64,000 nucleotides of DNA from an uncultured virus (IMG/VR IMGVR_UViG_3300020367_000003) (taxonomy: Duplodnaviria; Heunggongvirae; Uroviricota; Caudoviricetes; Kyanoviridae), in IMG/VR virus record IMGVR_UViG_3300020367_000003; one strand, given 5' to 3'. Positions 1 to 64,000 of this stretch are shown here, in pieces; position 1 is the stretch's first letter, and every line of letters begins with the position of its first letter. Position numbers and translations under genes: made by a program. The notes beneath the pieces were generated by a model that was given only the letters and a program-made list of their open reading frames with translations, was not told where the DNA came from and made no database searches.

Positions 1-76
1 GACGTGATAAGTCAGAGTTCCACTGTAAATATTCTTTCTCCCAGTTAGGAATGTCCTTGACCCACTTAGCAATCAT
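1..76 (-). CDS. Hypothetical protein, N-terminal part only (MIAKWVKDIPNWEKEYLQWNSDLSR...), runs off the window
   Basis: Manual translation; its ATG overlaps the TGA of the preceding micro-ORF (ATGA). Confidence 0.55.
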   Translation of the reverse strand, partial: MIAKWVKDIPNWEKEYLQWNSDLSR

Positions 77-144
77 TTTCTAAACACTCCAATACGAATT
101 AGAACATACATGATAATTACTGTCCAGAATAGTGTATACCACAT
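73..144 (-). CDS. 23-aa hydrophobic micro-protein MWYTLFWTVIIMYVLIRIGVFRK
   Basis: Manual translation; coupled on both sides (TAATG with gp44 stop, ATGA with next ORF); one TM-like segment and a basic tail. Confidence 0.5.
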   Translation of the reverse strand: MWYTLFWTVIIMYVLIRIGVFRK

Positions 145-1076
145 TACTTAAATTCACACCTCATCATTAACTCGGTCATAAATGCGACCATATTTATCTC
201 TTGGTCTACCACAAAGGAAGATTTGTATTGATACTCAGAGATAATCAACACTGCCTCAGGTATAGATGCAGGATTAAGATACTGATAAAGATTATCATAT
301 ACCTTTCTCATTATAACCTGTGGTTCGTTATCTAAATTCTGAGATACCCACTTCTTCATGTTGGTAAACTCTTTCACCTTAAGGTAACCTACTAACTTCT
401 CTATGCTAAACTCAGCACCAGAAGTTAAGATACCTGCATCAATGATACCACATGCAGAATATCTCTGCAACTCATTAAGAGTCCTACGAAAGTCAGGGAA
501 GTATTTGGTTACTACCTCTGCTACTACCTTAGGTTCATACTTAATTGATTCCTTATCAAGAATAACTCTAACCTTCTCGAAGAATGCTGCTGCTAACTTC
601 TGTTTATTCTTACTAACAGTAAAATCAACCACAGAACACCTACTATGGAGTGGGTCTATGATTTTATTTTTATAATTACACGTGAAGATGAACCTGCAGT
701 TCTTTTGAAACTCTTCAATCGCTGCACGTAATAGAAGTTGGACATCTGGTGTTGTATTATCCGCTTCATCCACAATGATAACCTTATGCTTTGATGAAGA
801 TGTAAGAGAAACAGTAGAAGCAAAGGTCTTTGCCTGATTGCGTACAGTGTCCAAGAATCTACCCTCATCAGACCCATTAATAACATAACTGTCTGCTCCT
901 AACTCTTCGCATAATGCTTTCGCTATTGTGGTTTTGCCTACACCCGCAGACCCAGAGAGCAAGAGGTTTGGTATCTCCCCTTGCTCTAAAAATCCTCGGA
1001 ATACTTGCTTAGTATCATCAGGTAGGACGCATTCTTCTATTGTATGTGGTCTATACTTCTCTACCCATAGAAACAT
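144..1076 (-). CDS. gp44: Clamp loader ATPase subunit (T4 gp44)
   Basis: LWVEKYRP N-terminus, Walker A GSAGVGKT, Walker B IIVDEAD, SRC motif; follows gp45. Confidence 0.97.
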   Translation of the reverse strand: MFLWVEKYRPHTIEECVLPDDTKQVFRGFLEQGEIPNLLLSGSAGVGKTTIAKALCEELGADSYVINGSDEGRFLDTVRNQAKTFASTVSLTSSSKHKVIIVDEADNTTPDVQLLLRAAIEEFQKNCRFIFTCNYKNKIIDPLHSRCSVVDFTVSKNKQKLAAAFFEKVRVILDKESIKYEPKVVAEVVTKYFPDFRRTLNELQRYSACGIIDAGILTSGAEFSIEKLVGYLKVKEFTNMKKWVSQNLDNEPQVIMRKVYDNLYQYLNPASIPEAVLIISEYQYKSSFVVDQEINMVAFMTELMMRCEFK

Positions 1077-1834
1077 TAGTTAGGCTCCAACGCTACGAAG
1101 TAATTCAACTCCGAATTAACAAGTGATGTGAAGTTTGCAATGTTTTTACCACTCAAAGTCACATGATAAGATGAATCAATCAACTTAAGATTCTCTACCT
1201 TAAAGCAATGACAGAAGTTACGTTGCTTTGTCATGTCCTCAGAGGATGGTGCTTGAAACTCACCATCTTGACCTGTTGATGGTGGGAAAATAACTTTCTT
1301 AAGAGGTAAGGAGAATACATTTGATGTATCATTCTTCTTATCCTTAACACAGATACTATACTCACCTCTAAATCCATTGATACATAGGTCTTCCACACCA
1401 TATACCTTTGCTGCTTGAAGCAGTTGGGTTAAATCTCTCTGTGGTAGGTCAAAATGCACCAACTTATCAGGTAAGTCAGGGTTAAACTCAGGAGGTGTAA
1501 CGATTACACTAGGGTCACTATAATAGAATGTTGTCTTACCCTTACTCTCCTCATCATATATGATGACTTTCTTGTCATCAGGGAAGAATAACCATGGTTC
1601 TCTAAACAGAGACACTGCTCCTAGAAATAATGGCAGGTCGTAGATTGCCATGTCATGTGGTACTTGCTCCCTAATTGTGCCCATTGCAATAATATTCTTA
1701 TTGACCGACATCGTTTGCACAAACTTACCACTCTCAATAAGAATGGACTTATTAATAGTGCTGAAGTTACGAAGAAGGTCAATCGTTGCCTTACTCAATT
1801 TGATATTCAATCTTGGGTCTTTTTGATCAGTCAT
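1076..1834 (-). CDS. gp45: DNA polymerase sliding clamp (T4 gp45)
   Basis: KLSKATIDLLRNFSTINKSI start, AIYDLPLFL, FKVENLKL, YFVALE end; synteny with gp44. Confidence 0.93.
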   Translation of the reverse strand: MTDQKDPRLNIKLSKATIDLLRNFSTINKSILIESGKFVQTMSVNKNIIAMGTIREQVPHDMAIYDLPLFLGAVSLFREPWLFFPDDKKVIIYDEESKGKTTFYYSDPSVIVTPPEFNPDLPDKLVHFDLPQRDLTQLLQAAKVYGVEDLCINGFRGEYSICVKDKKNDTSNVFSLPLKKVIFPPSTGQDGEFQAPSSEDMTKQRNFCHCFKVENLKLIDSSYHVTLSGKNIANFTSLVNSELNYFVALEPN

Positions 1835-2147
1835 AATCTATAAATTCTGCGGGAGTTGGAACCTGGTTTATCTCTGGTTTATCATTTGGATACGATGTCC
1901 CTGAGAAGTAATATAATAGTATAGCATAATGAATGATTTTTAACACATCTTCTTTATGCTTACCTTTCTTTTTGTAACGAGACGCATACTTAATGATATT
2001 GGATTGGCAGAATGCTTCTGCTGTCCCGATGGCCTCAAGGAGATCCAAAGTCTGGACCCCCTTCTCTTCATTTGAGTAGTGCGACCTGTAGGTCTGCGAG
2101 ATATAATCTTGGATGACCTTGATCGTATCCTCTTCTCTATACTTCAT
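1827..2147 (-). CDS. Conserved phage protein, DUF3310-like
   Basis: SHY...FCQSNIIKYASRYKKKG...DVLKIIHYA motif. Confidence 0.75.
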   Translation of the reverse strand: MKYREEDTIKVIQDYISQTYRSHYSNEEKGVQTLDLLEAIGTAEAFCQSNIIKYASRYKKKGKHKEDVLKIIHYAILLYYFSGTSYPNDKPEINQVPTPAEFIDYD

Positions 2148-2176
2148 ACTATATCAGTTTGCTAATGGGTTGTCAA
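2148..2176 (-). promoter_or_regulatory. Sigma70-like promoter TTGACA-N17-TATAGT at the end of cobS
   Basis: Read directly: perfect -35, 17-nt spacer, 5/6 match at -10. Confidence 0.55.
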
Positions 2177-3242
2177 GTGATTCGATATCAACCTCGTTGT
2201 CTATCTTATCATATAATTCCAAGAATGACCTCTTTGTTTCATCATCGAAACGTGCTAGACATACTTGTATTGCCTTAACTCTATCAGAGAATATAGAATA
2301 TGCCCTGATAATGTGGACAAGTCTACGTGTTGATATAACTTCATCAACACCACCATCCTTGAATGTCTTACGGATAATCTCTGCCCAGTTTGTAAGGTTA
2401 GCAATGTATTTGTCATCGCAACAATCTAATTCCTTACAGTAGTTGTTGAGCATTCTTATCTCTGTCTTAGGTTTTGGATACTCCTGCTCAAATGTAATTG
2501 GGAATCTCTCTAGGAATGCTTCATTTAATACATTAGTACCAATGAATCTACCGTCGTCTGATCCTTTACCCTTAGTGTTAGCAGTTGCTACAACTGTAAA
2601 ACCAGGTGCAGGTTTAACATAACGTCCTACCTTCTTCAAGAATACACCGTTACCCTCAAGAATAGATTGTAAACATAGAATCTTATTAGATGCTAGGTCA
2701 ATCTCATCAAGTAATAATACTGACCCTCTCTCAAGTGCTTCAATAACAGGTCCATTATGCCATACTGTGTTGCCATCGACAAGTCTGAATCCACCAATCA
2801 AGTCATCTTCATCAGTTTCAACTGTAATATTAACACGAATTAAGTCTCTCTTTGATGCTGCACATGCTTGCTCTACACCGAATGTCTTACCGTTACCAGA
2901 TAATCCTGTGATGAATATAGGATAGAATATCTTAGATGCTATAACCTTCTTGAGGTCAGGGAAGTCACCGAATGGTACGAAGTGACTATCTATTGCAGGT
3001 ACTAGACTCTCTCCTGCTGTGTATTGCACAGTTGATTCCAACTGCTGTTTAACTTCTGCTATTGATAAGTCCCACTTACCACGTTTAACTTTAAAATCAT
3101 TCAAATACTTACTTACTGTCTGATATGAAAGTTTAAATTTCTTTTGTGCTTTTTTTAAGTGGTTAGCATCCACCTTCTCACCGAAGTTACTGATTAAATA
3201 ATCTCTTAGGTCGTCTGTTGTCACTGTGCAAAGTTGAGGCAT
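2154..3242 (-). CDS. cobS: CobS-like / MoxR-family AAA+ ATPase (cyanophage 'cobS')
   Basis: Walker A GLSGNGKT, Walker B LLLDEID, ATANTKGKGSDDGRF, ISTRRL; start moved to MPQLC (3242), downstream of the promoter. Confidence 0.9.
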   Translation of the reverse strand: MPQLCTVTTDDLRDYLISNFGEKVDANHLKKAQKKFKLSYQTVSKYLNDFKVKRGKWDLSIAEVKQQLESTVQYTAGESLVPAIDSHFVPFGDFPDLKKVIASKIFYPIFITGLSGNGKTFGVEQACAASKRDLIRVNITVETDEDDLIGGFRLVDGNTVWHNGPVIEALERGSVLLLDEIDLASNKILCLQSILEGNGVFLKKVGRYVKPAPGFTVVATANTKGKGSDDGRFIGTNVLNEAFLERFPITFEQEYPKPKTEIRMLNNYCKELDCCDDKYIANLTNWAEIIRKTFKDGGVDEVISTRRLVHIIRAYSIFSDRVKAIQVCLARFDDETKRSFLELYDKIDNEVDIESLDNPLAN

Positions 3243-3256
3243 TGATCTTTTTGTTT

Positions 3257-3325
3257 TGTATACACTTATTATAACCCCAAAACTAAAGGTTGTGTAGGTA
3301 ACCATGACGGTTTCTTATCTGGCAC
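3257..3325 (-). promoter_or_regulatory. Putative early-type promoter: GTGCCAGATAAGAAACCGTC-N32-TATAAT-N5-TATACA
   Basis: Same motif and spacing as 6030-6098; lies just upstream of the cobS ATG. Confidence 0.65.
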
Positions 3326-3808
3326 ACGCTTATAATTTTCTAGTATCCATGGCTTCGTAGCAAGATATAATCTATAAGCATGAGTAGTAGTAATACTATT
3401 ATCATACTTTAATGCATCAGGCATTGCCCTAACAAAAGGTGTGTGTTTCTCTGGACATCCATTCTCCATCCTAGTAAGTGCTGCTAGTCGGATACTTCTC
3501 TCACACGCATGTTTCTTACCATACCTAGACTCATATTCATTACATAATGATATCCCATGTTGGAATAACCATTGTAGATTATCATCAGTTTTTGCTGCCC
3601 ATTTAGTACAAGGATGATTTCTAAATGCACCCTTAGTAGTATTGTAAGGTTGATTGTCTGACTTTAATACATTTCCATACCCATGGTACCACTTAGAAAA
3701 GACCAACGCAATGATTTGCGTGGTCTCAACTGGCATCTTAACAACGTATTTGTCAGGTAGAGAGAATGCTGCTAGTGCAGGATCCTCATCTACTGCAAAG
3801 ATATTCAT
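3269..3808 (-). CDS. Pyrimidine-dimer DNA glycosylase / endonuclease V-like protein
   Basis: MNIF..D.DP...A..LPDK.VVKMP.ET.Q, NHPCTKWA, EY..RYGK.H, AMPD motifs. Confidence 0.8.
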   Translation of the reverse strand: MNIFAVDEDPALAAFSLPDKYVVKMPVETTQIIALVFSKWYHGYGNVLKSDNQPYNTTKGAFRNHPCTKWAAKTDDNLQWLFQHGISLCNEYESRYGKKHACERSIRLAALTRMENGCPEKHTPFVRAMPDALKYDNSITTTHAYRLYLATKPWILENYKRVPDKKPSWLPTQPLVLGL

Positions 3809-6018
3809 GCTATCTGGTCAATGAATGATGATAAAATTTTCTTGTTATTCTTTTTAGACTTAAGAGATTTAGTGAATGCTCTCTTGATATCTGCTTTAGA
3901 ATCAGACTTAGGTTCGAATGAGTCGTCTGTATTTAGCGAGGTAGGGTTAATAAAGAAGATTTCTTGATACCCTAGGATAGGTGCTGATACACACTTGGTC
4001 TTCGAGAAAGTTTTCATATACTTTTCACTATCCTTTGTCTCATACTCAAAGTATCTTCTGATTTCTCTTGCCTGTGCAATACGGAAACCTAAGAAGTTAC
4101 ACTCTGGGAATCTACCTTTAAGATATCTTAGAAGTAACTTAGTATAATCAGAATGACCTCTCATACTCATTGAATATACTCTACCATTGTTTCTATCTCT
4201 TAGTTGAGTTGACCATGGCATTGCACTTCTATAACATTCTTCAGTTTTATACCCATACTCTTGATTAATTTGCTTCCTATGCTCTGATGGTTCTCTCCAG
4301 TAACCAGGATGTGCACCTTCACCATCAGTAAGAATAGATACATGCACCTTCTCTACTCCATTCTTTCTTTGGAAGTCAGGAATAAGACTTTGAAGACATG
4401 CTATTGCTTCGTTTAATGGTGTGCCACCCAACTGCATGTGTGATGGGACAGCATCAGGTACTGATGATGCTCTTTCAAAATCTATGTTTTTTCTTGAACT
4501 GTATCTATAGGTGTATTTTGTGTCAATCATATAGCATATCCTCCACAAATCACGTGCATAGGTATCAAATGTTGCGTTGTTAAGTCTACTGTTAAGATAG
4601 TTAACTAGGAAGAAAGAAGGAGGAATATGCATCTCATCTTTATTACCTTTATCCATATCTGCTACGGTGCAGTTTTGACTCCAGTAGTGTCCATCCTGCA
4701 CGAATGCATAAACATCGAATGGGATACCTGATTTCCTACAGAATAAGCAAAGAGATAGTAATTGCTTGTAAGTATCAAGTAATTCATCTGCCATTGACCC
4801 TGACCAATCAAGTAAGAAGATTAAACCATGGTTCTTACCATCAGGTGTGGATGTAATTCTCTTGAATATATCCTCATTGTATTTGTAACTAAAGAGTTTC
4901 TTTGTATCTAACACTCCTGTGCGAGAAACAGATTGTCTTGCATATGAAGTTGCTGCTTTCTTCATTTCAAACTCTTTAGAAAGATAGTTTACTTCACGAG
5001 AGCAATCCTTTTTAAACTGACGATACTCGTTGTCGGTGTATGTCCAATCTAATGGTCTGTAATACTCATGGTCTGGATTAGTATAGTAATCATTACCCCA
5101 ATACTCATTGTTTAATTCATGGACTTTCGATGCATCAACAATATGATGCTCTAGGTCTACATTAGGGACAGTAACATAGACAGGTGGATGTGACTCACTC
5201 TTATCAACCAAGTCTTCGAGACTTTCTTTTAATGCTGCATCTGTCTTTGCTTCTAGGTTACTATTCTCACGTCCACCTTCAGGCTGTGCTTCTGCTGTAG
5301 TATCAGAATCTCCCTTCTTACCTTCCTCATGGTCACCTTTCTTATTCTGTGCTTTACCTTCTTCACCAGAGTCATCTGGACTTGCACCTATACTATCACC
5401 TGATTTCTGGTCAAGACTTATGTCATCTGTACCTCCATCTTCTGATAGTGACTCAATTTTTTCTTGCTCTTGCTTCTTCTTTTCATATTCATAAATTGCT
5501 GCTGCTGCATCAACTGCTTGTTGGAATGTCTCAGCGACCTCTACAGCGTCTCTGAGGACTCTCTCAGCGTCATTAAATGGCATAACACTATAAGCACCAA
5601 TCTTGAAGTGTAGATTGATTCTATCGATTAGATGAATGTCCTCAGGAATCTCCTCTTCTATCTGAAAGAAGTCTTGGTCATTTAATTGTCTGTAACCTTC
5701 AAAGAAATCTTTAGAAAGACCAGGAAACTTTCTCTTCATCAACTTCTCGATACGTGCATCCTCTGTAACATTCACATATGATTGAGGAAGGTCAGGATGT
5801 ATTGTCATCTCTTTCCAATCATCTGTTGGAGTGAAGAGTGCGTGTCCTACCTCATGTCCAACCAACATATTATAAACTCTTTCTGTTGTATCCCAGATAG
5901 GAAGTGTCAAGACTCTCTTATCAACATCAAACATTGCTGTCTGACATACCCTATGCTCTACTATAAGATTTTCTGTTGCTAGTAGTTTAGCAAGTTGTCC
6001 TTTTACTTCGTTGGTCAT
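3805..6018 (-). CDS. CobT-like protein: N-terminal HEXXH metallopeptidase-like domain, acidic linker, C-terminal vWA domain
   Basis: GHEVGHALFT...NVTEDARIE; MIDAS residues DWSGS, GGTPL, LTDG. Confidence 0.85.
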   Translation of the reverse strand: MTNEVKGQLAKLLATENLIVEHRVCQTAMFDVDKRVLTLPIWDTTERVYNMLVGHEVGHALFTPTDDWKEMTIHPDLPQSYVNVTEDARIEKLMKRKFPGLSKDFFEGYRQLNDQDFFQIEEEIPEDIHLIDRINLHFKIGAYSVMPFNDAERVLRDAVEVAETFQQAVDAAAAIYEYEKKKQEQEKIESLSEDGGTDDISLDQKSGDSIGASPDDSGEEGKAQNKKGDHEEGKKGDSDTTAEAQPEGGRENSNLEAKTDAALKESLEDLVDKSESHPPVYVTVPNVDLEHHIVDASKVHELNNEYWGNDYYTNPDHEYYRPLDWTYTDNEYRQFKKDCSREVNYLSKEFEMKKAATSYARQSVSRTGVLDTKKLFSYKYNEDIFKRITSTPDGKNHGLIFLLDWSGSMADELLDTYKQLLSLCLFCRKSGIPFDVYAFVQDGHYWSQNCTVADMDKGNKDEMHIPPSFFLVNYLNSRLNNATFDTYARDLWRICYMIDTKYTYRYSSRKNIDFERASSVPDAVPSHMQLGGTPLNEAIACLQSLIPDFQRKNGVEKVHVSILTDGEGAHPGYWREPSEHRKQINQEYGYKTEECYRSAMPWSTQLRDRNNGRVYSMSMRGHSDYTKLLLRYLKGRFPECNFLGFRIAQAREIRRYFEYETKDSEKYMKTFSKTKCVSAPILGYQEIFFINPTSLNTDDSFEPKSDSKADIKRAFTKSLKSKKNNKKILSSFIDQIA

Positions 6019-6187
6019 CTAATTTCCTGTGTATATTCACATTATAATAGGAAACCCTCCGCTTGGGAGGGTTTAGTAGACACTTTTTCAACTGTCTCGT
6101 TCTTTTTCGTGCCTGTCGGAGTGCTTGCGGTTTGAGATGACGCTTTGCCTCCTTCTTACTATGATGCTGCCAGTTTGGAAAAATCAT
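5987..6187 (-). CDS. Small basic cyanophage-type protein (MIFPNWQHHSKKEAKRHLKPQALRQARKR...)
   Basis: PNWQHHSKK...LKPQA motif recalled from cyanophage hypothetical proteins; overlaps the gp46 end and the vWA start. Confidence 0.6.
   Translation of the reverse strand: MIFPNWQHHSKKEAKRHLKPQALRQARKRTRQLKKCLLNPPKRRVSYYNVNIHRKLDDQRSKRTTC
6030..6098 (-). promoter_or_regulatory. Putative early-type promoter: GAGACAGTTGAAAAAGTGTC-N32-TATAAT-N5-TATACA, with a 9-bp hairpin in the spacer
   Basis: Read directly; inverted repeat AAACCCTCC/GGAGGGTTT at 6052-6074; matches 3257-3325. Confidence 0.7.
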
Positions 6188-7781
6188 TGGTCTTCTCGAA
6201 CTTGAGGGTCTTATCGAATTTATCAAGAAGTAACTCCCCTTTATGTGAAATGACGAATAAGTTCACAGTTTTGTCTAGTGCCTTCAGAATCTTGAGTAAT
6301 TCATCTGTACTAGAGTCATCCAAGGAGGAATCAAATACTTCATCCAGTATCAGGAGGTTGGTAGCAGCAGAGTTTTTCATCTTTGCTATCTCTCTCCATG
6401 TAAACAAGACAGATAAGTCAATCTTTTGCTTCTCACCCTCTGAAAAGGAAGCATAGGAGAACTCATCTCTGTATCTACTCTTGATAACTTCTTTGAACTC
6501 TTCATCAATAGTAAAGTTGACAAAGAAATCCATTGATTGCAGGTATTTATTAATCTTTTGATTGATCAAGGGGATGAACTTACTGATGATCTTAGATTTG
6601 ATCCCAGTATCCCTTAGTAAACTACCTACCACCTTAAGATTATCAGACTCTTCGTTGATTGTCGCTACCTCTTGTGCCAGTTTATCAACTGAGTCTCTAT
6701 ACTTATCCAAATCCGTCTTAGAATAGTTCTGTTCTTGCTGTAATAATACATTCTGCTCTTGCTGTAATGACTTCAGCTCGTAGTTAATTTGAGATATCTC
6801 ATCAGCATACCCCTGTAACTGTTTTACTTGCTTGTGACCTCGATTAAGGGCATCAGTGATGACTTTAAGACCTTCTATAAACTTCTTCTCTCTTTCCTGA
6901 GCATTTGATATCATCAATGTCTTATCCTGTATCTCTTGATTACATGTAGGACATGTATCATTCTCCCAATACAATTTCAAATCACTCTTGGCCTTGTCTA
7001 GGTTGTGAGATATCTTGATTCTCATGTCTTTCATCTCATCATACTTGGCTTTAACTTCACCTAGGTCTTTGGCCTTCCTACTTAGTATTTCTATCTCGTC
7101 ATGGCACTCATACATTCGTGCATCAATCTCACCTATTCTCTTACCCTTCTCCTTCTTTCTCTCTTCAAAATATTGTTCCTCTAATGTCAATACTGCTTTC
7201 TCTTTAGTCAGTTTACCTTCTGCTTTAATTTGATTCTCTCTTACATCTCTTACTTTATCCTTAAGGATACCATTCATTCTTGAGAAGATCTGGATGTCCA
7301 ATATATCTTCGATAACTTCTCTCCTGACACTTGCTCCGAGTTGCATGAAGGGTACAAATGTGGATGAACCAAGGATGACGACCTGTGTGAAACTCTTAAA
7401 GTTAAGTTTGAGGACTGAATGTTCAAGGTACTTCTGTGAATCTTTGGTAGCAGCATCTTGGTCAAGTAGTTTACCGTTTCTATAAATTTCAAATACATTA
7501 GGTTTCCTCCCTCGTTTTACTTTGTAATGGACAGATCCGATACTAAACTCAATCTCTACTATTAATTCTTTCTCGTTGATACTATTAACCAACTGACTAA
7601 TACTTATCTTACGAAATGGTTTATTGAACAAACCAAAGCAGAGTGCATCTAACATCGTAGACTTCCCTGCTCCATTTGCTCCAATTATAAGGTGCGATCT
7701 AGCACCATTCAAAGTCACTTCGGTGAAAGTATTACCAGTAGATAGGAAATTCTTCCAACGAATCTTCTCAAAAGTTATCAT
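6159..7781 (-). CDS. gp46: Recombination endonuclease ATPase subunit (T4 gp46, Rad50/SbcC-like)
   Basis: GANGAGKST, CPTC zinc hook, FSEGEKQKID, LILDEVFD, VISH. Confidence 0.97.
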   Translation of the reverse strand: MITFEKIRWKNFLSTGNTFTEVTLNGARSHLIIGANGAGKSTMLDALCFGLFNKPFRKISISQLVNSINEKELIVEIEFSIGSVHYKVKRGRKPNVFEIYRNGKLLDQDAATKDSQKYLEHSVLKLNFKSFTQVVILGSSTFVPFMQLGASVRREVIEDILDIQIFSRMNGILKDKVRDVRENQIKAEGKLTKEKAVLTLEEQYFEERKKEKGKRIGEIDARMYECHDEIEILSRKAKDLGEVKAKYDEMKDMRIKISHNLDKAKSDLKLYWENDTCPTCNQEIQDKTLMISNAQEREKKFIEGLKVITDALNRGHKQVKQLQGYADEISQINYELKSLQQEQNVLLQQEQNYSKTDLDKYRDSVDKLAQEVATINEESDNLKVVGSLLRDTGIKSKIISKFIPLINQKINKYLQSMDFFVNFTIDEEFKEVIKSRYRDEFSYASFSEGEKQKIDLSVLFTWREIAKMKNSAATNLLILDEVFDSSLDDSSTDELLKILKALDKTVNLFVISHKGELLLDKFDKTLKFEKTNDFSKLAAS

Positions 7782-8047
7782 TTACCGTCTTGTGGGGGAG
7801 GTATTACAAATTCATCTGGACTAATCATAGTAAAGGCATACCCATGTATGGTGCAGTTTTCTTTTACCTGCTCCTCTCCTATTTCAGTCACCGATAACTT
7901 CCTAGGATAATCATCGGCCTTCAACATATCATAATAACGTGATGCGTCATCTTTGTCAAGGAATATCTGAACAACTCTTTCAGTATGGTCATCATCCCTG
8001 ACCGCATATACTCCACCAGTTTTTTTATCTAATAGCACAAACATCAA
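7778..8047 (-). CDS. DUF3110-like cyanobacterial/cyanophage protein
   Basis: GVYAV...F..KDDA.RY..ML.A......C...GY....I.PD.FVIPP pattern. Confidence 0.7.
   Translation of the reverse strand: MMFVLLDKKTGGVYAVRDDDHTERVVQIFLDKDDASRYYDMLKADDYPRKLSVTEIGEEQVKENCTIHGYAFTMISPDEFVIPPPQDGK
7931..7959 (-). promoter_or_regulatory. Possible internal sigma70 promoter TTGACA-N17-TATTAT, ~150 nt upstream of gp46
   Basis: Read directly; lies inside a CDS, so it could be chance. Confidence 0.35.
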
Positions 8048-8778
8048 ATGTCCTCTGCGGGTATGCCTAAAGAGTAATAGTCCTTATAGTATGATAAGGG
8101 TTGCATAAAACCACCACAATCAGGATGGTCTTCAAGTATTTTAAGTTTTAATTCTTCTGAATATGGACAACTATCTTGACAAATTCTACATACTCTCTCA
8201 GGATACATGAATATATGCCTTCCTTCAACTACGTTAGCACACTTCTCCCAGTCGAGCAACTTAAAATTCATCCTGCACCCTTCTGGACAATTAGATTCAC
8301 ATGGTGCGTCACATCCTATACAGTTATCATATAAACTTTCTTCAACTGTCACCGATTCCTCAAATTCAAGGTTAGTAAACAGTAATTCTAACTTCCAATT
8401 CAATCCATACTTATGATGGAAAGTGATAGAGGGTTTGGTTAGTTTGGCCACCCCTGACCTCATAGCATATTGCTTACGATCAAACACATATCCATCATCT
8501 TGGAACCATATACGTTCAGCATTATATTTTTTATTGAGATGATCATATATCCGTGGGACTATCTCATGTGAATAGAAATAATCACCACCGACATAGCTAA
8601 ACATACTCATTACGAGTACAGACTTAGGAGGAGTCTCAGGTGGTCTATCAGGTATAGGTTTTTGTTTAGAAAATCTATTGTCCTCAGCGAAGGTAGTTAC
8701 GTCTATCTCGTAGAGGAAACCCTCATAGTCATCTGTTACTTCTTTAATGTCTGCTCTAAGTTTATCTAGGGAGATCAT
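8044..8778 (-). CDS. QueG (epoxyqueuosine reductase)/reductive-dehalogenase-like protein with two [4Fe-4S] Cys clusters
   Basis: KSVLV..GGDY, RKQYAMRSG..KYG..LFTNLE, CIGCDAPCESNCP, LDWEKC, CRICQDSCPY, collinear with QueG motifs. Confidence 0.7.
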   Translation of the reverse strand: MISLDKLRADIKEVTDDYEGFLYEIDVTTFAEDNRFSKQKPIPDRPPETPPKSVLVMSMFSYVGGDYFYSHEIVPRIYDHLNKKYNAERIWFQDDGYVFDRKQYAMRSGVAKLTKPSITFHHKYGLNWKLELLFTNLEFEESVTVEESLYDNCIGCDAPCESNCPEGCRMNFKLLDWEKCANVVEGRHIFMYPERVCRICQDSCPYSEELKLKILEDHPDCGGFMQPLSYYKDYYSLGIPAEDI

Positions 8779-9803
8779 ACCTCCGATGCTTCCATATATA
8801 ATGACTTCAGTATATTAAATATATTATCCTTATTAGGCATATCCTCTAAAGACTGCTCTAACAGGGTCAGAGTGTCTTCTAATTCAATATCACCTACGTT
8901 ATCCCATACATCTGTATCATAAGACATGTCCTCAATTATTTTGAGGTCAGCGAGACCAGAGTCCTGTAACTCACGCATCTTATGATCAAAAATTAACTGG
9001 TCTCCTTTCGTTTCAACTACAACTTTAACATACTTTCCTTCTAAACCAGTAGGAATCTCTGTCTTGTTGCCTGTGTAGTATATTTTATGGAATGTCTCGA
9101 AAGGATTCTTATAAAACTTAAGTCTTGTGGTATTAGTATTTAGTATATGAAACCCACGATCATGACCGTAATCATTCCAGTAGAGTTGACATGGATTACC
9201 TAGGTAATGGACGTTAGATTTAGTACTTTTACAGTGGAAATGACCTGAGCATACCATCTTAAACTTAGATAGTTTGTTTGGGTCTTCCCCCTTCTCCATG
9301 ACGACACCAGGAACTGGTTCAAAACCATTTAATTCAAAGTGTCCCATGCAATATTCAGCATCTGTCTCTGATATTGCTTCAAAACATGCATCCCTATTCT
9401 CTTCACAGATCCAAGGGACAAGCATCATCTTCTTACCACCTATAAGCCTCTCACCTGGACAATAAATGATCTCAATATTATCAAACTCCCCAAGGAGAAG
9501 GTCAGGAGCGTTAACCCGAAGAGTATTTTTGAAATAGATGTCATGGTTACCTAGCAACATTGTCATTTTTACACCCCTATCTTTTAGAGGTCTAAACCAC
9601 ATGTCCTTTGCTGCTTCTAGAGAGTTAAAGTTAACCCCCTTTCTTCTATCAAAGGTATCACCAAGACATAATATCTCTGTTATACCTTCCTTATCAATGA
9701 TAGGAAGGACAGTTTCTGTATAAAACTTACGATACCTATCAACATAGTGCACGTTGTCATTTCTGACACCGAAGTGTTGGTCTGTTATTAATAAGACTTT
9801 CAT
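8775..9803 (-). CDS. gp47: Recombination endonuclease nuclease subunit (T4 gp47, Mre11/SbcD-like)
   Basis: ITDQHFG, LGDTFD, GNHD, GHFE, SGHFH phosphoesterase motifs. Confidence 0.97.
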   Translation of the reverse strand: MKVLLITDQHFGVRNDNVHYVDRYRKFYTETVLPIIDKEGITEILCLGDTFDRRKGVNFNSLEAAKDMWFRPLKDRGVKMTMLLGNHDIYFKNTLRVNAPDLLLGEFDNIEIIYCPGERLIGGKKMMLVPWICEENRDACFEAISETDAEYCMGHFELNGFEPVPGVVMEKGEDPNKLSKFKMVCSGHFHCKSTKSNVHYLGNPCQLYWNDYGHDRGFHILNTNTTRLKFYKNPFETFHKIYYTGNKTEIPTGLEGKYVKVVVETKGDQLIFDHKMRELQDSGLADLKIIEDMSYDTDVWDNVGDIELEDTLTLLEQSLEDMPNKDNIFNILKSLYMEASEV

Positions 9804-10372
9804 AGATAACCGTTAAAATTTATACTTAATGCTTTTCTGGGTGACTGTGTGATTTGTGTACGGTGTCGTAACCATCCTGGAAACAATAGGAAGTCACCAC
9901 TCACGCACTTTATACTTTCCGACATTAGCATATCACCCTGCTCTCCCGCAAGTGGTGTTAGCCTATGGATATAATCCAATGGATTTATCAGTTCGATATC
10001 TCCACCTTCACCCTTTTCAATATAGTATACCGAAGCTATGTGAGTTTGTCTAGTGCCATCGCAATGTGAATGTTCTGAGGTATGGTCTCCTGCTTCATGC
10101 CAATTAGCCCATGATGCAGTTGGTCTTATCTGAGCAGGTGCATACCCTAAGGTATTCCAATACTCTATTACATGAGGAAATAGTGCCTCAATGACATCAC
10201 ATACCTCCACACTACTATCATGCAGTTGTAGGTCACACTGTGCTGTGGAGAATCCACTTTCACCAGACCATACATTCTTACTAAGACCACTCCATAGGTC
10301 AGGAATCTTAAAATCCTGCTCTAAATGTCCTTTATATACTGGTACTTGAAATAGATTTTGCAGTTGGTGCAT
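9800..10372 (-). CDS. 2OG-Fe(II) oxygenase-like protein (TIGR02466 type)
   Basis: SWANW..GDH..EHSH, ASVYY, LLFPGWLRHRT, RKALSINF; start uncertain (10372 or 10387). Confidence 0.8.
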   Translation of the reverse strand: MHQLQNLFQVPVYKGHLEQDFKIPDLWSGLSKNVWSGESGFSTAQCDLQLHDSSVEVCDVIEALFPHVIEYWNTLGYAPAQIRPTASWANWHEAGDHTSEHSHCDGTRQTHIASVYYIEKGEGGDIELINPLDYIHRLTPLAGEQGDMLMSESIKCVSGDFLLFPGWLRHRTQITQSPRKALSINFNGYL

Positions 10373-11039
10373 CAAATAATACCTCATTCATATAATTATC
10401 TGTCCAGTCTTTGTCAAACCACTTCTCTAGTATACCACGAGTTTTATCATTTCGCTTCTGACTCTCGCAGTACCATATCTGGTCATCCAATCTCTTCATG
10501 GTATTAACCCAGAAGGTATCTCTCTCACTAGAGAGTACTATATCACGATACTCCTTAAGATATAGGAGCACTATACAATAAAAGTTTGCCTTATCAATCT
10601 CTTCACTCAAACGTGTGAACTTACAGTAGGGTGAGAAGATCTCATCACCCCATAGTGGGAGTGCTCTCTTACCACTAAAGGTAAACTTGTTACTAAGATC
10701 TCTTATCTCACTATAGAATTCCTCACCAACACCATGCACAGGAGAGACATCAACTATAGCAGCAGTAACTACCTTACCATTGGATACAATATCACATCCA
10801 AATATAGGTATAGCATAGTGAGGATCAGGAAAAAATACACAATGTAGTATCTTTATCCCACCTATCTCTGCTTCTTCTATATGAATCTTCCTTAACTCAG
10901 GTGTCTTAAACATTCTATTACGAATGGTGAGACCATCCTTCTCAACTATACTATGATTACTTGGTAATGGTTCTACATCAGGTAAATCCTCAATAGTACT
11001 AAGGATTAATCCACCTATGTCCTCTGTTAACTCACGCAT
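10332..11039 (-). CDS. pcyA: Phycocyanobilin:ferredoxin oxidoreductase
   Basis: RKIHIE, ILHCVFFP, PIFGCDIV, AAIVDVSP, LPLWGDEIFSPY, YC..Q.RNDKTR.ILEKWF. Confidence 0.92.
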   Translation of the reverse strand: MRELTEDIGGLILSTIEDLPDVEPLPSNHSIVEKDGLTIRNRMFKTPELRKIHIEEAEIGGIKILHCVFFPDPHYAIPIFGCDIVSNGKVVTAAIVDVSPVHGVGEEFYSEIRDLSNKFTFSGKRALPLWGDEIFSPYCKFTRLSEEIDKANFYCIVLLYLKEYRDIVLSSERDTFWVNTMKRLDDQIWYCESQKRNDKTRGILEKWFDKDWTDNYMNEVLFDAPTAKSISSTSI

Positions 11040-11673
11040 AACTAAAAAAGAATTCCCTGATTATTTTCTCCGACTCTTCTTTACCGAAGGCACTACCTAG
11101 ATACCCTGATATAGGGTCTAACTTAATCATATACTTATCAAAGTCATGGTAAAAGTTACCATCTTCTCCAGTAGGTTTTCCTTCATCTATTAAATGCTTA
11201 TACCAAATTAGATATGTCTTAAACATTGGTAGAAAATCATCTACCTCTGATGCTTTACAGTATCTAACGTAAATATTCTTTGAAAAATGATTACCCTTCT
11301 CAAAGAATCTATAATCTTTCTCTGCAAATGGTAGACTGTCTACCTCATACAGATAATTCTCTATTGGATGTTGGAAATCAAATACTATTATAACTTTCTT
11401 CTCACTAAATCCCATCAAGTCCATACCAAAGCAAGGGATTATCTCGTCTCCTACCTGTGGTGTCTTAGGATATATTATATTGTTGTGTATATTAAGATTT
11501 TTTCCGTCCCATATATCTACATGCCTAGACTTGAGGAAGTATTTACCACTGTATAAGTCAGCAGTTAACTTAACTCCTTTCTTATTCTCCCACGTTGCAT
11601 GATTAGATTCAAATGTTAGGTCAGGAAACGCATCAAAGACTGCTGACCTATAACCAGCCCATAAATCAGTCAT
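11032..11673 (-). CDS. pebS: Phycoerythrobilin synthase (ferredoxin-dependent bilin reductase)
   Basis: NNIIYPKT, PCFGMDLMGF, VFDFQHP, YRFFE.GNHFS, FD.YM..LDP; both catalytic Asp motifs present. Confidence 0.9.
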   Translation of the reverse strand: MTDLWAGYRSAVFDAFPDLTFESNHATWENKKGVKLTADLYSGKYFLKSRHVDIWDGKNLNIHNNIIYPKTPQVGDEIIPCFGMDLMGFSEKKVIIVFDFQHPIENYLYEVDSLPFAEKDYRFFEKGNHFSKNIYVRYCKASEVDDFLPMFKTYLIWYKHLIDEGKPTGEDGNFYHDFDKYMIKLDPISGYLGSAFGKEESEKIIREFFFSYA

Positions 11674-11860
11674 GTATTCCGTATGGTGTTAGATCATATT
11701 TTGCCACCACTAAAGGTTCACCCTTACGTGGTGTTGGTTCACCTATCTTTGCTAGGATATCAGCTGGTATCTTCTTCATACTAATGTCATAGGGTATGGG
11801 TGCGTTAGATAGACATACTCTCACACATTCCCACTCCTCCTCTGTTAATTCATACATCAC
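11666..11860 (-). CDS. Hypothetical protein
   Basis: ORF overlapping gp55 and pebS in a coupled arrangement. Confidence 0.65.
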   Translation of the reverse strand: MMYELTEEEWECVRVCLSNAPIPYDISMKKIPADILAKIGEPTPRKGEPLVVAKYDLTPYGIHD

Positions 11861-12336
11861 TGTCGCATATTAGTTTCGATACGACCTTTAATCTGATTCA
11901 TATCAGCATGGTTATCTTTATCATCTGAATGGAATACTTGATCATATCCACTCTTTTCTATGAGTTTATCTCTGATATCCATTTGACGCTTCTCTTTTGC
12001 TATTCTTCTTAAGAAAGCGTAATATATTATCTGTGTGAAATAGGCAAAGGGATTCTTAGATTTAGTTGGGTCAAAGTTATCAATATATTGGACACAATTT
12101 TCAACACCATCGGATATCATATCCTCTTTAAACATATAGTTAATGAAGTTAGGTCTATATGATAAGTGTGTTGCTATTTTTAAAAAACATTCAGCAAGAT
12201 ATCTTGATATGACAGGTTTATCCCAGTCGGAAGCACGAGCATCATCAACCGCTTGGCGATACTTAATGATCTCTTCTAAAAACTTTTTGTTGTCAACGTA
12301 ATGTTGTTTCTGTTTACGTGCCACCTTTCTTGCCAT
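11857..12336 (-). CDS. gp55: Late-transcription sigma factor (T4 gp55)
   Basis: HYVDNKKFL, LSYRPNFINY, DMISDGVENC, NPFAYFTQI.YYAFLRRI.KEK. Confidence 0.97.
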   Translation of the reverse strand: MARKVARKQKQHYVDNKKFLEEIIKYRQAVDDARASDWDKPVISRYLAECFLKIATHLSYRPNFINYMFKEDMISDGVENCVQYIDNFDPTKSKNPFAYFTQIIYYAFLRRIAKEKRQMDIRDKLIEKSGYDQVFHSDDKDNHADMNQIKGRIETNMRQ

Positions 12337-12356
12337 ATCTCTATCTCACCTGATTC

Positions 12357-12385
12357 ATTATAAGGAACTAATGTAGTTATGTCAA
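12357..12385 (-). promoter_or_regulatory. Consensus sigma70 promoter TTGACA-N17-TATAAT upstream of gp55
   Basis: Perfect match read directly; the -35 overlaps the upstream TGA. Confidence 0.85.
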
Positions 12386-12816
12386 GCGTTAGTGCGTCTC
12401 CAGAAGTCTTCTAATTTAGATCTAAAGTCAGAGACCTTACCAACAAGTCCCATATTTTTATTCATCTCAATCTCAACGTCTGAATTCTTACCACCCTTCT
12501 CTTTTCTTAACCACATTTTATACATTAATACTGCTTCCATTGCCATGGGAGCACAAGTTATTACATCATCTTCATTAACCATGTAGAAATCTTCATCGGA
12601 AAACATCATCCACTTGATAAGACCTACCGCCATACCTGGCTGTCCCTCCTTCTCCACTTGATGATTAACTGGAGTAGCAGGTTCTTGTATATAAAATACC
12701 GTTTTACCTGGTTGAAAGTCTTCTTCGGTAGCAATCATGGATCCCATAACGGTCTCACCTGATCGTAACTTTATTATACCGTAGAATTCTTGCTCATGTT
12801 TAATATAATTAATCAT
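12382..12816 (-). CDS. Conserved T4-like cyanophage protein (IIKLRSGE Sm-like motif)
   Basis: FYGIIKLRSGE, KWMMFSDED; usual position between uvsW and gp55. Confidence 0.7.
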   Translation of the reverse strand: MINYIKHEQEFYGIIKLRSGETVMGSMIATEEDFQPGKTVFYIQEPATPVNHQVEKEGQPGMAVGLIKWMMFSDEDFYMVNEDDVITCAPMAMEAVLMYKMWLRKEKGGKNSDVEIEMNKNMGLVGKVSDFRSKLEDFWRRTNA

Positions 12817-14273
12817 TTCCTAAAGTTGATTTTAGTTATATCATAATCAAATTCCTCTTCATCGTATATCTTCATCCTTTCGACAAGATGACGAAGAGTG
12901 TAATTATATTGAGACCCTTTAGAGCAGTCATCAGCAATGTCATACAACACTGCCTGTGCTTTATTGTCTCCCTTCCTTAAAACACGTCCTATAGACTGTA
13001 GATTCCTCACCCTAGACTTACTAGGGGATGCGAAGATAACATTGTGTAAGTTTCTGATATTAATACCAGTGGAGAAAGTTCCATATGATGCCATTATTAT
13101 AGCATCCTTTTCGGATTCGCAAATTTTTCTTGCTTCTTCTCTCTCAACAGCATCTACACCACCGTGTATGTAAAAGATCTTACGATCCTTATTTACTTTA
13201 CTATTTAGTAATTCCCAAAGTGGTTCTCCGTGTTTCTCTATGTAGTTAAAAAGCACCAATGTGTTACCTTCTAGGTCTAGTGCTAGGTTACAGATGAAAT
13301 TACTACGCTTGGTGTGCATACATAGGTAATCCATCTCCTGTTGGTAATGGTCAAAGGGTACCCACCCATGCTTAAGGACTAGACAACGCACCTTTAATGG
13401 TGTAAGATGTCCTTTCTTCATCAATTCAACTGTATTGGTGACCCTATCTACCCTACCAAAGAGTCCTTCTAACACCAGTTGGTGCGACTCCATACCGTCT
13501 AGGGTACCAGTTAGTCCTACCTTATACTTCGCATCATAACACTTCGTGAGGATGCCAGTGAGCGACTTAGCTTTATATAAGTGTGCTTCATCCCCGATAA
13601 CGACATCAAAACGTTCAAAGAACTTCTTGGATTCTTTATAAATGCTCTGCCAAGTACTAATAACGACTGGATTATCAACATACTTCTCTTCACCCGCACT
13701 AATCTTGTGGACATAATGCCTGACATTCCAACCATACTCTACAAAATCCTTATACAATTGTTCTACAAGCGAGACCGTAGGAACAATAATTAATATCTGC
13801 CTCTTCTTTAATAAGTGCCAACGTACCAAGGCATATATTATCAGAGATTTACCTGACCCTGTAGGGGATAGTAAAAGCTTGCGACGAAATTTAATCGCTG
13901 TGTAAATTCCTCGCAGCTGGTAATCTCGGACTTTGAAGGGGATCCTAAGAGCACGAATAAAAGCCGCTGTGCCTTCAGGTGTGACATATTCTTCTACTTC
14001 GTTAGGTCTACCATAATATTTATCTTCTACTACCTTATAATCATACCCCTTTTCTTCTAGGTAATCAGTTAGGTAATCAAATAGACCACAATATATTTCT
14101 CCTGTACCAGGTGAGTAAAGTCTTATCTTTCCATCCCAATATCTACGTTTGACGGCTGGCATATACTTTGCACCAGGCACTTCAAACTGGAAATGATCAG
14201 ATAATTCCTTATGTAGATGGGGTTCTGCCTCTACTTTCAGAAAGACTTCATTCTTTTTGTAGATGAGTGTCAC
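12813..14273 (-). CDS. uvsW: UvsW RNA-DNA/DNA helicase
   Basis: SPTGSGKS, DEAH, GLTGT, QSIGRVLR. Confidence 0.97.
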   Translation of the reverse strand: MTLIYKKNEVFLKVEAEPHLHKELSDHFQFEVPGAKYMPAVKRRYWDGKIRLYSPGTGEIYCGLFDYLTDYLEEKGYDYKVVEDKYYGRPNEVEEYVTPEGTAAFIRALRIPFKVRDYQLRGIYTAIKFRRKLLLSPTGSGKSLIIYALVRWHLLKKRQILIIVPTVSLVEQLYKDFVEYGWNVRHYVHKISAGEEKYVDNPVVISTWQSIYKESKKFFERFDVVIGDEAHLYKAKSLTGILTKCYDAKYKVGLTGTLDGMESHQLVLEGLFGRVDRVTNTVELMKKGHLTPLKVRCLVLKHGWVPFDHYQQEMDYLCMHTKRSNFICNLALDLEGNTLVLFNYIEKHGEPLWELLNSKVNKDRKIFYIHGGVDAVEREEARKICESEKDAIIMASYGTFSTGINIRNLHNVIFASPSKSRVRNLQSIGRVLRKGDNKAQAVLYDIADDCSKGSQYNYTLRHLVERMKIYDEEEFDYDITKINFRK

Positions 14274-14713
14274 CTAATTCCATAATACTTAACAATTTCA
14301 ATAGTATTCTTGATGGCAAACCCACGTGAATCGATCTGCTTAAGAATCCTATCAACACAATTTATACAAGTTTCTAGGTAATCTATTTTTTGTTTGGCCT
14401 TGCACATCTGAGTATCACTATGGATGTACATGTCAAGGTCACCCTTTAATATCTTTAAATCAAAAGGATTTTCTTTGTATACATGAGATGGTGCTTTACC
14501 TGAGTAATATTCCCACTTCTCTCTTAGCAATTTTTTATACTTAACCTCAGCATCTGAGAGCATGAGTTTAAATTCATTATGTAATTGCACATATTTTGCA
14601 TGGAGTCTAGGTGTTTCCATACTATCGTTGGCAAGCAACTCTGGTAACTCCCTATGGTCAAAGAATGCTTGTGAATCCTTCTTCCATAACTCTTCAATTT
14701 TATCAAGATTCAT
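14270..14713 (-). CDS. uvsY: UvsY recombination mediator
   Basis: PRLHAKY, WEYYSGKA, RGFAIKN; synteny with uvsW. Confidence 0.9.
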   Translation of the reverse strand: MNLDKIEELWKKDSQAFFDHRELPELLANDSMETPRLHAKYVQLHNEFKLMLSDAEVKYKKLLREKWEYYSGKAPSHVYKENPFDLKILKGDLDMYIHSDTQMCKAKQKIDYLETCINCVDRILKQIDSRGFAIKNTIEIVKYYGIR

Positions 14714-15267
14714 TAATCTAATTGTTTATTCCGCTTCGTATCTTCCTTAGTTCTGATTTCGTATGCCAAGTAACGGAATGATACCTGTGCCATAGCATAT
14801 TCAGTACCATCTACTGTAGCATTAAATTCCAATGCATTCAACCCTGTTGGTATTAAGTCTTCAAATACTACATCAAAGTTATGTTGGAAATTACTATTCA
14901 ATACAAACAATGTAGCGTCTGCATAGAGTAAATTACCACCAAAATTCTGTCTGAATTTATTTAAATACTCTCCTCTTTCAGTACCAAACTCTGGTGTACC
15001 TAGTGCACGTATCCAGTTATGGAGAATCAAATAGTTTTCCATATTCTCATCCACTAAGAATGAGATAGTAAGTGGGTCATAGGTACAGAAACCTTCTAAA
15101 GGTAACTGTCTAGTAGGTGTTGGTTGCTCTTGAATATTTAAATTCAAGGTAGGAATGTTAGCACTCTGGCAGAAGTAAGATACTTTTGGAAATTTTGCAA
15201 TAGAAAACTTAAATCCTATGGGTGATAGGAAGTTTCTATTCTCTATTTGCTTGTTCCAGGTTGTCAT
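14713..15267 (-). CDS. gp3: Tail completion / sheath stabiliser (T4 gp3)
   Basis: NRNFLSPIGFKF, YFCQSANIP, FLVDENMENY. Confidence 0.9.
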   Translation of the reverse strand: MTTWNKQIENRNFLSPIGFKFSIAKFPKVSYFCQSANIPTLNLNIQEQPTPTRQLPLEGFCTYDPLTISFLVDENMENYLILHNWIRALGTPEFGTERGEYLNKFRQNFGGNLLYADATLFVLNSNFQHNFDVVFEDLIPTGLNALEFNATVDGTEYAMAQVSFRYLAYEIRTKEDTKRNKQLD

Positions 15268-15421
15268 ATCTATACGTTAGTCGGTCCCAGATTCCTCTGG
15301 CATGATTGTTATGCTCAACTAATTTCTGAGCCCAAATCCTATCTTCCAGACTAACTTCCCTGTTAAGTTTAGTTTTACAGGCAATGATTGTTAGTCTAAG
15401 TCTATAGTCCTTGCTTAACAT
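15236..15421 (-). CDS. Conserved cyanophage hypothetical protein
   Basis: MLS..YRLRL..I..K.....EV.LED.IWA.KL motif. Confidence 0.7.
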   Translation of the reverse strand: MLSKDYRLRLTIIACKTKLNREVSLEDRIWAQKLVEHNNHARGIWDRLTYRYDNLEQANRE

Positions 15422-15428
15422 ATTTATA
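15421..15428 (-). promoter_or_regulatory. T4-type late promoter TATAAATA
   Basis: Exact T4 consensus; overlaps an upstream stop and a downstream ATG. Confidence 0.5.
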
Positions 15429-15738
15429 TCCGTGGTATATAACTCTTATACTTCTCAACTTGTGGTATAACATCATTCTCTACTCTCTCTACAATCTGAT
15501 CGATTATATCAACATCAATATTCATAAATGGTGGGATGATACCTAAGATTCTTAATAAACCATCAACAAATAATGCTAAACATGTGAATCCCAGAATCAT
15601 ACTGATGATAGTAGCGTCACGATTATGCTTACGCATGGATTCTTCATCGATGCGTCGTGCTTCTGCAACTGCCTCAGCAATTAGTATATCGACCTCCTCC
15701 TTTGTATAGGAGATCTTTCTGATCATTTCTTCTGTCAT
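15424..15738 (-). CDS. Membrane protein of Prochlorococcus/cyanophage type
   Basis: KHNRDATIISMILGF..LALFVDGLLRILGIIPPFM hydrophobic hairpin. Confidence 0.75.
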   Translation of the reverse strand: MTEEMIRKISYTKEEVDILIAEAVAEARRIDEESMRKHNRDATIISMILGFTCLALFVDGLLRILGIIPPFMNIDVDIIDQIVERVENDVIPQVEKYKSYIPRI

Positions 15739-15753
15739 ATGTGTATTGTATCA

Positions 15754-15918
15754 TTACATCCAATATTCGTCTAGTACGTCCAGTGTCCTATTTAAATATT
15801 CATCTGCACCTTTACACTCCCACTCACCCTTCTCTCCGATCTCACACTTGTAGTGCAGTTCTCTTTTGAGTTGCATAAGTCTAGAGGTCATAGCAACTTT
15901 GTCCAGTCTGCCGTTCAT
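15754..15918 (-). CDS. 54-aa hypothetical protein (MNGRLDKVAMTSRLMQLKRELHYKCEIGEKGEWECKGADEYLNRTLDVLDEYWM)
   Basis: Manual translation; below the ORF-track cutoff; preceded by a late promoter. Confidence 0.7.
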   Translation of the reverse strand: MNGRLDKVAMTSRLMQLKRELHYKCEIGEKGEWECKGADEYLNRTLDVLDEYWM

Positions 15919-15940
15919 GGCTATACCTATTCTACACTAA

Positions 15941-15947
15941 TATTTAG
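15941..15947 (-). promoter_or_regulatory. Late promoter CTAAATA downstream of the gp23 terminator
   Basis: TAAATA core, intergenic. Confidence 0.65.
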
Positions 15948-15960
15948 GTGTCTTAGCATA

Positions 15961-15986
15961 AAAAAAGACCCCAGAGGGGTCTTTTT
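15961..15986 (-). terminator. Rho-independent terminator after gp23 (possibly bidirectional)
   Basis: AAAAAAGACCCC-AGA-GGGGTCTTTTT hairpin with A/T tracts on both sides. Confidence 0.85.
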
Positions 15987-16008
15987 GTTGATATCGTAAT
16001 CGATATTA

Positions 16009-17376
16009 TTACATTAGGTTGTTAACTCTAACACGTCTGTAATAACGGTTAGCATTAGCAGTTAGAGCACCTTGACCTTGGGTTAGACCCTCTGCGAATG
16101 GGTTTGCGACCATTCCGTAACGAGTCTTGAATCCAATTTTTGGTTGGAAGGTGTCTTGTCCTACAGCTCTGACCATCTGTAATGGCACGTAAGGGCAGTA
16201 GAATAATCCTGCGTCATATGCAGAGCTACCTTTGTATCCAGAAACATAGAAGTGAGCGTCACTTACGTTTGCTGAATAAGGGTCAACATAGACCTTAATG
16301 CGTCCGTTTAGGGTTCCAACAAGAGTAGAAGAGTTATCATCTACGTTTCCTAGTCCTCCTACAGCACCATTGATGCCAGAAGAGTAGTCGAGAACTCCAG
16401 CCATAGAGAGAGCAGATGCCACATCAGCAGAGCAGATGAGGATGTTGCCCTTCCCACGACGAGTTTCATGCCCGATGGCATTCATGTCTCTTTCGATTTG
16501 GAAAAGTAGTCCCTTAAACTTTTCAACTGACCATCTTCCGTTTGAGTCAACGTCGAGGTCAAAAACACCAGCTGTTGCTGTGTTATTCTGTGCACCTGGG
16601 CGAGCGATCTTGTAGACTGTTCTTACAACTTCACGGTTGATTTCAGCAAGTACCTCTGTTGAGAGGATGTTTGCCAATTCAGACTCAGCGTCTAGTCCGT
16701 GAACTGCCTTCAAGTCTTGAGCAAGCTCTAAACTGTACTCAGCTTTCAAAGCACGTGACTTAGCAGTAACAGTAACCTTCTCAATCGAGAATCCCATCTC
16801 GTTGAAGTGGTTGCCAGCTGCGTCACCTAATGCTTCAGACTGAGCAGTAGTCATACCCTGACCACCGATGGTGTATTGTCCTGCACCGTCAGTTAGTAGA
16901 CCTGGGTTGCTTCCTGTCTGAGTATTAGAAGCAAGACTGTTGCCACTGTTCTCAGATGAATGCTCGGTATCAACTTCGTTGAAGAATGTTTCAACTGCAC
17001 TGTTGTTGATATCTCTGTTTGTGCCTTTTGTGGATCTCATTGCAAAGATAAGTCCAGTAGGACCTGTCATTGGTTGAACTCCGCAAATGTCGTAAGCGAT
17101 TAGCTTAGGCATACTACGACGGATTAATGAAATTAGAACTGGGTCGAAACCTGCAACAGGACCTGTAGCGGTGCTACTTCCTGAGTAACCAGTACCACCA
17201 AGTGAGTTGGTAGGTGCTGCTTCAGTTACGAGACCTCTCTCTTCTTTCAAAAATCTTTCTTGGTTCTCCAGGAGGACTGATGTTACCGCTTTTCTATAGG
17301 TATCCTTAATAGGATCGAGCTCAGAATGCTCTAGAATTGGGTCCCACTTTTCCTGAAGTGCTTCTGCGTTAAACAT
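16009..17376 (-). CDS. gp23: Major capsid protein (T4 gp23)
   Basis: LLENQE, GVQPMTGPTGLIFAMR, SRALKAEYSLELAQDLKAVHGLDAE, FQPKIGFKTRYG. Confidence 0.99.
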   Translation of the reverse strand: MFNAEALQEKWDPILEHSELDPIKDTYRKAVTSVLLENQERFLKEERGLVTEAAPTNSLGGTGYSGSSTATGPVAGFDPVLISLIRRSMPKLIAYDICGVQPMTGPTGLIFAMRSTKGTNRDINNSAVETFFNEVDTEHSSENSGNSLASNTQTGSNPGLLTDGAGQYTIGGQGMTTAQSEALGDAAGNHFNEMGFSIEKVTVTAKSRALKAEYSLELAQDLKAVHGLDAESELANILSTEVLAEINREVVRTVYKIARPGAQNNTATAGVFDLDVDSNGRWSVEKFKGLLFQIERDMNAIGHETRRGKGNILICSADVASALSMAGVLDYSSGINGAVGGLGNVDDNSSTLVGTLNGRIKVYVDPYSANVSDAHFYVSGYKGSSAYDAGLFYCPYVPLQMVRAVGQDTFQPKIGFKTRYGMVANPFAEGLTQGQGALTANANRYYRRVRVNNLM

Positions 17377-17409
17377 TGTTAACTGACTCCGTAAGAAATA
17401 GATTGTGGA

Positions 17410-18456
17410 TTATTTGCCCCATCTTGCAATGGCTTGTGCGTATGCTTCCATAGCAGTGCCTTGCTCAGGTGCGTTCTCTACTTGGACATCCTCAGTGACA
17501 GTTGTCTTCTCAGGCTTTGTAGAGAAATAGGATTCACGTAGTGTAGAAACCTTCGTGCGGAAGGATTCTTCATCGACAAACTCAACAGCTTCTGCTAGAG
17601 AAATAAGTTTCTCTTTCTGAGAGAGACTTAAGCCCTCTGCAATCTCTGTCACAATCCCATTCTTAATATAGCCGCCAACCTGCTTAGACAGACCAACGTT
17701 TTCTTCAATTGATTCGTTGAGTTTAGACTCCATATTATTAAGCTGACTCTGTAGATCATCTACGAAATCAACTTTCTCATCGGGAATTTCAATGTAATTC
17801 TCGACGAAAACTTGCTTAAGACCTTTAAGTACTGACTCTCCCATCTCTGCCTTAATACCTGCTTCAACTTGGAGGTGATTCTTCTTCATCCATGCTTCTA
17901 CAGCGTATGTAAGGTACTCATCTACCTTCTCAGAGAGGTCTGTCTTTACAGTCTCAATTTCTTCTTCTAGTGCCTTTGCATAGTCTACATGCATGCGGTC
18001 TAGTTCTTCATTAAGGCGAGATACTACTGCTGCTTCAAAGATAGTTTTTGCTTTCTCTTTGAATTCTTCTGATAGTTCTTCACCTTCAGTAAGTGCAGCT
18101 ACGTCAGCAGATAAGTCTACCTCAATAGTTCTTTCTTCCTCTGTTTGAGGATCTTCGGCAATCACGTCACCTTCTGGTTCGTGTCCTGCTTTTACATCAC
18201 CCTTATCACTAAATTCTGCCTTCTGTGCGGAAGCATCAGATGGTTTAGTTGTAGGTGCTTGGGCGTTTCCACCTGCGATAGTTTTGTATTTGTTACTATC
18301 ATCTGTTGGTTTGGAATTAAAAGGTGTAGGTCCACCTAAATCTTGTGCTCCACCAAGACGAGACTGATCACCTTCAAGCTTTCCTTGAGGGTCTGCGGGC
18401 TTCGCTCCTGCGGTTACACTTGATTCATCCAGAGTTTTAGTATTCTCTTCTGACAT
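17410..18456 (-). CDS. gp22: Prohead core scaffold protein (T4 gp22)
   Basis: LSEEFKEKAKTIFEAAV, KVDEYL.Y, LRESYF; synteny. Confidence 0.95.
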   Translation of the reverse strand: MSEENTKTLDESSVTAGAKPADPQGKLEGDQSRLGGAQDLGGPTPFNSKPTDDSNKYKTIAGGNAQAPTTKPSDASAQKAEFSDKGDVKAGHEPEGDVIAEDPQTEEERTIEVDLSADVAALTEGEELSEEFKEKAKTIFEAAVVSRLNEELDRMHVDYAKALEEEIETVKTDLSEKVDEYLTYAVEAWMKKNHLQVEAGIKAEMGESVLKGLKQVFVENYIEIPDEKVDFVDDLQSQLNNMESKLNESIEENVGLSKQVGGYIKNGIVTEIAEGLSLSQKEKLISLAEAVEFVDEESFRTKVSTLRESYFSTKPEKTTVTEDVQVENAPEQGTAMEAYAQAIARWGK

Positions 18457-18494
18457 TAGAAGTCTCCTTGCGACAAAATGCGATTGCTATAGAT

Positions 18495-18501
18495 TATTTA
18501 G
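18495..18501 (-). promoter_or_regulatory. Late promoter CTAAATA upstream of gp22
   Basis: TAAATA core, intergenic. Confidence 0.65.
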
Positions 18502-18513
18502 ACAACCAGATAT

Positions 18514-19161
18514 TTACAGTGATGAAATATACTGGTTTAATGCGGAAAGTTTTACCTCTTCCATTTGATTTAGTGCAGCATTATCAATTCTTTTCTTGAT
18601 TTGCTCCACTGTTTGCTCTTGAACAGCTCCATTATTATAGATCCATTCCTTACCTTCCATGATACCATTGACAAAAGCGTCAGGTGCGGAAGGATCAGCA
18701 ACAATATCTGCTGCTGTGGCGAGCATAAAGTCATCCATGACGACTTTAATACCATCTTTTTCTCTTATGGTACCTAAACCACGTGACGATACACCTAGTT
18801 TGACACCTTCATCGATAAGATTCTTGGCAATGTTTCCCATTGGTGTATCCAATAGTCTTGCCTTACCAACATAGTTATTACCTTCTTGCTTAAGAGAAGT
18901 AATTAGATGTGACACTCTATCTAGGTTGATAGTTGGACCATCTGGGTGACCTAACTCACCAAGTGCACGACCTTTCTCGATGTACTTAGTGTTGTAGTTA
19001 GCTGCTTCACGTTGTAAAGTCGAGATAGGATACATCCGACCATTGCGGTTTTTGATTTCGCCTTGCAAAAATACACCCTCGATAAAATGGTTCTTCTTAC
19101 CATTCTTACCTTCGGTGATTGTTACCTTAGCGGTTTCAATTTCCTCCCTGATCAGTTTCAT
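18514..19161 (-). CDS. gp21: Prohead protease (T4 gp21)
   Basis: MKLIREE start, NRNGRMYP, ALGELGHP, GVSSRGLG, DIVADPSAPDAFV. Confidence 0.97.
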   Translation of the reverse strand: MKLIREEIETAKVTITEGKNGKKNHFIEGVFLQGEIKNRNGRMYPISTLQREAANYNTKYIEKGRALGELGHPDGPTINLDRVSHLITSLKQEGNNYVGKARLLDTPMGNIAKNLIDEGVKLGVSSRGLGTIREKDGIKVVMDDFMLATAADIVADPSAPDAFVNGIMEGKEWIYNNGAVQEQTVEQIKKRIDNAALNQMEEVKLSALNQYISSL

Positions 19162-19402
19162 CTTTTGGTTCCTCGGTTTCGGTTTCAGTTTCAGCAGATG
19201 CTTCGGGTGATGCATCCTCAGGTTGCTCGGTGTTTTCAGGACCGTCTTCCTGTGGTTTGAACATAGTTTTACCAATCTCTTTCTTCTGTGTCTCTATGGC
19301 ATCTAATGCTTTATCATTCATACCTTGGACAACATAATCAGAAAGATCTTTCTTACCCGCAAAAAGTGCGTTAACTATATCTCGTGCTGCTTGTGTTGGC
19401 AT
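19136..19402 (-). CDS. Small prohead-core-region protein with an acidic tail (gp67/gp68 position)
   Basis: Located between gp20 and gp21; follows a late promoter; start set at MPTQAARD. Confidence 0.7.
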   Translation of the reverse strand: MPTQAARDIVNALFAGKKDLSDYVVQGMNDKALDAIETQKKEIGKTMFKPQEDGPENTEQPEDASPEASAETETETEEPKDETDQGGN

Positions 19403-19423
19403 AATGTTACTTATCAATATTAC

Positions 19424-19430
19424 TATTTAG
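19424..19430 (-). promoter_or_regulatory. Late promoter CTAAATA overlapping the gp20 stop
   Basis: TAAATA core. Confidence 0.6.
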
Positions 19431-21037
19431 ATATCTCCTTTTTTATAATCCGCAGGACTAATACCTAAGGTTGCGGGATCTGGTTCTGGAGGTTGTAATG
19501 CCATCTCCATCTGTTCTACTTCAAGTTTTTGAAGCTCAACAGGTGAAACTAACTTACCCTCTGCTATTTCTGCATCCATCTGTGCTTGAATCTCATTGTA
19601 TTCAACCTCAGTCTGACGTAACACATGCCTACGCATGTATTCTATAGAGAAATATTTACCAGTTAGCGGATCCATTTGAGCGACTAGATTCATACGCTCA
19701 TTCATGATCTCCTGCTCTTTCAACTCAGCAAAGTAGTTGTCAGCAATGAAATCAAACTGGATGTGCTCCTTAACTAAGTCCCACTCATCAAGAGTTAGGA
19801 CACCTTTAAGACAAATTTGTGTCTTAAGTAGGTCAAGGAATAGGTCAGAGAATCTCTTACGAAGTCTGGTTACAAACTTTTGGAATTTAACTTCATCACG
19901 TGTGATTTCTGCACTACGTCCTACATTAAAGGAGCTGTCAGATTCTAAACGTGACTCAGGTACATTCAATGCACGGTAGAGTTTCTTCTGGAAGTACTTA
20001 ATATCTTCTAATTCACCTAGGTTTTGTCCACCTGGTAGAGTAGAAATTTCTGTACCTCTTCCACCCTCACGTCTTGGTAGCCAGAAGTCTTCTAGCATAG
20101 ACATGAATTTCTTATCGTCTCTTATTTCACCAGTGTCAGCGTTATATACTAACTTATTCCTATAGCGAGACATAACCTCACGGAGATATTGCTCCGCTTT
20201 TTGCTTCGGTAGGTTACCCACATCTATATAGAAGATTCTACGCTCTGGTGCACGAGACATACGGTAAATAACCAGTGAATCTTCAATCATTCTCAACTGG
20301 TTAGTTGCCTTAATAGCTTTATGTAGATGAGATAGCACATAGTTACGCTGCATATCTAATTGTCCTGAGTGGACAAAGCATACTGCGTCAGGTGCAATTT
20401 TTATTCCGTGGTTCTCATACCCACGTAACCCCTTGGGTGAATAAATGAAATACTCTACACTCTTTGGTATTAAAGTATTAACTTCTGGGTCTGCGGGGGA
20501 AACCCTGTCTTTTGGTTTATCATATTCAATCACCTTTTTAATCTTTCTAGGGTCGATATACCTAAGCTCAGTGATACCTTCCTGAGGATTGTCAGGGTTA
20601 ATCATCTTATGATAAAAAAGTCTTCCGTCGATGTACCACCTACGGAAGATATCATATGCTTTCCTATCAAAATCTAGTAGAGTTAATACATTTTCAAACT
20701 CTTCACGAATTCTTGTCTTAACTGAGTTACTACCAGGAAAGTGTTCTAAATTAATTTCTATTGTTTTATCGTCTAAGTCACCTGCAATGGCTTCATTAAC
20801 TATATCTCCGACTGCTTGATCTACCTCTGGATGTAAAGACATCTCACGGTATCTACCAATCAAATCTACATCACTTGCTTTATTAGCCGCATCACCTAGA
20901 TCTACGTACTGTCCAAAATAACCACCAGCTACAATGGGTTGTGCTGCGTCATCCGAATCTTTCGTTACGAAAGAAGGGCCTAAACCTTTAGACCCCTTCT
21001 TCTTTCGATCAAGTGAATAACCAAATAACTGTGCCAT
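19427..21037 (-). CDS. gp20: Portal vertex protein (T4 gp20)
   Basis: WYIDGRLFYHK, RAPERRIFYIDVGNLPK, EDFWLPRREGGRGTEI. Confidence 0.99.
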   Translation of the reverse strand: MAQLFGYSLDRKKKGSKGLGPSFVTKDSDDAAQPIVAGGYFGQYVDLGDAANKASDVDLIGRYREMSLHPEVDQAVGDIVNEAIAGDLDDKTIEINLEHFPGSNSVKTRIREEFENVLTLLDFDRKAYDIFRRWYIDGRLFYHKMINPDNPQEGITELRYIDPRKIKKVIEYDKPKDRVSPADPEVNTLIPKSVEYFIYSPKGLRGYENHGIKIAPDAVCFVHSGQLDMQRNYVLSHLHKAIKATNQLRMIEDSLVIYRMSRAPERRIFYIDVGNLPKQKAEQYLREVMSRYRNKLVYNADTGEIRDDKKFMSMLEDFWLPRREGGRGTEISTLPGGQNLGELEDIKYFQKKLYRALNVPESRLESDSSFNVGRSAEITRDEVKFQKFVTRLRKRFSDLFLDLLKTQICLKGVLTLDEWDLVKEHIQFDFIADNYFAELKEQEIMNERMNLVAQMDPLTGKYFSIEYMRRHVLRQTEVEYNEIQAQMDAEIAEGKLVSPVELQKLEVEQMEMALQPPEPDPATLGISPADYKKGDI

Positions 21038-21059
21038 TCAACTTATCTCCATTTAATTA

Positions 21060-21067
21060 TATTTATA
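21060..21067 (-). promoter_or_regulatory. Late promoter TATAAATA upstream of gp20
   Basis: Exact T4 consensus, intergenic. Confidence 0.75.
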
Positions 21068-21071
21068 GACC

Positions 21072-21764
21072 CTAGTTTAAAGAGGTAGAGTTACCTGTGT
21101 TTCTGTCAGAGTCGTATGTCCAGTACTGAACCTGGAACTCAACTGTATACTCTTCTGGAGTATCGTTACTATCCCATGCAAGATCAATTGCGGAAATAGT
21201 TGAAGGCCATATACCCTCAAACTTATAAGTCTTAATGACTTGTCCTTGTCTTCCTAATTGTCTTACCCAAGCATTAGTCTGATATTTTTCAATCTGATTT
21301 GTGGATTGCTTGTTCTGATGAAGTGCTTGAATCTTAGTAGACCATTCTTCAAACTTATTCCTAAGTGCAAAGTTTTGGTCGTTAAGGACAGTAATTGTCC
21401 AAGGTTCAAACGTCCTGTCTCCTGCAATCTTAAGTGTCCTACCTCTATAAGGAACTTCAATAACACCCACTGTTGCTGCGGGTATGTTTGCTGCCTTAAT
21501 CAAGAAACTTGCGAAACTTGATGAAGATGCATTAGTTCCAAGTGTAGATGCACCACTCTTAGACTCATTGTCTTGTGCAGTAGATCCAGGATCAGCACCA
21601 GGATCAGGCTTACCATCTGATGTTACCACATCAGGCCATCCTAAGTCAACCTGAAACAGGTTAGGACGGGCTAAATCGCCAATTTTGTCCCTAAAAGTAA
21701 GTATTGGTGTGGAAACTCTAGCATTGGTTTCCTGACCAGGGAGTTTTTCTACTTCATTTGCCAT
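21072..21764 (-). CDS. gp19: Tail tube protein (T4 gp19)
   Basis: ARPNLFQV, GRTLKIAGDRTFEPWTITV, EEYTVEFQVQYW. Confidence 0.96.
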   Translation of the reverse strand: MANEVEKLPGQETNARVSTPILTFRDKIGDLARPNLFQVDLGWPDVVTSDGKPDPGADPGSTAQDNESKSGASTLGTNASSSSFASFLIKAANIPAATVGVIEVPYRGRTLKIAGDRTFEPWTITVLNDQNFALRNKFEEWSTKIQALHQNKQSTNQIEKYQTNAWVRQLGRQGQVIKTYKFEGIWPSTISAIDLAWDSNDTPEEYTVEFQVQYWTYDSDRNTGNSTSLN

Positions 21765-21817
21765 TTTATTTGTCTCCTATTTGAGGTTGAGCACGAAGAC
21801 GTGCCACGGTTTACTCA

Positions 21818-24589
21818 TTATGATACTAACTCACTGAAGCTTGCTCCAGATCTTGTTGCTGTGAATGTCAATGTGATGAAGTTGATACTACGTGTTGGCT
21901 TCACGAAGATTTCAGCATAGAATTCACCACGGTCAATAGACTCGGCAGGGTTGTTAGTGCTGTCGCAGACTACTAAGAAGTCAACGATACCACGACGTGC
22001 TTGCACACTGCGTAGGAAAGGCTCAACTATGTTCTTGAATTGTGCACGAGTAAACTCGTCATTTAATTCAAAGAGTTGTGTCTTAGCAGCAGCAGAAATT
22101 GCTTCCTCGATGACTAAGAATAACCTTCTTACGTTAATTCTATCGAATGCAGACTGATAAGAAAGTGCAGTCTTATCTCCGAAGAGGACTAATCCTTCTC
22201 CAGGGAATGCTACGATTGGGTTAACTCTTGAAGCATAAAGTGTGTCTCTATGATCTTTAAGAGGTGAGTAAGCAAGTTTGATTGCATTAAGTAACTGTCC
22301 TCTGTTGAAACCAGCTGGTGAATACCAAGGTTCTTGGTTGATAGTTGTGCTTAATACAAGTCCTGCAACGTCTGCGTTACATGGGATGTAACGATAAACA
22401 TCATTATACTTGTCGTAGATATACTTGTAGTTGTTATCAAATACAGCATATGATGTGCTTGATAACTGGTCGAAGTAGTTAACTGTTCTTGTTACGATAT
22501 CAGAAACTCTAGGTTGACCGATAATATCACCACGATAAGGAGATACGAAAGCAATACAATCTTTTCTAGCAGCAGCAATAGAAATTATGTGCTGTGCTTT
22601 AGCGATTGTATCATCAACACCACTCATTGATGGACCCATTAGAATGTAGTCTACATCAACTGTCTCAGCATCGTTGAATAGATCGTATGCAGCGAGTGAG
22701 TTTGGCCTTGAAACTGTATATCCATCTACACCACCTTGTAGACTATACTTAAGTGTTGCTCTATTCTTTGTACCAAGTAGAGCGAGTGATAATGGATTTG
22801 TACCACTTGGGTCATCCATGTTATTCAGAGATGAATCTGATTTAATAAGGTCAAATTCCCTATTAATACCTGACACACCCCATGATCCAGCAGCGTTAGT
22901 ATCTTTATCATATACCTGTGCTGTTTCATGACTACCCCAATAGAGATACTCAGAGAAATTCTTAATTACATCTTTGTAATAGATGTTATCGCCTTGAGGT
23001 GACTTAGCATCTGTTGCTTTAGAAACATTAAGATGCTTCTCAACAACTGATCCAGGAACTCCTGTTACTGCTCCATCTCCATCGATGACTAAGATGTGCA
23101 TTAAGTCATTGTGTCCACCACGGTCAGCAGTCCATGCTGAAGTAGTAGGTCTTGCAGCTAAGTTAATCCACTTAGCATTTTCTCCGTAAACTCTTGACTC
23201 ATAGTCAGACTCTACGTTAGCAACAGCGATTGTTGTAGTATTCTTATCAACAACTGTCTGGTTTGCTTGGAACTGAGGTGACCCTTGATTAAGAGCAACA
23301 CGCAATTCACGAGTTACAGACTCAACAACCCCTGCATCACCAGTGGCAGAGCCAGGTGTGTTAGAGTTATTTGCTAACTCAGAAATTGTGTCTCCAACTT
23401 CAATGATGTCAGCAGATGTGGAGTCAACAGTTATTTCTAACTTACGATGCTCTTCATCATATGCAACAACACGTCCAGTAACACCACCACTAACAGCAGT
23501 GATATAGTTGTCTGTCTCAAATTTACCTATTAAAGTTGCAGCATCAGCTAAAGTAACAGTAACTGTGTATGAATATACACGACCATATACGTTAGCAGAT
23601 GAATAGGAAACTTCAGCGTTATTATCAAATTCCCACTCAGCACTTGTTGGTTGAGCAAGATAAAGAATTTGGTCAGGACCAGCGTCTGTTACAAGAACTC
23701 TTAGTGAGTTACCGTAAATACCAGCTGTTTTAGCACCCCACTTCCAGTTGTTAGAAGCAGTCTCTACATTAGATTCGTAAGCATCAAGATTCTTAATGAG
23801 AGGTGAAGCAACACCAGTAGCAGTTTGCTCATTGATTGTTGTCTTCTGTGATGTAACATTCTGTAGGGTAACAGTAGATCCATCGGTATGAGATGTAGCA
23901 GTTGTACCTAGTTGTGCTCTTACAACTGTCAAATCATTACCTGCAACACCAGAAATTTGTAGGATTTCATCGTCAATTCTGATGTAACTGTTAGTACCAC
24001 CACCTAGTGCAGCAGCAGATGTTACAGTCAGAGTTGTATCAGAATCAGTAAAGGTTGACCCTTCATTGATTGTAGAAGATGTACCAGCAGCTTCGATTAG
24101 AGTAATTGGTGCTGATGCAGCGTGACTAACAGCAGAAGTAGAAAGTTGACCACGTAATACAACTACATCGCTACCAGATACACTCTGGATAACCAATAAT
24201 TCTGAGTCGATTAGTAGTACGTCTGCTACGTCGAAATCTGTTGATGAAGTAACAGTTAAAGTAGTGTCATTTGCACTGAAACTTGTTACTGTATACTGTG
24301 CAGTGTCTATTGCGTTCTTTAAAGAATCGTTAGTTGCACGAACTATCTTAACGGTACCACCGTAAAGTAAAAACTGTGCTGCACTAAACCAATACTCGTA
24401 GTTATAGTCGGTAGGTTTACCAAATATGCTGAGAAGTTCCTTCTCGCTAGTTACATTTGTTATTTCCTCGACAGGACCTTTCTCAAACGCACCAACGATT
24501 GCAGCAATATTATCTACTGTTGCATTTGCGACGGTGGTCAGATCTCTCTCAAGAACAACAACTCCTGGTGAAAGCTGTGTCGAAGCCAT
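21818..24589 (-). CDS. gp18: Tail sheath protein (T4 gp18), enlarged by inserted domains
   Basis: SPGVVVLERDLT, PWYSPAGFNRG, FDRINVRRLF, IFVKPTRSINFITLTF. Confidence 0.97.
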   Translation of the reverse strand: MASTQLSPGVVVLERDLTTVANATVDNIAAIVGAFEKGPVEEITNVTSEKELLSIFGKPTDYNYEYWFSAAQFLLYGGTVKIVRATNDSLKNAIDTAQYTVTSFSANDTTLTVTSSTDFDVADVLLIDSELLVIQSVSGSDVVVLRGQLSTSAVSHAASAPITLIEAAGTSSTINEGSTFTDSDTTLTVTSAAALGGGTNSYIRIDDEILQISGVAGNDLTVVRAQLGTTATSHTDGSTVTLQNVTSQKTTINEQTATGVASPLIKNLDAYESNVETASNNWKWGAKTAGIYGNSLRVLVTDAGPDQILYLAQPTSAEWEFDNNAEVSYSSANVYGRVYSYTVTVTLADAATLIGKFETDNYITAVSGGVTGRVVAYDEEHRKLEITVDSTSADIIEVGDTISELANNSNTPGSATGDAGVVESVTRELRVALNQGSPQFQANQTVVDKNTTTIAVANVESDYESRVYGENAKWINLAARPTTSAWTADRGGHNDLMHILVIDGDGAVTGVPGSVVEKHLNVSKATDAKSPQGDNIYYKDVIKNFSEYLYWGSHETAQVYDKDTNAAGSWGVSGINREFDLIKSDSSLNNMDDPSGTNPLSLALLGTKNRATLKYSLQGGVDGYTVSRPNSLAAYDLFNDAETVDVDYILMGPSMSGVDDTIAKAQHIISIAAARKDCIAFVSPYRGDIIGQPRVSDIVTRTVNYFDQLSSTSYAVFDNNYKYIYDKYNDVYRYIPCNADVAGLVLSTTINQEPWYSPAGFNRGQLLNAIKLAYSPLKDHRDTLYASRVNPIVAFPGEGLVLFGDKTALSYQSAFDRINVRRLFLVIEEAISAAAKTQLFELNDEFTRAQFKNIVEPFLRSVQARRGIVDFLVVCDSTNNPAESIDRGEFYAEIFVKPTRSINFITLTFTATRSGASFSELVS

Positions 24590-24629
24590 GTGTGATCTCC
24601 TGAATGAATTCCAATTCGGATGCTGAAAT

Positions 24630-24637
24630 TATTTATA
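24630..24637 (-). promoter_or_regulatory. Late promoter TATAAATA upstream of gp18
   Basis: Exact T4 consensus, intergenic. Confidence 0.75.
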
Positions 24638-24648
24638 GAAATGTATAT

Positions 24649-26307
24649 TTACGAGAGGTACTCCCACATATATGCCTTATCTCCGTACTCATCTGTCTTC
24701 CAAGTGTCACCTTCCGCATCCGTGAAGGTCTCCTCGTACCCAACTCCGTCATCGATAAAACCAAACGGAGCCATGTCCGCTTCTATACCATCTTTTTGCT
24801 CCTGATACATGCGGAGACGTACGTCATCGTCATGTAATTCTCTGAAGTAATCTGTGGTTGCTAACCATGCGAAGATAACTAAGCACATTGCTAGGTCATC
24901 GTTACATCCTTCCTCAGCTTCCCATGCTGGACCTCTCTGAATGAATGTAGTTAGCTCTGCCATAATATCATAGTCTTTAAAGATGAGTTTATCATCTTCA
25001 ATCAACTGTTTTAGGTTAGAGCAACCAGTTTTCTTGACTGTTGTGCTCATCTTAACCCCTAGTTGTACCTTAGTACCACTAAATCCTTGTCCTACTACCT
25101 GACCTGCCCTACCTCTCATGGCACACATGAGTAAATTCTCGTATTCTAGGTCAAATTGTATAATATCTGCTACCTGTCCACCAATATCATTAACTTCTAT
25201 CATTATATACGCCTGGTTATATGCAGTGGCGACCCTATGAATGATATCTGGGAATAATAATGGTTTAATCTTATTGTTTCTATACTTTGCTACCACCATA
25301 TAGGGTATTTCTGTGGTATCAATGACTGTAAATGCAGAATAATCCTTAGTTAGACCTCTAGCAACGTCAACACATATGTGATATGAGTGTCCTTCCTCTG
25401 GTTCTTCATAGACTGACAGTCCTGCTTCCTTCTTAATAGGTTCTTCATAGACTAAAGTCTTTAATTTAGTACTACTGATGAGAGTATTAACAGATCCTAG
25501 GAATTCACACTCAAATTCTTGGTTGAATTGCTCCTCTGATGTGTTTCGTATCGTCTCTTCTTTCCATTTAGCATCTCTACCAGGTACCTGTTGCCAGTGT
25601 ACCTCTGTTGTAGTGTATTCATTCTGTCCTTTCTCTGCGTCATGCCACAGTTTATAGAACATATTCATACCCTTGGGGGTAGATATGATTATAACCTTAG
25701 TGCTCTTACCAGAAGATATAGTAGGATAGACAGAACTAAAGAACTCGTCAGCAATATGCGTCGGAATAAAGGCGAATTCGTCCAAAAATATAATGTTAAA
25801 GGACATACCCCGAACAGCACTTGCAGAAGTAGAAGCAGCCAAGATCTTACTTCCATTCTCCAACTCCAAGGAACCCCTGTTCCAGTTGACCACACCTTGT
25901 TGAAGCCATTTAGGGAGATTTTCGTAAGAAAGTTGTAAGCGACCCAACATTTCTCTTGCAGTGGCTGCTTTGTTTGCGAGGATTGCGATGTTGACATTAT
26001 CATTAAAAATTGCATACCACAGGAGATAAGCAGTAACCACTGTGGATTTACCTGACTGACGTGGTAGCTTTGCTATATTGAATCGATGCTCATGGAATCG
26101 ATTCACCATGTCTTCTTGGAAATCGTACAGGTCAAACCCAACTATACCTTGATCGAGGTTAACGATCTTGATATAGTTACGAATGAAATAAACAGGACTC
26201 TCGCTACACTTTATAAACTCCTGCACCTGATCAGGTGTGAAGTTAGTGTTAACGTTAGCCCGTTTCAGATTCGGGTTACCTAGATATATCTCCTGCTTTT
26301 CAGCCAT
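24649..26307 (-). CDS. gp17: Terminase large subunit (T4 gp17)
   Basis: YLGNPNLK, PRQSGKST, IFLDEFAF, ISTPKGMN, DDLAMCLV. Confidence 0.99.
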   Translation of the reverse strand: MAEKQEIYLGNPNLKRANVNTNFTPDQVQEFIKCSESPVYFIRNYIKIVNLDQGIVGFDLYDFQEDMVNRFHEHRFNIAKLPRQSGKSTVVTAYLLWYAIFNDNVNIAILANKAATAREMLGRLQLSYENLPKWLQQGVVNWNRGSLELENGSKILAASTSASAVRGMSFNIIFLDEFAFIPTHIADEFFSSVYPTISSGKSTKVIIISTPKGMNMFYKLWHDAEKGQNEYTTTEVHWQQVPGRDAKWKEETIRNTSEEQFNQEFECEFLGSVNTLISSTKLKTLVYEEPIKKEAGLSVYEEPEEGHSYHICVDVARGLTKDYSAFTVIDTTEIPYMVVAKYRNNKIKPLLFPDIIHRVATAYNQAYIMIEVNDIGGQVADIIQFDLEYENLLMCAMRGRAGQVVGQGFSGTKVQLGVKMSTTVKKTGCSNLKQLIEDDKLIFKDYDIMAELTTFIQRGPAWEAEEGCNDDLAMCLVIFAWLATTDYFRELHDDDVRLRMYQEQKDGIEADMAPFGFIDDGVGYEETFTDAEGDTWKTDEYGDKAYMWEYLS

Positions 26308-26491
26308 TGGCTTCTTTTATTGCCTCTACGATAGTTCTCTTCAGTTGATTCTGTTTCTTTCTACCGATACCGACAGATGCATCTATCTTTACCTTAACCC
26401 AGTAAAGACCAGTTAAAACGAGGATAAATGGGATAGCATCTCCCCATGAAATTTCATTCCATGCCTCTACGACATTTAATACAGAAAACAT
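26300..26491 (-). CDS. Small membrane protein
   Basis: One TM-like segment followed by a basic tail; coupled to gp17. Confidence 0.65.
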   Translation of the reverse strand: MFSVLNVVEAWNEISWGDAIPFILVLTGLYWVKVKIDASVGIGRKKQNQLKRTIVEAIKEANG

Positions 26492-27033
26492 TAGTATAAT
26501 CCTGGTAAGTTTGCAGCAGTGGTAGATTGAATTCCATCACCTACCTCTGGTAGTGGGTCTCCCTCACTTGGTTCCACTTCAATGGTACCATTTGCTTCTC
26601 TGATTGCTCTCAGTGATGCAAAATCTTTACGCTTCGTACCTCCATCATACTCCCAAGCATATCCTTCTTCGATCATCTGTTCGTTAAGTGATGTCTCAGC
26701 ATCGCCAACGTATAACCAACCAAGAAGCCTACCATACTTACCCATGCCACCTTTAAGTTCAGTTCTAATGGTAAGTTCATCGTCTCCTTTAATTGTATCT
26801 TCTAAAGTTCCCTTCATCCAGTTAGTAGCATCTATTCCTAATGCCTTCTCTTCTAGATCTCTAGTCCTCTTCTCAGGAGTATCAATACCAGCTATTCTTA
26901 CACGTTCGTGCTTATAGATATCAAATCCTAAATCTATTACTACGTCAATGGTATCTCCATCAACTACTTTTACTATCTCCGTCACTCGGAAGTTGTAGCA
27001 ACTCTTCCTCGACGGTGGTGTCATCTTTCCCAT
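26491..27033 (-). CDS. SNase/thermonuclease-like protein
   Basis: VVDGDTIDV, RVRIAGIDTPE, GKYGRLLGW, LNEQMIEEGYA; start MGKMTPPS (27051 also possible). Confidence 0.9.
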   Translation of the reverse strand: MGKMTPPSRKSCYNFRVTEIVKVVDGDTIDVVIDLGFDIYKHERVRIAGIDTPEKRTRDLEEKALGIDATNWMKGTLEDTIKGDDELTIRTELKGGMGKYGRLLGWLYVGDAETSLNEQMIEEGYAWEYDGGTKRKDFASLRAIREANGTIEVEPSEGDPLPEVGDGIQSTTAANLPGLY

Positions 27034-27130
27034 TGGGGTACCAATCATCATACTTAAATATGTATACGATTACCACCCCTACCGCAATGAGTAGTATTGC
27101 GATCATCCAGATAACACCCCACACAACCAT
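26960..27130 (-). CDS. 56-aa membrane micro-protein (MVVWGVIWMIAILLIAVGVVIVYIFKYDDW...)
   Basis: Manual translation; TAATG coupling upstream; tail overlaps the nuclease gene. Confidence 0.55.
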   Translation of the reverse strand: MVVWGVIWMIAILLIAVGVVIVYIFKYDDWYPNGKDDTTVEEELLQLPSDGDSKSS

Positions 27131-27243
27131 TAGACGTATGCTTCAGCAGCAAGTCTAAATGCTAATCCTAGAGAAACTCCCATCACTGTGAGTCTACTCA
27201 TCCACCACATTATCTCATGCTTATGCTTCGTAATACGACTCAT
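27130..27243 (-). CDS. 37-aa micro-protein (MSRITKHKHEIMWWMSRLTVMGVSLGLAFRLAAEAYV)
   Basis: Manual translation; ATGA and TAATG coupling on both sides. Confidence 0.55.
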   Translation of the reverse strand: MSRITKHKHEIMWWMSRLTVMGVSLGLAFRLAAEAYV

Positions 27244-27407
27244 AGCTCCATACCCATGGTACAGTAATCAATAAAATGAGGATGCTCCCTTAGACCAGGG
27301 ACATCCTCTTTTGAATTCTTTATTGCTTCATATGCATCTTCTGCATACTCACATATTTCATAGTGATTGCGGCTTGTATCGTGGTAGCCAACCGTATAGT
27401 GGGACAT
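27240..27407 (-). CDS. Prochlorococcus-type small protein (MSHYTVGYHD...EICEYA.DAYEA...EDVP.L.EHPH)
   Basis: Recognisable conserved motif; follows a late promoter. Confidence 0.7.
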   Translation of the reverse strand: MSHYTVGYHDTSRNHYEICEYAEDAYEAIKNSKEDVPGLREHPHFIDYCTMGMEL

Positions 27408-27444
27408 GATAGTTTCAACTCCACTAAGTTTCAAAGTATGTAAG

Positions 27445-27452
27445 TATTTATA
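27445..27452 (-). promoter_or_regulatory. Late promoter TATAAATA
   Basis: Exact consensus overlapping a TAA stop. Confidence 0.65.
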
Positions 27453-27597
27453 CTTTTTTGTCTTGTTTTTGTATCTCTTTTATGCGTTTCCTGACCAATT
27501 TAGCATACAAAACATCCTCCTTTGTCCAAAGGTTTTTGTTTGCTTTACGTTGTTTAATTATCTTCTTCGCTACCTTCTTGTCTTCGGTGTCACTCAT
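27448..27597 (-). CDS. 49-aa basic protein (MSDTEDKKVAKKIIKQRKANKNLWTKEDVLYAKLVRKRIKEIQKQDKKV)
   Basis: Manual translation; fills the gap exactly and overlaps the upstream stop. Confidence 0.65.
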   Translation of the reverse strand: MSDTEDKKVAKKIIKQRKANKNLWTKEDVLYAKLVRKRIKEIQKQDKKV

Positions 27598-27817
27598 TTA
27601 TTCTTGCTGTTGTTGGGGCTCTGAAATACTTATTTATAACCTCAACCTGATCATGGTATCTTGATATCTTATCAAGCTCTTGACCGATTGCTTCGGTGAT
27701 ATCAGAATGCTCTCCAATACCAGCTGGATGTTCTAGGTAAACATTGACGTTTGCCTTATGCTTTTCAATTTCACCTTGAGCATGTGCCAACATAGCACGT
27801 AATAGTTGCTCTCTCAT
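27590..27817 (-). CDS. Conserved T4-like marine phage hypothetical protein
   Basis: AHAQGEIEKHKANV.VYL..PAGIGEHSDI motif; start MREQLL. Confidence 0.8.
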   Translation of the reverse strand: MREQLLRAMLAHAQGEIEKHKANVNVYLEHPAGIGEHSDITEAIGQELDKISRYHDQVEVINKYFRAPTTARINE

Positions 27818-27836
27818 ATGTAATGTACCCATGATT

Positions 27837-27956
27837 TTATTTGTTGTGATTAGGATGCTTGGGGCAGTTAGCCTCATGCTGTTTTATATATCTCTCTGGG
27901 TCTGGGTGACCTTGAGGAGGTGTCAGTCCACAGTGCTGACATACTAATTTAGCCAT
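27837..27956 (-). CDS. 39-aa putative C2HC zinc-binding micro-protein
   Basis: MAKLVCQHCG...HEANCP (C-x2-C...H-x3-C); coupled to the upstream gene. Confidence 0.6.
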   Translation of the reverse strand: MAKLVCQHCGLTPPQGHPDPERYIKQHEANCPKHPNHNK

Positions 27957-29553
27957 AATGGTAACTCGGTTTGTTTGTCTTCTTAGATAAGTTTTTACTT
28001 CTGACCTTTGTACCAGATGTCTCACCGTATCCCTTAGGATGTTTACCAGCTTTTGTCTTACCTAACTTTTCTGACTTGCCTGGTTTCTTAGACTGGGTGT
28101 CATGTAAACGTGCTGGCTTATCCTTATCTTTAGTTATAACACTTTCTTGTCCATGTTTACGACCCAATCGTCGCATAACTTTACCAAAGCGTCTCTTACT
28201 CATACCTTTACCTGGTGAGGTTTGGTATGATACTTCACGTCCAGTACCTTCTTTACCATCCTTCTTATATTTGTATTCACCTACTCCCTTCTTATATCCT
28301 ATTCCTTTCTTCTTGAGGTCTTTTTCGAGCCCCTTGCGGGACTCTTTATTCTTTTTTGCGTCTGTACCTCTGTCTGCACTAATGTTTCCAGTGGTTTGTG
28401 TCTTAGACTTACTCATCATACGAGTAGTGGGGTTACCTTCCTTAAGAAATTCAGAGAATCTCTTGAGTCCTTCTGGTTCGTGATACTCCCAGTGACCTTC
28501 TTTCACATGGTCAGCAGCCTTGTATAGAGGTTTACCTGTCTTGGCATTCTTCTTACCTGACTTGTATCCTTGCCATGCAGGTGTGTTACCTTTCTTGTCA
28601 GCATTGGTAACAGTATACTCTTCCTTTGCTTCAGACTTTCTTTTCTTAGCACTTGCTGTATAGAATTTAGCTGCTTGCTTGACTCGCTTCTTAGCACCTT
28701 CTCTATCGCCAGCTACTGCTTTCTTACCACGGTCTTTATCAGCAGCCTTAGATGCATCTAATAGTTTATCAGCAGATAATTCACTGATTACTTCTTCGTT
28801 TTTCATAATAGCTCCTTTACCATGTTTCTTTTCAATGTTTTTCTTAACGATGTCGAGAGCAGTAACACCCTTACCGTGCTCCTTCTCTGCTTGTTTTTGG
28901 TAAACAGTTTTACCTTTGGATTTCTTACCTCCACCGCCAGAGGATCCACCACCACCTTTCCAAGTACCTCTTTCTAGTTGCTTGTCTCTCCAGTGGTCAT
29001 ATCCCTCCTCTGGGACATACTCTTCTCTCTTATATGCAGGTACTTTAGCACCCTTTACACCACGACGTGCTTTGTGCTCTTCCCTACGTTTGTCAATAGT
29101 TTTCCCTCTCTTACCTTCAGGGTCAAACATACCAGGTTCACCGTGACCTGGACCTGCTCTTCTGTAGTTTCTGATAGATGCTTTACCGTAATCGCTACGA
29201 CCTTTATCTACCTTTGCCTCATCTACAGTCTTCTTTTCTTCCTTTTTCTTATCTTTCTTTTTCTTAACAAAAGCAGCAGCAGCACCTTTAGGTTTACCGT
29301 CTCCCTTATAGAGACCCCAAGTTGTACCTTCCTGCTCAAACTCTTCATTCTTAGGATTCTTATTGACTCCTAACTTACCATCAGGATCAGTAGCTCTCAA
29401 TGCTAATCTCCCTGTAGCGGTTTTGATTCCAGTAGCTCTCTTACGAGCTTTCTTTTTACCATCACCACTGAAGGCTAAATCATTTGTTGCTTTTTGACTG
29501 TAACTTAATAAAGTTGAATTCTTCAGCTCATTAAGTTGTGAGAAAGATAACAT
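27949..29553 (-). CDS. Very Lys/Gly-rich modular protein, probable head-internal polyprotein; C-terminal module resembles DUF3293-type proteins
   Basis: Basic segments separated by Glu-rich [LIV]xE junctions; ISADRG...E.S...LGRKHGQESV C-terminal module. Confidence 0.7.
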   Translation of the reverse strand: MLSFSQLNELKNSTLLSYSQKATNDLAFSGDGKKKARKRATGIKTATGRLALRATDPDGKLGVNKNPKNEEFEQEGTTWGLYKGDGKPKGAAAAFVKKKKDKKKEEKKTVDEAKVDKGRSDYGKASIRNYRRAGPGHGEPGMFDPEGKRGKTIDKRREEHKARRGVKGAKVPAYKREEYVPEEGYDHWRDKQLERGTWKGGGGSSGGGGKKSKGKTVYQKQAEKEHGKGVTALDIVKKNIEKKHGKGAIMKNEEVISELSADKLLDASKAADKDRGKKAVAGDREGAKKRVKQAAKFYTASAKKRKSEAKEEYTVTNADKKGNTPAWQGYKSGKKNAKTGKPLYKAADHVKEGHWEYHEPEGLKRFSEFLKEGNPTTRMMSKSKTQTTGNISADRGTDAKKNKESRKGLEKDLKKKGIGYKKGVGEYKYKKDGKEGTGREVSYQTSPGKGMSKRRFGKVMRRLGRKHGQESVITKDKDKPARLHDTQSKKPGKSEKLGKTKAGKHPKGYGETSGTKVRSKNLSKKTNKPSYHYG

Positions 29554-29554
29554 G

Positions 29555-30088
29555 TTATCCACCAACGATTTGGACTTGCTCTACGATTACATCAGCACTA
29601 CCTGCTGTTAGTTTAACTGCTCTATTAACTTGAGGAGTTTCACCAGCTATTAGTTGTGCATCAGCATTACTATAGTCTCCACTAGCACCAGATGAATCGA
29701 TGTTAGTAGTAATAGTAGTATCAGTTACAGAAGCAACTGCTTTACCCCCACCTACAACAGAAACAAATGCTGCTGCGAAGTTAGAGTCACCACCATTCTG
29801 AGTAGAGATATAATCTCCAGCCACAAATTTATGTGCAGGAGTACCACCACTTTCTACAGTGATAACCATAGGGTTAGCATCAGTTGCAGATGCAATTCTT
29901 GCGTTTGCAGGTTTGCCACATGAGATTAACTCAGGGACACCTGCTGCGAGGGTGATTGCAGGTCCAGCGTTAACTTGTATTGAAGACGCTGAAGTTGCAA
30001 GGACACGCAGTACACCAGATTTAACTGTGATGTAGGCAGTACCCGAACCACTTACTGTTTGCGTATCAATAACATTTAATACTGACAT
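29555..30088 (-). CDS. Hypothetical beta-rich (probably virion) protein
   Basis: Small-residue-rich ORF after a late promoter. Confidence 0.7.
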   Translation of the reverse strand: MSVLNVIDTQTVSGSGTAYITVKSGVLRVLATSASSIQVNAGPAITLAAGVPELISCGKPANARIASATDANPMVITVESGGTPAHKFVAGDYISTQNGGDSNFAAAFVSVVGGGKAVASVTDTTITTNIDSSGASGDYSNADAQLIAGETPQVNRAVKLTAGSADVIVEQVQIVGG

Positions 30089-30111
30089 GTTTAAAGAATA
30101 CCTTTACTAGA

Positions 30112-30540
30112 TTATTTATCTTGCTTTTGTTTTAAGAATTTAGCAAGTTCTGCTGTGCTACCAACAAACATGGTGTTGTTGGTGACTTGTTTATCAGATG
30201 AAGATCCTTTCGGATTCTCTATCTCATTAACTTTTTTATGAAGGTCTGCAAGTTTATCAGCAACGTCACCGACATGTTTGATAAGTTGTCCTGCTACTTC
30301 ATATGCTCTTGGTTGGTCTGACTCTTGTGCTAACTCAAGTATACCATCAACTGCTTCTTGACCTTTTTCTATTAGAGAATATAAATTACCTCTTGTATAG
30401 TCATAGTCTTTCCTCAGTTGTTTTTTAGTATCTTGTGCGACCTCAAGTGCCTTATCACTGCGTTTAACGCAACCACCTTCATTTTCAACAATGGAAGTGT
30501 CCACGTTCATTGCATTTTCAATAGCTTCAAAATCACTCAT
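30112..30540 (-). CDS. gp16: Terminase small subunit (T4 gp16)
   Basis: DYDYTRGNLY, PRAYEVAGQLIK, FVGSTAELAKFL. Confidence 0.93.
   Translation of the reverse strand: MSDFEAIENAMNVDTSIVENEGGCVKRSDKALEVAQDTKKQLRKDYDYTRGNLYSLIEKGQEAVDGILELAQESDQPRAYEVAGQLIKHVGDVADKLADLHKKVNEIENPKGSSSDKQVTNNTMFVGSTAELAKFLKQKQDK
30113..30119 (-). promoter_or_regulatory. Late promoter ATAAATA overlapping the gp16 end
   Basis: TAAATA core 25 nt before the next ATG. Confidence 0.55.
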
Positions 30541-31330
30541 CTTGTCCTGTCACTGGGTTATACTGTTTAGCATCTACAAACTCACTGGTCATCTCACTGA
30601 ATCCAAAATCGTCATCTGCGTCAGCAGTGATTGGATCAGGTGTTACCTGATATCTAATCTCACGTGGTGCATTAGGTGCATTCTTAGTATCAGCAGTGTA
30701 ATCAACAATAGCCTTCTTGATAACCTCTCCAGACTTGTCTTGGACTGGACCGTATAGGTAAGTCTTAGCAACAAACTGTAAAGTATATACCAGAGTCCTA
30801 CGAGTATCGTAGTCACCCTCATATACATCCTGATAATCTATAGATGTTAATGTAATTGGATAGTCCTTCTTCTCATCCATAGTAGGCACAAGGTTTAGTG
30901 TGATACTAAAACTTGGTTGAAAGTAAGGTAATATCTGCTCAAGAATCTGAAGACCATCGTCTTGATTCTTTGCCATGATTGCCAATTCAAAATTCAAATT
31001 ATATGGTATTGGCATAAAGGATTTAAACTCTTTACCATCAGCTTGAGTAGACCTTAAATACTGAGTAGGAGATACCTTACGAGTAGCATCATAATTAAAC
31101 CCTTGTATCTCAAAGGAGATACGAGGTAGAGTAATTTGAGTTGTAGTCTTATTAAGACCTACCTGTTGCAGACGTTGTAGAAATTTCTGACGAGGACCAT
31201 ATGCCAGAGGCACTTTCATAACTTCTGTTTTACCAGATGTTACCCTACGAAGTTCAATATTATTAAACAGTGTACCGAAACCGACCACTGTCTTCTTAAT
31301 AATTTCGTGATATGAATAAGTTCCTAACAT
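30533..31330 (-). CDS. gp15: Tail sheath stabiliser / terminator (T4 gp15)
   Basis: FGTLFNNI, VPLAYGP.QKFL, LPRISFE, QILEQILPYFQP. Confidence 0.95.
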   Translation of the reverse strand: MLGTYSYHEIIKKTVVGFGTLFNNIELRRVTSGKTEVMKVPLAYGPRQKFLQRLQQVGLNKTTTQITLPRISFEIQGFNYDATRKVSPTQYLRSTQADGKEFKSFMPIPYNLNFELAIMAKNQDDGLQILEQILPYFQPSFSITLNLVPTMDEKKDYPITLTSIDYQDVYEGDYDTRRTLVYTLQFVAKTYLYGPVQDKSGEVIKKAIVDYTADTKNAPNAPREIRYQVTPDPITADADDDFGFSEMTSEFVDAKQYNPVTGQDE

Positions 31331-32205
31331 TAGATACTACTTCCTTTATTTCCAAACTCACCAAAGGGATTGCCTTCAGTGAAATCAATGATACCATCTG
31401 CCTGTGTCTCTATGACAAAGTTGGCTTGTGATTCGTCATTCACATTATTTAGTGTATTATATGTAGCAGAAGTCCACGCAGCACTAGATGTATTACCAGT
31501 AAGAGTCTCAGGTATACTGAAGATTCCTGACCTATTGTATACAACTAACTGACGTGTAGCACTATTCCAAGACTTAACAGTAGCAGTGACATTAGAGTTA
31601 CCACCTGTTACAATCTCCTCAGCAACGAAGTCTCCGCTACCACCATCAGCAACGTTAACACTTATTGCATTGGCATAATTGACCTCCACTGCATCAACTT
31701 CTGTGATTCCTGTGTCGATATCTTCGTCGCTGTACTGGAAGAGTTCACATCTGAGTCCCCAAGTATATTGTTTACCCAACGTGAAAAATGGTACTTCATA
31801 CTCGACAAACTGGATCTCAAAGATCTTATTTGCCATCGGGAAGTATACGAGATCGCCTTCATTTGGTCTACCCTCCACTATTAAGGTTGCGTTATCATCT
31901 ACCGCAGTAGTGAATCTTGTTCTTGAGATAACAAACGTTGCCTGATCAGCAATTTGGACTCCGAATTTGGAGAACATATCACCGTCTCCTCGGAATCCTG
32001 TGTTGTCTTCAATGTATGCTTCTATCTCAAATGCTCCCTCAAACTTCGACATTGTATCCTCACCGAATACACTATCAGTTTTAACTAAAGTCCTTGGGAT
32101 ATAATAAACATTCTTACCGTACATCTTAATCTGCTCAATGACAAGACTTTCATGCATGTCTTGCTCACCTGTAGTTCCTTGAGTAAAATAAGGGTTAGTA
32201 GCCAT
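31330..32205 (-). CDS. gp14: Neck protein (T4 gp14)
   Basis: NPYF, YYIPR, RPNEGDLVYFP, CELFQYS, DFTEGNPFG. Confidence 0.95.
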   Translation of the reverse strand: MATNPYFTQGTTGEQDMHESLVIEQIKMYGKNVYYIPRTLVKTDSVFGEDTMSKFEGAFEIEAYIEDNTGFRGDGDMFSKFGVQIADQATFVISRTRFTTAVDDNATLIVEGRPNEGDLVYFPMANKIFEIQFVEYEVPFFTLGKQYTWGLRCELFQYSDEDIDTGITEVDAVEVNYANAISVNVADGGSGDFVAEEIVTGGNSNVTATVKSWNSATRQLVVYNRSGIFSIPETLTGNTSSAAWTSATYNTLNNVNDESQANFVIETQADGIIDFTEGNPFGEFGNKGSSI

Positions 32206-32206
32206 G

Positions 32207-33013
32207 TTATCCTATCATGTCTAATGGTGGAGTTTCCCACTGTTGTCTGAGTTGCTCATCCAAATCTTTTAACTCTTGGACTGCATCATTATAAATCATC
32301 TCTCCGTTAAGAGTGACACCACCTGGCATCTGGACGTTTTGGAATTTGGTCATATTAGCACCCCACTGCTTCTTAATCTTAGCAGCAGTGTAATCCTTGA
32401 CCCACATGTTGTCATATATCTCTGTCCATGTGAGAGGATCCAATGCTCTCCAACATTTAATAACAAAATACTGATCTAATAATACATCTGCTTGCCAATC
32501 CATATCAAGATATAATCTATTCTGAGTAGCAATATAACGAGTAGGTTTGATTCCTTCTAATAGAAAATCAATTGTACCCAAGTGTTGCTGAATCATATAG
32601 TAATGATAGAACTGTGTAGATGTAAAATCATACAAGTCATTCAAACGCATCTGATATCTAATATCAAATATGTTTGCAGTACCCTTATCAGTGAAGGAGA
32701 ATATTCCTTCAATGGAAAGTATATGTTGTGGTATTTCTATATAAGTATTTGATTCCAACCACGTGGAATTTCCAGCTACTGAAGTAGTTGTAGTATCATT
32801 AGTATCCTTTGCCCTATCAAGATCCGCCTGAGTTATCTTATGCTTTAGGTAGACTCTTTCAGCACCATCATAATGGAACTGTTGAAACTTCTGTAAGGTA
32901 TAATCAATAGCGTCATCGCATTGATCATCAGAGACGTTGATCTCTAGTACAGGTTTACCTAACCTGCGTAAAGCATATTCTTTTAATTCAGCTTTTGATG
33001 TGGGTGTTGCCAT
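32207..33013 (-). CDS. gp13: Neck protein (T4 gp13)
   Basis: LRRLGKPVLEINV, KKQWGANMTKF, PGGVTLNG. Confidence 0.95.
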   Translation of the reverse strand: MATPTSKAELKEYALRRLGKPVLEINVSDDQCDDAIDYTLQKFQQFHYDGAERVYLKHKITQADLDRAKDTNDTTTTSVAGNSTWLESNTYIEIPQHILSIEGIFSFTDKGTANIFDIRYQMRLNDLYDFTSTQFYHYYMIQQHLGTIDFLLEGIKPTRYIATQNRLYLDMDWQADVLLDQYFVIKCWRALDPLTWTEIYDNMWVKDYTAAKIKKQWGANMTKFQNVQMPGGVTLNGEMIYNDAVQELKDLDEQLRQQWETPPLDMIG

Positions 33014-36000
33014 TATGCTACAAGTACGTAGGTGTTAGATGTGGTATTGAAATACATCTCTCCAGATGCAAGTCCAGAACCAGCATCGTTTGCTGCTGAA
33101 ACAATACCAAGAGCAGTGCGAAGTAATGCAGCAGTTAAATTAGACTGGACAAATGCTGTGGTAGCAATCTGTGTTGTGTTGGTTGCTTGAGCAGCAGTAG
33201 GTGCAGCAGGTGTACCTGTCAGTGTAGGAGATGCTAATGGTGCAGCATCATCTGCTTTAGTACCTTGTGCAGCAGTAGCGAAGTCACCTGTAGCAGATTG
33301 AGCAGCAGTACCAAGTCCAAGAGTTGTCCTTGCAGCAGCAGCGTCTGCGTCATCAATTAGAGTTCCACCGAAGGTGCTAACAGCAGAAGCATCAAGTTTT
33401 CCAGTAATACCTGCTGTTACACGAGCATCAGCACGTGCATCGGTGTAGTAAAGATTACTTCCTTCTGCAAGGTCTCCAGTATCAGCAGCAGCGATACGTG
33501 CATCTGCTCTAGCATTAGTGAAGTAAAGGTTAGATGATCCTTCAGATAGGTCATCTGTATCAGCAGCAGCAATTCTTGCGTCTGCTCTAGCATCTGTGTA
33601 GTAAAGATTTGTGCCTTCAGATAGGTCAGAAGTTGACTTACTTGATAGGTCAAGGTTTGCACCAACTTGTAATGCAATACGAGCATCACCACGAGCATTA
33701 GTCCAGTAAAGGTTACTACCCTCACTAAGATCTCCAGTGTCAGCAGCAGCAATTCTTGCGTCTGCTCTAGCATCTGTATAGTAGAGGTTAGCTCCCTCTG
33801 CCAAATCTGCTGTACTCTTACCTCCAAGACTTGCGTCGAAACGTCCCTCTGTATAGAAGATATTGGTAGATCCTTCAGTTACATTATCAGTATTAATATC
33901 TGCCTGTGTAACAGATAGAGTGCCACCACTATGTGTTATACCTGTGCCATATGTAAAGTGTGTCCTTGTTCTGGCAGCAGTGGTAAAGAGATTTGTTGAT
34001 CCCTCAGTGATGTTATCAGAGTTAACATCTGCCTGAGTAACAGATAGTGTGTATGTATTAGCACCATCGTCATAGACCTTAGTAACACCAGTACCAGCAA
34101 TGATTAGAGCATTGATTCTGTCATCAACTCTCTCATCTGTATAGTATAGATTTGATCCTTCAGCAAGGTCATCAGTATCATGGTTAGATAGAGATGCAAT
34201 AGTTGTAGGAGTTGTGTATGAGAATACACCAGTAGCAGCATTATATGCTATGTCTCCAGTAGCACTAACATGTCCACGAGTCCTAGCAGCAGTGGTGAAT
34301 AGATTAGTAGAACCTTCAGTTACGTTATCAGTATTAATGTCTGCCTGAGTAACAGAAAGTTCTCCACCACCCGATAACTCAACACCGTTACCATACGTGA
34401 AATGAGTCCTCGTTCTAGCTGCAGTGGTGAAGAGGTTGGTAGATCCTTCAGTGAAGTTGTCAGTATTAAGGTCTGACTGGACTGCACTCAAGGTGAGCAT
34501 ATTACCTGCATCATCATATGTTGCAGATATACCTGTACCAGCGTTGATTAGGTTGTTAACCCTATCATCAACTCTCTCGTTGGTGAAATAAAGATTTGTG
34601 CTTCCTTCAGTAAGAGCATCAGTATCATGGTTAGCAATACTACCAACCTGTGACTGGAAGAATGTCAATGCTCCAGTAACGTTTAAGTTACCTTGAATCT
34701 CAAAGTCAGTAACTGATTTAAAGTTAGTAACTGTAAGAGTATTAGTTGAAGGATTGTATTGTAAGTTTGAAGAGTCTGTCCTGACTTCAGTGTTACCAGA
34801 TGTAGTAGAAACAAAAGTAGGATAGTATGTCAAGTTTGATGTAGCAGTCTCAGTTACGTCAACCAACGATGCTGTGTCTGCATTACCAGTTAGGTCACCA
34901 GTTACGTTACCAGTGATTTGTCCTGTTACACCAAGTGTGCCACCTATGGTGGTGTTGTTTGTTACGTCAAGAGTGCCAAGAGTTGAAGTACCAGTTATCT
35001 CAGCATTACCAGTTGTGGAATGTAATGTAACCTTGTCAGTGCCAGATCCATTCTGAAGTTTTAATGTCTTACTACCACCTCTCAATACAAGACTATCTTT
35101 GAATAGTGAAGTTGAATCGACAGTAAGTGTGCCATCTAATTGCTGATTACCATCTACGTTAAGGTCAGCATCAAAGTCTACATTCTGTGTGACATTAAGA
35201 GTGTTAGTAATAGTAGTAGCACCATTAACATCTAAGGTACCAAAGATGTCAGTATTACCTGTAAGTCCTGCAACAATAAATTTGTCAGTGTTAACTATAA
35301 TCGAACCTGTGATATTAGCATTCGATGATAGGTTAAGTGTGCTGATAGCAGCAGTCCCTAATGTAGTTGTGTTGGTAACGTTAAGAGTACCAAGAATAGT
35401 TGTATTTCCAGATGCACCTACAACTGATAAGGTAGGAGCATTGTTTGGACCCATGTAGAAGTCTTCACCGAAGAAGACATCCTTATTAATAACTGCACCA
35501 CCTGTTACGTTGAATGCAGCAGTATCAATTAGGTTAGAAGGATTAGTAGCATTAGTGATGGAGGTAACACCAGTGATACCAACAGTGTTAGTAACATTAG
35601 TAGCTCCATTAACATCCAGTGTTCCTTGAATATCTGTGTTACCAGTTGCCGACTGGACTGTAAACTTGTCTGTGCCATCATCTAACTGTATTGCAAATTC
35701 TTTATTATCAGCATTCAATACAACGTTATCTTGGAAAGTAGCAGCACCATCTACATTCAATGTAGTGTCTAGGTCTACTGCCTGTGTGACATTAAGAGTG
35801 TCATCAATAGTTGTAGCACCCTCTACATTAAGAGTTCCTTGAATATCTGTATTACCATTGTCAGTATCAAAACTAACCTTAGTTAATCCAGCTGCAGTTT
35901 GGATAGAAACTAACTTGTTATCTGCCTTGACTGTTAGACCGTCTGTAATAGTAGTAAGACCATCAATATCTGCTGTGCCATTAACAGTTACGTTATCATC

Positions 36001-39000
36001 AATAACTGTCTCACCAGTAGCAGAGTCAAGAGTTAAGTTACCAGAGGAAGTATCAACTTCAGATGCACCTGATACACCAATCTGCACGTTGTCAGCAGTG
36101 ATGTCAGTAGATGTAATTGCCTGATTGAATGTTACTGTACCTGTGAAGGCATGAGCATCACCAGAGTTGTTACCAATCTGTGTGTTACCATCTACATCTA
36201 ACGTACCAGTGACTGTGAGGTTATCATCGACTTGAGTCTCTCCAGTTGCGGAGTCAAGTATAAGGTTGTTTCCAGAAGTTGTGCTAATTTCAGAATCAGA
36301 GTCCACACCAATAGTAACAGAATCAGCTGTGATATCTGTGGAAGTGATTGCTTGGTTGAATTGAACTGTACCTGTAACAGAATGAGCGTCACCAGAAGCA
36401 TTACCAATAGTAGTATTTCCATCAACGGTAAGGGTACCATCAACCTTGGTATTACCATCGACATTAAGGTTGAGGTCAACATCTAAATCATCTGTAACAT
36501 TTACTGTACCACCTGCTGAATCTAATACTAGATTTCCAGAGGTAGTAGAAATTTCAGTATCACCATCAACACCTATTTTAATATTATCCGCAGTGATATC
36601 TGTGGAAGTAATCGCTTGGTTAAACTGGACAGTACCTGTAACACTATGTGCATCAGATCCAGAATTACCGATAGTTGCGTTACCATCTACTTGGACAGTC
36701 CCTGCTATTACAGTGTTACCTGTACCAGCATCAACTGTAAACTTAGTAGAGTTGACCGCAAAATCATCAGTTACATCAAGAGTACCTGTGATATCTACAT
36801 TGCCACCAAAACTACCATCATCAGTAACAACTAAGTCGTCTCCAACATAGAAGTCAAGACCTACAGAAGCACCACCACCTACGATTAATGCACCTGTAGC
36901 AGCATTAGTAGCATTAGTTGTATCAAATAATTTTAAACTTCCTGCATCAATTCCTGAGCGTACTCCAGAGAATGCCTCTGATGAATTAGTTGCAGCATTA
37001 TAGAATGCATATCTTGATGCTGAAGTATCCCAACCAAAGAATCCTATTCTTGCAGTAACACCATCATGGTATCTAAATTCTATACCACGGTCTAATGCAT
37101 CTTGAGAACCTGGAGCAGTGTCTCCACCCAATGTGAATACAGGGTCATCTACAGTTACTGTAGTGCTATTAACTGTTGTAGTAGTACCATTAACTGTGAG
37201 GTTACCTTCGATTAATGCGTTGGTGTTGACTGTTAAACTTCCGTCAACTGTGACATCATCGGTAAATTGCGATACTGCATTGACTGTTAATACATCAGTA
37301 TTAGCATTACCAATGGTAGTAAGACTACCAGTTATATTAAATTCTCTATTAAATGTTGCGTCACCATGGACTACGAGAGCACCATCTGTTGCACCACCCT
37401 GTCCTACACGACCTATAGTTGTATATCCAGACTCACCTAAGATAGAAAACTCTACGTTATCATTAGTACCAACCTTACCAACATAGAAGTCATCTCCTAC
37501 ATGTAGGTCTGCTACGATACCTGCACCACCTGCTACTCTAAGGTTTGCATCTGGGTCATCAGCGAATGTTGCGTTATGTGCTGCAACACTACCAATATAC
37601 TCACGATATCTTACATCTAAGTTATTAAGTAGAGAAGGACGTGTCCTTGCTGTACCAGCATCCTTAGAATCAATTCTGTCTGAGACATATAAGTCTCCAC
37701 CTATTCTTACATCCTTATCGATGTTAACACCACCTGCAAATGTAGCATTTCCATCAGCAGTCTTAGTGATGGCATCGTTAGCAGTAGTATCAACTGTTAT
37801 ATTATTTGTCCTTTCAAAGGTGTTGAATCCACCTATGTTTAAACTACCTTCAATATCAGTGTTACCATTTGTGCTACTGATAAGGAATTTAGTATCGGTA
37901 CCATTAGTAATCTTAAACTCTTTACCAGTGACATCCATTAGGAAGTCATTATGGAAGACTACATCATCATCAACATCTAATGTGCTGTTAAGAGTAGTAG
38001 CACCATCTACATCTAAAGTACTGTTTAAGGTAGAACCACCATCGATGTCCATCGTGCCATCGGTGTGGAAGTTACCATTGTCAGTATCAACCCAGAATAA
38101 GTTATCACCATTTGCATTCTGGACCATGAATCCCTTATTGTCTGCTCTAACATAGAAGTCAGAATAGAAATAAGCATCACCATCAGCATTAGTTGTACCT
38201 TTAATAACTGTGTTACCAGTATCAGTATCAACTGTAAACTTATCTACACCCGCAGCAGTCTGAATCTTAAAGTCTTCATTATCAGACTTGATTAACACTG
38301 TATCGTTAATCTCTGTCTGTCCTGCGATAGTTGTAGTACCACCTATGTGGACATTTTGTGATATACCTACACCACCAGTTACTACCAGAGACCCTTCCGA
38401 CGTGGAGTTGCTTCCTGTGTTTGTTGTGAGTGCGAGTGTTCCAGCAATGATAGGAGCGTCAGTGCCAGAGAAAATTTCAGAGGAGTTAGTGGCATCGAGG
38501 AGGAACCTAAAGCCGCCAGTGCCAGTCCATATGTTAGAGTTTGCATAATCGTTATCCCAACCAAAGAATCCAACCCTTGCTTGGTCTCCAGTTCTATAAT
38601 ATCTAAATTCTATACCACGATCTTTACTATCAGCAGAACCTGGAGCAGTGTCTCCACCCAATGTAATGATAGGATCGTCTACTGTCATTACAGTTGAGTT
38701 AACTGTAGTGGTCTGACCTTGTACTAATAGGTCACCCCAAATTTCTACAGTACCTGTATTCTGTTGATTGTCATCTGGATCAAGGACCAGATTACTGCCA
38801 GGATCGCAAGCCAAGACATTAGCTTTCGCATGGAAGTTTTCAAAACATACCCTCGCATCTGGATGTATGGCAGTAAGGACCATTCCTTGGTCTGCCTGTA
38901 TATTAATTGTTGCATTACCTGCCCCTGCGTTAGTAGAGGAGATAAGCATGTCAACATCATTTGCTGAATCCGCAGCATAAGTAAATCTCATGCGGTTGGT

Positions 39001-40527
39001 TTCAGTAGCGTCAGGTGCTACGACTCTCTTTAATTCTTGATCTCTCTTATCACCATCAAGTAATACATCAGCAGAGAATGTTGTGTCTAAGTTAAGGTCA
39101 AATATACCTGTTAAGGATGACCCTGTAAATTCTTTACTATTACCATACTGGGCATCAGCAGCAGGTGCTGAATAACTACTACCCTGTGATAATATACCTG
39201 GTTGATATGGATACTCAGCAGTATCATAAGCAACTATTCTTGCAGCAACGTTACCACCACGGTTATTAATGTTAAGGTGGTTTAGATGGGTTAGACCATG
39301 ATATGCGTTGTGTTGATTACGCTCTGGGTCTAATTCTAATGTCTGTGTAGTTTGACTATCTCCAAACATTAGATGTCCTAATGATTGAAGTTGAGAGTTT
39401 TCTACACCTCTCTCAGCAATACTTACATGTCCACCCTGTTGTGGGTCTAACCATGCAGTAATACTAAAGTCTTCTTGATTGAAAGATGCTATACCTTTCT
39501 GTGGTGATAGAGCACTACCTAAGTATCTCCATCCACCTGTATCACTTGTATCTGTATGAGTTGGTTCTCCCAATCCAGGAGGAATATCTCTAATAGATGC
39601 TTCGTAGAATTTATCAGTAGAGTTTTTAATTCTATCAAATCTACTATACGAAGTACCATTACTAAATGCAGATGCTTCAGTACCTACTTTTGCTGTAGCA
39701 ATAGCAGAAGTCTGAGCAAATGTTAAACGACCATATCTGTCAACGTTAAAGTTAGTTGTGTTAACTGTCTCGTCACCAGTGGTTGCAGATATTAGAGGTG
39801 TGTCTAGGTTACCTATAGGGTTATAGTCACCGACAACAACTGTAGTATCAGCAAGGTCAATGAATGGGTTAGATGCTTGACCATTACCATTCTGTACAAG
39901 GATTCTATTAGCACCACCTGTAATACTTCTACTAACAATAGCACCTTCAGACTGCCTTGAGAGCAGACCAAATGTAGTCATACTTGCTAGTGAAGATAGG
40001 TCACTATCTAATGGTTGTGCGTCAGCAATTCCATATGCACTTAAAGTGGTAGGGTTAGTTGCATCAACAATACGACCACGAGAGTCAACTGTAACCTGAC
40101 TATATGTACCTGTCGCATCTAAATCATTAGGGTCATAATGAGGTAGAGCAACAGCATAATTCAATTCAGCAGTGATAGTTAGGTTCGAGGATCCATCGAA
40201 CGTACCACTACCCGACATATCACCACCTAAGGCGATAGATCGAGCGTTTGCTAATCTTGTTGCTGTAGCAGCGTTACCAACTAAAGAAGCAGTAATGGCT
40301 CCTGCTTCAAAGTTACCATCAGCGTCCCTTTTAACAAGTGTATTTGCAGTGTTTGATTCTGTTTCTAATGGTCTCTCATACTTAAGAGAGTTCCAAGATG
40401 TGACACCATCTCCTATCTTCAGTCGAGAGGTATCTATTTCGATACCCAACTCACCCTGAGCTAGGATTGGGTTGACGTTAGCCCACTGCTGTGCACCATC
40501 ACGTCTTAGTTGTAGTCTATTTGCCAT
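33013..40527 (-). CDS. 2504-aa fibre protein, in the position occupied by wac/fibritin in T4
   Basis: N-terminal LQLRRD..QW...NPIL.QGE.G.E.DT..KIGDG..W..L.Y anchor; beta-repeat shaft; tail-fibre-type C-terminal motif APLASP.LTG.P.APT...IATTAFV. Confidence 0.85.
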   Translation of the reverse strand: MANRLQLRRDGAQQWANVNPILAQGELGIEIDTSRLKIGDGVTSWNSLKYERPLETESNTANTLVKRDADGNFEAGAITASLVGNAATATRLANARSIALGGDMSGSGTFDGSSNLTITAELNYAVALPHYDPNDLDATGTYSQVTVDSRGRIVDATNPTTLSAYGIADAQPLDSDLSSLASMTTFGLLSRQSEGAIVSRSITGGANRILVQNGNGQASNPFIDLADTTVVVGDYNPIGNLDTPLISATTGDETVNTTNFNVDRYGRLTFAQTSAIATAKVGTEASAFSNGTSYSRFDRIKNSTDKFYEASIRDIPPGLGEPTHTDTSDTGGWRYLGSALSPQKGIASFNQEDFSITAWLDPQQGGHVSIAERGVENSQLQSLGHLMFGDSQTTQTLELDPERNQHNAYHGLTHLNHLNINNRGGNVAARIVAYDTAEYPYQPGILSQGSSYSAPAADAQYGNSKEFTGSSLTGIFDLNLDTTFSADVLLDGDKRDQELKRVVAPDATETNRMRFTYAADSANDVDMLISSTNAGAGNATINIQADQGMVLTAIHPDARVCFENFHAKANVLACDPGSNLVLDPDDNQQNTGTVEIWGDLLVQGQTTTVNSTVMTVDDPIITLGGDTAPGSADSKDRGIEFRYYRTGDQARVGFFGWDNDYANSNIWTGTGGFRFLLDATNSSEIFSGTDAPIIAGTLALTTNTGSNSTSEGSLVVTGGVGISQNVHIGGTTTIAGQTEINDTVLIKSDNEDFKIQTAAGVDKFTVDTDTGNTVIKGTTNADGDAYFYSDFYVRADNKGFMVQNANGDNLFWVDTDNGNFHTDGTMDIDGGSTLNSTLDVDGATTLNSTLDVDDDVVFHNDFLMDVTGKEFKITNGTDTKFLISSTNGNTDIEGSLNIGGFNTFERTNNITVDTTANDAITKTADGNATFAGGVNIDKDVRIGGDLYVSDRIDSKDAGTARTRPSLLNNLDVRYREYIGSVAAHNATFADDPDANLRVAGGAGIVADLHVGDDFYVGKVGTNDNVEFSILGESGYTTIGRVGQGGATDGALVVHGDATFNREFNITGSLTTIGNANTDVLTVNAVSQFTDDVTVDGSLTVNTNALIEGNLTVNGTTTTVNSTTVTVDDPVFTLGGDTAPGSQDALDRGIEFRYHDGVTARIGFFGWDTSASRYAFYNAATNSSEAFSGVRSGIDAGSLKLFDTTNATNAATGALIVGGGASVGLDFYVGDDLVVTDDGSFGGNVDITGTLDVTDDFAVNSTKFTVDAGTGNTVIAGTVQVDGNATIGNSGSDAHSVTGTVQFNQAITSTDITADNIKIGVDGDTEISTTSGNLVLDSAGGTVNVTDDLDVDLNLNVDGNTKVDGTLTVDGNTTIGNASGDAHSVTGTVQFNQAITSTDITADSVTIGVDSDSEISTTSGNNLILDSATGETQVDDNLTVTGTLDVDGNTQIGNNSGDAHAFTGTVTFNQAITSTDITADNVQIGVSGASEVDTSSGNLTLDSATGETVIDDNVTVNGTADIDGLTTITDGLTVKADNKLVSIQTAAGLTKVSFDTDNGNTDIQGTLNVEGATTIDDTLNVTQAVDLDTTLNVDGAATFQDNVVLNADNKEFAIQLDDGTDKFTVQSATGNTDIQGTLDVNGATNVTNTVGITGVTSITNATNPSNLIDTAAFNVTGGAVINKDVFFGEDFYMGPNNAPTLSVVGASGNTTILGTLNVTNTTTLGTAAISTLNLSSNANITGSIIVNTDKFIVAGLTGNTDIFGTLDVNGATTITNTLNVTQNVDFDADLNVDGNQQLDGTLTVDSTSLFKDSLVLRGGSKTLKLQNGSGTDKVTLHSTTGNAEITGTSTLGTLDVTNNTTIGGTLGVTGQITGNVTGDLTGNADTASLVDVTETATSNLTYYPTFVSTTSGNTEVRTDSSNLQYNPSTNTLTVTNFKSVTDFEIQGNLNVTGALTFFQSQVGSIANHDTDALTEGSTNLYFTNERVDDRVNNLINAGTGISATYDDAGNMLTLSAVQSDLNTDNFTEGSTNLFTTAARTRTHFTYGNGVELSGGGELSVTQADINTDNVTEGSTNLFTTAARTRGHVSATGDIAYNAATGVFSYTTPTTIASLSNHDTDDLAEGSNLYYTDERVDDRINALIIAGTGVTKVYDDGANTYTLSVTQADVNSDNITEGSTNLFTTAARTRTHFTYGTGITHSGGTLSVTQADINTDNVTEGSTNIFYTEGRFDASLGGKSTADLAEGANLYYTDARADARIAAADTGDLSEGSNLYWTNARGDARIALQVGANLDLSSKSTSDLSEGTNLYYTDARADARIAAADTDDLSEGSSNLYFTNARADARIAAADTGDLAEGSNLYYTDARADARVTAGITGKLDASAVSTFGGTLIDDADAAAARTTLGLGTAAQSATGDFATAAQGTKADDAAPLASPTLTGTPAAPTAAQATNTTQIATTAFVQSNLTAALLRTALGIVSAANDAGSGLASGEMYFNTTSNTYVLVA
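33420..34630 (-). repeat. 11 copies of a T(D)DLxEGsxNLxxTxxR peptide repeat in the fibre
   Basis: Counted in the translation; exact 38-nt DNA duplication at 33560-33597 and 33740-33777. Confidence 0.9.
36000..36690 (-). repeat. Three tandem ~80-aa repeats (IGN..DAH..TGTV.FNQAITSTDITAD...LDSA.G)
   Basis: Seen in the translation. Confidence 0.85.
37027..38664 (-). repeat. Duplicated module VDDP..TLGGDTAPGS.D..DRGIEFRY...GFFGWD, copies ~1.53 kb apart
   Basis: Exact 30-nt DNA match at 37105-37134 and 38635-38664. Confidence 0.9.
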
Positions 40528-40564
40528 TTAATTAGGGATCCTTCAGAGCACAGTCTTACTGGTT

Positions 40565-40571
40565 TATTTAT
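40565..40571 (-). promoter_or_regulatory. Late promoter ATAAATA upstream of the fibre gene
   Basis: TAAATA core overlapping an upstream stop. Confidence 0.6.
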
Positions 40572-40792
40572 GTGTCTTCTGCTGCTGTTTCCTCTGTTGG
40601 TGGTGTTTCCTCTGTAGGAGGATTCAAATATTCTAATGTTTCAATAGCACCTAGAAGTTTTAGAGCAGTACTTTCGTTATCTTTAATCTTCTTAGCGAGT
40701 TGTTGATTCTCTCCAAGTAGAGCTTGATATCTTTCTTTAAATTGCCCTAGCAGTTCCGCAGGGTCTTGTGTTTCGGTCACATCAGCTGGCAT
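40568..40792 (-). CDS. Small coiled-coil hypothetical protein
   Basis: Heptad pattern, KLLGAIETLEYL, acidic tail. Confidence 0.75.
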   Translation of the reverse strand: MPADVTETQDPAELLGQFKERYQALLGENQQLAKKIKDNESTALKLLGAIETLEYLNPPTEETPPTEETAAEDT

Positions 40793-41060
40793 TTTCTTTC
40801 TCCAATAATAGTGTAAGCATTGACTTCATGTCAGATATATCTGATTTTAGCAGGTCTACATCGTTTTGTAAACTGTCGAAGTCATCGTCTTTCTTTTGAC
40901 GCTTGTTATATGATGCCATATATTGTTCATACTGTGTTTTGTTACAGTTAACTACAGCATTAGATTCGGGGTCTCTAAACCACCCATCCCTGTTCTCGAC
41001 TGGGATTAGGTCATCTTTGAAAGGTTGAATCTGGTCGGAGTGATCTTTAGAACTTGACAT
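40782..41060 (-). CDS. Conserved T4-like hypothetical protein
   Basis: VE...WFRDP.S.AVVN....Y..Y followed by a coiled coil. Confidence 0.8.
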   Translation of the reverse strand: MSSSKDHSDQIQPFKDDLIPVENRDGWFRDPESNAVVNCNKTQYEQYMASYNKRQKKDDDFDSLQNDVDLLKSDISDMKSMLTLLLEKENAS

Positions 41061-41110
41061 ATGGAATAATAATAATTATAATCAACCATGTAAGGGTTGG
41101 GGATGAGGTT

Positions 41111-44100
41111 CTATGTAGCTAACGCTATAGCCCTCAAGTCGGCAATCAATGGAACTCTTGCTTGACTCCAAGATCTCATTACGATTTTTATCTGGAATGC
41201 GTTAAAATTAAGTCCGTTAACTTCGTAAGCATAATCCTTCCAAAGAATTTCATCAGTACCAGAAGAGTCATATGATTGGTTATTGACCTCACTTAGAGGA
41301 GCACCAACATATGTCCATCCAACTGTATTAGGATCAGCGTTATCACCTTGCTTGAATGCACGATAGTAAACTCTAATCTCTGTTGATGGATGTCTAGTAG
41401 TTTGGAAATCAATCTTAATAGTTCTGGCCTCAGAACCTAGGCGAGCGAGACGAGTGAGATACACTGCGTCATTCTGGTCACCAGTTGGTAGGACGCTTAC
41501 ATCCATTGTCCTATCAATCTGAGACTGCTGTCCATAAGGAGCAGGACCGCCAGGCCACCAGTTGATTCTATTAGATGTTGTAATCAATGATAATCTATCA
41601 AGGTCAATACATGGAGACACAGAATCTTTCTCTGTGGTCAATGTTAATGCCATGGTAAGAGACTTATTACCATCAAGTTTATTTTGCTCGTTAATTTTAG
41701 AGCAAATCATTTGTGGTGAAGTGAAAGCATTTTGCTCATTCAACACAATATCATAATATTGTCCATTATTAACGAAGGATGCTTGGTCACGTGGTTGTGA
41801 TGCACCTTCTCCACCTCCACTACCTACAGATGTGGCAGTAGTTGTGTTAACACGTGCTGTTACCTCAGTCTCAGGCAACACCATGGTTGATACTCTAGGA
41901 GTTAGAGTCTCAAACTGGACGTTTTGAGATGACCATACATGTGTTCCTCCACCTCTGATACCATTAGTTGCAACGTGGTCAACTGCTATCATAAATGTAT
42001 CCAACCAAGGACACTCAATAGAGGTATGTACTTTGTTGATTTCTGTAAGAGGTACCCCATCTAAATTGTAACATTCAACTATGCTACCTGAGGGATGCTC
42101 TACATCAGCAGTACCAGCAGCACCTCTACCAGAAGTTGCGACAGTTAATACCTGTCCATTAGCAGAGATTGCTGAGTATTGTATGATTTCATCTTCAATC
42201 TTTATATAACCAGGATTTAAGTTACCGATTATAGCACCACCTATCACACCATGGAATTGGGATACATCTTGTACCTGAATTGAAGTAGCACCTGCTGACA
42301 GAGTTGTAGTCAACGTTGTAGATGGAACTTCAGATATAACACCTTCAATTTCTACGTTGTTGGTGCGTTGATGCATACCATGGTTTCTATGTGAGATGGC
42401 AATTTCTTTGTCGTCATCAGGGAATGATGGAGCTTGTGTAGGATAAGCAACATAAGAGTCACCACTATAACCAATGCTTGTAATAGTAGCAGATGTGCCT
42501 CCTGGCTCTGATAATGTATCTCCAGTATCAAATGCCTTACTGATATAATTTAATGTCAAAGTTGTTGTACCTGCATCGTATGCAGTAACTGTACCTGTAG
42601 CACCAGATGTTGAACCTGTTACCACATCTCCAACTTCAAACGTGCCATTATATACAGCAGATAATACTATTGAAGAAACTGACTGTGAAGACCTAAGTCC
42701 TTGGAATGGGTCATTGTTAGCATCTAAAAATCCTGCTGCGAATGCACCATCTATATCTGTGATGGTTAACTTCTCTGGATCTGATATTGAGTCAAATTCT
42801 ACTATAGTAGCAGATGCTCCTGATGGTTCCTGCTTAATCCTTGCACCTATAGTAAAGTTAAAGTTTTGTGTAGCAGGTAGAAGTAAGGTTTGTTTTGGTT
42901 TTAATGTGAGGATTGGATTCTCAATAAGGTTATGAATACCTCCATTACCTTTACCTAATTCAGCGTTATTGAGAATTGCAGTACCTTGCATCTGATTAAA
43001 CTTAGCACGGTATACTGTAAACTTCATGTCCTCAAACTGGTCAGCAGTCCAAGTAGATGCGTTTTGTGATTTGAATAGCACACCCGCATATGGCTGCTCA
43101 GATATAGTCCTTGTTCCTGATACATCTATATCACCCATTCGAGATATCCATACGGTATACTCGTTAGAGTCAGATAGTAATACGAAACAATATTCAGTTG
43201 ATTGTTTGATATAAACAGGAGACCTGAATGTAAACCTTGATGGAATTGCTGCGTTGTCAGACAACTCAATCTGTGAAGGACTGATAGTCACATCTGAGAA
43301 AGGTAGGATATCCTTAGTGGGATAACCATTCTCCATAGTCCTTATCTGCATAGAGATAGGGATGTTGGCATCCTTTGTTTTGAAGAATACATCAACACCA
43401 GTTAAGAATACACCACCTTCTTCATCACATAGGAATGATTGAGCAAGAGGGTCATACCAACCAATCTGCCTTGTCTCAGTCCTAGTAGTGATAACCTGTC
43501 TCGTATCTGAAACGGTATCTCTAACCAACTCTGCATTTCTAACTGCAAGAATATTTTCTCTAACAGTTTTCAATTCACCTTGTGCTGTGTAAGTAGTTTC
43601 AGCAGAAGAATCTACTTCACCACTTGCCTTACTATTAGTAGAGGAGGTAGTAAAACGGAATGTCCTAGTACCTGTTGCCCAACGTGGGTTGGAATCATTA
43701 CCTGGGTTAGGTATGAAGAATGTACCTTGTAGGTTACCAATATTGTCAGTCAATAGACGACGGTCTTTAACAACACCACGTGCTCCAGATGTCTGTCCTA
43801 TCAATATTTCACCAATCACCATATTACCATAGTAGTTTGGATTGACGCTCTCGGCCAATGACTTCGTATCTATGTTAATATATGGAGTATTTGATGCATA
43901 AGACTCTTGTAGTGTAGCGGTACCTGTAGCATAAGGGTCAGTTGCATATCCATCATTCGCAGCAGCGACTTTAAGACGACAACCTGAGATACTACCAACT
44001 ACAGTTTCACCTGTAACAAAGGGTGTTTCATTACTTAATGGGTTAGCAGTAGATGACTTAACTAACTCAATTACTTTAGGGGTAATGTAAGTAGATACGT

Positions 44101-47100
44101 TAACTCCATCGAAGAATGCAAATACTCTTGTGCGAGGCTTCATACGCTCTACGTTGAAGGCTACGTTTCGTGAACGTATCCATGGAATCGCTGTTTGTGA
44201 TAATACGCTATCACCTAAAGACTTTCTATCAATCTTTGGTACTACACGAGTCCTAATACCCTGTCTTGCTTGGTTATTAACAACCCTCCAAGTCCTTCTT
44301 TCATGTACGAAGATGGGTTGTCTTCCTTGTCCGTGACCTAATCTTCCTAGTTTACGACCACCTGCTGAGAAACTACCAGACCTATTCCTAAACTGTGATG
44401 TGGATAGTAGAGATTCTCCAGTCCAGTTAGTCTTCCAACTACCCCACTGGATAGGTGCGAAACCATTCTGGTCAACTTGTAAATCTCTTGATACAGCAGA
44501 GAAGTCACCTTCTACGTTTTCAACACGTGCAGGTAATCTCTTAGTATCTAACCAGTCATCAGATGCAGGAGTTAAGTCAACTCTACCGATGAAAGTAAAC
44601 ACGTTAAATGGGTTTACATTCTCTACCCTAGATGCATAGGGTTGAGTGATGATTGCTAAATCATCCCATGGCAGCAATGCCATGTTACCTTCTGTCTTCA
44701 CTATATTAGAAGACGAAGCCATATTTAATTCTAGTGGTACGTTTGTAGTATAGTGTGACGGTCTGAGGAATCCGTTTTGGAAATCGAGAGAGCATTTGTA
44801 GTCAATACTAAACACGTCACCAACGTTATGGTCAGTGAAGTCATCAACAACGTAACCATTCTTAAGACGGTCAAATCCGTTGTCATCATATGTCTTAGTA
44901 TTTTCTGCTTGTACCTCTAGCAGTGACAATGATGTGTAGTATTCAACGTGCTCAAGACGTGTCTCTAAATCTCCGATATCTTTCATCGTATAACGACGAA
45001 TGATTTCTGGGTTAATCAGAATGTCTCTTTCTACGTCATAAACATATGGGCGGTATTCAATCTGTGCTAATAGCATAGCATTCTCGATACCGTCTGGGGG
45101 AGGTAAGTCCTCAGAGGATACACCTTTAACTACCTTAAGTTGGTTATCGTGCGTTAAATATAACTTATCTGCACGTGGGAGATAGTATGCATAGTCCATA
45201 CGAATCTCTGTATTAACCTTCGGTATATCGAAGATAGTAGATCCACCAACACCTCCAGAGGTGTCAAATTGTCTTGCAGCAAAGTCTAGTGACGCACAGT
45301 TAACATAGAATGGTTGTGTAACTGTACCTGACCCTGATGCTAATTCTCCTACACCTGGACGGAAGTCTACTTGGTCTCTCAAGAAGTTAATAGATCCATC
45401 TAGTTTGTATTTTGGAATATCTTTATAGTCTATACCTGTGTATGACTGTGATGCAAAGTAGTCACCTGATGATTCATGTATGAAGTAATCAAATATAACA
45501 AGAAGTTTTCTGATTGGTGGGGTATACTGTGGATACCTTGTAATCTTACAAACATCATAGAAGTGTGCCTTCTGACCTGCTTCAAGAGTATACTGAGTGG
45601 TAATAACTTTACTACCCCTAGATACTGATCCTTCAGCGTCATCAACGATTGCGTTAAGTGGTACACCATCATCATCTACACCATCAATAGTCTCACCCGC
45701 AGCAAATGGTATTTCATTTAACTGCACAAAGTATAGTCTTAATGTGGAGTTGATAAACTGAATAACTCTACCACGTGCACCTGATGTCCTACCTACGATA
45801 ACAGTTCCGTTATCAAAGAAAGTAGATTCGGTTAATACAACATATGGTGGAGCAGCATCTGCATCAGTCTCCGATTCGTATACAGCATGTACGTTGTATA
45901 CATCATTCAAAGCGAATGAAATTTCTTCATCTTCAATACGTGTGCCATACAAATTACCATAGGCAAGTCCGTATTTAGTTTGGTCGTTGTTAATCCGAGT
46001 GCGAATAACCTTCATCGCTCTCATCTTAGCAGCAGTTTTGATTTTTTTAGATACTATATTCTTAGAAACTAGAGCAGTTAATTTAATAGTATTAACATTT
46101 GCTAGTTGGTCAATAGTAATTGACTGTCTGTCAGCACCAAAGGTAACTGTTAATGTACCTGCTTCACTTAGTGCTTCTATATTAAGGTTGTCTCCAACAT
46201 TCCATGCAGATCCTGATTCAGCAATAATAGTTAAGATATAGTTTTCATCATCTAGTGTTGCAAACTGCTCTGATTCAGGTAGTGAAACTGTAACACCACC
46301 AGATACAACAGTCTTATTATTAAATGTCCTATAGACAAAGAATGACTCGTCAGCAATAGACTTCATAGAAGTCCTTGGTGTGTCAATAGTTAATTCACCA
46401 TTCTGATAGTCCTTCTGGAATACGAAAGGACGCATTCTAATAAGTGAGTTAACTTCAGCATCATTAACAGTACCTTTTTTGGCAGCTGCTTCTAGTAATG
46501 CATACTGATTAAGATAATCAAATATAAATCCTGACTGACCTGTAGCAGCATTTTGTGCTGTAATATTCAATGCTGTAACGTCAACTGTCTGAATCCTAAG
46601 AGTATTCTCACCCTCAGAAGAAGTATTAGTTGAGGTAACAACATCACCTGGACGTAAGTCATTAGCAAACTTAGTCCTAAATCCTTCTAATCTGCTATTA
46701 CCTGCTTGGTCAATAGTAATAGTAGACCCTTCTATTTCTGCTTGGTCATTTAATAACCAGTTAGCACCGAAGATAATAGTAGATGAACCATTACTTGGAT
46801 CTTCTCTACCTACGCATGAACGTGTATCTGTAAGGTTGAAAGTATGTGCTGCTTCCATTGTACCAACAACTCGGCCATCACGCTCGATAACCTCGCCATT
46901 TAGGAAGACACCTGAAACTTGCTCTAGTCTACAGTTGGTACCTGAACCTGATTCAGCAACGAAACCTGTTGCTTGAGATGTCCTACCACGTAGTAAATCA
47001 CCCACTGCAACACTGTTATTACCTGCTGCAAAGTTGATTGCAGTAAACATTTGAGCATCAAATATCCACAAATCCCAAATACCAGTCTGGTCTTCCTGAA

Positions 47101-48445
47101 GCTGGACTGTCCTACAACGTCCAATTAGTGTACCAGTTACAGTATTTGTGGTATTAAGTGTCCAGTCATCATATAACTCAAGTGTTTGATATGCTGCTGA
47201 TACACCTTCACCTGTTAGATTAGGCCATCCGTAGATGTCATAAACCTTTACAAACTGCCCTAGTCTGAATGCTAGTATGGCGTTTTGCACTGAATCAAAG
47301 TCTCTTGGTTTGTCTGCATCCACGTATTGTGGTACCAAAAACTCTGTCCTATAACCTTTAACGTATGCTCTACCTGGGCTAATCTCAAATGAAATTAAAT
47401 CGTCTGATGCTAATTGTCCACCAGAGGTTGTTTCACCTGCACTATAAACACCATTATTAAATCCGTCGTCTAAACTTTCTCTTGCCTTAACAGCGAAGGT
47501 ATCAATTACATAGTCTCCACTTTCTTCAAAGGTTCTCCTTGCAAGTGACCTTTCCAACTCTGAATAAGCAGTGTGAGTAACGAACTGTTCAATCTTTGAG
47601 TTGTTGATACGAAGTAGTTCAATAAAGTTTTTATCGGTCTCATCGTTGATTGGTTTCTTAACGAGAGAAGTTTTAATTCTAAATCTGTGACCACCTGGAG
47701 CAGAATAGTTAGATGTGCCAGCTGCGTTGTCATTAAGACTTGGGTCGTCTTCTGGCGTAACGATTGATTCACTGACTTCAAGTCCAACTCTGTAGGAAGG
47801 GTTGTTACTATATTGGTCAAGGATGAGATATGATGATGCAACATCTACAAAATGTCCTCTAATAAAGTATACACCTGCGTTAATATATGCAGTTGATGCA
47901 ACCGCAGTAGATTCAACAGGTAGTAATTGTGCGAATGGGGATCCAACCTCAATAAGAGTTGTACCGAAAGTTATTTCATTTTCGGCCAATAGTTGCTCGT
48001 TGGGCTGAAATGTCTTGATACCAGTGTCACTTACAGAGTCACCTGACTCAACATACTTAACGTATAGAGTAATATATCCACGACTAGACTCTGTAGAGGG
48101 GATTGAATATAAGACTTTTGCTTTAATACCAGTGGTAATACCTTCTATAATCTGTCCTGTAATCTGAGTACGATATGTCTCAACGTCTACACCAAGGAAA
48201 GATTGTTGCAGTATGATTGCTTGCACCTGTAGGTCATAACCGACCTGACCAGGAATAACCATACTTCCTTCTTTAAAGAAGTGTTGTCCAACCGACTCCA
48301 ACTGATTCTGAAGAATCGATTGCATAGTCGTAAGCTCTCTTGCCTGTATCGGATACCCAGGTCTAAAGAGGACTCGATAAAAATTCTTGTCTTTATCGAA
48401 GTCATCAAAGTATGGACTAATATTTAAATTGGTATTCTGTGGCAT
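41111..48445 (-). CDS. 2444-aa virion structural protein (VrlC/DUF4815-like baseplate component)
   Basis: NLNISPYFDDFD..KNFYRVLFRPG.PIQARELT, LARRTFEESGDY, DPLAQSF, LFKSQNASTW, DLRAIALA. Confidence 0.9.
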   Translation of the reverse strand: MPQNTNLNISPYFDDFDKDKNFYRVLFRPGYPIQARELTTMQSILQNQLESVGQHFFKEGSMVIPGQVGYDLQVQAIILQQSFLGVDVETYRTQITGQIIEGITTGIKAKVLYSIPSTESSRGYITLYVKYVESGDSVSDTGIKTFQPNEQLLAENEITFGTTLIEVGSPFAQLLPVESTAVASTAYINAGVYFIRGHFVDVASSYLILDQYSNNPSYRVGLEVSESIVTPEDDPSLNDNAAGTSNYSAPGGHRFRIKTSLVKKPINDETDKNFIELLRINNSKIEQFVTHTAYSELERSLARRTFEESGDYVIDTFAVKARESLDDGFNNGVYSAGETTSGGQLASDDLISFEISPGRAYVKGYRTEFLVPQYVDADKPRDFDSVQNAILAFRLGQFVKVYDIYGWPNLTGEGVSAAYQTLELYDDWTLNTTNTVTGTLIGRCRTVQLQEDQTGIWDLWIFDAQMFTAINFAAGNNSVAVGDLLRGRTSQATGFVAESGSGTNCRLEQVSGVFLNGEVIERDGRVVGTMEAAHTFNLTDTRSCVGREDPSNGSSTIIFGANWLLNDQAEIEGSTITIDQAGNSRLEGFRTKFANDLRPGDVVTSTNTSSEGENTLRIQTVDVTALNITAQNAATGQSGFIFDYLNQYALLEAAAKKGTVNDAEVNSLIRMRPFVFQKDYQNGELTIDTPRTSMKSIADESFFVYRTFNNKTVVSGGVTVSLPESEQFATLDDENYILTIIAESGSAWNVGDNLNIEALSEAGTLTVTFGADRQSITIDQLANVNTIKLTALVSKNIVSKKIKTAAKMRAMKVIRTRINNDQTKYGLAYGNLYGTRIEDEEISFALNDVYNVHAVYESETDADAAPPYVVLTESTFFDNGTVIVGRTSGARGRVIQFINSTLRLYFVQLNEIPFAAGETIDGVDDDGVPLNAIVDDAEGSVSRGSKVITTQYTLEAGQKAHFYDVCKITRYPQYTPPIRKLLVIFDYFIHESSGDYFASQSYTGIDYKDIPKYKLDGSINFLRDQVDFRPGVGELASGSGTVTQPFYVNCASLDFAARQFDTSGGVGGSTIFDIPKVNTEIRMDYAYYLPRADKLYLTHDNQLKVVKGVSSEDLPPPDGIENAMLLAQIEYRPYVYDVERDILINPEIIRRYTMKDIGDLETRLEHVEYYTSLSLLEVQAENTKTYDDNGFDRLKNGYVVDDFTDHNVGDVFSIDYKCSLDFQNGFLRPSHYTTNVPLELNMASSSNIVKTEGNMALLPWDDLAIITQPYASRVENVNPFNVFTFIGRVDLTPASDDWLDTKRLPARVENVEGDFSAVSRDLQVDQNGFAPIQWGSWKTNWTGESLLSTSQFRNRSGSFSAGGRKLGRLGHGQGRQPIFVHERRTWRVVNNQARQGIRTRVVPKIDRKSLGDSVLSQTAIPWIRSRNVAFNVERMKPRTRVFAFFDGVNVSTYITPKVIELVKSSTANPLSNETPFVTGETVVGSISGCRLKVAAANDGYATDPYATGTATLQESYASNTPYINIDTKSLAESVNPNYYGNMVIGEILIGQTSGARGVVKDRRLLTDNIGNLQGTFFIPNPGNDSNPRWATGTRTFRFTTSSTNSKASGEVDSSAETTYTAQGELKTVRENILAVRNAELVRDTVSDTRQVITTRTETRQIGWYDPLAQSFLCDEEGGVFLTGVDVFFKTKDANIPISMQIRTMENGYPTKDILPFSDVTISPSQIELSDNAAIPSRFTFRSPVYIKQSTEYCFVLLSDSNEYTVWISRMGDIDVSGTRTISEQPYAGVLFKSQNASTWTADQFEDMKFTVYRAKFNQMQGTAILNNAELGKGNGGIHNLIENPILTLKPKQTLLLPATQNFNFTIGARIKQEPSGASATIVEFDSISDPEKLTITDIDGAFAAGFLDANNDPFQGLRSSQSVSSIVLSAVYNGTFEVGDVVTGSTSGATGTVTAYDAGTTTLTLNYISKAFDTGDTLSEPGGTSATITSIGYSGDSYVAYPTQAPSFPDDDKEIAISHRNHGMHQRTNNVEIEGVISEVPSTTLTTTLSAGATSIQVQDVSQFHGVIGGAIIGNLNPGYIKIEDEIIQYSAISANGQVLTVATSGRGAAGTADVEHPSGSIVECYNLDGVPLTEINKVHTSIECPWLDTFMIAVDHVATNGIRGGGTHVWSSQNVQFETLTPRVSTMVLPETEVTARVNTTTATSVGSGGGEGASQPRDQASFVNNGQYYDIVLNEQNAFTSPQMICSKINEQNKLDGNKSLTMALTLTTEKDSVSPCIDLDRLSLITTSNRINWWPGGPAPYGQQSQIDRTMDVSVLPTGDQNDAVYLTRLARLGSEARTIKIDFQTTRHPSTEIRVYYRAFKQGDNADPNTVGWTYVGAPLSEVNNQSYDSSGTDEILWKDYAYEVNGLNFNAFQIKIVMRSWSQARVPLIADLRAIALAT

Positions 48446-48448
48446 TGC

Positions 48449-49984
48449 TTAGAACTCGATTACGATTTTGATGTCTTCAATTTGGTCACCCGCACGAGTG
48501 ATTGCTCCTCTGTTATCTATGTAAATAACGTCACCAGAGTTTGGATCTACTTCTGCTTTTGCATATCCGTTGGTAAATGCCATACCCAAATCATATTCAG
48601 CATTGTTAATGATTCTTGTTGATGAACCAGATACAATGGGGAAGTTAATATCAGGGTCAGCAGATGCACCTGAAATCGCACCTACTATTGGGTTACCACC
48701 TTCAAACTCAATTAGGTTACCAGTAAATTCAGGGAAGACTCCATCTATTCTATTCTGGTAATACTTTAGTACCTTAGTAGTACTATTCCATGATATAACC
48801 CTACCTCTTGCAGTTACCTGCTGACCACCAACGGTACGAGATTGGGTAATAATTTCATCAGTCTGGAAGTTTCCAGTAAAAGTCGGTGCAAATATCACCG
48901 CTTTTGTTGCACTCAATGTTAAATCTGAGGTTAACTCTTCAGTGCCAAACTTGTTAGGATTAATAACCAAACCAATACGACGATAGTCGTTATCAGTTGG
49001 GAAGTCACCAGATCCTTCATCATAGGTGAACTTAGTGTTTATCATTACACGGAAACCACCTAACTCAGTAGCAGGTGCTGCACCATGTCCCTCCACTGGA
49101 GGAATAACAACCTCGACACTACCACCAGTACCAGTTCCTGCACCAATACCGTTGACTTCATCGATGATTACTTTACCAAAGGTGTATCCACTACCACCAG
49201 ATGTCACAGTAGCAGAAGCAATTCTACCACCATCAACCACAAGTGATACTCTACCACCTACACCGTCTCCTTTAATGGGGACGTTTTCATATGTACCATT
49301 GTTATATCCTGCACCTGAAGATGCAATAATAACAGTATCAATCTCTCCACCAATAGCATCAGCAACAACTGCGGTGTCAGACAACACAGGCATATACTCA
49401 TTGGAGAAGAATTTCAAGACTTGACCAACAGGGATCGTAAACATATACTTCCAACGGTAACCATCAGCAGTTGTGATAATTGAAGTGGAGGTACCAGTAG
49501 GCTCAACAGTAGAAGGTTTACCGTTAGGATCAGAAGGACTTGTCCCATTAAAGATGCACTTGTAAACCTGATAAGACGAGTTAACAACGTAGAAATCTGC
49601 GTCGTAAAGTTTCGTCGCACCCGATGATGCAGTTTTAGTCGAGGAGTAATCATGGCGGTACATATCATAAACATAACCCAATCCACCAGTAGTTTGCTCT
49701 GGGGGTATCCAGTCTGTCCTACGGATAACCTGCACAGTATCATTCGCTAACACTCTCTTCATAGAGATCATGTCAGAATAGTCATCTGAAAACTCTTGGA
49801 ATGAATCTACTGGGTCTGGAGGTGCATTCTCGTTATCCCATGGTTGGGGTCTACCGATGAACACATACAAGCGATCCCTAGAAGTACCTGCCTCTAAGTC
49901 AGACTGTGTAGGTATAGGTCCCTCAAGTGCCTTGCGGAACCTTTCGGCAGTAAAAATTCTAAATTGGTCGGTAAGTAACGCCAT
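48449..49984 (-). CDS. gp8: Baseplate wedge subunit (T4 gp8)
   Basis: YVFIGRPQPW, YDMYRHDYS, YQVYKC, DGYRWKYMFTIP, QIEDIKIVIEF. Confidence 0.93.
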   Translation of the reverse strand: MALLTDQFRIFTAERFRKALEGPIPTQSDLEAGTSRDRLYVFIGRPQPWDNENAPPDPVDSFQEFSDDYSDMISMKRVLANDTVQVIRRTDWIPPEQTTGGLGYVYDMYRHDYSSTKTASSGATKLYDADFYVVNSSYQVYKCIFNGTSPSDPNGKPSTVEPTGTSTSIITTADGYRWKYMFTIPVGQVLKFFSNEYMPVLSDTAVVADAIGGEIDTVIIASSGAGYNNGTYENVPIKGDGVGGRVSLVVDGGRIASATVTSGGSGYTFGKVIIDEVNGIGAGTGTGGSVEVVIPPVEGHGAAPATELGGFRVMINTKFTYDEGSGDFPTDNDYRRIGLVINPNKFGTEELTSDLTLSATKAVIFAPTFTGNFQTDEIITQSRTVGGQQVTARGRVISWNSTTKVLKYYQNRIDGVFPEFTGNLIEFEGGNPIVGAISGASADPDINFPIVSGSSTRIINNAEYDLGMAFTNGYAKAEVDPNSGDVIYIDNRGAITRAGDQIEDIKIVIEF

Positions 49985-50006
49985 TGTCTACGGATTGCCT
50001 TCTTTA

Positions 50007-50014
50007 TATTTATA
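50007..50014 (-). promoter_or_regulatory. Late promoter TATAAATA upstream of gp8
   Basis: Exact consensus, intergenic. Confidence 0.75.
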
Positions 50015-50018
50015 GGGG

Positions 50019-51959
50019 TTAATCATCTTCATTTCTGGCATACAAATCGTATGACACAGAGAAGATATAACATTGAGCACCAGAATTATTTCCTCTTAGC
50101 ATTTCGCCATCTTGGAAATAGTATTTGTCAGGAGAAGCAACGAGGTTAGGGACAATACTTCTACCTATTAATGTAGTCTGGCCTGTCTTGGGTGTATTGG
50201 GTAAAACTTGAGTCATAGTTGCTTTAACACCACTGGTAATCCCTTCGATTTCTTCACCAGCTGGATTATATGCAGACCCTACTTGGAATTCTCCTACTAC
50301 TATCTCGAATGTTGATGTGTGAGCATCACCATCTCCTAACTGACCCGCAGATTGGATAGTTGCTACTAAAGCATTAGGACTTCCATCATATATCTGATCA
50401 CCTAATTGGAATAGAGTGGTATTTTGACCACCTAAAGTTTCCTCAATACCATATTTAGATGATGCAATACCACCATCTAAGTTAATCTGGTTTTCAAACT
50501 CAGTACCAGTGTTAACTAAGTCAATAATTCCATCACCAAATCGTTGCACACCTTCTTCATCGGTGTATTCTTCATCATTATCCTCAAACCTTCTGTTAAG
50601 GATCAAAGACAATGGGTCAGTAAAGGTAACTATATCTTCACCTTCCACTTCTAATAAAACATGTGGTTCAACACCTGTGCCAGATGCACCTGCGGTACCA
50701 CCAACGAATGCTATAATTTTAGACTGTTCACTGGATCTACCACCATCAATAAATGCCAACTCATCAACTTGGAATACGAGATATAGTGCTCTATTAACTC
50801 TATCCCAATCATATACAATAGCAACTCTGTTATTAGAGGATTCAACAACCCTTCTAACCTTATCAGTTACATTGAAATCATAATTTGTTAATCCAGTATT
50901 AGGATCATCCTGTAGGTTATCTAAGATAACTTTCTGGTCAAATCTAAAGTTAACTCCTCTATCACATCCTGTGAATGAATCCCATGGGACGTAATCTGGG
51001 TTAACGTTTAAGTCAGATTCATCATGCTTAGAGGTTTTACCTGTATATCTGATAACCTCTCTACCTAATAGAATCTTACCTGAACCTGGGAAAGGTGCAG
51101 TTGACTCAACATATATGGTATTCTGACTGGTATCTACGTCAGTAACTAATCCTGTTAAATTAAATATCGTAGAGTTTAAGGATTGTCTGACTCTTGCTGA
51201 CCTGATGAGGTTGGTATCTCTCGTGAAAATAATTTCTGGAGGAGTGCTATAACCTCCACCACCTGCCAATAGGTCAATGTTCGTAATGACTCCAAGGTCA
51301 ATAAACGCTTCTGCTGTTGCACCTGAACCTCCACCTTTAATAATTTGTATGAGAGGAGGTGTCTCGAAGAATTCACCTTGATTAGTTAATGTAATAGAAG
51401 AAACTTCACCAAACTGAGATACAGCAGCAACACCAGTTGCACCCTGTCCTCCACCACCTGATATGATGATGTTAACGTCTTCTTCTGTATAATTTCTACC
51501 TTGCTCTTCAATCGCTAGACCAGTAACCAGTCCTGTAACAGGTACTAATTCAGCACCAGATCCACCACCACCTTGAATAGATGCTACTGCATCAAAATAC
51601 TGGTCACCTGGAACTGTCATCTGAATGAAGTCAATTCCACCACTACCATCATCTTTTATGAATATCTGTCCAGTTGCTTTACCATCTGAAGTATCATCTT
51701 CGATGACTAATTTAAGTGGATCATATCCTTCACCTGGATCTAATACTTCTACAGCAGTTATAACACCAGCTTCACCTTCAATGACTGCTCTTAATACTGC
51801 ATCCCTGATTGGTGTACCACAATTCTCAATTCTTAATCTAGGAGGGTCATTAGGATCGTATCCTTCACCACCATTGATCACATAAACGTCCCTTACCCCA
51901 GATACACTATTAAATATCGGAATAATTTGAGCACCAGATCCAGGAACAGTTCTTGTCAT
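50019..51959 (-). CDS. Baseplate-associated structural protein with G.GY..(P).I.I.GGGG.GA repeats
   Basis: About five V...G.GY/GGGG.GA.A repeats typical of cyanophage baseplate proteins. Confidence 0.75.
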   Translation of the reverse strand: MTRTVPGSGAQIIPIFNSVSGVRDVYVINGGEGYDPNDPPRLRIENCGTPIRDAVLRAVIEGEAGVITAVEVLDPGEGYDPLKLVIEDDTSDGKATGQIFIKDDGSGGIDFIQMTVPGDQYFDAVASIQGGGGSGAELVPVTGLVTGLAIEEQGRNYTEEDVNIIISGGGGQGATGVAAVSQFGEVSSITLTNQGEFFETPPLIQIIKGGGSGATAEAFIDLGVITNIDLLAGGGGYSTPPEIIFTRDTNLIRSARVRQSLNSTIFNLTGLVTDVDTSQNTIYVESTAPFPGSGKILLGREVIRYTGKTSKHDESDLNVNPDYVPWDSFTGCDRGVNFRFDQKVILDNLQDDPNTGLTNYDFNVTDKVRRVVESSNNRVAIVYDWDRVNRALYLVFQVDELAFIDGGRSSEQSKIIAFVGGTAGASGTGVEPHVLLEVEGEDIVTFTDPLSLILNRRFEDNDEEYTDEEGVQRFGDGIIDLVNTGTEFENQINLDGGIASSKYGIEETLGGQNTTLFQLGDQIYDGSPNALVATIQSAGQLGDGDAHTSTFEIVVGEFQVGSAYNPAGEEIEGITSGVKATMTQVLPNTPKTGQTTLIGRSIVPNLVASPDKYYFQDGEMLRGNNSGAQCYIFSVSYDLYARNEDD

Positions 51960-53434
51960 ACGATTACAATGTTACCTACCATAGCGGGGTGAGCAGTACA
52001 CTCATAAACATAAGTGGTACCAGGACTTAAAGTCTGTGGGATAGTATAATACTGGACTCCAGTAGTTGAACCTGTAATACCATTAGTAATGGCAGATCCA
52101 CCTGCTGATGCTCTTATTTCAAATGGGTGAGCATTACCAGTTGTGTTAACGAATCTATATGTGAAACCTCTCATGAGGTATATTTGTGGGTTGTCAGTAG
52201 AAGTGCCAACTCCACCACCAGATAGTCTATATGCATTACTCATATTAGATGTAATGTCAAAATTGACGTGTGCGACTGCTGATATCCAGTCACTACCATC
52301 AAATATTAGTTGTTGTCCTCTAGTTGAAGTAGATGGTAAAGGTACATCTACATTAACTGTCAAAGTATTAGAAGTTGCTACTGATGTGCATCCTGAACCA
52401 CCTGCAATATTCAGGGTAGAGGTTGACAACTGTGCAGTTGTGGTACCACTATCACCTGTTATTGTTTTATAAACTTCTTGGACTACGTTAGGTGCATCAT
52501 TAGTAATTGTTAGGTCATCTCCTGCTATAGCAGTAGAAACTCCAGTGCCACCAACGAAATTAATCTGTGCTGTTGCACTATTTGCAGTCTTATTTCCTGA
52601 ATCACTACCTATGACACTGTAGAGATTCTGATCAGGGTCACCAAGTGTCCCTGTCATTGCTATTGTGAGGGTGTCTCCGACGATTGTAGTCGAGATATTA
52701 GTGCCTCCCGCAACTGTAAGGACATCAGTAGGAGCACTAGCAGTAGTACTGCCAGTGTCAGCAGTGATTCCTTCAAAGAGGTTTTGAGTTGTGCCACCAC
52801 CTCCACCACCTGACGAATCATCGTTAGCTGGTTCCCATTTGTTTGTTGATCCATTCCATTTAATAACTTGACCACCACTTGGACCGCCACCAACGGTCAT
52901 ATCAACGTCACCTAGACTACCTAATCCACTTTGCTCTGTTATTATTGGTACCCAAGCAGTGCTACTAGCAACTCTAGGTTTACCATCAGCAGAAACATAG
53001 GCAAACATACCATGATGACTGTTAACATCAGGTAAATCGCCTACTGTTGGGAAATGATTTGAATATTTTAATTTTCCATCTTCACCATCGATATAAGTAA
53101 GAGCACTTCCAGTATTGGCTGCCCAAAACTTAACATCGCCAGTCCCATTGGGTTTAAGAGTAATGTCACCATTTGCACTTGATATTATTGAGAAATCATT
53201 TACATCTACATCTTCAGTAAATGAGTTAAAACCGCCCTCAGCAAACTGAGCACCATTCCATTTAAGTAGTTGTCCCTGTGTCGGAGACCCTACATTAATT
53301 TGAAGGTTGGTATCGTTTCCCAGATTGGTATACAGTTCGTTGATGACGCTATTCAATTTGATAGCACCATCCCTCAGACTGTCACCAGTCCCGTCGTTTG
53401 CCGACGAACCTATATTGAGATTTTGCTTTGCCAT
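51956..53434 (-). CDS. gp9/gp10-like baseplate-fibre connector with a C-terminal cupredoxin-like domain
   Basis: MAKQ..NIG..ANDGTGD.LR.GA.K.N..I.ELY N-terminus; GDSG..TA..GG.G.ST repeats; HPF...YECTAHPAMVG. Confidence 0.8.
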   Translation of the reverse strand: MAKQNLNIGSSANDGTGDSLRDGAIKLNSVINELYTNLGNDTNLQINVGSPTQGQLLKWNGAQFAEGGFNSFTEDVDVNDFSIISSANGDITLKPNGTGDVKFWAANTGSALTYIDGEDGKLKYSNHFPTVGDLPDVNSHHGMFAYVSADGKPRVASSTAWVPIITEQSGLGSLGDVDMTVGGGPSGGQVIKWNGSTNKWEPANDDSSGGGGGGTTQNLFEGITADTGSTTASAPTDVLTVAGGTNISTTIVGDTLTIAMTGTLGDPDQNLYSVIGSDSGNKTANSATAQINFVGGTGVSTAIAGDDLTITNDAPNVVQEVYKTITGDSGTTTAQLSTSTLNIAGGSGCTSVATSNTLTVNVDVPLPSTSTRGQQLIFDGSDWISAVAHVNFDITSNMSNAYRLSGGGVGTSTDNPQIYLMRGFTYRFVNTTGNAHPFEIRASAGGSAITNGITGSTTGVQYYTIPQTLSPGTTYVYECTAHPAMVGNIVIV

Positions 53435-53455
53435 GAGTACAGTTTTCTACAAGGT

Positions 53456-53462
53456 TATTTAG
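53456..53462 (-). promoter_or_regulatory. Late promoter CTAAATA
   Basis: TAAATA core overlapping an upstream stop. Confidence 0.6.
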
Positions 53463-55447
53463 GTACCATCATATGTTTGTAGCGTAGAGTCAAATGTTGA
53501 CAATGTGCTATCGAAGCGATTATCAGTGCTTCCACCATCACCACCACCTGTGACAGTTAGAATTGCAGCTTGTGAATCTAATGGGGAGTTATCTGCTTGT
53601 ACTGGTGCTCCCACAGGACCAGTAATACGACATCTATAACGATATCCAGTCATATAAGACAGTCCAGTCAACTGATATGTGTCAGTTGTTGCTCCAGTAA
53701 CAGCACTGAATGCAAATCCACCGTCAGTAGACCTATACCATTGATAAGTAACTGGTCCGTCTTCTGGAGATATCTCTGTTTGGACAGTAAATGTTGCAGT
53801 TGCACCACTACTTACAGTTACATTCTGTGGTTGTAGTGTAAATGCTAGAGTTGGGATGACTGTGCCACCAGAGATAGCAAAACTATTACCCTGACCTGTA
53901 TGGAAATGACACCAATACCAAAGTAAGTTAGGTGCAGTGGCAGGTACAACCCATTCCATTCTACGAGTGGTTGCTGCCTCGAATCCCATATGATATTGCA
54001 TCATAGTCTTAGGTACACCATCCAATTTATAGGTAATACCCATCATATAATGGTCGTAACCAGCTAATTCACCATCTTCTCCAGGTGATACCATCAAAGG
54101 ATGGTAAGTATCACCGAAGGTTGCATTAGAATCAGCATCTTGATTGAAGATATACTTCGTAGTTTCTCTCTCAAGAGCGAAATTAGCAGGTTTTTCAACA
54201 CCATTGAAGTAGAATACACCTGTTGCTTGACCGTTTACTGAGTCTGTGCCCACTGTAACAGTAATAGTGACCTCTGGTAACTGTGCACCACCCTGTACAG
54301 GCTCATTAGTAAAGGTAGTATCAATAGTTTCTCTAGTTGTTTTACCAATAATGAATGGAAATTTAACAACATCGGTGTCATTTTCATCTACAGTGACGAA
54401 ATATGCATAAGTTCCTGTTGTATATTCAGGTGTAGTGCAGAATCTACCATTACAAGTGTCTAAATCACCAACACCTTCAACAAATTCCCAGTCCTCCATT
54501 AAGGTTCCAGCAGGAGGGTTGTCAGATGAGTTGCCATAATCAGGTCTTCCTGGTATTTCAACGTCTCTAACACGATATGAAGTCCTCATTACACGAGGTG
54601 TACTAATATTATCAAAGGGACTGTTATATCCATAGGGTCCGTAAATAGGAAATCCATCAAATGCTATGCCTAAAATCTTAGAATGACCGTCTGGATGTCT
54701 TAAATTATCACCATTAAACTGTGTTGACCCATAATAATCATTATAACCTGCCATTGCACCATTATTATTCCAACAATCTATAAAATGTGGGTCGTGATAA
54801 TGATACTGACCAGTTGTTTCTGGGTGTCCACCACAAGAATCTTCTCCAGAATCAACAAAAGGACTCTCTCCTGCTGCTATCCACTGAAAACCAGGAGGAG
54901 GGTTAAGTCCACCACCTGCTGATGGGTTAAAAATAGTAACTCCGTTACCTGCAATTCCTATAGCACCTAAAGGTGTAGCAGATCTGGAATTTCTTGCATC
55001 GAAATATTCATATGTTCCTGACACAGGAGTATTTTCCTGTGTATCCATAATCAAATCAAGTCTATCTGATGTTGCTAACCAGAATTCTCCTTCTATAGAT
55101 GTAAAAGTTGTACCTCTATAGATAAATCTTTTCTTCAGACCATCACTGAATACGAATAAAACTTCATCGCCAGGTTGGATAAAGTTACCAGTAAAGACAT
55201 TTAAGTCACTAGAGATTAACGATATCGACCTAATGAAACCGTCATGCGTATACTGATTAGAATTAAAAGTCCTAGTAGGTCCAAATGTTCCTCCACGGTA
55301 TAGGAAGTCATGATCAAAGTCCTGCTCTGTAATTGTATTGGAGTTATTATCATTAGGGAACACACCAGAAGCAACAGGAGATGGTAATCCATCTGCTGCT
55401 ACAGTAAGTATCTGGGTTGCTGAGTTAAATGATGCTGTACCTGCCAT
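53459..55447 (-). CDS. YHYH-domain virion protein with cupredoxin-like and Ig-like domains
   Basis: GIAGNGV..F, D.CGGHP...YHYH, GIAFDGFPIYGPYG, GDLD.CNGR..TPEY..GTYAYF; HPL...WYWCHFHTGQG; QPQNVTV..YQW..YRC. Confidence 0.85.
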   Translation of the reverse strand: MAGTASFNSATQILTVAADGLPSPVASGVFPNDNNSNTITEQDFDHDFLYRGGTFGPTRTFNSNQYTHDGFIRSISLISSDLNVFTGNFIQPGDEVLFVFSDGLKKRFIYRGTTFTSIEGEFWLATSDRLDLIMDTQENTPVSGTYEYFDARNSRSATPLGAIGIAGNGVTIFNPSAGGGLNPPPGFQWIAAGESPFVDSGEDSCGGHPETTGQYHYHDPHFIDCWNNNGAMAGYNDYYGSTQFNGDNLRHPDGHSKILGIAFDGFPIYGPYGYNSPFDNISTPRVMRTSYRVRDVEIPGRPDYGNSSDNPPAGTLMEDWEFVEGVGDLDTCNGRFCTTPEYTTGTYAYFVTVDENDTDVVKFPFIIGKTTRETIDTTFTNEPVQGGAQLPEVTITVTVGTDSVNGQATGVFYFNGVEKPANFALERETTKYIFNQDADSNATFGDTYHPLMVSPGEDGELAGYDHYMMGITYKLDGVPKTMMQYHMGFEAATTRRMEWVVPATAPNLLWYWCHFHTGQGNSFAISGGTVIPTLAFTLQPQNVTVSSGATATFTVQTEISPEDGPVTYQWYRSTDGGFAFSAVTGATTDTYQLTGLSYMTGYRYRCRITGPVGAPVQADNSPLDSQAAILTVTGGGDGGSTDNRFDSTLSTFDSTLQTYDGT

Positions 55448-55452
55448 GAGAT

Positions 55453-55459
55453 TATTTAG
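55453..55459 (-). promoter_or_regulatory. Late promoter CTAAATA
   Basis: TAAATA core overlapping the giant-gene stop. Confidence 0.55.
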
Positions 55460-58400
55460 TTGTCGTCAAAGATAAGGTCTGGAGTGAAGTTACTCAAGAT
55501 AGTAGCACCAGTCTGGACACTCAATGTAGCAGAGAGTGAGTAAACTGGGATTGCACCTGCTGCTGTGATAGCGACTCTATATTCGTCACCATCATCTGCT
55601 TGTTGTGTGATAGAAGTATTGTATGTTGCTTGGTTAGCACCAATGATGTTGCTCCAAGTCTGTGTACCATACTCCTTCTTCTGCCACTGATAATTCATTG
55701 TCTGGTCGTTAGTTACACTAGAGACAACTGTGAATGCTGCATTCTGACCTTGGTTAACAGTAACGTTAACTGGATCCTGAAGAATTGCTATTGTACCAGA
55801 TTCGATTGTGGTACCTCCACCACCTGCATCTGTGCCTTCACCTGCGAATACATCAAATCCACCGTTAATTGGTGCACCTTCTGGAGGTGTGAAATCATCT
55901 GGAACTACGTTATCAATAGCAACATTTGGTATAGAGTATCCAACACCAGATGTCTTAACATCTATGCGTGTAATACCCATCAATGCCTTGATGCGAGAAT
56001 CAAATCCAGAGGAAGATATAACGTCAACGTTAGGACGTGAAGTATAACCATCACCAGAGTTGGTTAGGTTAGCACCTGTTATCTTACCAGAGGTTATCTG
56101 AGCGATAGCAGCAGCATTTCTACCCTTAACTGATCCTGTATACTCAAAAGTAATCAAGGAGTTGGAAGATTCAATTAGAGCAACTTCACGATTAAATTCC
56201 TCACCCTCGATAAAGAGTTGGTCACCTGCCTCAACAGGAGGTACGACTGTTGCTGCGATAACGTCAGCATCACTACCAATATATGAGAAACCAACGAAGG
56301 TTGATCCCGCACGTGGGACTTCAGCGAAGATTAATCGTGAACCAACAATCTCGTATGCTAGACCTGGTTCCTGAATAATACCGTTAAGTGATACGATAAT
56401 GTTATTCTCAGGACGTATAACGTTAGAAGATACACCTTCAGTCAGTGTTAAGGAGTAGAATAAACCTTGACGCTTAAGGTTGAAGGAAGATCTCAATGAG
56501 TCAAACTCATAACTGATATCATCTAACTGACGTAATTTACCAACATAGTATCCAACGAATTGTGATCCAATCTCAGGAGGCTCAGCAAACTGAATCTTAT
56601 CTGAGTATGCAACATAAGAGTTAGCACCACCTGGAGGTTGTAGAATACCATTAACGAATACTAATAGATGTCCAGCTGGATCTGGGAAGTATGCTTCACC
56701 ATTAGAAATGGTTAAGTCAAATATTGTTTGATTTCCATCAAATCCTCTGAAGTATCTGTCAACTCTACCCTCTAGTGTCCTAGCAGAAGTAACAGCACCA
56801 CCCCATCCAAAGTCAGATACAAGTGACATATTATCAACAAAATCACCAACTGCATTCTCTACCCAAATTTCAGCAGTAATACCTGCTTGCTCTATAGCAA
56901 CTACTCTTGCATAAGATGAGTAATTTGTTGTAGTTACGTTTGTGCACTGTGCGTATATTGTTGGGAAATTAGACCCTAATTGAATCTTACCAATAGTATT
57001 AATTCCTTGAGTTACCTCAGAGATATCAGCACCTGCTCCAACAGGTACTAAGTTACCAATCCAAACTTTATGAATACCATAGTTAGGCTCGCCTGGATCT
57101 AATTCTAGACCATTAATATACTTGGTTACAGTAGCAATCCAACCTGGATTCTTCTGGACGGTACCTTGTAGGAGTGTAACCTCGTCACCAACGTTGAATG
57201 TATCAGAGATACCAGTATCAACGATAGGTACGCCTAGGTCTAATTCATAGGTTACTCTACCGTGTAACCACTGATTCAACTGAATTTGTGTACCACTAAT
57301 ACCCTTAACTGAAAGAATATAGTTAGTAACACTACCGTAGATAATATCACCAGGAGTCCACTGACTATCAATGGTCTCAACATCGATTGTAATTCTACCA
57401 CCTTCATTACCAGTTAGAGAACCAGACTTATTAACATAAGCATCCATGTATGCTTCAGTGTTAGCACCTTCCTCGAAGAACCAGTCACCTGCTGAGAATG
57501 CACCAGATGTAACGTTAAGTAAGAATCTTTCAGATGGAGTACCAACTGTTGCAGTTGTGCCACTATCTACACCCTCAACAACATCATTCAAGTTAATAGC
57601 ACCTGCGATGGAGTTAAGTTTAAGGATAGATTCACCTGTGTCATCATCTGTTGCAGCAGTCTGTAATACAAAACCAGTATTAGAAGTTGCACCTTGGACT
57701 TGGACAGTCTCACCATTAATGAAGTTTTCGTATGTGCCAGCCGATTGTGATACACCAGTTAAATCATAGTGTGTATACATCTTATAAATCTTACCTTCAT
57801 TAGTAAGGACATTTGATACCTCAGCACTAGATCCAGATGTTGACCCATATACAACGTCAGCAGCATTGAATCCACCTTGTATTGGAGTATCGGACATATC
57901 AACTGGGTATGTAGGAGCAGTCCTTGAAATACCACTTCTCTGCATTACTTGGAATACCTGTGTGTTTGAGTTAGATGTATCTACTTGTAGTAATCTAAAT
58001 CTACCATCGTGGATATAGGAAGCACCTATTTCAAACCACTGAGCAGTAGCAGTTAGACAGTAGAAATATTCCTGATTTGTCAATCCACTAAGAGCTTGAC
58101 CACCAGTAGGAATGTAACTTAACACATCACCACGACGGAAGTTGTTTGGTTGATTAATTCTTATTCTATATTCAGCACGGTCATATCCAACTTCAACTTC
58201 AGGAGTTAGAGTAACCAATGCAGGGTCGGTGTTATAATCCCAACCTACTTCATTCCTTGTAACACGGTTAACAGCATCACTAGATGCAATCCACTGGACT
58301 CTTGCTTCTGTTGGGAATTCTCCTCTCTCTAAAGCAAATTCAAGTGGGTTAAGTGAAGAGTCAACCATAAATTCAACTGCTTCTTGATTCCACTCAAGTC

Positions 58401-61400
58401 TTCCTTCTGGGACATATACATCGTAATTATTCCATACAGCATCTTCACCAACAAGATACATAACACTCTTAATATATTCTCTAACTCTTGTTAAACAATA
58501 TAAGATGTGTGTCCTAACTACGGTTGGGAATGCTATGAAGTTACCTTCACCGTCAAACCACTGTTGTGCTAATTCAAATGCACCTGAGTTACCACCAGTT
58601 ACTAAGTCATAACGTACTGCTGCAAGGACATCATTAGCAAAGTCAATAGTTAGATTAGTTGTAGGCCAGTTAACCTGTGTCTCACCAAATGCTCTTCCTG
58701 CTATTGCTTGCTGATTGAAGAGTATCATGTTAGCGATATTCTTGGAGTTATTTGATCCAGCACCAAGTGTATGCTTCATAATATCAAACAACGTATCAAT
58801 AGCAGATGTTACGTTATAGCATGTGCCATCTTGATATATTGTGTTGCTATTGAATGGGAATGTCTTAGTAACGTTTGAAGTTAAGTAGTTAACATTATTA
58901 TTTGCTGCCTCTGCTATTGTTTGAATGTAGATATCAGCAACAGTAGCGATTGTTGAAGCAACGTTTTGACATGTTTGATTCCATGTACCTTGGTTACCTT
59001 GTCCACCCTGTGCTGTATCATATTGAATAGTAAGATCTCTTACTACAACTTCTGGAGTATACTTAACAGGCCATACAGTAGGCATGATGTAAGACCTACT
59101 TGCAACTGTGTTAGGATTAGTAAGTCCATCAGTTACAAATTGTATGAGTTGTGTAATCTCAGTTTCTACTGGAGCACCTTCTGTACCTGTGTAGTTTTGT
59201 GATACCTGACGTGACCTGAAGTATTTCAAATCTTGAGTAGGCCATGCCCATGAGTTAGACATTTGGACATGTAATTTCTTACCGTCAGCATAGTCTGTCA
59301 CACGAGGATATGTGTGGTTAGTTGCATTCTGGTCTTGACTACATGTGAATGTTAATCCGTTAGTATCAATTTCAATAGTATCATCAGTTGTTAAACTATG
59401 ACCTGCAACAGTTAGAGTTAACTTACCTGTTGTTGGGACGTAGTATGCATCAGTAGGTGTTAATGTAGCACCACTATTTGTTACCTTAATGCATCCAGAT
59501 GCAGCAGATACAAAGTTATGTCTATAGTTACCACCCTGTATTAAAGCACCAGAGTTAGCACTTACAAATCTGTGAGCATATGTATTACCCGCAGGTGAAG
59601 GTCCAACGTTAATCTTAATAGTACCGTCTTGCTTCCATATACCACCTTCAGCACAAGATACAAATGTATGCTTACCTAAGAATGATGATGGGACTCCTTT
59701 CAATACTTGGACATCAAATGTATCCACAGTGACATTAGATACTGCCAACCATTCATTACTTGCATGGTCTGTATCTCTAGGATATAAGTGCTCAGTTTCA
59801 TAATCATCTAAATCACATGTGAAGTTAAGAGCACCATCTTTTATCAAGATATATGAATTTGCTTTCTCAATTCCACCTGTGGCAGCAGATACAAATGAGT
59901 GCATATAATTACCACCTGCTATAACAGCACCAGGAATTGCACTAACAAATGTATGGTCATATAGGTCAGCAGTAGCAGCAACATTTACATTAACTGTAAT
60001 CTTACCACTCTGTCTGTGTAGTGAATTTGGCTTAGCAGATGCAAATGTATGTGTATAGTTTCCACCCGCAGTTACACCACCACTAACAGCAGATACGAAT
60101 GTATGATTATACTCACCACCGATAGTAACAACAGACCTCTGAATACTAGATGCTACAGCAGATACAAATGTATGGTCAGTTGTGTTTGTGGAAGGTACGT
60201 TTTGTAATACTTGGACATCGAATGTATCAACATTACAGTTAGAAATCTTCAACCATCTTCCACTTGATGGATCTGATGCTCTTGGATAATCGTGATATGT
60301 AACGTTATTATCCTTATCACAAGTAAACTTAAATGCATCATCAGCAATCTTAATATACTCACCATCTATGAAACCGTTACCAACGATAACAGCACCTGCA
60401 AGTGCAGATTGGAATGTATGGGTAGTAGTATCAGTGATAGCACCCTGACCACCGTTAACGTTAACTGTGATTGTGCCACCTGCTTGGTCTACAGCAGTAA
60501 TTGCTAATGCAGTATCATATGCATAATCTTTTCCATCAGAAGTAGATGCACCTTGTGCACGAGGATATGTCTTCTGAGTTACGTTTCCATCTCCACCATA
60601 ATCACAAGTGAATGTTAATGAATTAGGCTTCAACTTAATTACATCATCTGTAGTTAAAGTATGAGCACCGATTGTTAATTCTAATGTACCAGAAGTTGGG
60701 TTGTATGCAGCACCTGTAACGTTTTTAGTGTCACCAGGAATGCTGATATTCATTAAACCTGATGTTGGGTCATATGATGCAAAAGTTGGTGTGTAAACGT
60801 TATTAGCGTTTTGGAAATAATGAGTTGTAGTGTTAGAAGATGTACCAACATCAACTGTAATACTATCAGCAGATACAGAAGTAATTTCTACTCTATTATT
60901 GTATGCAGGGTCATTACCTGTAGCACCACTGAATCCATTAGGACGTGGATATACGTGGTCAGTTTGCTGTGAGTCTTGGTCGCAACGGAATACCATTGAC
61001 TTGTTAGCAATCTTGGCATACATACCAGTCTTAAGCTGATGGTTGCCGATTGTCATTGTCAATAGACCTGTGGCAGGTACAAAGGATGCACCACTAACAC
61101 CATATCCTTTAGCTGGTGACTCACCAACGTCAAGACTAATAGTAGAATTCTTCCATTGTACTCCACCATCAACGAAACTATCGAAGGTATGAGCATAAAC
61201 TCCACCACCTCTAATTACACCTCTTATAACAGCACCAGGTAATGATGATACCCATGTGTGAGTTGTAACGTTAGAAGAAGTACCAACGTTAACTTTAAAG
61301 TTAGATGCATCTACAACAGTAACTGTCAACCAAGTATTATTTGAAGCAGGGTCTGATGCTCTAGGATATGAATGAGTTGTTTGGTCATTATCTTCTTGAC

Positions 61401-64000
61401 AAGTGAATGTGAATCCTTGATCCTTAAGCATAACCTTATCACCTGAGGTGAATGGATGACTAGGCATTGTGATTGTTAATTCACCTGAGCCAGGTACGAA
61501 GGATGCACCAGAAACATCGAATGCATTTTCAGACCTTACAAATAGATGAGTTGATGTATCTGAAGATTTACCAACGTTAACTGTAATAGTTTCATCTCCT
61601 ACAGAAACTATAGGAACTGAAGTATCATAATATGGGTCATCAGCAGTAGCACCACCTTGACCATTAGCACGTGGATACTTGTGCTCAGTAGCATAACCAT
61701 CATTATTACACTTGAATACTAATGACTCATTCTCAATGTAAACTGATTCGTTTGCTCTCTGAAGTCCGTTTGCAGCAGCAGACCAGAATTGATGTGCATA
61801 ACCACCACCAGACATAACAGCACCTGCTGATGTTCCACCAGCCCATGTGTGAGTAGTTACGTCAGTAATAGCACCTTGACCACCGTTAACGTTAACTGTG
61901 ATTGATGTTCCTGTCTTAGCAGTAATAACCAATGCTGCATCATAAGCATAGTCTTTACCGTTTGCAGTAGCAGCACCAGATGAGCGAGGATATGTCTTCT
62001 GAGTTGTCTGACCATCACCATTATAATCACAAGTAAATGTTAATGAATTTGGCTTAAGTTTGATACTATCACCAACATCCAAGTTATGTGATCCAATGGT
62101 TAATTCCATTACACCACTGGTAGGATTGTAATTAGCGTTAGTTACGTTATGAGTTGTCTTAGGTGATGTACCAACATTAATAGAGAATGTATGAAGTGTT
62201 ATATCATCAATTTCTAACCATGTGTTATGTGCAGGGTCAGTTGGTCTTGGATAAGATTTAACAACATCATATCCATCCATACCACACTTGAATGAAATTG
62301 AATTATCTACAAACTTAACTCTATCGCCAATAATGAATCCATGATCAGGAACTGTGATAACCATCTTACCAGTTATAGCATCATAGGTACCATTAGTTAC
62401 TGTATGTGTTGTGCCACCATGATATCCATGCTTACCAATAGTAAGTTCCATGTCACCTGATGTTGGGTCAAATGTGGCAGCAGAAACTAGGTAGTTAGCA
62501 CGAGGTGTTTTACCAACGTTAACATCAATAGTATTTGTTTGCTTGTTGGAAATTTCTAACCATCTATCATAAGCAAAATCTGTCTTTCTAGGATAAGAGT
62601 GCTTAGTAGCATTGTTATCCATATCACAAGTCATGATTAGTGAATTAGGCTTCAACTTAATCATGTTACCATTAGCAAATGGATGACCATTAATTGTTAA
62701 TTGTAGGACACCTGTCTCAGCATTATATGTTGCACCTGTAGCAGTATATTCACCATGACCAACTTTCTTAATTTCTATAGAATGGTCATATGCTCTATCT
62801 CTCTTATGAGATACACCACCTGATGCGAATGTTGTAAATGTATGTGTAAATGATCCACCTGCTCTGATAGATCCTCTCTTCATTGCACCTGCTTTAGCAT
62901 ACTTGAATGTATGAGCAGAAGTGTTAGTAGAAGGAGTTTCATCTAAAACTTTAACAGTGAATCTATTGTCATCAATTCTTGTAATTGTTAACCATCTGTT
63001 GCTTGCAGGGTCACCGTGTCTTGGATAAGCATGCTCAGTAGCATGGTCATCTTTACCACATGTGAAGATTAAGGAATTATCCTCAAACATAATCTGCTCA
63101 CCTGTTATCATGCCATGACTTGCATAGGTAACAGTCATCACACCAGATACACCACTATATGTCACATTCTGTGGAGTTAAACCTACAGCAGGTTTGAAGA
63201 TATGAGCATGATTAGATGCTCCAGAAGGTGATGGGTTAACATTAACTGTTATAGTGCTATCATCAACAGCAGTTACAGCAACAGCCTCTTGATATGCAGG
63301 GTCATCACCAGATGCACCACCACTACCATTAGGACGTGGATAGAAGTGGTCACTTCCATGACCATCTTGTGCACAAGTGAAGCACATTGATTCACGATTA
63401 ATGTAAACACTATGTGCAGTTGTAATACCGTGGTCAGGACCAACAGTGATTACCATATTACCTGTAGCAGGATTATAATCTACTTGCTGTGGATCGAAAC
63501 TCTTGAATTCTGTCTTACCAACAAAAATATCAAATGTATTTTCAGTTGCATTCTCTACAGGTTTCCATTTTCCACTAATAGGATCTGTTGATCTTGGATA
63601 TGTCTTACCTGATGAATTACCATCCATTTCACAGGTAGCAGTAAGAGCATTATCTGCAATCTTAATTAATGATCCGTTATCAAATCCATGACCATTAAGA
63701 GTTAATGTTAGATAACCAGTTGTGCCATCATATGCTCCTGCTGTTGGAGTAAATGTGTCAACAGTTGTCCTTGGATATGCATGGTTAGATGCATTCATAT
63801 CCATGTCACAACTAAAGGTAACAGCACCATCAGCAAGTTTAACACTTTGACCAACCTTAAGTGGGTGAGCACCAATATTCAATTCCATATGACCTGAATA
63901 TGGGTCATAAGAAGCATCAGCAGGAGTATACTGGACAGAAGGTGTAGTGCCTACATTAATATCAAATGTAGATGCAGTTACGTTAGAAATTTCTAACCAC
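55456..64000 (-). CDS. Giant baseplate wedge/fibre structural protein (gp7-region), 5'-truncated
   Basis: The frame stays open from 63888 to the window end (WLEISNVTASTFDINVGTTP...); FDG..T.F.L, LLVFVNGILQPP, IIVSLNGIIQEPG motifs; C-terminal Ig-like domain. Confidence 0.85.
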   Translation of the reverse strand, partial: WLEISNVTASTFDINVGTTPSVQYTPADASYDPYSGHMELNIGAHPLKVGQSVKLADGAVTFSCDMDMNASNHAYPRTTVDTFTPTAGAYDGTTGYLTLTLNGHGFDNGSLIKIADNALTATCEMDGNSSGKTYPRSTDPISGKWKPVENATENTFDIFVGKTEFKSFDPQQVDYNPATGNMVITVGPDHGITTAHSVYINRESMCFTCAQDGHGSDHFYPRPNGSGGASGDDPAYQEAVAVTAVDDSTITVNVNPSPSGASNHAHIFKPAVGLTPQNVTYSGVSGVMTVTYASHGMITGEQIMFEDNSLIFTCGKDDHATEHAYPRHGDPASNRWLTITRIDDNRFTVKVLDETPSTNTSAHTFKYAKAGAMKRGSIRAGGSFTHTFTTFASGGVSHKRDRAYDHSIEIKKVGHGEYTATGATYNAETGVLQLTINGHPFANGNMIKLKPNSLIMTCDMDNNATKHSYPRKTDFAYDRWLEISNKQTNTIDVNVGKTPRANYLVSAATFDPTSGDMELTIGKHGYHGGTTHTVTNGTYDAITGKMVITVPDHGFIIGDRVKFVDNSISFKCGMDGYDVVKSYPRPTDPAHNTWLEIDDITLHTFSINVGTSPKTTHNVTNANYNPTSGVMELTIGSHNLDVGDSIKLKPNSLTFTCDYNGDGQTTQKTYPRSSGAATANGKDYAYDAALVITAKTGTSITVNVNGGQGAITDVTTHTWAGGTSAGAVMSGGGYAHQFWSAAANGLQRANESVYIENESLVFKCNNDGYATEHKYPRANGQGGATADDPYYDTSVPIVSVGDETITVNVGKSSDTSTHLFVRSENAFDVSGASFVPGSGELTITMPSHPFTSGDKVMLKDQGFTFTCQEDNDQTTHSYPRASDPASNNTWLTVTVVDASNFKVNVGTSSNVTTHTWVSSLPGAVIRGVIRGGGVYAHTFDSFVDGGVQWKNSTISLDVGESPAKGYGVSGASFVPATGLLTMTIGNHQLKTGMYAKIANKSMVFRCDQDSQQTDHVYPRPNGFSGATGNDPAYNNRVEITSVSADSITVDVGTSSNTTTHYFQNANNVYTPTFASYDPTSGLMNISIPGDTKNVTGAAYNPTSGTLELTIGAHTLTTDDVIKLKPNSLTFTCDYGGDGNVTQKTYPRAQGASTSDGKDYAYDTALAITAVDQAGGTITVNVNGGQGAITDTTTHTFQSALAGAVIVGNGFIDGEYIKIADDAFKFTCDKDNNVTYHDYPRASDPSSGRWLKISNCNVDTFDVQVLQNVPSTNTTDHTFVSAVASSIQRSVVTIGGEYNHTFVSAVSGGVTAGGNYTHTFASAKPNSLHRQSGKITVNVNVAATADLYDHTFVSAIPGAVIAGGNYMHSFVSAATGGIEKANSYILIKDGALNFTCDLDDYETEHLYPRDTDHASNEWLAVSNVTVDTFDVQVLKGVPSSFLGKHTFVSCAEGGIWKQDGTIKINVGPSPAGNTYAHRFVSANSGALIQGGNYRHNFVSAASGCIKVTNSGATLTPTDAYYVPTTGKLTLTVAGHSLTTDDTIEIDTNGLTFTCSQDQNATNHTYPRVTDYADGKKLHVQMSNSWAWPTQDLKYFRSRQVSQNYTGTEGAPVETEITQLIQFVTDGLTNPNTVASRSYIMPTVWPVKYTPEVVVRDLTIQYDTAQGGQGNQGTWNQTCQNVASTIATVADIYIQTIAEAANNNVNYLTSNVTKTFPFNSNTIYQDGTCYNVTSAIDTLFDIMKHTLGAGSNNSKNIANMILFNQQAIAGRAFGETQVNWPTTNLTIDFANDVLAAVRYDLVTGGNSGAFELAQQWFDGEGNFIAFPTVVRTHILYCLTRVREYIKSVMYLVGEDAVWNNYDVYVPEGRLEWNQEAVEFMVDSSLNPLEFALERGEFPTEARVQWIASSDAVNRVTRNEVGWDYNTDPALVTLTPEVEVGYDRAEYRIRINQPNNFRRGDVLSYIPTGGQALSGLTNQEYFYCLTATAQWFEIGASYIHDGRFRLLQVDTSNSNTQVFQVMQRSGISRTAPTYPVDMSDTPIQGGFNAADVVYGSTSGSSAEVSNVLTNEGKIYKMYTHYDLTGVSQSAGTYENFINGETVQVQGATSNTGFVLQTAATDDDTGESILKLNSIAGAINLNDVVEGVDSGTTATVGTPSERFLLNVTSGAFSAGDWFFEEGANTEAYMDAYVNKSGSLTGNEGGRITIDVETIDSQWTPGDIIYGSVTNYILSVKGISGTQIQLNQWLHGRVTYELDLGVPIVDTGISDTFNVGDEVTLLQGTVQKNPGWIATVTKYINGLELDPGEPNYGIHKVWIGNLVPVGAGADISEVTQGINTIGKIQLGSNFPTIYAQCTNVTTTNYSSYARVVAIEQAGITAEIWVENAVGDFVDNMSLVSDFGWGGAVTSARTLEGRVDRYFRGFDGNQTIFDLTISNGEAYFPDPAGHLLVFVNGILQPPGGANSYVAYSDKIQFAEPPEIGSQFVGYYVGKLRQLDDISYEFDSLRSSFNLKRQGLFYSLTLTEGVSSNVIRPENNIIVSLNGIIQEPGLAYEIVGSRLIFAEVPRAGSTFVGFSYIGSDADVIAATVVPPVEAGDQLFIEGEEFNREVALIESSNSLITFEYTGSVKGRNAAAIAQITSGKITGANLTNSGDGYTSRPNVDVISSSGFDSRIKALMGITRIDVKTSGVGYSIPNVAIDNVVPDDFTPPEGAPINGGFDVFAGEGTDAGGGGTTIESGTIAILQDPVNVTVNQGQNAAFTVVSSVTNDQTMNYQWQKKEYGTQTWSNIIGANQATYNTSITQQADDGDEYRVAITAAGAIPVYSLSATLSVQTGATILSNFTPDLIFDDN
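59262..64000 (-). repeat. At least 14 copies of a ~110-aa module (YdPxTGxxxLTIgxH / F.C..D...H.YPR / DP...W..I..V..F.VNVG / HTFVSA), arranged nested rather than tandem
   Basis: 14 C..D....YPR motifs counted in the translation; exact DNA matches of 28 nt (60446-60473 and 61877-61904) and 21 nt (60560-60580 and 61985-62005). Confidence 0.9.

Follow-up and report, generated by a model that had tools for sequence, protein, structure and literature searches.

A predicted ten-level nest of homologous β-barrel units in a giant protein at the baseplate gp7 position of a cyanophage

Recursive domains in known systems and at this locus

Insertion of one protein domain into another is usually limited to one level. 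A deeper case is Si3, a region of the β′ subunit of cyanobacterial RNA polymerase (RpoC2). According to three papers, its domains SBHM-2 to SBHM-5 are discontinuous (PMC10895346), HABAS is inserted into HABAS, with nine extra domains (PMC11515920), and the region reaches six-level nesting with 8 domains (PMC13114784). The last of these, published in 2026, surveys 2.7 million classified domains and gives the six-level Si3 as its most complex example (PMC13114784). As for phages, cyanophage genes of more than 15 kb at the gp7 position have been described as apparent fusions to gp7 homologs, probably fibre subunits (Sullivan et al. 2005, PMC1079782). The accessible portions of that account and of PMC3037559 contain no mention of nested repeats in these cyanophage genes.

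The window analysed here is a stretch of 64,000 nucleotides from an uncultured virus of the Kyanoviridae (IMG/VR record IMGVR_UViG_3300020367_000003). It carries the end of a giant gene whose protein very probably contains, at the baseplate gp7 position, an array of 30 homologous β-barrel units nested in themselves as a ten-level tree. Like Si3, this array uses one small all-β family as both host and guest, would assemble its domains from distant chain segments and branches as a tree in which some hosts have several guests. It differs from Si3 in scale (30 units and 10 levels versus 8–9 domains and six levels), in its location in a phage baseplate protein rather than an enzyme, and in the gain and loss of units among close relatives. 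By sequence, the unit also appears to differ from the HABAS and SBHM domains (CATH 2.40.50.100); Pfam gives no match. The best 50 VIA matches of either of two structural models include no RNA polymerase chain, although a likeness ranked lower may exist, and one such chain stood at Foldseek rank 17 with a TM of 0.12. Neither sequence nor fold provided evidence that the unit was acquired from the host’s Si3. An earlier note on this DNA, made from the sequence alone, knew of no description of this architecture at such depth. Indeed, no earlier description of such nesting in phages was found in the literature searched; however, the kind of architecture is already known from Si3, and what differs here is the domain, the (predicted) virion protein and the deeper nesting. 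A tree of 30 units and ten levels in a virion protein would extend the six-level limit of the 2026 survey (PMC13114784).

The giant ORF lies on the minus strand and runs from 55456 to beyond 64000. Its window part (55456..64000) comprises the last 2,847 codons of a single ORF of 9,914 codons, of which the full-length gene (G001:C1:149433-179177) was retrieved from record G001. The genome context is the baseplate module of a T4-like cyanomyovirus with the giant ORF at the gp7 position: the gene upstream matches phrog_219 (baseplate wedge subunit) and the genes downstream match phrog_677 (gp9-like connector) and phrog_438 (baseplate wedge). These PHROG matches are gp6-, gp9- and gp8-like and place the ORF between gp6-like and gp8/gp9-like baseplate genes, the position of a T4 gp7-type baseplate wedge protein. 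The same baseplate gene order is present in S-P4 and P-SSM4, in which the homologs are annotated as gp7 or are placed between gp6 and gp9, and P-SSM4 orf080 (‘baseplate wedge initiator’) and P-SSM2 orf113 share the gene position and repeat family found here. Within the protein itself, the C-terminal part resembles phrog_2885 (‘baseplate wedge subunit’) with an E value of 2e-58, and Pfam PF23786 Baseplate_wedge reaches 19 bits at residues 695–736 of the full protein, below its 27-bit cut-off. The C-terminal ~1,265 residues (55456..59250, minus strand) are free of units and resemble PHROGs that comprise virion structural and baseplate wedge proteins of cyanophages, with no match in Pfam. For all 2,847 window residues, Pfam returned 0 families at E ≤ 1; a megablast of the region against phage records gave no match, and a PDB sequence search found nothing. 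The repeat family is common in marine cyanophages, with a match in 325 phage records.

Unit grammar and stack parse

The unit consists of about 100 residues in five parts (a, b, c1, c2 and d), and 30 copies occupy residues 5487–8650 of the full protein; no unit tokens occur beyond residue 8650. A single unit HMM, together with HMMs for its parts, recognises all 30 copies, and hosts and guests make up one homologous family. The copies had been proposed to be inserted into one another, rather than arranged in tandem, and to resume in last-in-first-out order. This order was recovered when the full gene was parsed with HMM tokens and a stack grammar. The strict five-token parse of 146 tokens closed 29 units, left 0 open and reached depth 10 with 1 fault, whereas none of 200,000 block shuffles had fewer than 11 faults. 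Last-in-first-out order holds across the entire ~3,100-residue array. In residues 5480–8580, parts a, b, c1 and c2 each occur 29 times and d occurs 30 times; all counts become 30 once an orphan c2 at 5465 and a terminal a-b-c1 are included. A single uniform regular expression found exactly 30 c2 motifs in the gene, and of 94 matches to HxF, 30 were left after those in a (HG), b (H.YPR) and c tokens had been removed by eye. Guests sit at four sites of the host units (a/b, b/c1, c1/c2 and c2/d), to which a relative adds a fifth site inside b. The resulting tree is rooted and has 10 levels and 12 leaves; both ends of the array meet, and the outermost units stay open over up to ~3,050 residues of chain.

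Token calling was partly manual: 10 of the 146 tokens (a at 5674 and 5875; c1 at 6458 and 7468; c2 at 6171, 6685 and 8018; d at 6719, 6839 and 7331) were weak or missed with the first automatic HMMs, and were added by eye and then used to train the final HMMs. Automatic tokenising at a fixed threshold produces cascades of faults once one or two weak tokens are missed, and at slightly stricter thresholds the automatic parse of this gene collapses to 10 faults. A looser dynamic-programming parse, which relied on the a, b and d tokens, allowed free skipping and was compared with 100 shuffles each, does not separate real from shuffled token orders. It used 84 of 89 tokens in this gene (null maximum 84), 30 of 32 in P-SSM4 (null maximum 30), 21 of 26 in S-P4 (null maximum 24) and 39 of 51 in P-RSM6 (null mean 39.4), and was discarded as a test of nesting.

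In the window, HMM tokens and the stack parse place the array at 59251..63999 (full-protein residues 7068–8650), on the minus strand like all features below; its start lies upstream of the window, at about residue 5463–5487 of the full protein. U18 (60061..63924), at depth 6, is split at b/c1, c1/c2 and c2/d and hosts U19–U29. Its c1 is located at 62761–62799, its c2 at 61117–61149 and its d at 60073–60111, and it corresponds to the unit that had been described as interrupted after YPR, inside c and before d. U22 (61150..62742), at depth 7, holds both U23[U24[U25]] and U26 in its c2/d gap. The three-level nest U23[U24[U25]] (61525..62487; AF2 fragment 1) reproduces the bracket a6[a7 b7 c7[a8 b8 c8 d8]d7]b6 c6 d6 of the earlier note, and its contiguous leaf U25 (61801..62142) lies at depth 10, in line with the nesting about ten deep estimated before. 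Similarly, U28[U29] (60115..60801; AF2 fragment 2) contains an ‘a’ hairpin, a complete inner unit and then b, c and d, as anticipated by a11[complete unit]b11; the complete unit placed at 60379–60732 is U29 (60376–60720). The proteins of U25 and U29 are 71% identical, and an alignment of their DNA with 30-base flanks revealed no obvious flanking repeat.

Towards the end of the array, the d strands of U28, U18 and U17, then c2 and d of U4 and then d of U3 follow each other at 59869..60183, where the five HxF closers match the pile-up of five HTF/HSF strands seen before. U2 is resumed with b-c1-c2-d at 59638..59865, ~2,870 residues downstream of its own ‘a’ hairpin (full residue 5560), and U1 with c2-d at 59542..59631, ~3,050 residues downstream of its own a-b-c1 (full residues 5487–5550). 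An extra d followed by a-b-c1 (59260..59529) then gives the d-a-b-c order already recognised for the last unit. This terminal d-a-b-c1 may pair with the orphan c2 near the array start (full residues 5465–5474) as a circularly permuted root barrel (c2 ... d-a-b-c1) from which the whole array is hung, with 3,100 residues entering and leaving at one point. As in the earlier manual parse, 12 units (U18–U29) open and close in the window, and the roughly six closers left for upstream units are the resumptions of U17, U4, U3, U2 and U1 together with the extra d.

Relatives, conserved residues and predicted structures

The same grammar describes smaller trees in relatives. P-SSM4 gp7 (55 tokens, 6 hand-added) and the S-P4 homolog (40 tokens, 3 hand-added) parse with 0 faults into 11 and 8 units, respectively, both with depth 5, compared with 30 units and depth 10 in this gene; before curation, the automatic parses of relatives contained 9–21 faults. 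P-SSM4 and S-P4 are relatives at ~30% identity, and their trees differ from that of this gene. Units 1–6 of P-SSM4 and S-P4 are reciprocal best hits at equal tree positions, and their lineage-specific units sit deeper, indicating that no host is younger than its guests. Unit cross-identities between this gene and P-SSM4 or S-P4 are all 40–60% and settle no one-to-one orthology. P-RSM6 fits in part: 16 of its 19 units are closed in order (one without a recognisable a or b), leaving 3 terminal units open and 2 orphan d strands. Across 149 fragments from metagenomes, the grammar accounts for 1,275 of 1,347 token transitions, and a resumed b is preceded by d in 45 of 48 cases.

Closer relatives, orthologs ~70% identical to this gene, differ by whole units in loops. 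L015 is without exactly U10, the innermost unit, and L014, L018 and L019 have one extra complete unit within b of U12. This extra unit belongs to a subtype that also includes U25 and U29. These comparisons support a tree that would change through whole-unit gain and loss in loops, which agrees with the growth by self-insertion suggested previously.

An alignment of 48 assembled units spans 92 columns. In all 48, whether contiguous or split by as much as ~3,050 residues, G, C, D, Y-P and the d-segment H are invariant, and the His in a is conserved in 43. The His of a, the invariant Cys and Asp of b and the His of d could form a site, possibly binding a metal, that joins the separated segments; this putative site may clasp the barrel once the closing strand emerges. 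The split segments of U2 retain 50–67% identity among orthologs.

AlphaFold, proposed earlier as a check on fragments of the array, was applied to two of them. The AF2 model of U23[U24[U25]] has a pLDDT of 82.2, with the outer ‘a’ of U23 below 50. Its U25 matches a barrel with Z 7.0 (VIA), and 4 of the best 50 VIA matches extend from residues 4–13 to 231–238, with only 72–86 residues aligned. Foldseek of this model against the PDB gave no match at E ≤ 0.001. The model of U28[U29] has a pLDDT of 88.5 and a pTM of 0.77, and its outer ‘a’ hairpin reaches pLDDT 91–92. Among its best 50 VIA matches, 14 are to single barrels across residues 1–8 to 224–229 (59–98 aligned), the best being 2qtz_A, the FAD-binding barrel of an FNR-type reductase (Z 6.2, rmsd 2.9, 76 aligned), and 35 are to the inner unit (residues 22–145), the best being 4p22_B (Z 6.7, rmsd 2.6, 76 aligned). 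Strand pairing was deduced solely from where the alignments of these matches start and end, all of them with Z ≤ 7, a range that the tool calls middling, in models covering 2–3 nesting levels.

A split-domain complex test paired the ‘a’ of U2 with its b-c-d, 2,870 residues apart, and gave an ipSAE of 0.40 versus 0.01 for the best control, a result that does not distinguish the own ‘a’ from any other, as any ‘a’ hairpin would probably pass. Contacts were at least 88% concordant across three runs, the partner pLDDT was at least 60, and the verdict of the tool was ‘weak support’. Of 157 solved complexes, 116 pass its mark, as do 2 of 215 mismatched pairs; scores of 0.60 or less comprise only 18 of the 157 solved complexes along with both passing mismatches. 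Collectively, the predictions lend indirect support to the view that, in fragments of two or three units, split segments would form discontinuous barrels.

The nearest folds of the unit are FNR-type and E1-FCCH-type barrels. For single units, 4p22_B (UBA1 first catalytic cysteine half-domain) matches with Z 7.0 (rmsd 2.5, 73 aligned) besides the Z 6.7 given above. The two values for 4hiz_A (phage phi92 endosialidase barrel) are Z 6.8 (rmsd 2.6, 79 aligned) and Z 6.5 (rmsd 2.4, 78 aligned). These likenesses to small β-barrels are of predicted fold, without a sequence match, and no shared function is readable from them. In the ESM Atlas, the closest cluster that carries a name is viral E1_FCCH (score 0.89). 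The unit nevertheless does not match the E1_FCCH profile (PF16190), with 0 Pfam families at E ≤ 1; the likeness is one of fold only (Z 6.7–7.0), apart from this Atlas lead.

Nesting, its alternatives and its reach

According to the nested reading, complete units lie in loops of other units and each host unit is finished only after its guests, which generates last-in-first-out order and a rooted tree whose outer barrels would remain open for up to ~3,050 residues. The order of the segments, its persistence in relatives and the unit-sized indels of orthologs are observed; the folding of split units as barrels is predicted. Such an array would form, at the edge of the baseplate, a branched and compact mass that withstands proteases and force, and might serve host-surface contact or spacing. 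From the gene position and the annotation of relatives, we infer a dendritic virion appendage.

It is unlikely that the nesting is only historical, with outer split units that no longer fold, separated a, c1, c2 and d pieces reduced to linkers, and real barrels confined to the 12 contiguous leaves and perhaps shallow hosts. The weakest tokens do occur in deep hosts (the d of U5, U6, U8 and U9 score 0–7 bits, and the ‘a’ of U4 and U7 had negative scores in the first HMMs), U23 has a poorly predicted outer ‘a’ and the predictions reach at most 3 levels. Yet C, D, YPR and the d-segment H are kept in every assembled unit, however far it is split; the U2 segments remain similar among orthologs, the outer ‘a’ of U28 is confidently placed, and the separated U2 pair scores above its controls, if weakly. 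Closure in trans or out of order, in which strands from another protein copy or a non-partner closer would create a strand-swapped mesh, appears decidedly improbable. In this gene, P-SSM4 and S-P4, each resumed b or c2 is preceded by exactly as many d strands as there are units awaiting d above that host, a match that in-order closure of a single chain predicts and that out-of-order or trans closure does not require. Nonetheless, consecutive d strands are not assignable to particular hosts by order alone, both P-RSM6, with its orphan d strands and open units, and this gene, with its extra d and open terminal unit, have unpaired parts, and, as stated in the HABAS paper, domains that are recursively inserted in Si3 at times swap elements of secondary structure.

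Finally, the array could be linear, a beads-on-a-string or solenoid-like repeat with degenerate strands, and the bracket pattern a by-product of token calling, which did need curation; in the loose a/b/d test, the real token orders fared no better than shuffled ones. We consider this extremely improbable and largely refuted: the five part types are equally numerous, none of the 200,000 block shuffles fell below 11 faults against the single one observed, orphan b, c1 and c2 tokens almost always follow d, ortholog indels are whole units inside loops, and prediction gives a globular barrel for the contiguous unit.

If the array is nested as parsed, a broader picture is possible, albeit doubtful: the deepest recursive fold known (10–11 levels), possibly still growing, with a spreading subtype, a root barrel, a clasp and inside-out folding. 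The subtype of U25 and U29 may behave as a mobile module the size of a domain, placing copies of itself in the loops of its relatives; if so, natural cyanophage populations would carry differently shaped appendage trees. Unit turnover in loops among ~70% identical relatives represents evolution caught in progress. Since barrels must await closing strands up to ~3,050 residues further on, the array poses a sharp question for co-translational folding, and the broader picture would entail folding in sequence from the inside out, with as many as ten barrels open simultaneously. Annotating domains in linear order will misread nested arrays, and structure databases that fragment giant phage proteins break nested domains; BFVD, for example, holds the relatives as fragments _1 to _5.

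The giant gene and its neighborhood

The array lies in a minus-strand ORF that extends from window position 55456 to beyond 64000, running off the window end. The window is matched in full by virus record G001, from which the full-length ORF was read (G001:C1:149433–179177; 29,745 bases, 9,914 residues, no internal stops); residue 7068 of the full protein corresponds to window residue 1 of the ORF. The protein has tblastn matches in 325 phage records, all of them Synechococcus, Prochlorococcus, “Cyanophage” or marine-virus entries. Among them, P-SSM4 gp7, annotated as “baseplate wedge initiator”, matches best, and the closest public relatives are T4-like cyanomyoviruses. The preceding gene resembles a gp6-like baseplate wedge PHROG and the following genes resemble gp9-like and gp8-like PHROGs; the S-P4 homolog is likewise flanked by gp6 and gp9. 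Such genes, of >15 kb, were described by Sullivan et al. 2005 (PMC1079782) as looking like fusions with gp7 homologs, and the accessible part of that account does not mention nesting.

The N-terminal 5,400 residues (pieces L010 and L009; full residues 1396–1542, 1975–2004, and ~4474–4600) carry a YHYH domain (Pfam, E 1.7e-28), a beta-propeller SBBP repeat, and a lectin-like Laminin_G_3 domain (E 2.3e-16). A sub-threshold Pfam Baseplate_wedge match covers residues 695–736. Outside the window, full residues ~4034–4102 (L009:1532–1738) match PF00502, “Phycobilisome protein” (E 1.2e-7, 32.3 bits against a 22.2-bit cut-off), an unexpected light-harvesting-type globin fold in a phage structural protein. 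Two further giant ORFs lie downstream in the same module, at window 41111–48445 (minus strand; 2,444 aa) and 33013–40527 (minus strand; 2,504 aa). The former matches phrog_358, a function-unknown family, end to end; the latter is also repetitive, because a “structural protein” PHROG is matched in 13 stretches. Window 16001–18000 has a GC content of 0.443, compared with 0.36–0.42 in the rest of the window, and may hold a gene of different origin.

Repeat unit and stack parse

An HMM seeded with four contiguous copies found about 30 units, all within residues 5487–8650 of the full protein. The unit, of ~100 residues, belongs to no recognized Pfam family by sequence and consists of five ordered parts: a (Y.P.TG.L.LT...HG), b (..IKI..NSLTFTC..D....H.YPR), c1 (DP....WL.I), c2 (TF.VNVG), and d (..H.F.SA..G). 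The order of these parts along the chain was read with part HMMs, the final versions of which were trained on curated tokens, a token being one called part. Ten weak tokens, missed or scoring near zero, were placed by eye (a at 5674 and 5875; c1 at 6458 and 7468; c2 at 6171, 6685, and 8018; d at 6719, 6839, and 7331). One uniform regex returned exactly 30 c2 motifs and 94 HxF sites, 30 of which were left after by-eye removal of those in a, b, and c tokens.

The tokens were parsed with a stack grammar in which a unit is a S b S c1 S c2 S d, with S standing for units in any number. Within residues 5480–8580, the 146 tokens close 29 units (U1–U29) and leave none open, with a maximum depth of 10. 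The single fault, i.e., a token breaking the grammar, is an extra d at 8558. When 52 blocks were shuffled 200,000 times, the minimum was 11 faults against the one observed; shuffles limited to the 40 incomplete blocks gave a minimum of 10. The tree has 12 leaves and uses 22 gaps between parts (six a|b, two b|c1, five c1|c2, and nine c2|d), and its longest host unit spans 3,053 residues. Several points weaken the parse: the final HMMs had curated tokens as training set; slightly stricter thresholds lost one c2 and one d and gave 10 faults in the strict parser; and a looser test, based on a, b, and d only with free token skipping, was no better than shuffles (84 of 89 tokens used, null maximum 84).

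The earlier note had described a module inserted into itself in last-in-first-out order, with 12 units opened inside the window, about 6 closers for upstream units, and nesting about 10 deep. Its examples, counts, and depth all agree with the parse. The self-nested array is confirmed as an observation, and its interpretation as nesting is supported. After the extra d, the chain continues with a-b-c1 (window 59260–59529); there is also an orphan c2, at residue 5465. These pieces may belong to a single unit in circular permutation (c2 ... d-a-b-c1), which would host the whole array and bring each part type to a total of 30.

Every one of the 48 units assembled from this gene (29) and the P-SSM4 (11) and S-P4 (8) homologs has the G of a, the C and D of b, Y-P, and the H of d; 47 retain R and also the D of c1, and 43 retain the H of a. 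Since the conserved residues are spread over a, b, and d, one shared site is conceivable, perhaps a putative metal-binding clasp. A short H-T-x-T-x-A-x-Y leader, resembling the start of a d strand (T-H-T-F-V-S-A), comes ahead of many inserted units. It lies in the linker that leads into most a hairpins (e.g., window 62389–62421 and 62134–62163) and may represent an additional strand or a relic of the insertion process.

Recursive self-insertion of one domain family is known from cyanobacterial RNA polymerase, in the Si3 region of beta' (PMC10895346, PMC11515920, PMC13114784). In the accessible parts of these sources, four of the eight SBHM domains of Si3 are discontinuous (PMC10895346), “HABAS domains ... 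inserted into other HABAS domains” are described (PMC11515920), and a survey of 2.7 million domains presents a “six-level” nesting as its most complex case (PMC13114784). The present array shares this kind of architecture but differs in its domain, its virion context, and its extent of about 30 units and 10–11 levels. Judging by search listings, no description of such nesting in phage proteins was found. The array would form a branched, compact baseplate mass, perhaps with a role in surface contact.

Predicted structure of nested units

The model of U23[U24[U25]], with U25 nested in U24 and U24 in U23 (321 aa, 49-row alignment), had a mean pLDDT of 82.2 and a pTM of 0.62, with the outer a hairpin of U23 below pLDDT 50. 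VIA-align placed U25 (model residues 110–226) on small six-stranded barrels. The best matches were UBA1 FCCH 4p22_B (Z 7.0, rmsd 2.5, 73 aligned) and the phi92 endosialidase barrel 4hiz_A (Z 6.8, rmsd 2.6, 79 aligned); these and all other Z values lie within the middling range of the tool, and pairing was read indirectly, from the aligned ranges. Four rows span residues 4–13 to 231–238 with only 72–86 aligned, which fits a predicted U24 barrel that skips U25 and regains its own d strand. The U28[U29] model (229 aa, 24 collinear rows) reached a mean pLDDT of 88.5 and a pTM of 0.77, with the outer a at 91–92. Among the 50 rows listed, 35 match the inner unit, 14 match single barrels over residues 1–8 to 224–229 (59–98 aligned; best 2qtz_A, Z 6.2, rmsd 2.9, 76 aligned), and one is odd.

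Foldseek gave no PDB match at E ≤0.001. BFVD gave 31 at this threshold; the named ones are mostly cyanophage structural proteins, several stored as cut fragments. In the ESM Atlas, the closest cluster with a name is viral E1_FCCH (score 0.89), a likeness taken as a lead only.

Part a of U2 (38 aa) was also modeled as a complex with its own b-c-d (83 aa), 2,870 residues away, using seven ortholog rows each. The ipSAE was 0.40 (runs 0.44, 0.38, and 0.40) against 0.01 for the best control. Overall, the mark was reached by 116 of the 157 solved complexes and, among 215 mismatched pairs, by two; in the range of the present score (≤0.60), only 18 of these solved complexes reached it, together with both of the passing mismatches. 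Contact agreement among runs was at least 88% and partner pLDDT at least 60. This test, blind to the own a of U2 versus any other a, lends weak support to the predicted pairing.

Relatives and unit turnover

P-SSM4 gp7 (7,312 aa) parsed without faults into 11 units at depth 5 (55 tokens, six hand-added), as did the S-P4 homolog (7,041 aa) into eight units at depth 5 (40 tokens, three hand-added), which has one additional contiguous d-a-b-c unit upstream. Units 1–6 of the two are reciprocal best hits with 52–70% identity and occupy the same places in both trees. Differences between the two involve deeper units, as growth by insertion would predict, given that hosts must be at least as old as guests. 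P-RSM6 fits less well: 16 of 19 units close in order, one of them without a recognizable a or b, three terminal units remain unclosed, and two d strands have no unit to close (7,782 of ~8,573 residues read). Of the 1,347 token transitions in 149 metagenome fragments, the grammar allows 1,275, and most of the others look as if a c1 or c2 token was missed; d precedes a resumed b in 45 of 48 cases. Non-unit domains also occur inside the trees of relatives: a lectin-like stretch in S-P4 (L027, protein residues 4188–4545), and a helical stretch of similar sequence in S-P4 (L027, 4188–4545) and P-RSM6 (L026, protein residues 5367–5543). The tree thus takes in foreign domains as well.

Orthologs were found on 13 IMG/VR contigs, three identical and ten at 69–76% identity over the queried fragment. 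An alignment of this gene with six distinct ortholog sequences contains only two indels of at least 15 columns in 4,100 residues. Ortholog L015 lacks exactly residues 6073–6172, the innermost unit U10 in the c1|c2 loop of U9. Orthologs L014, L018, and L019 have one additional complete unit of 109 residues; it interrupts part b of U12 after the FxC..D strand and before H.YPR, at a fifth insertion site. U25 (window 61801–62142) and U29 (window 60376–60720) share 71–72% protein identity and long identical DNA runs, and form one subtype with long loop motifs (D..GDG..KTYPR, GKDYAYD, and VNVNGGQGAITD). The additional unit (L014 ORF residues ~1578–1690) looks like the same subtype, and together these likenesses hint at a recent spread of a single unit type.
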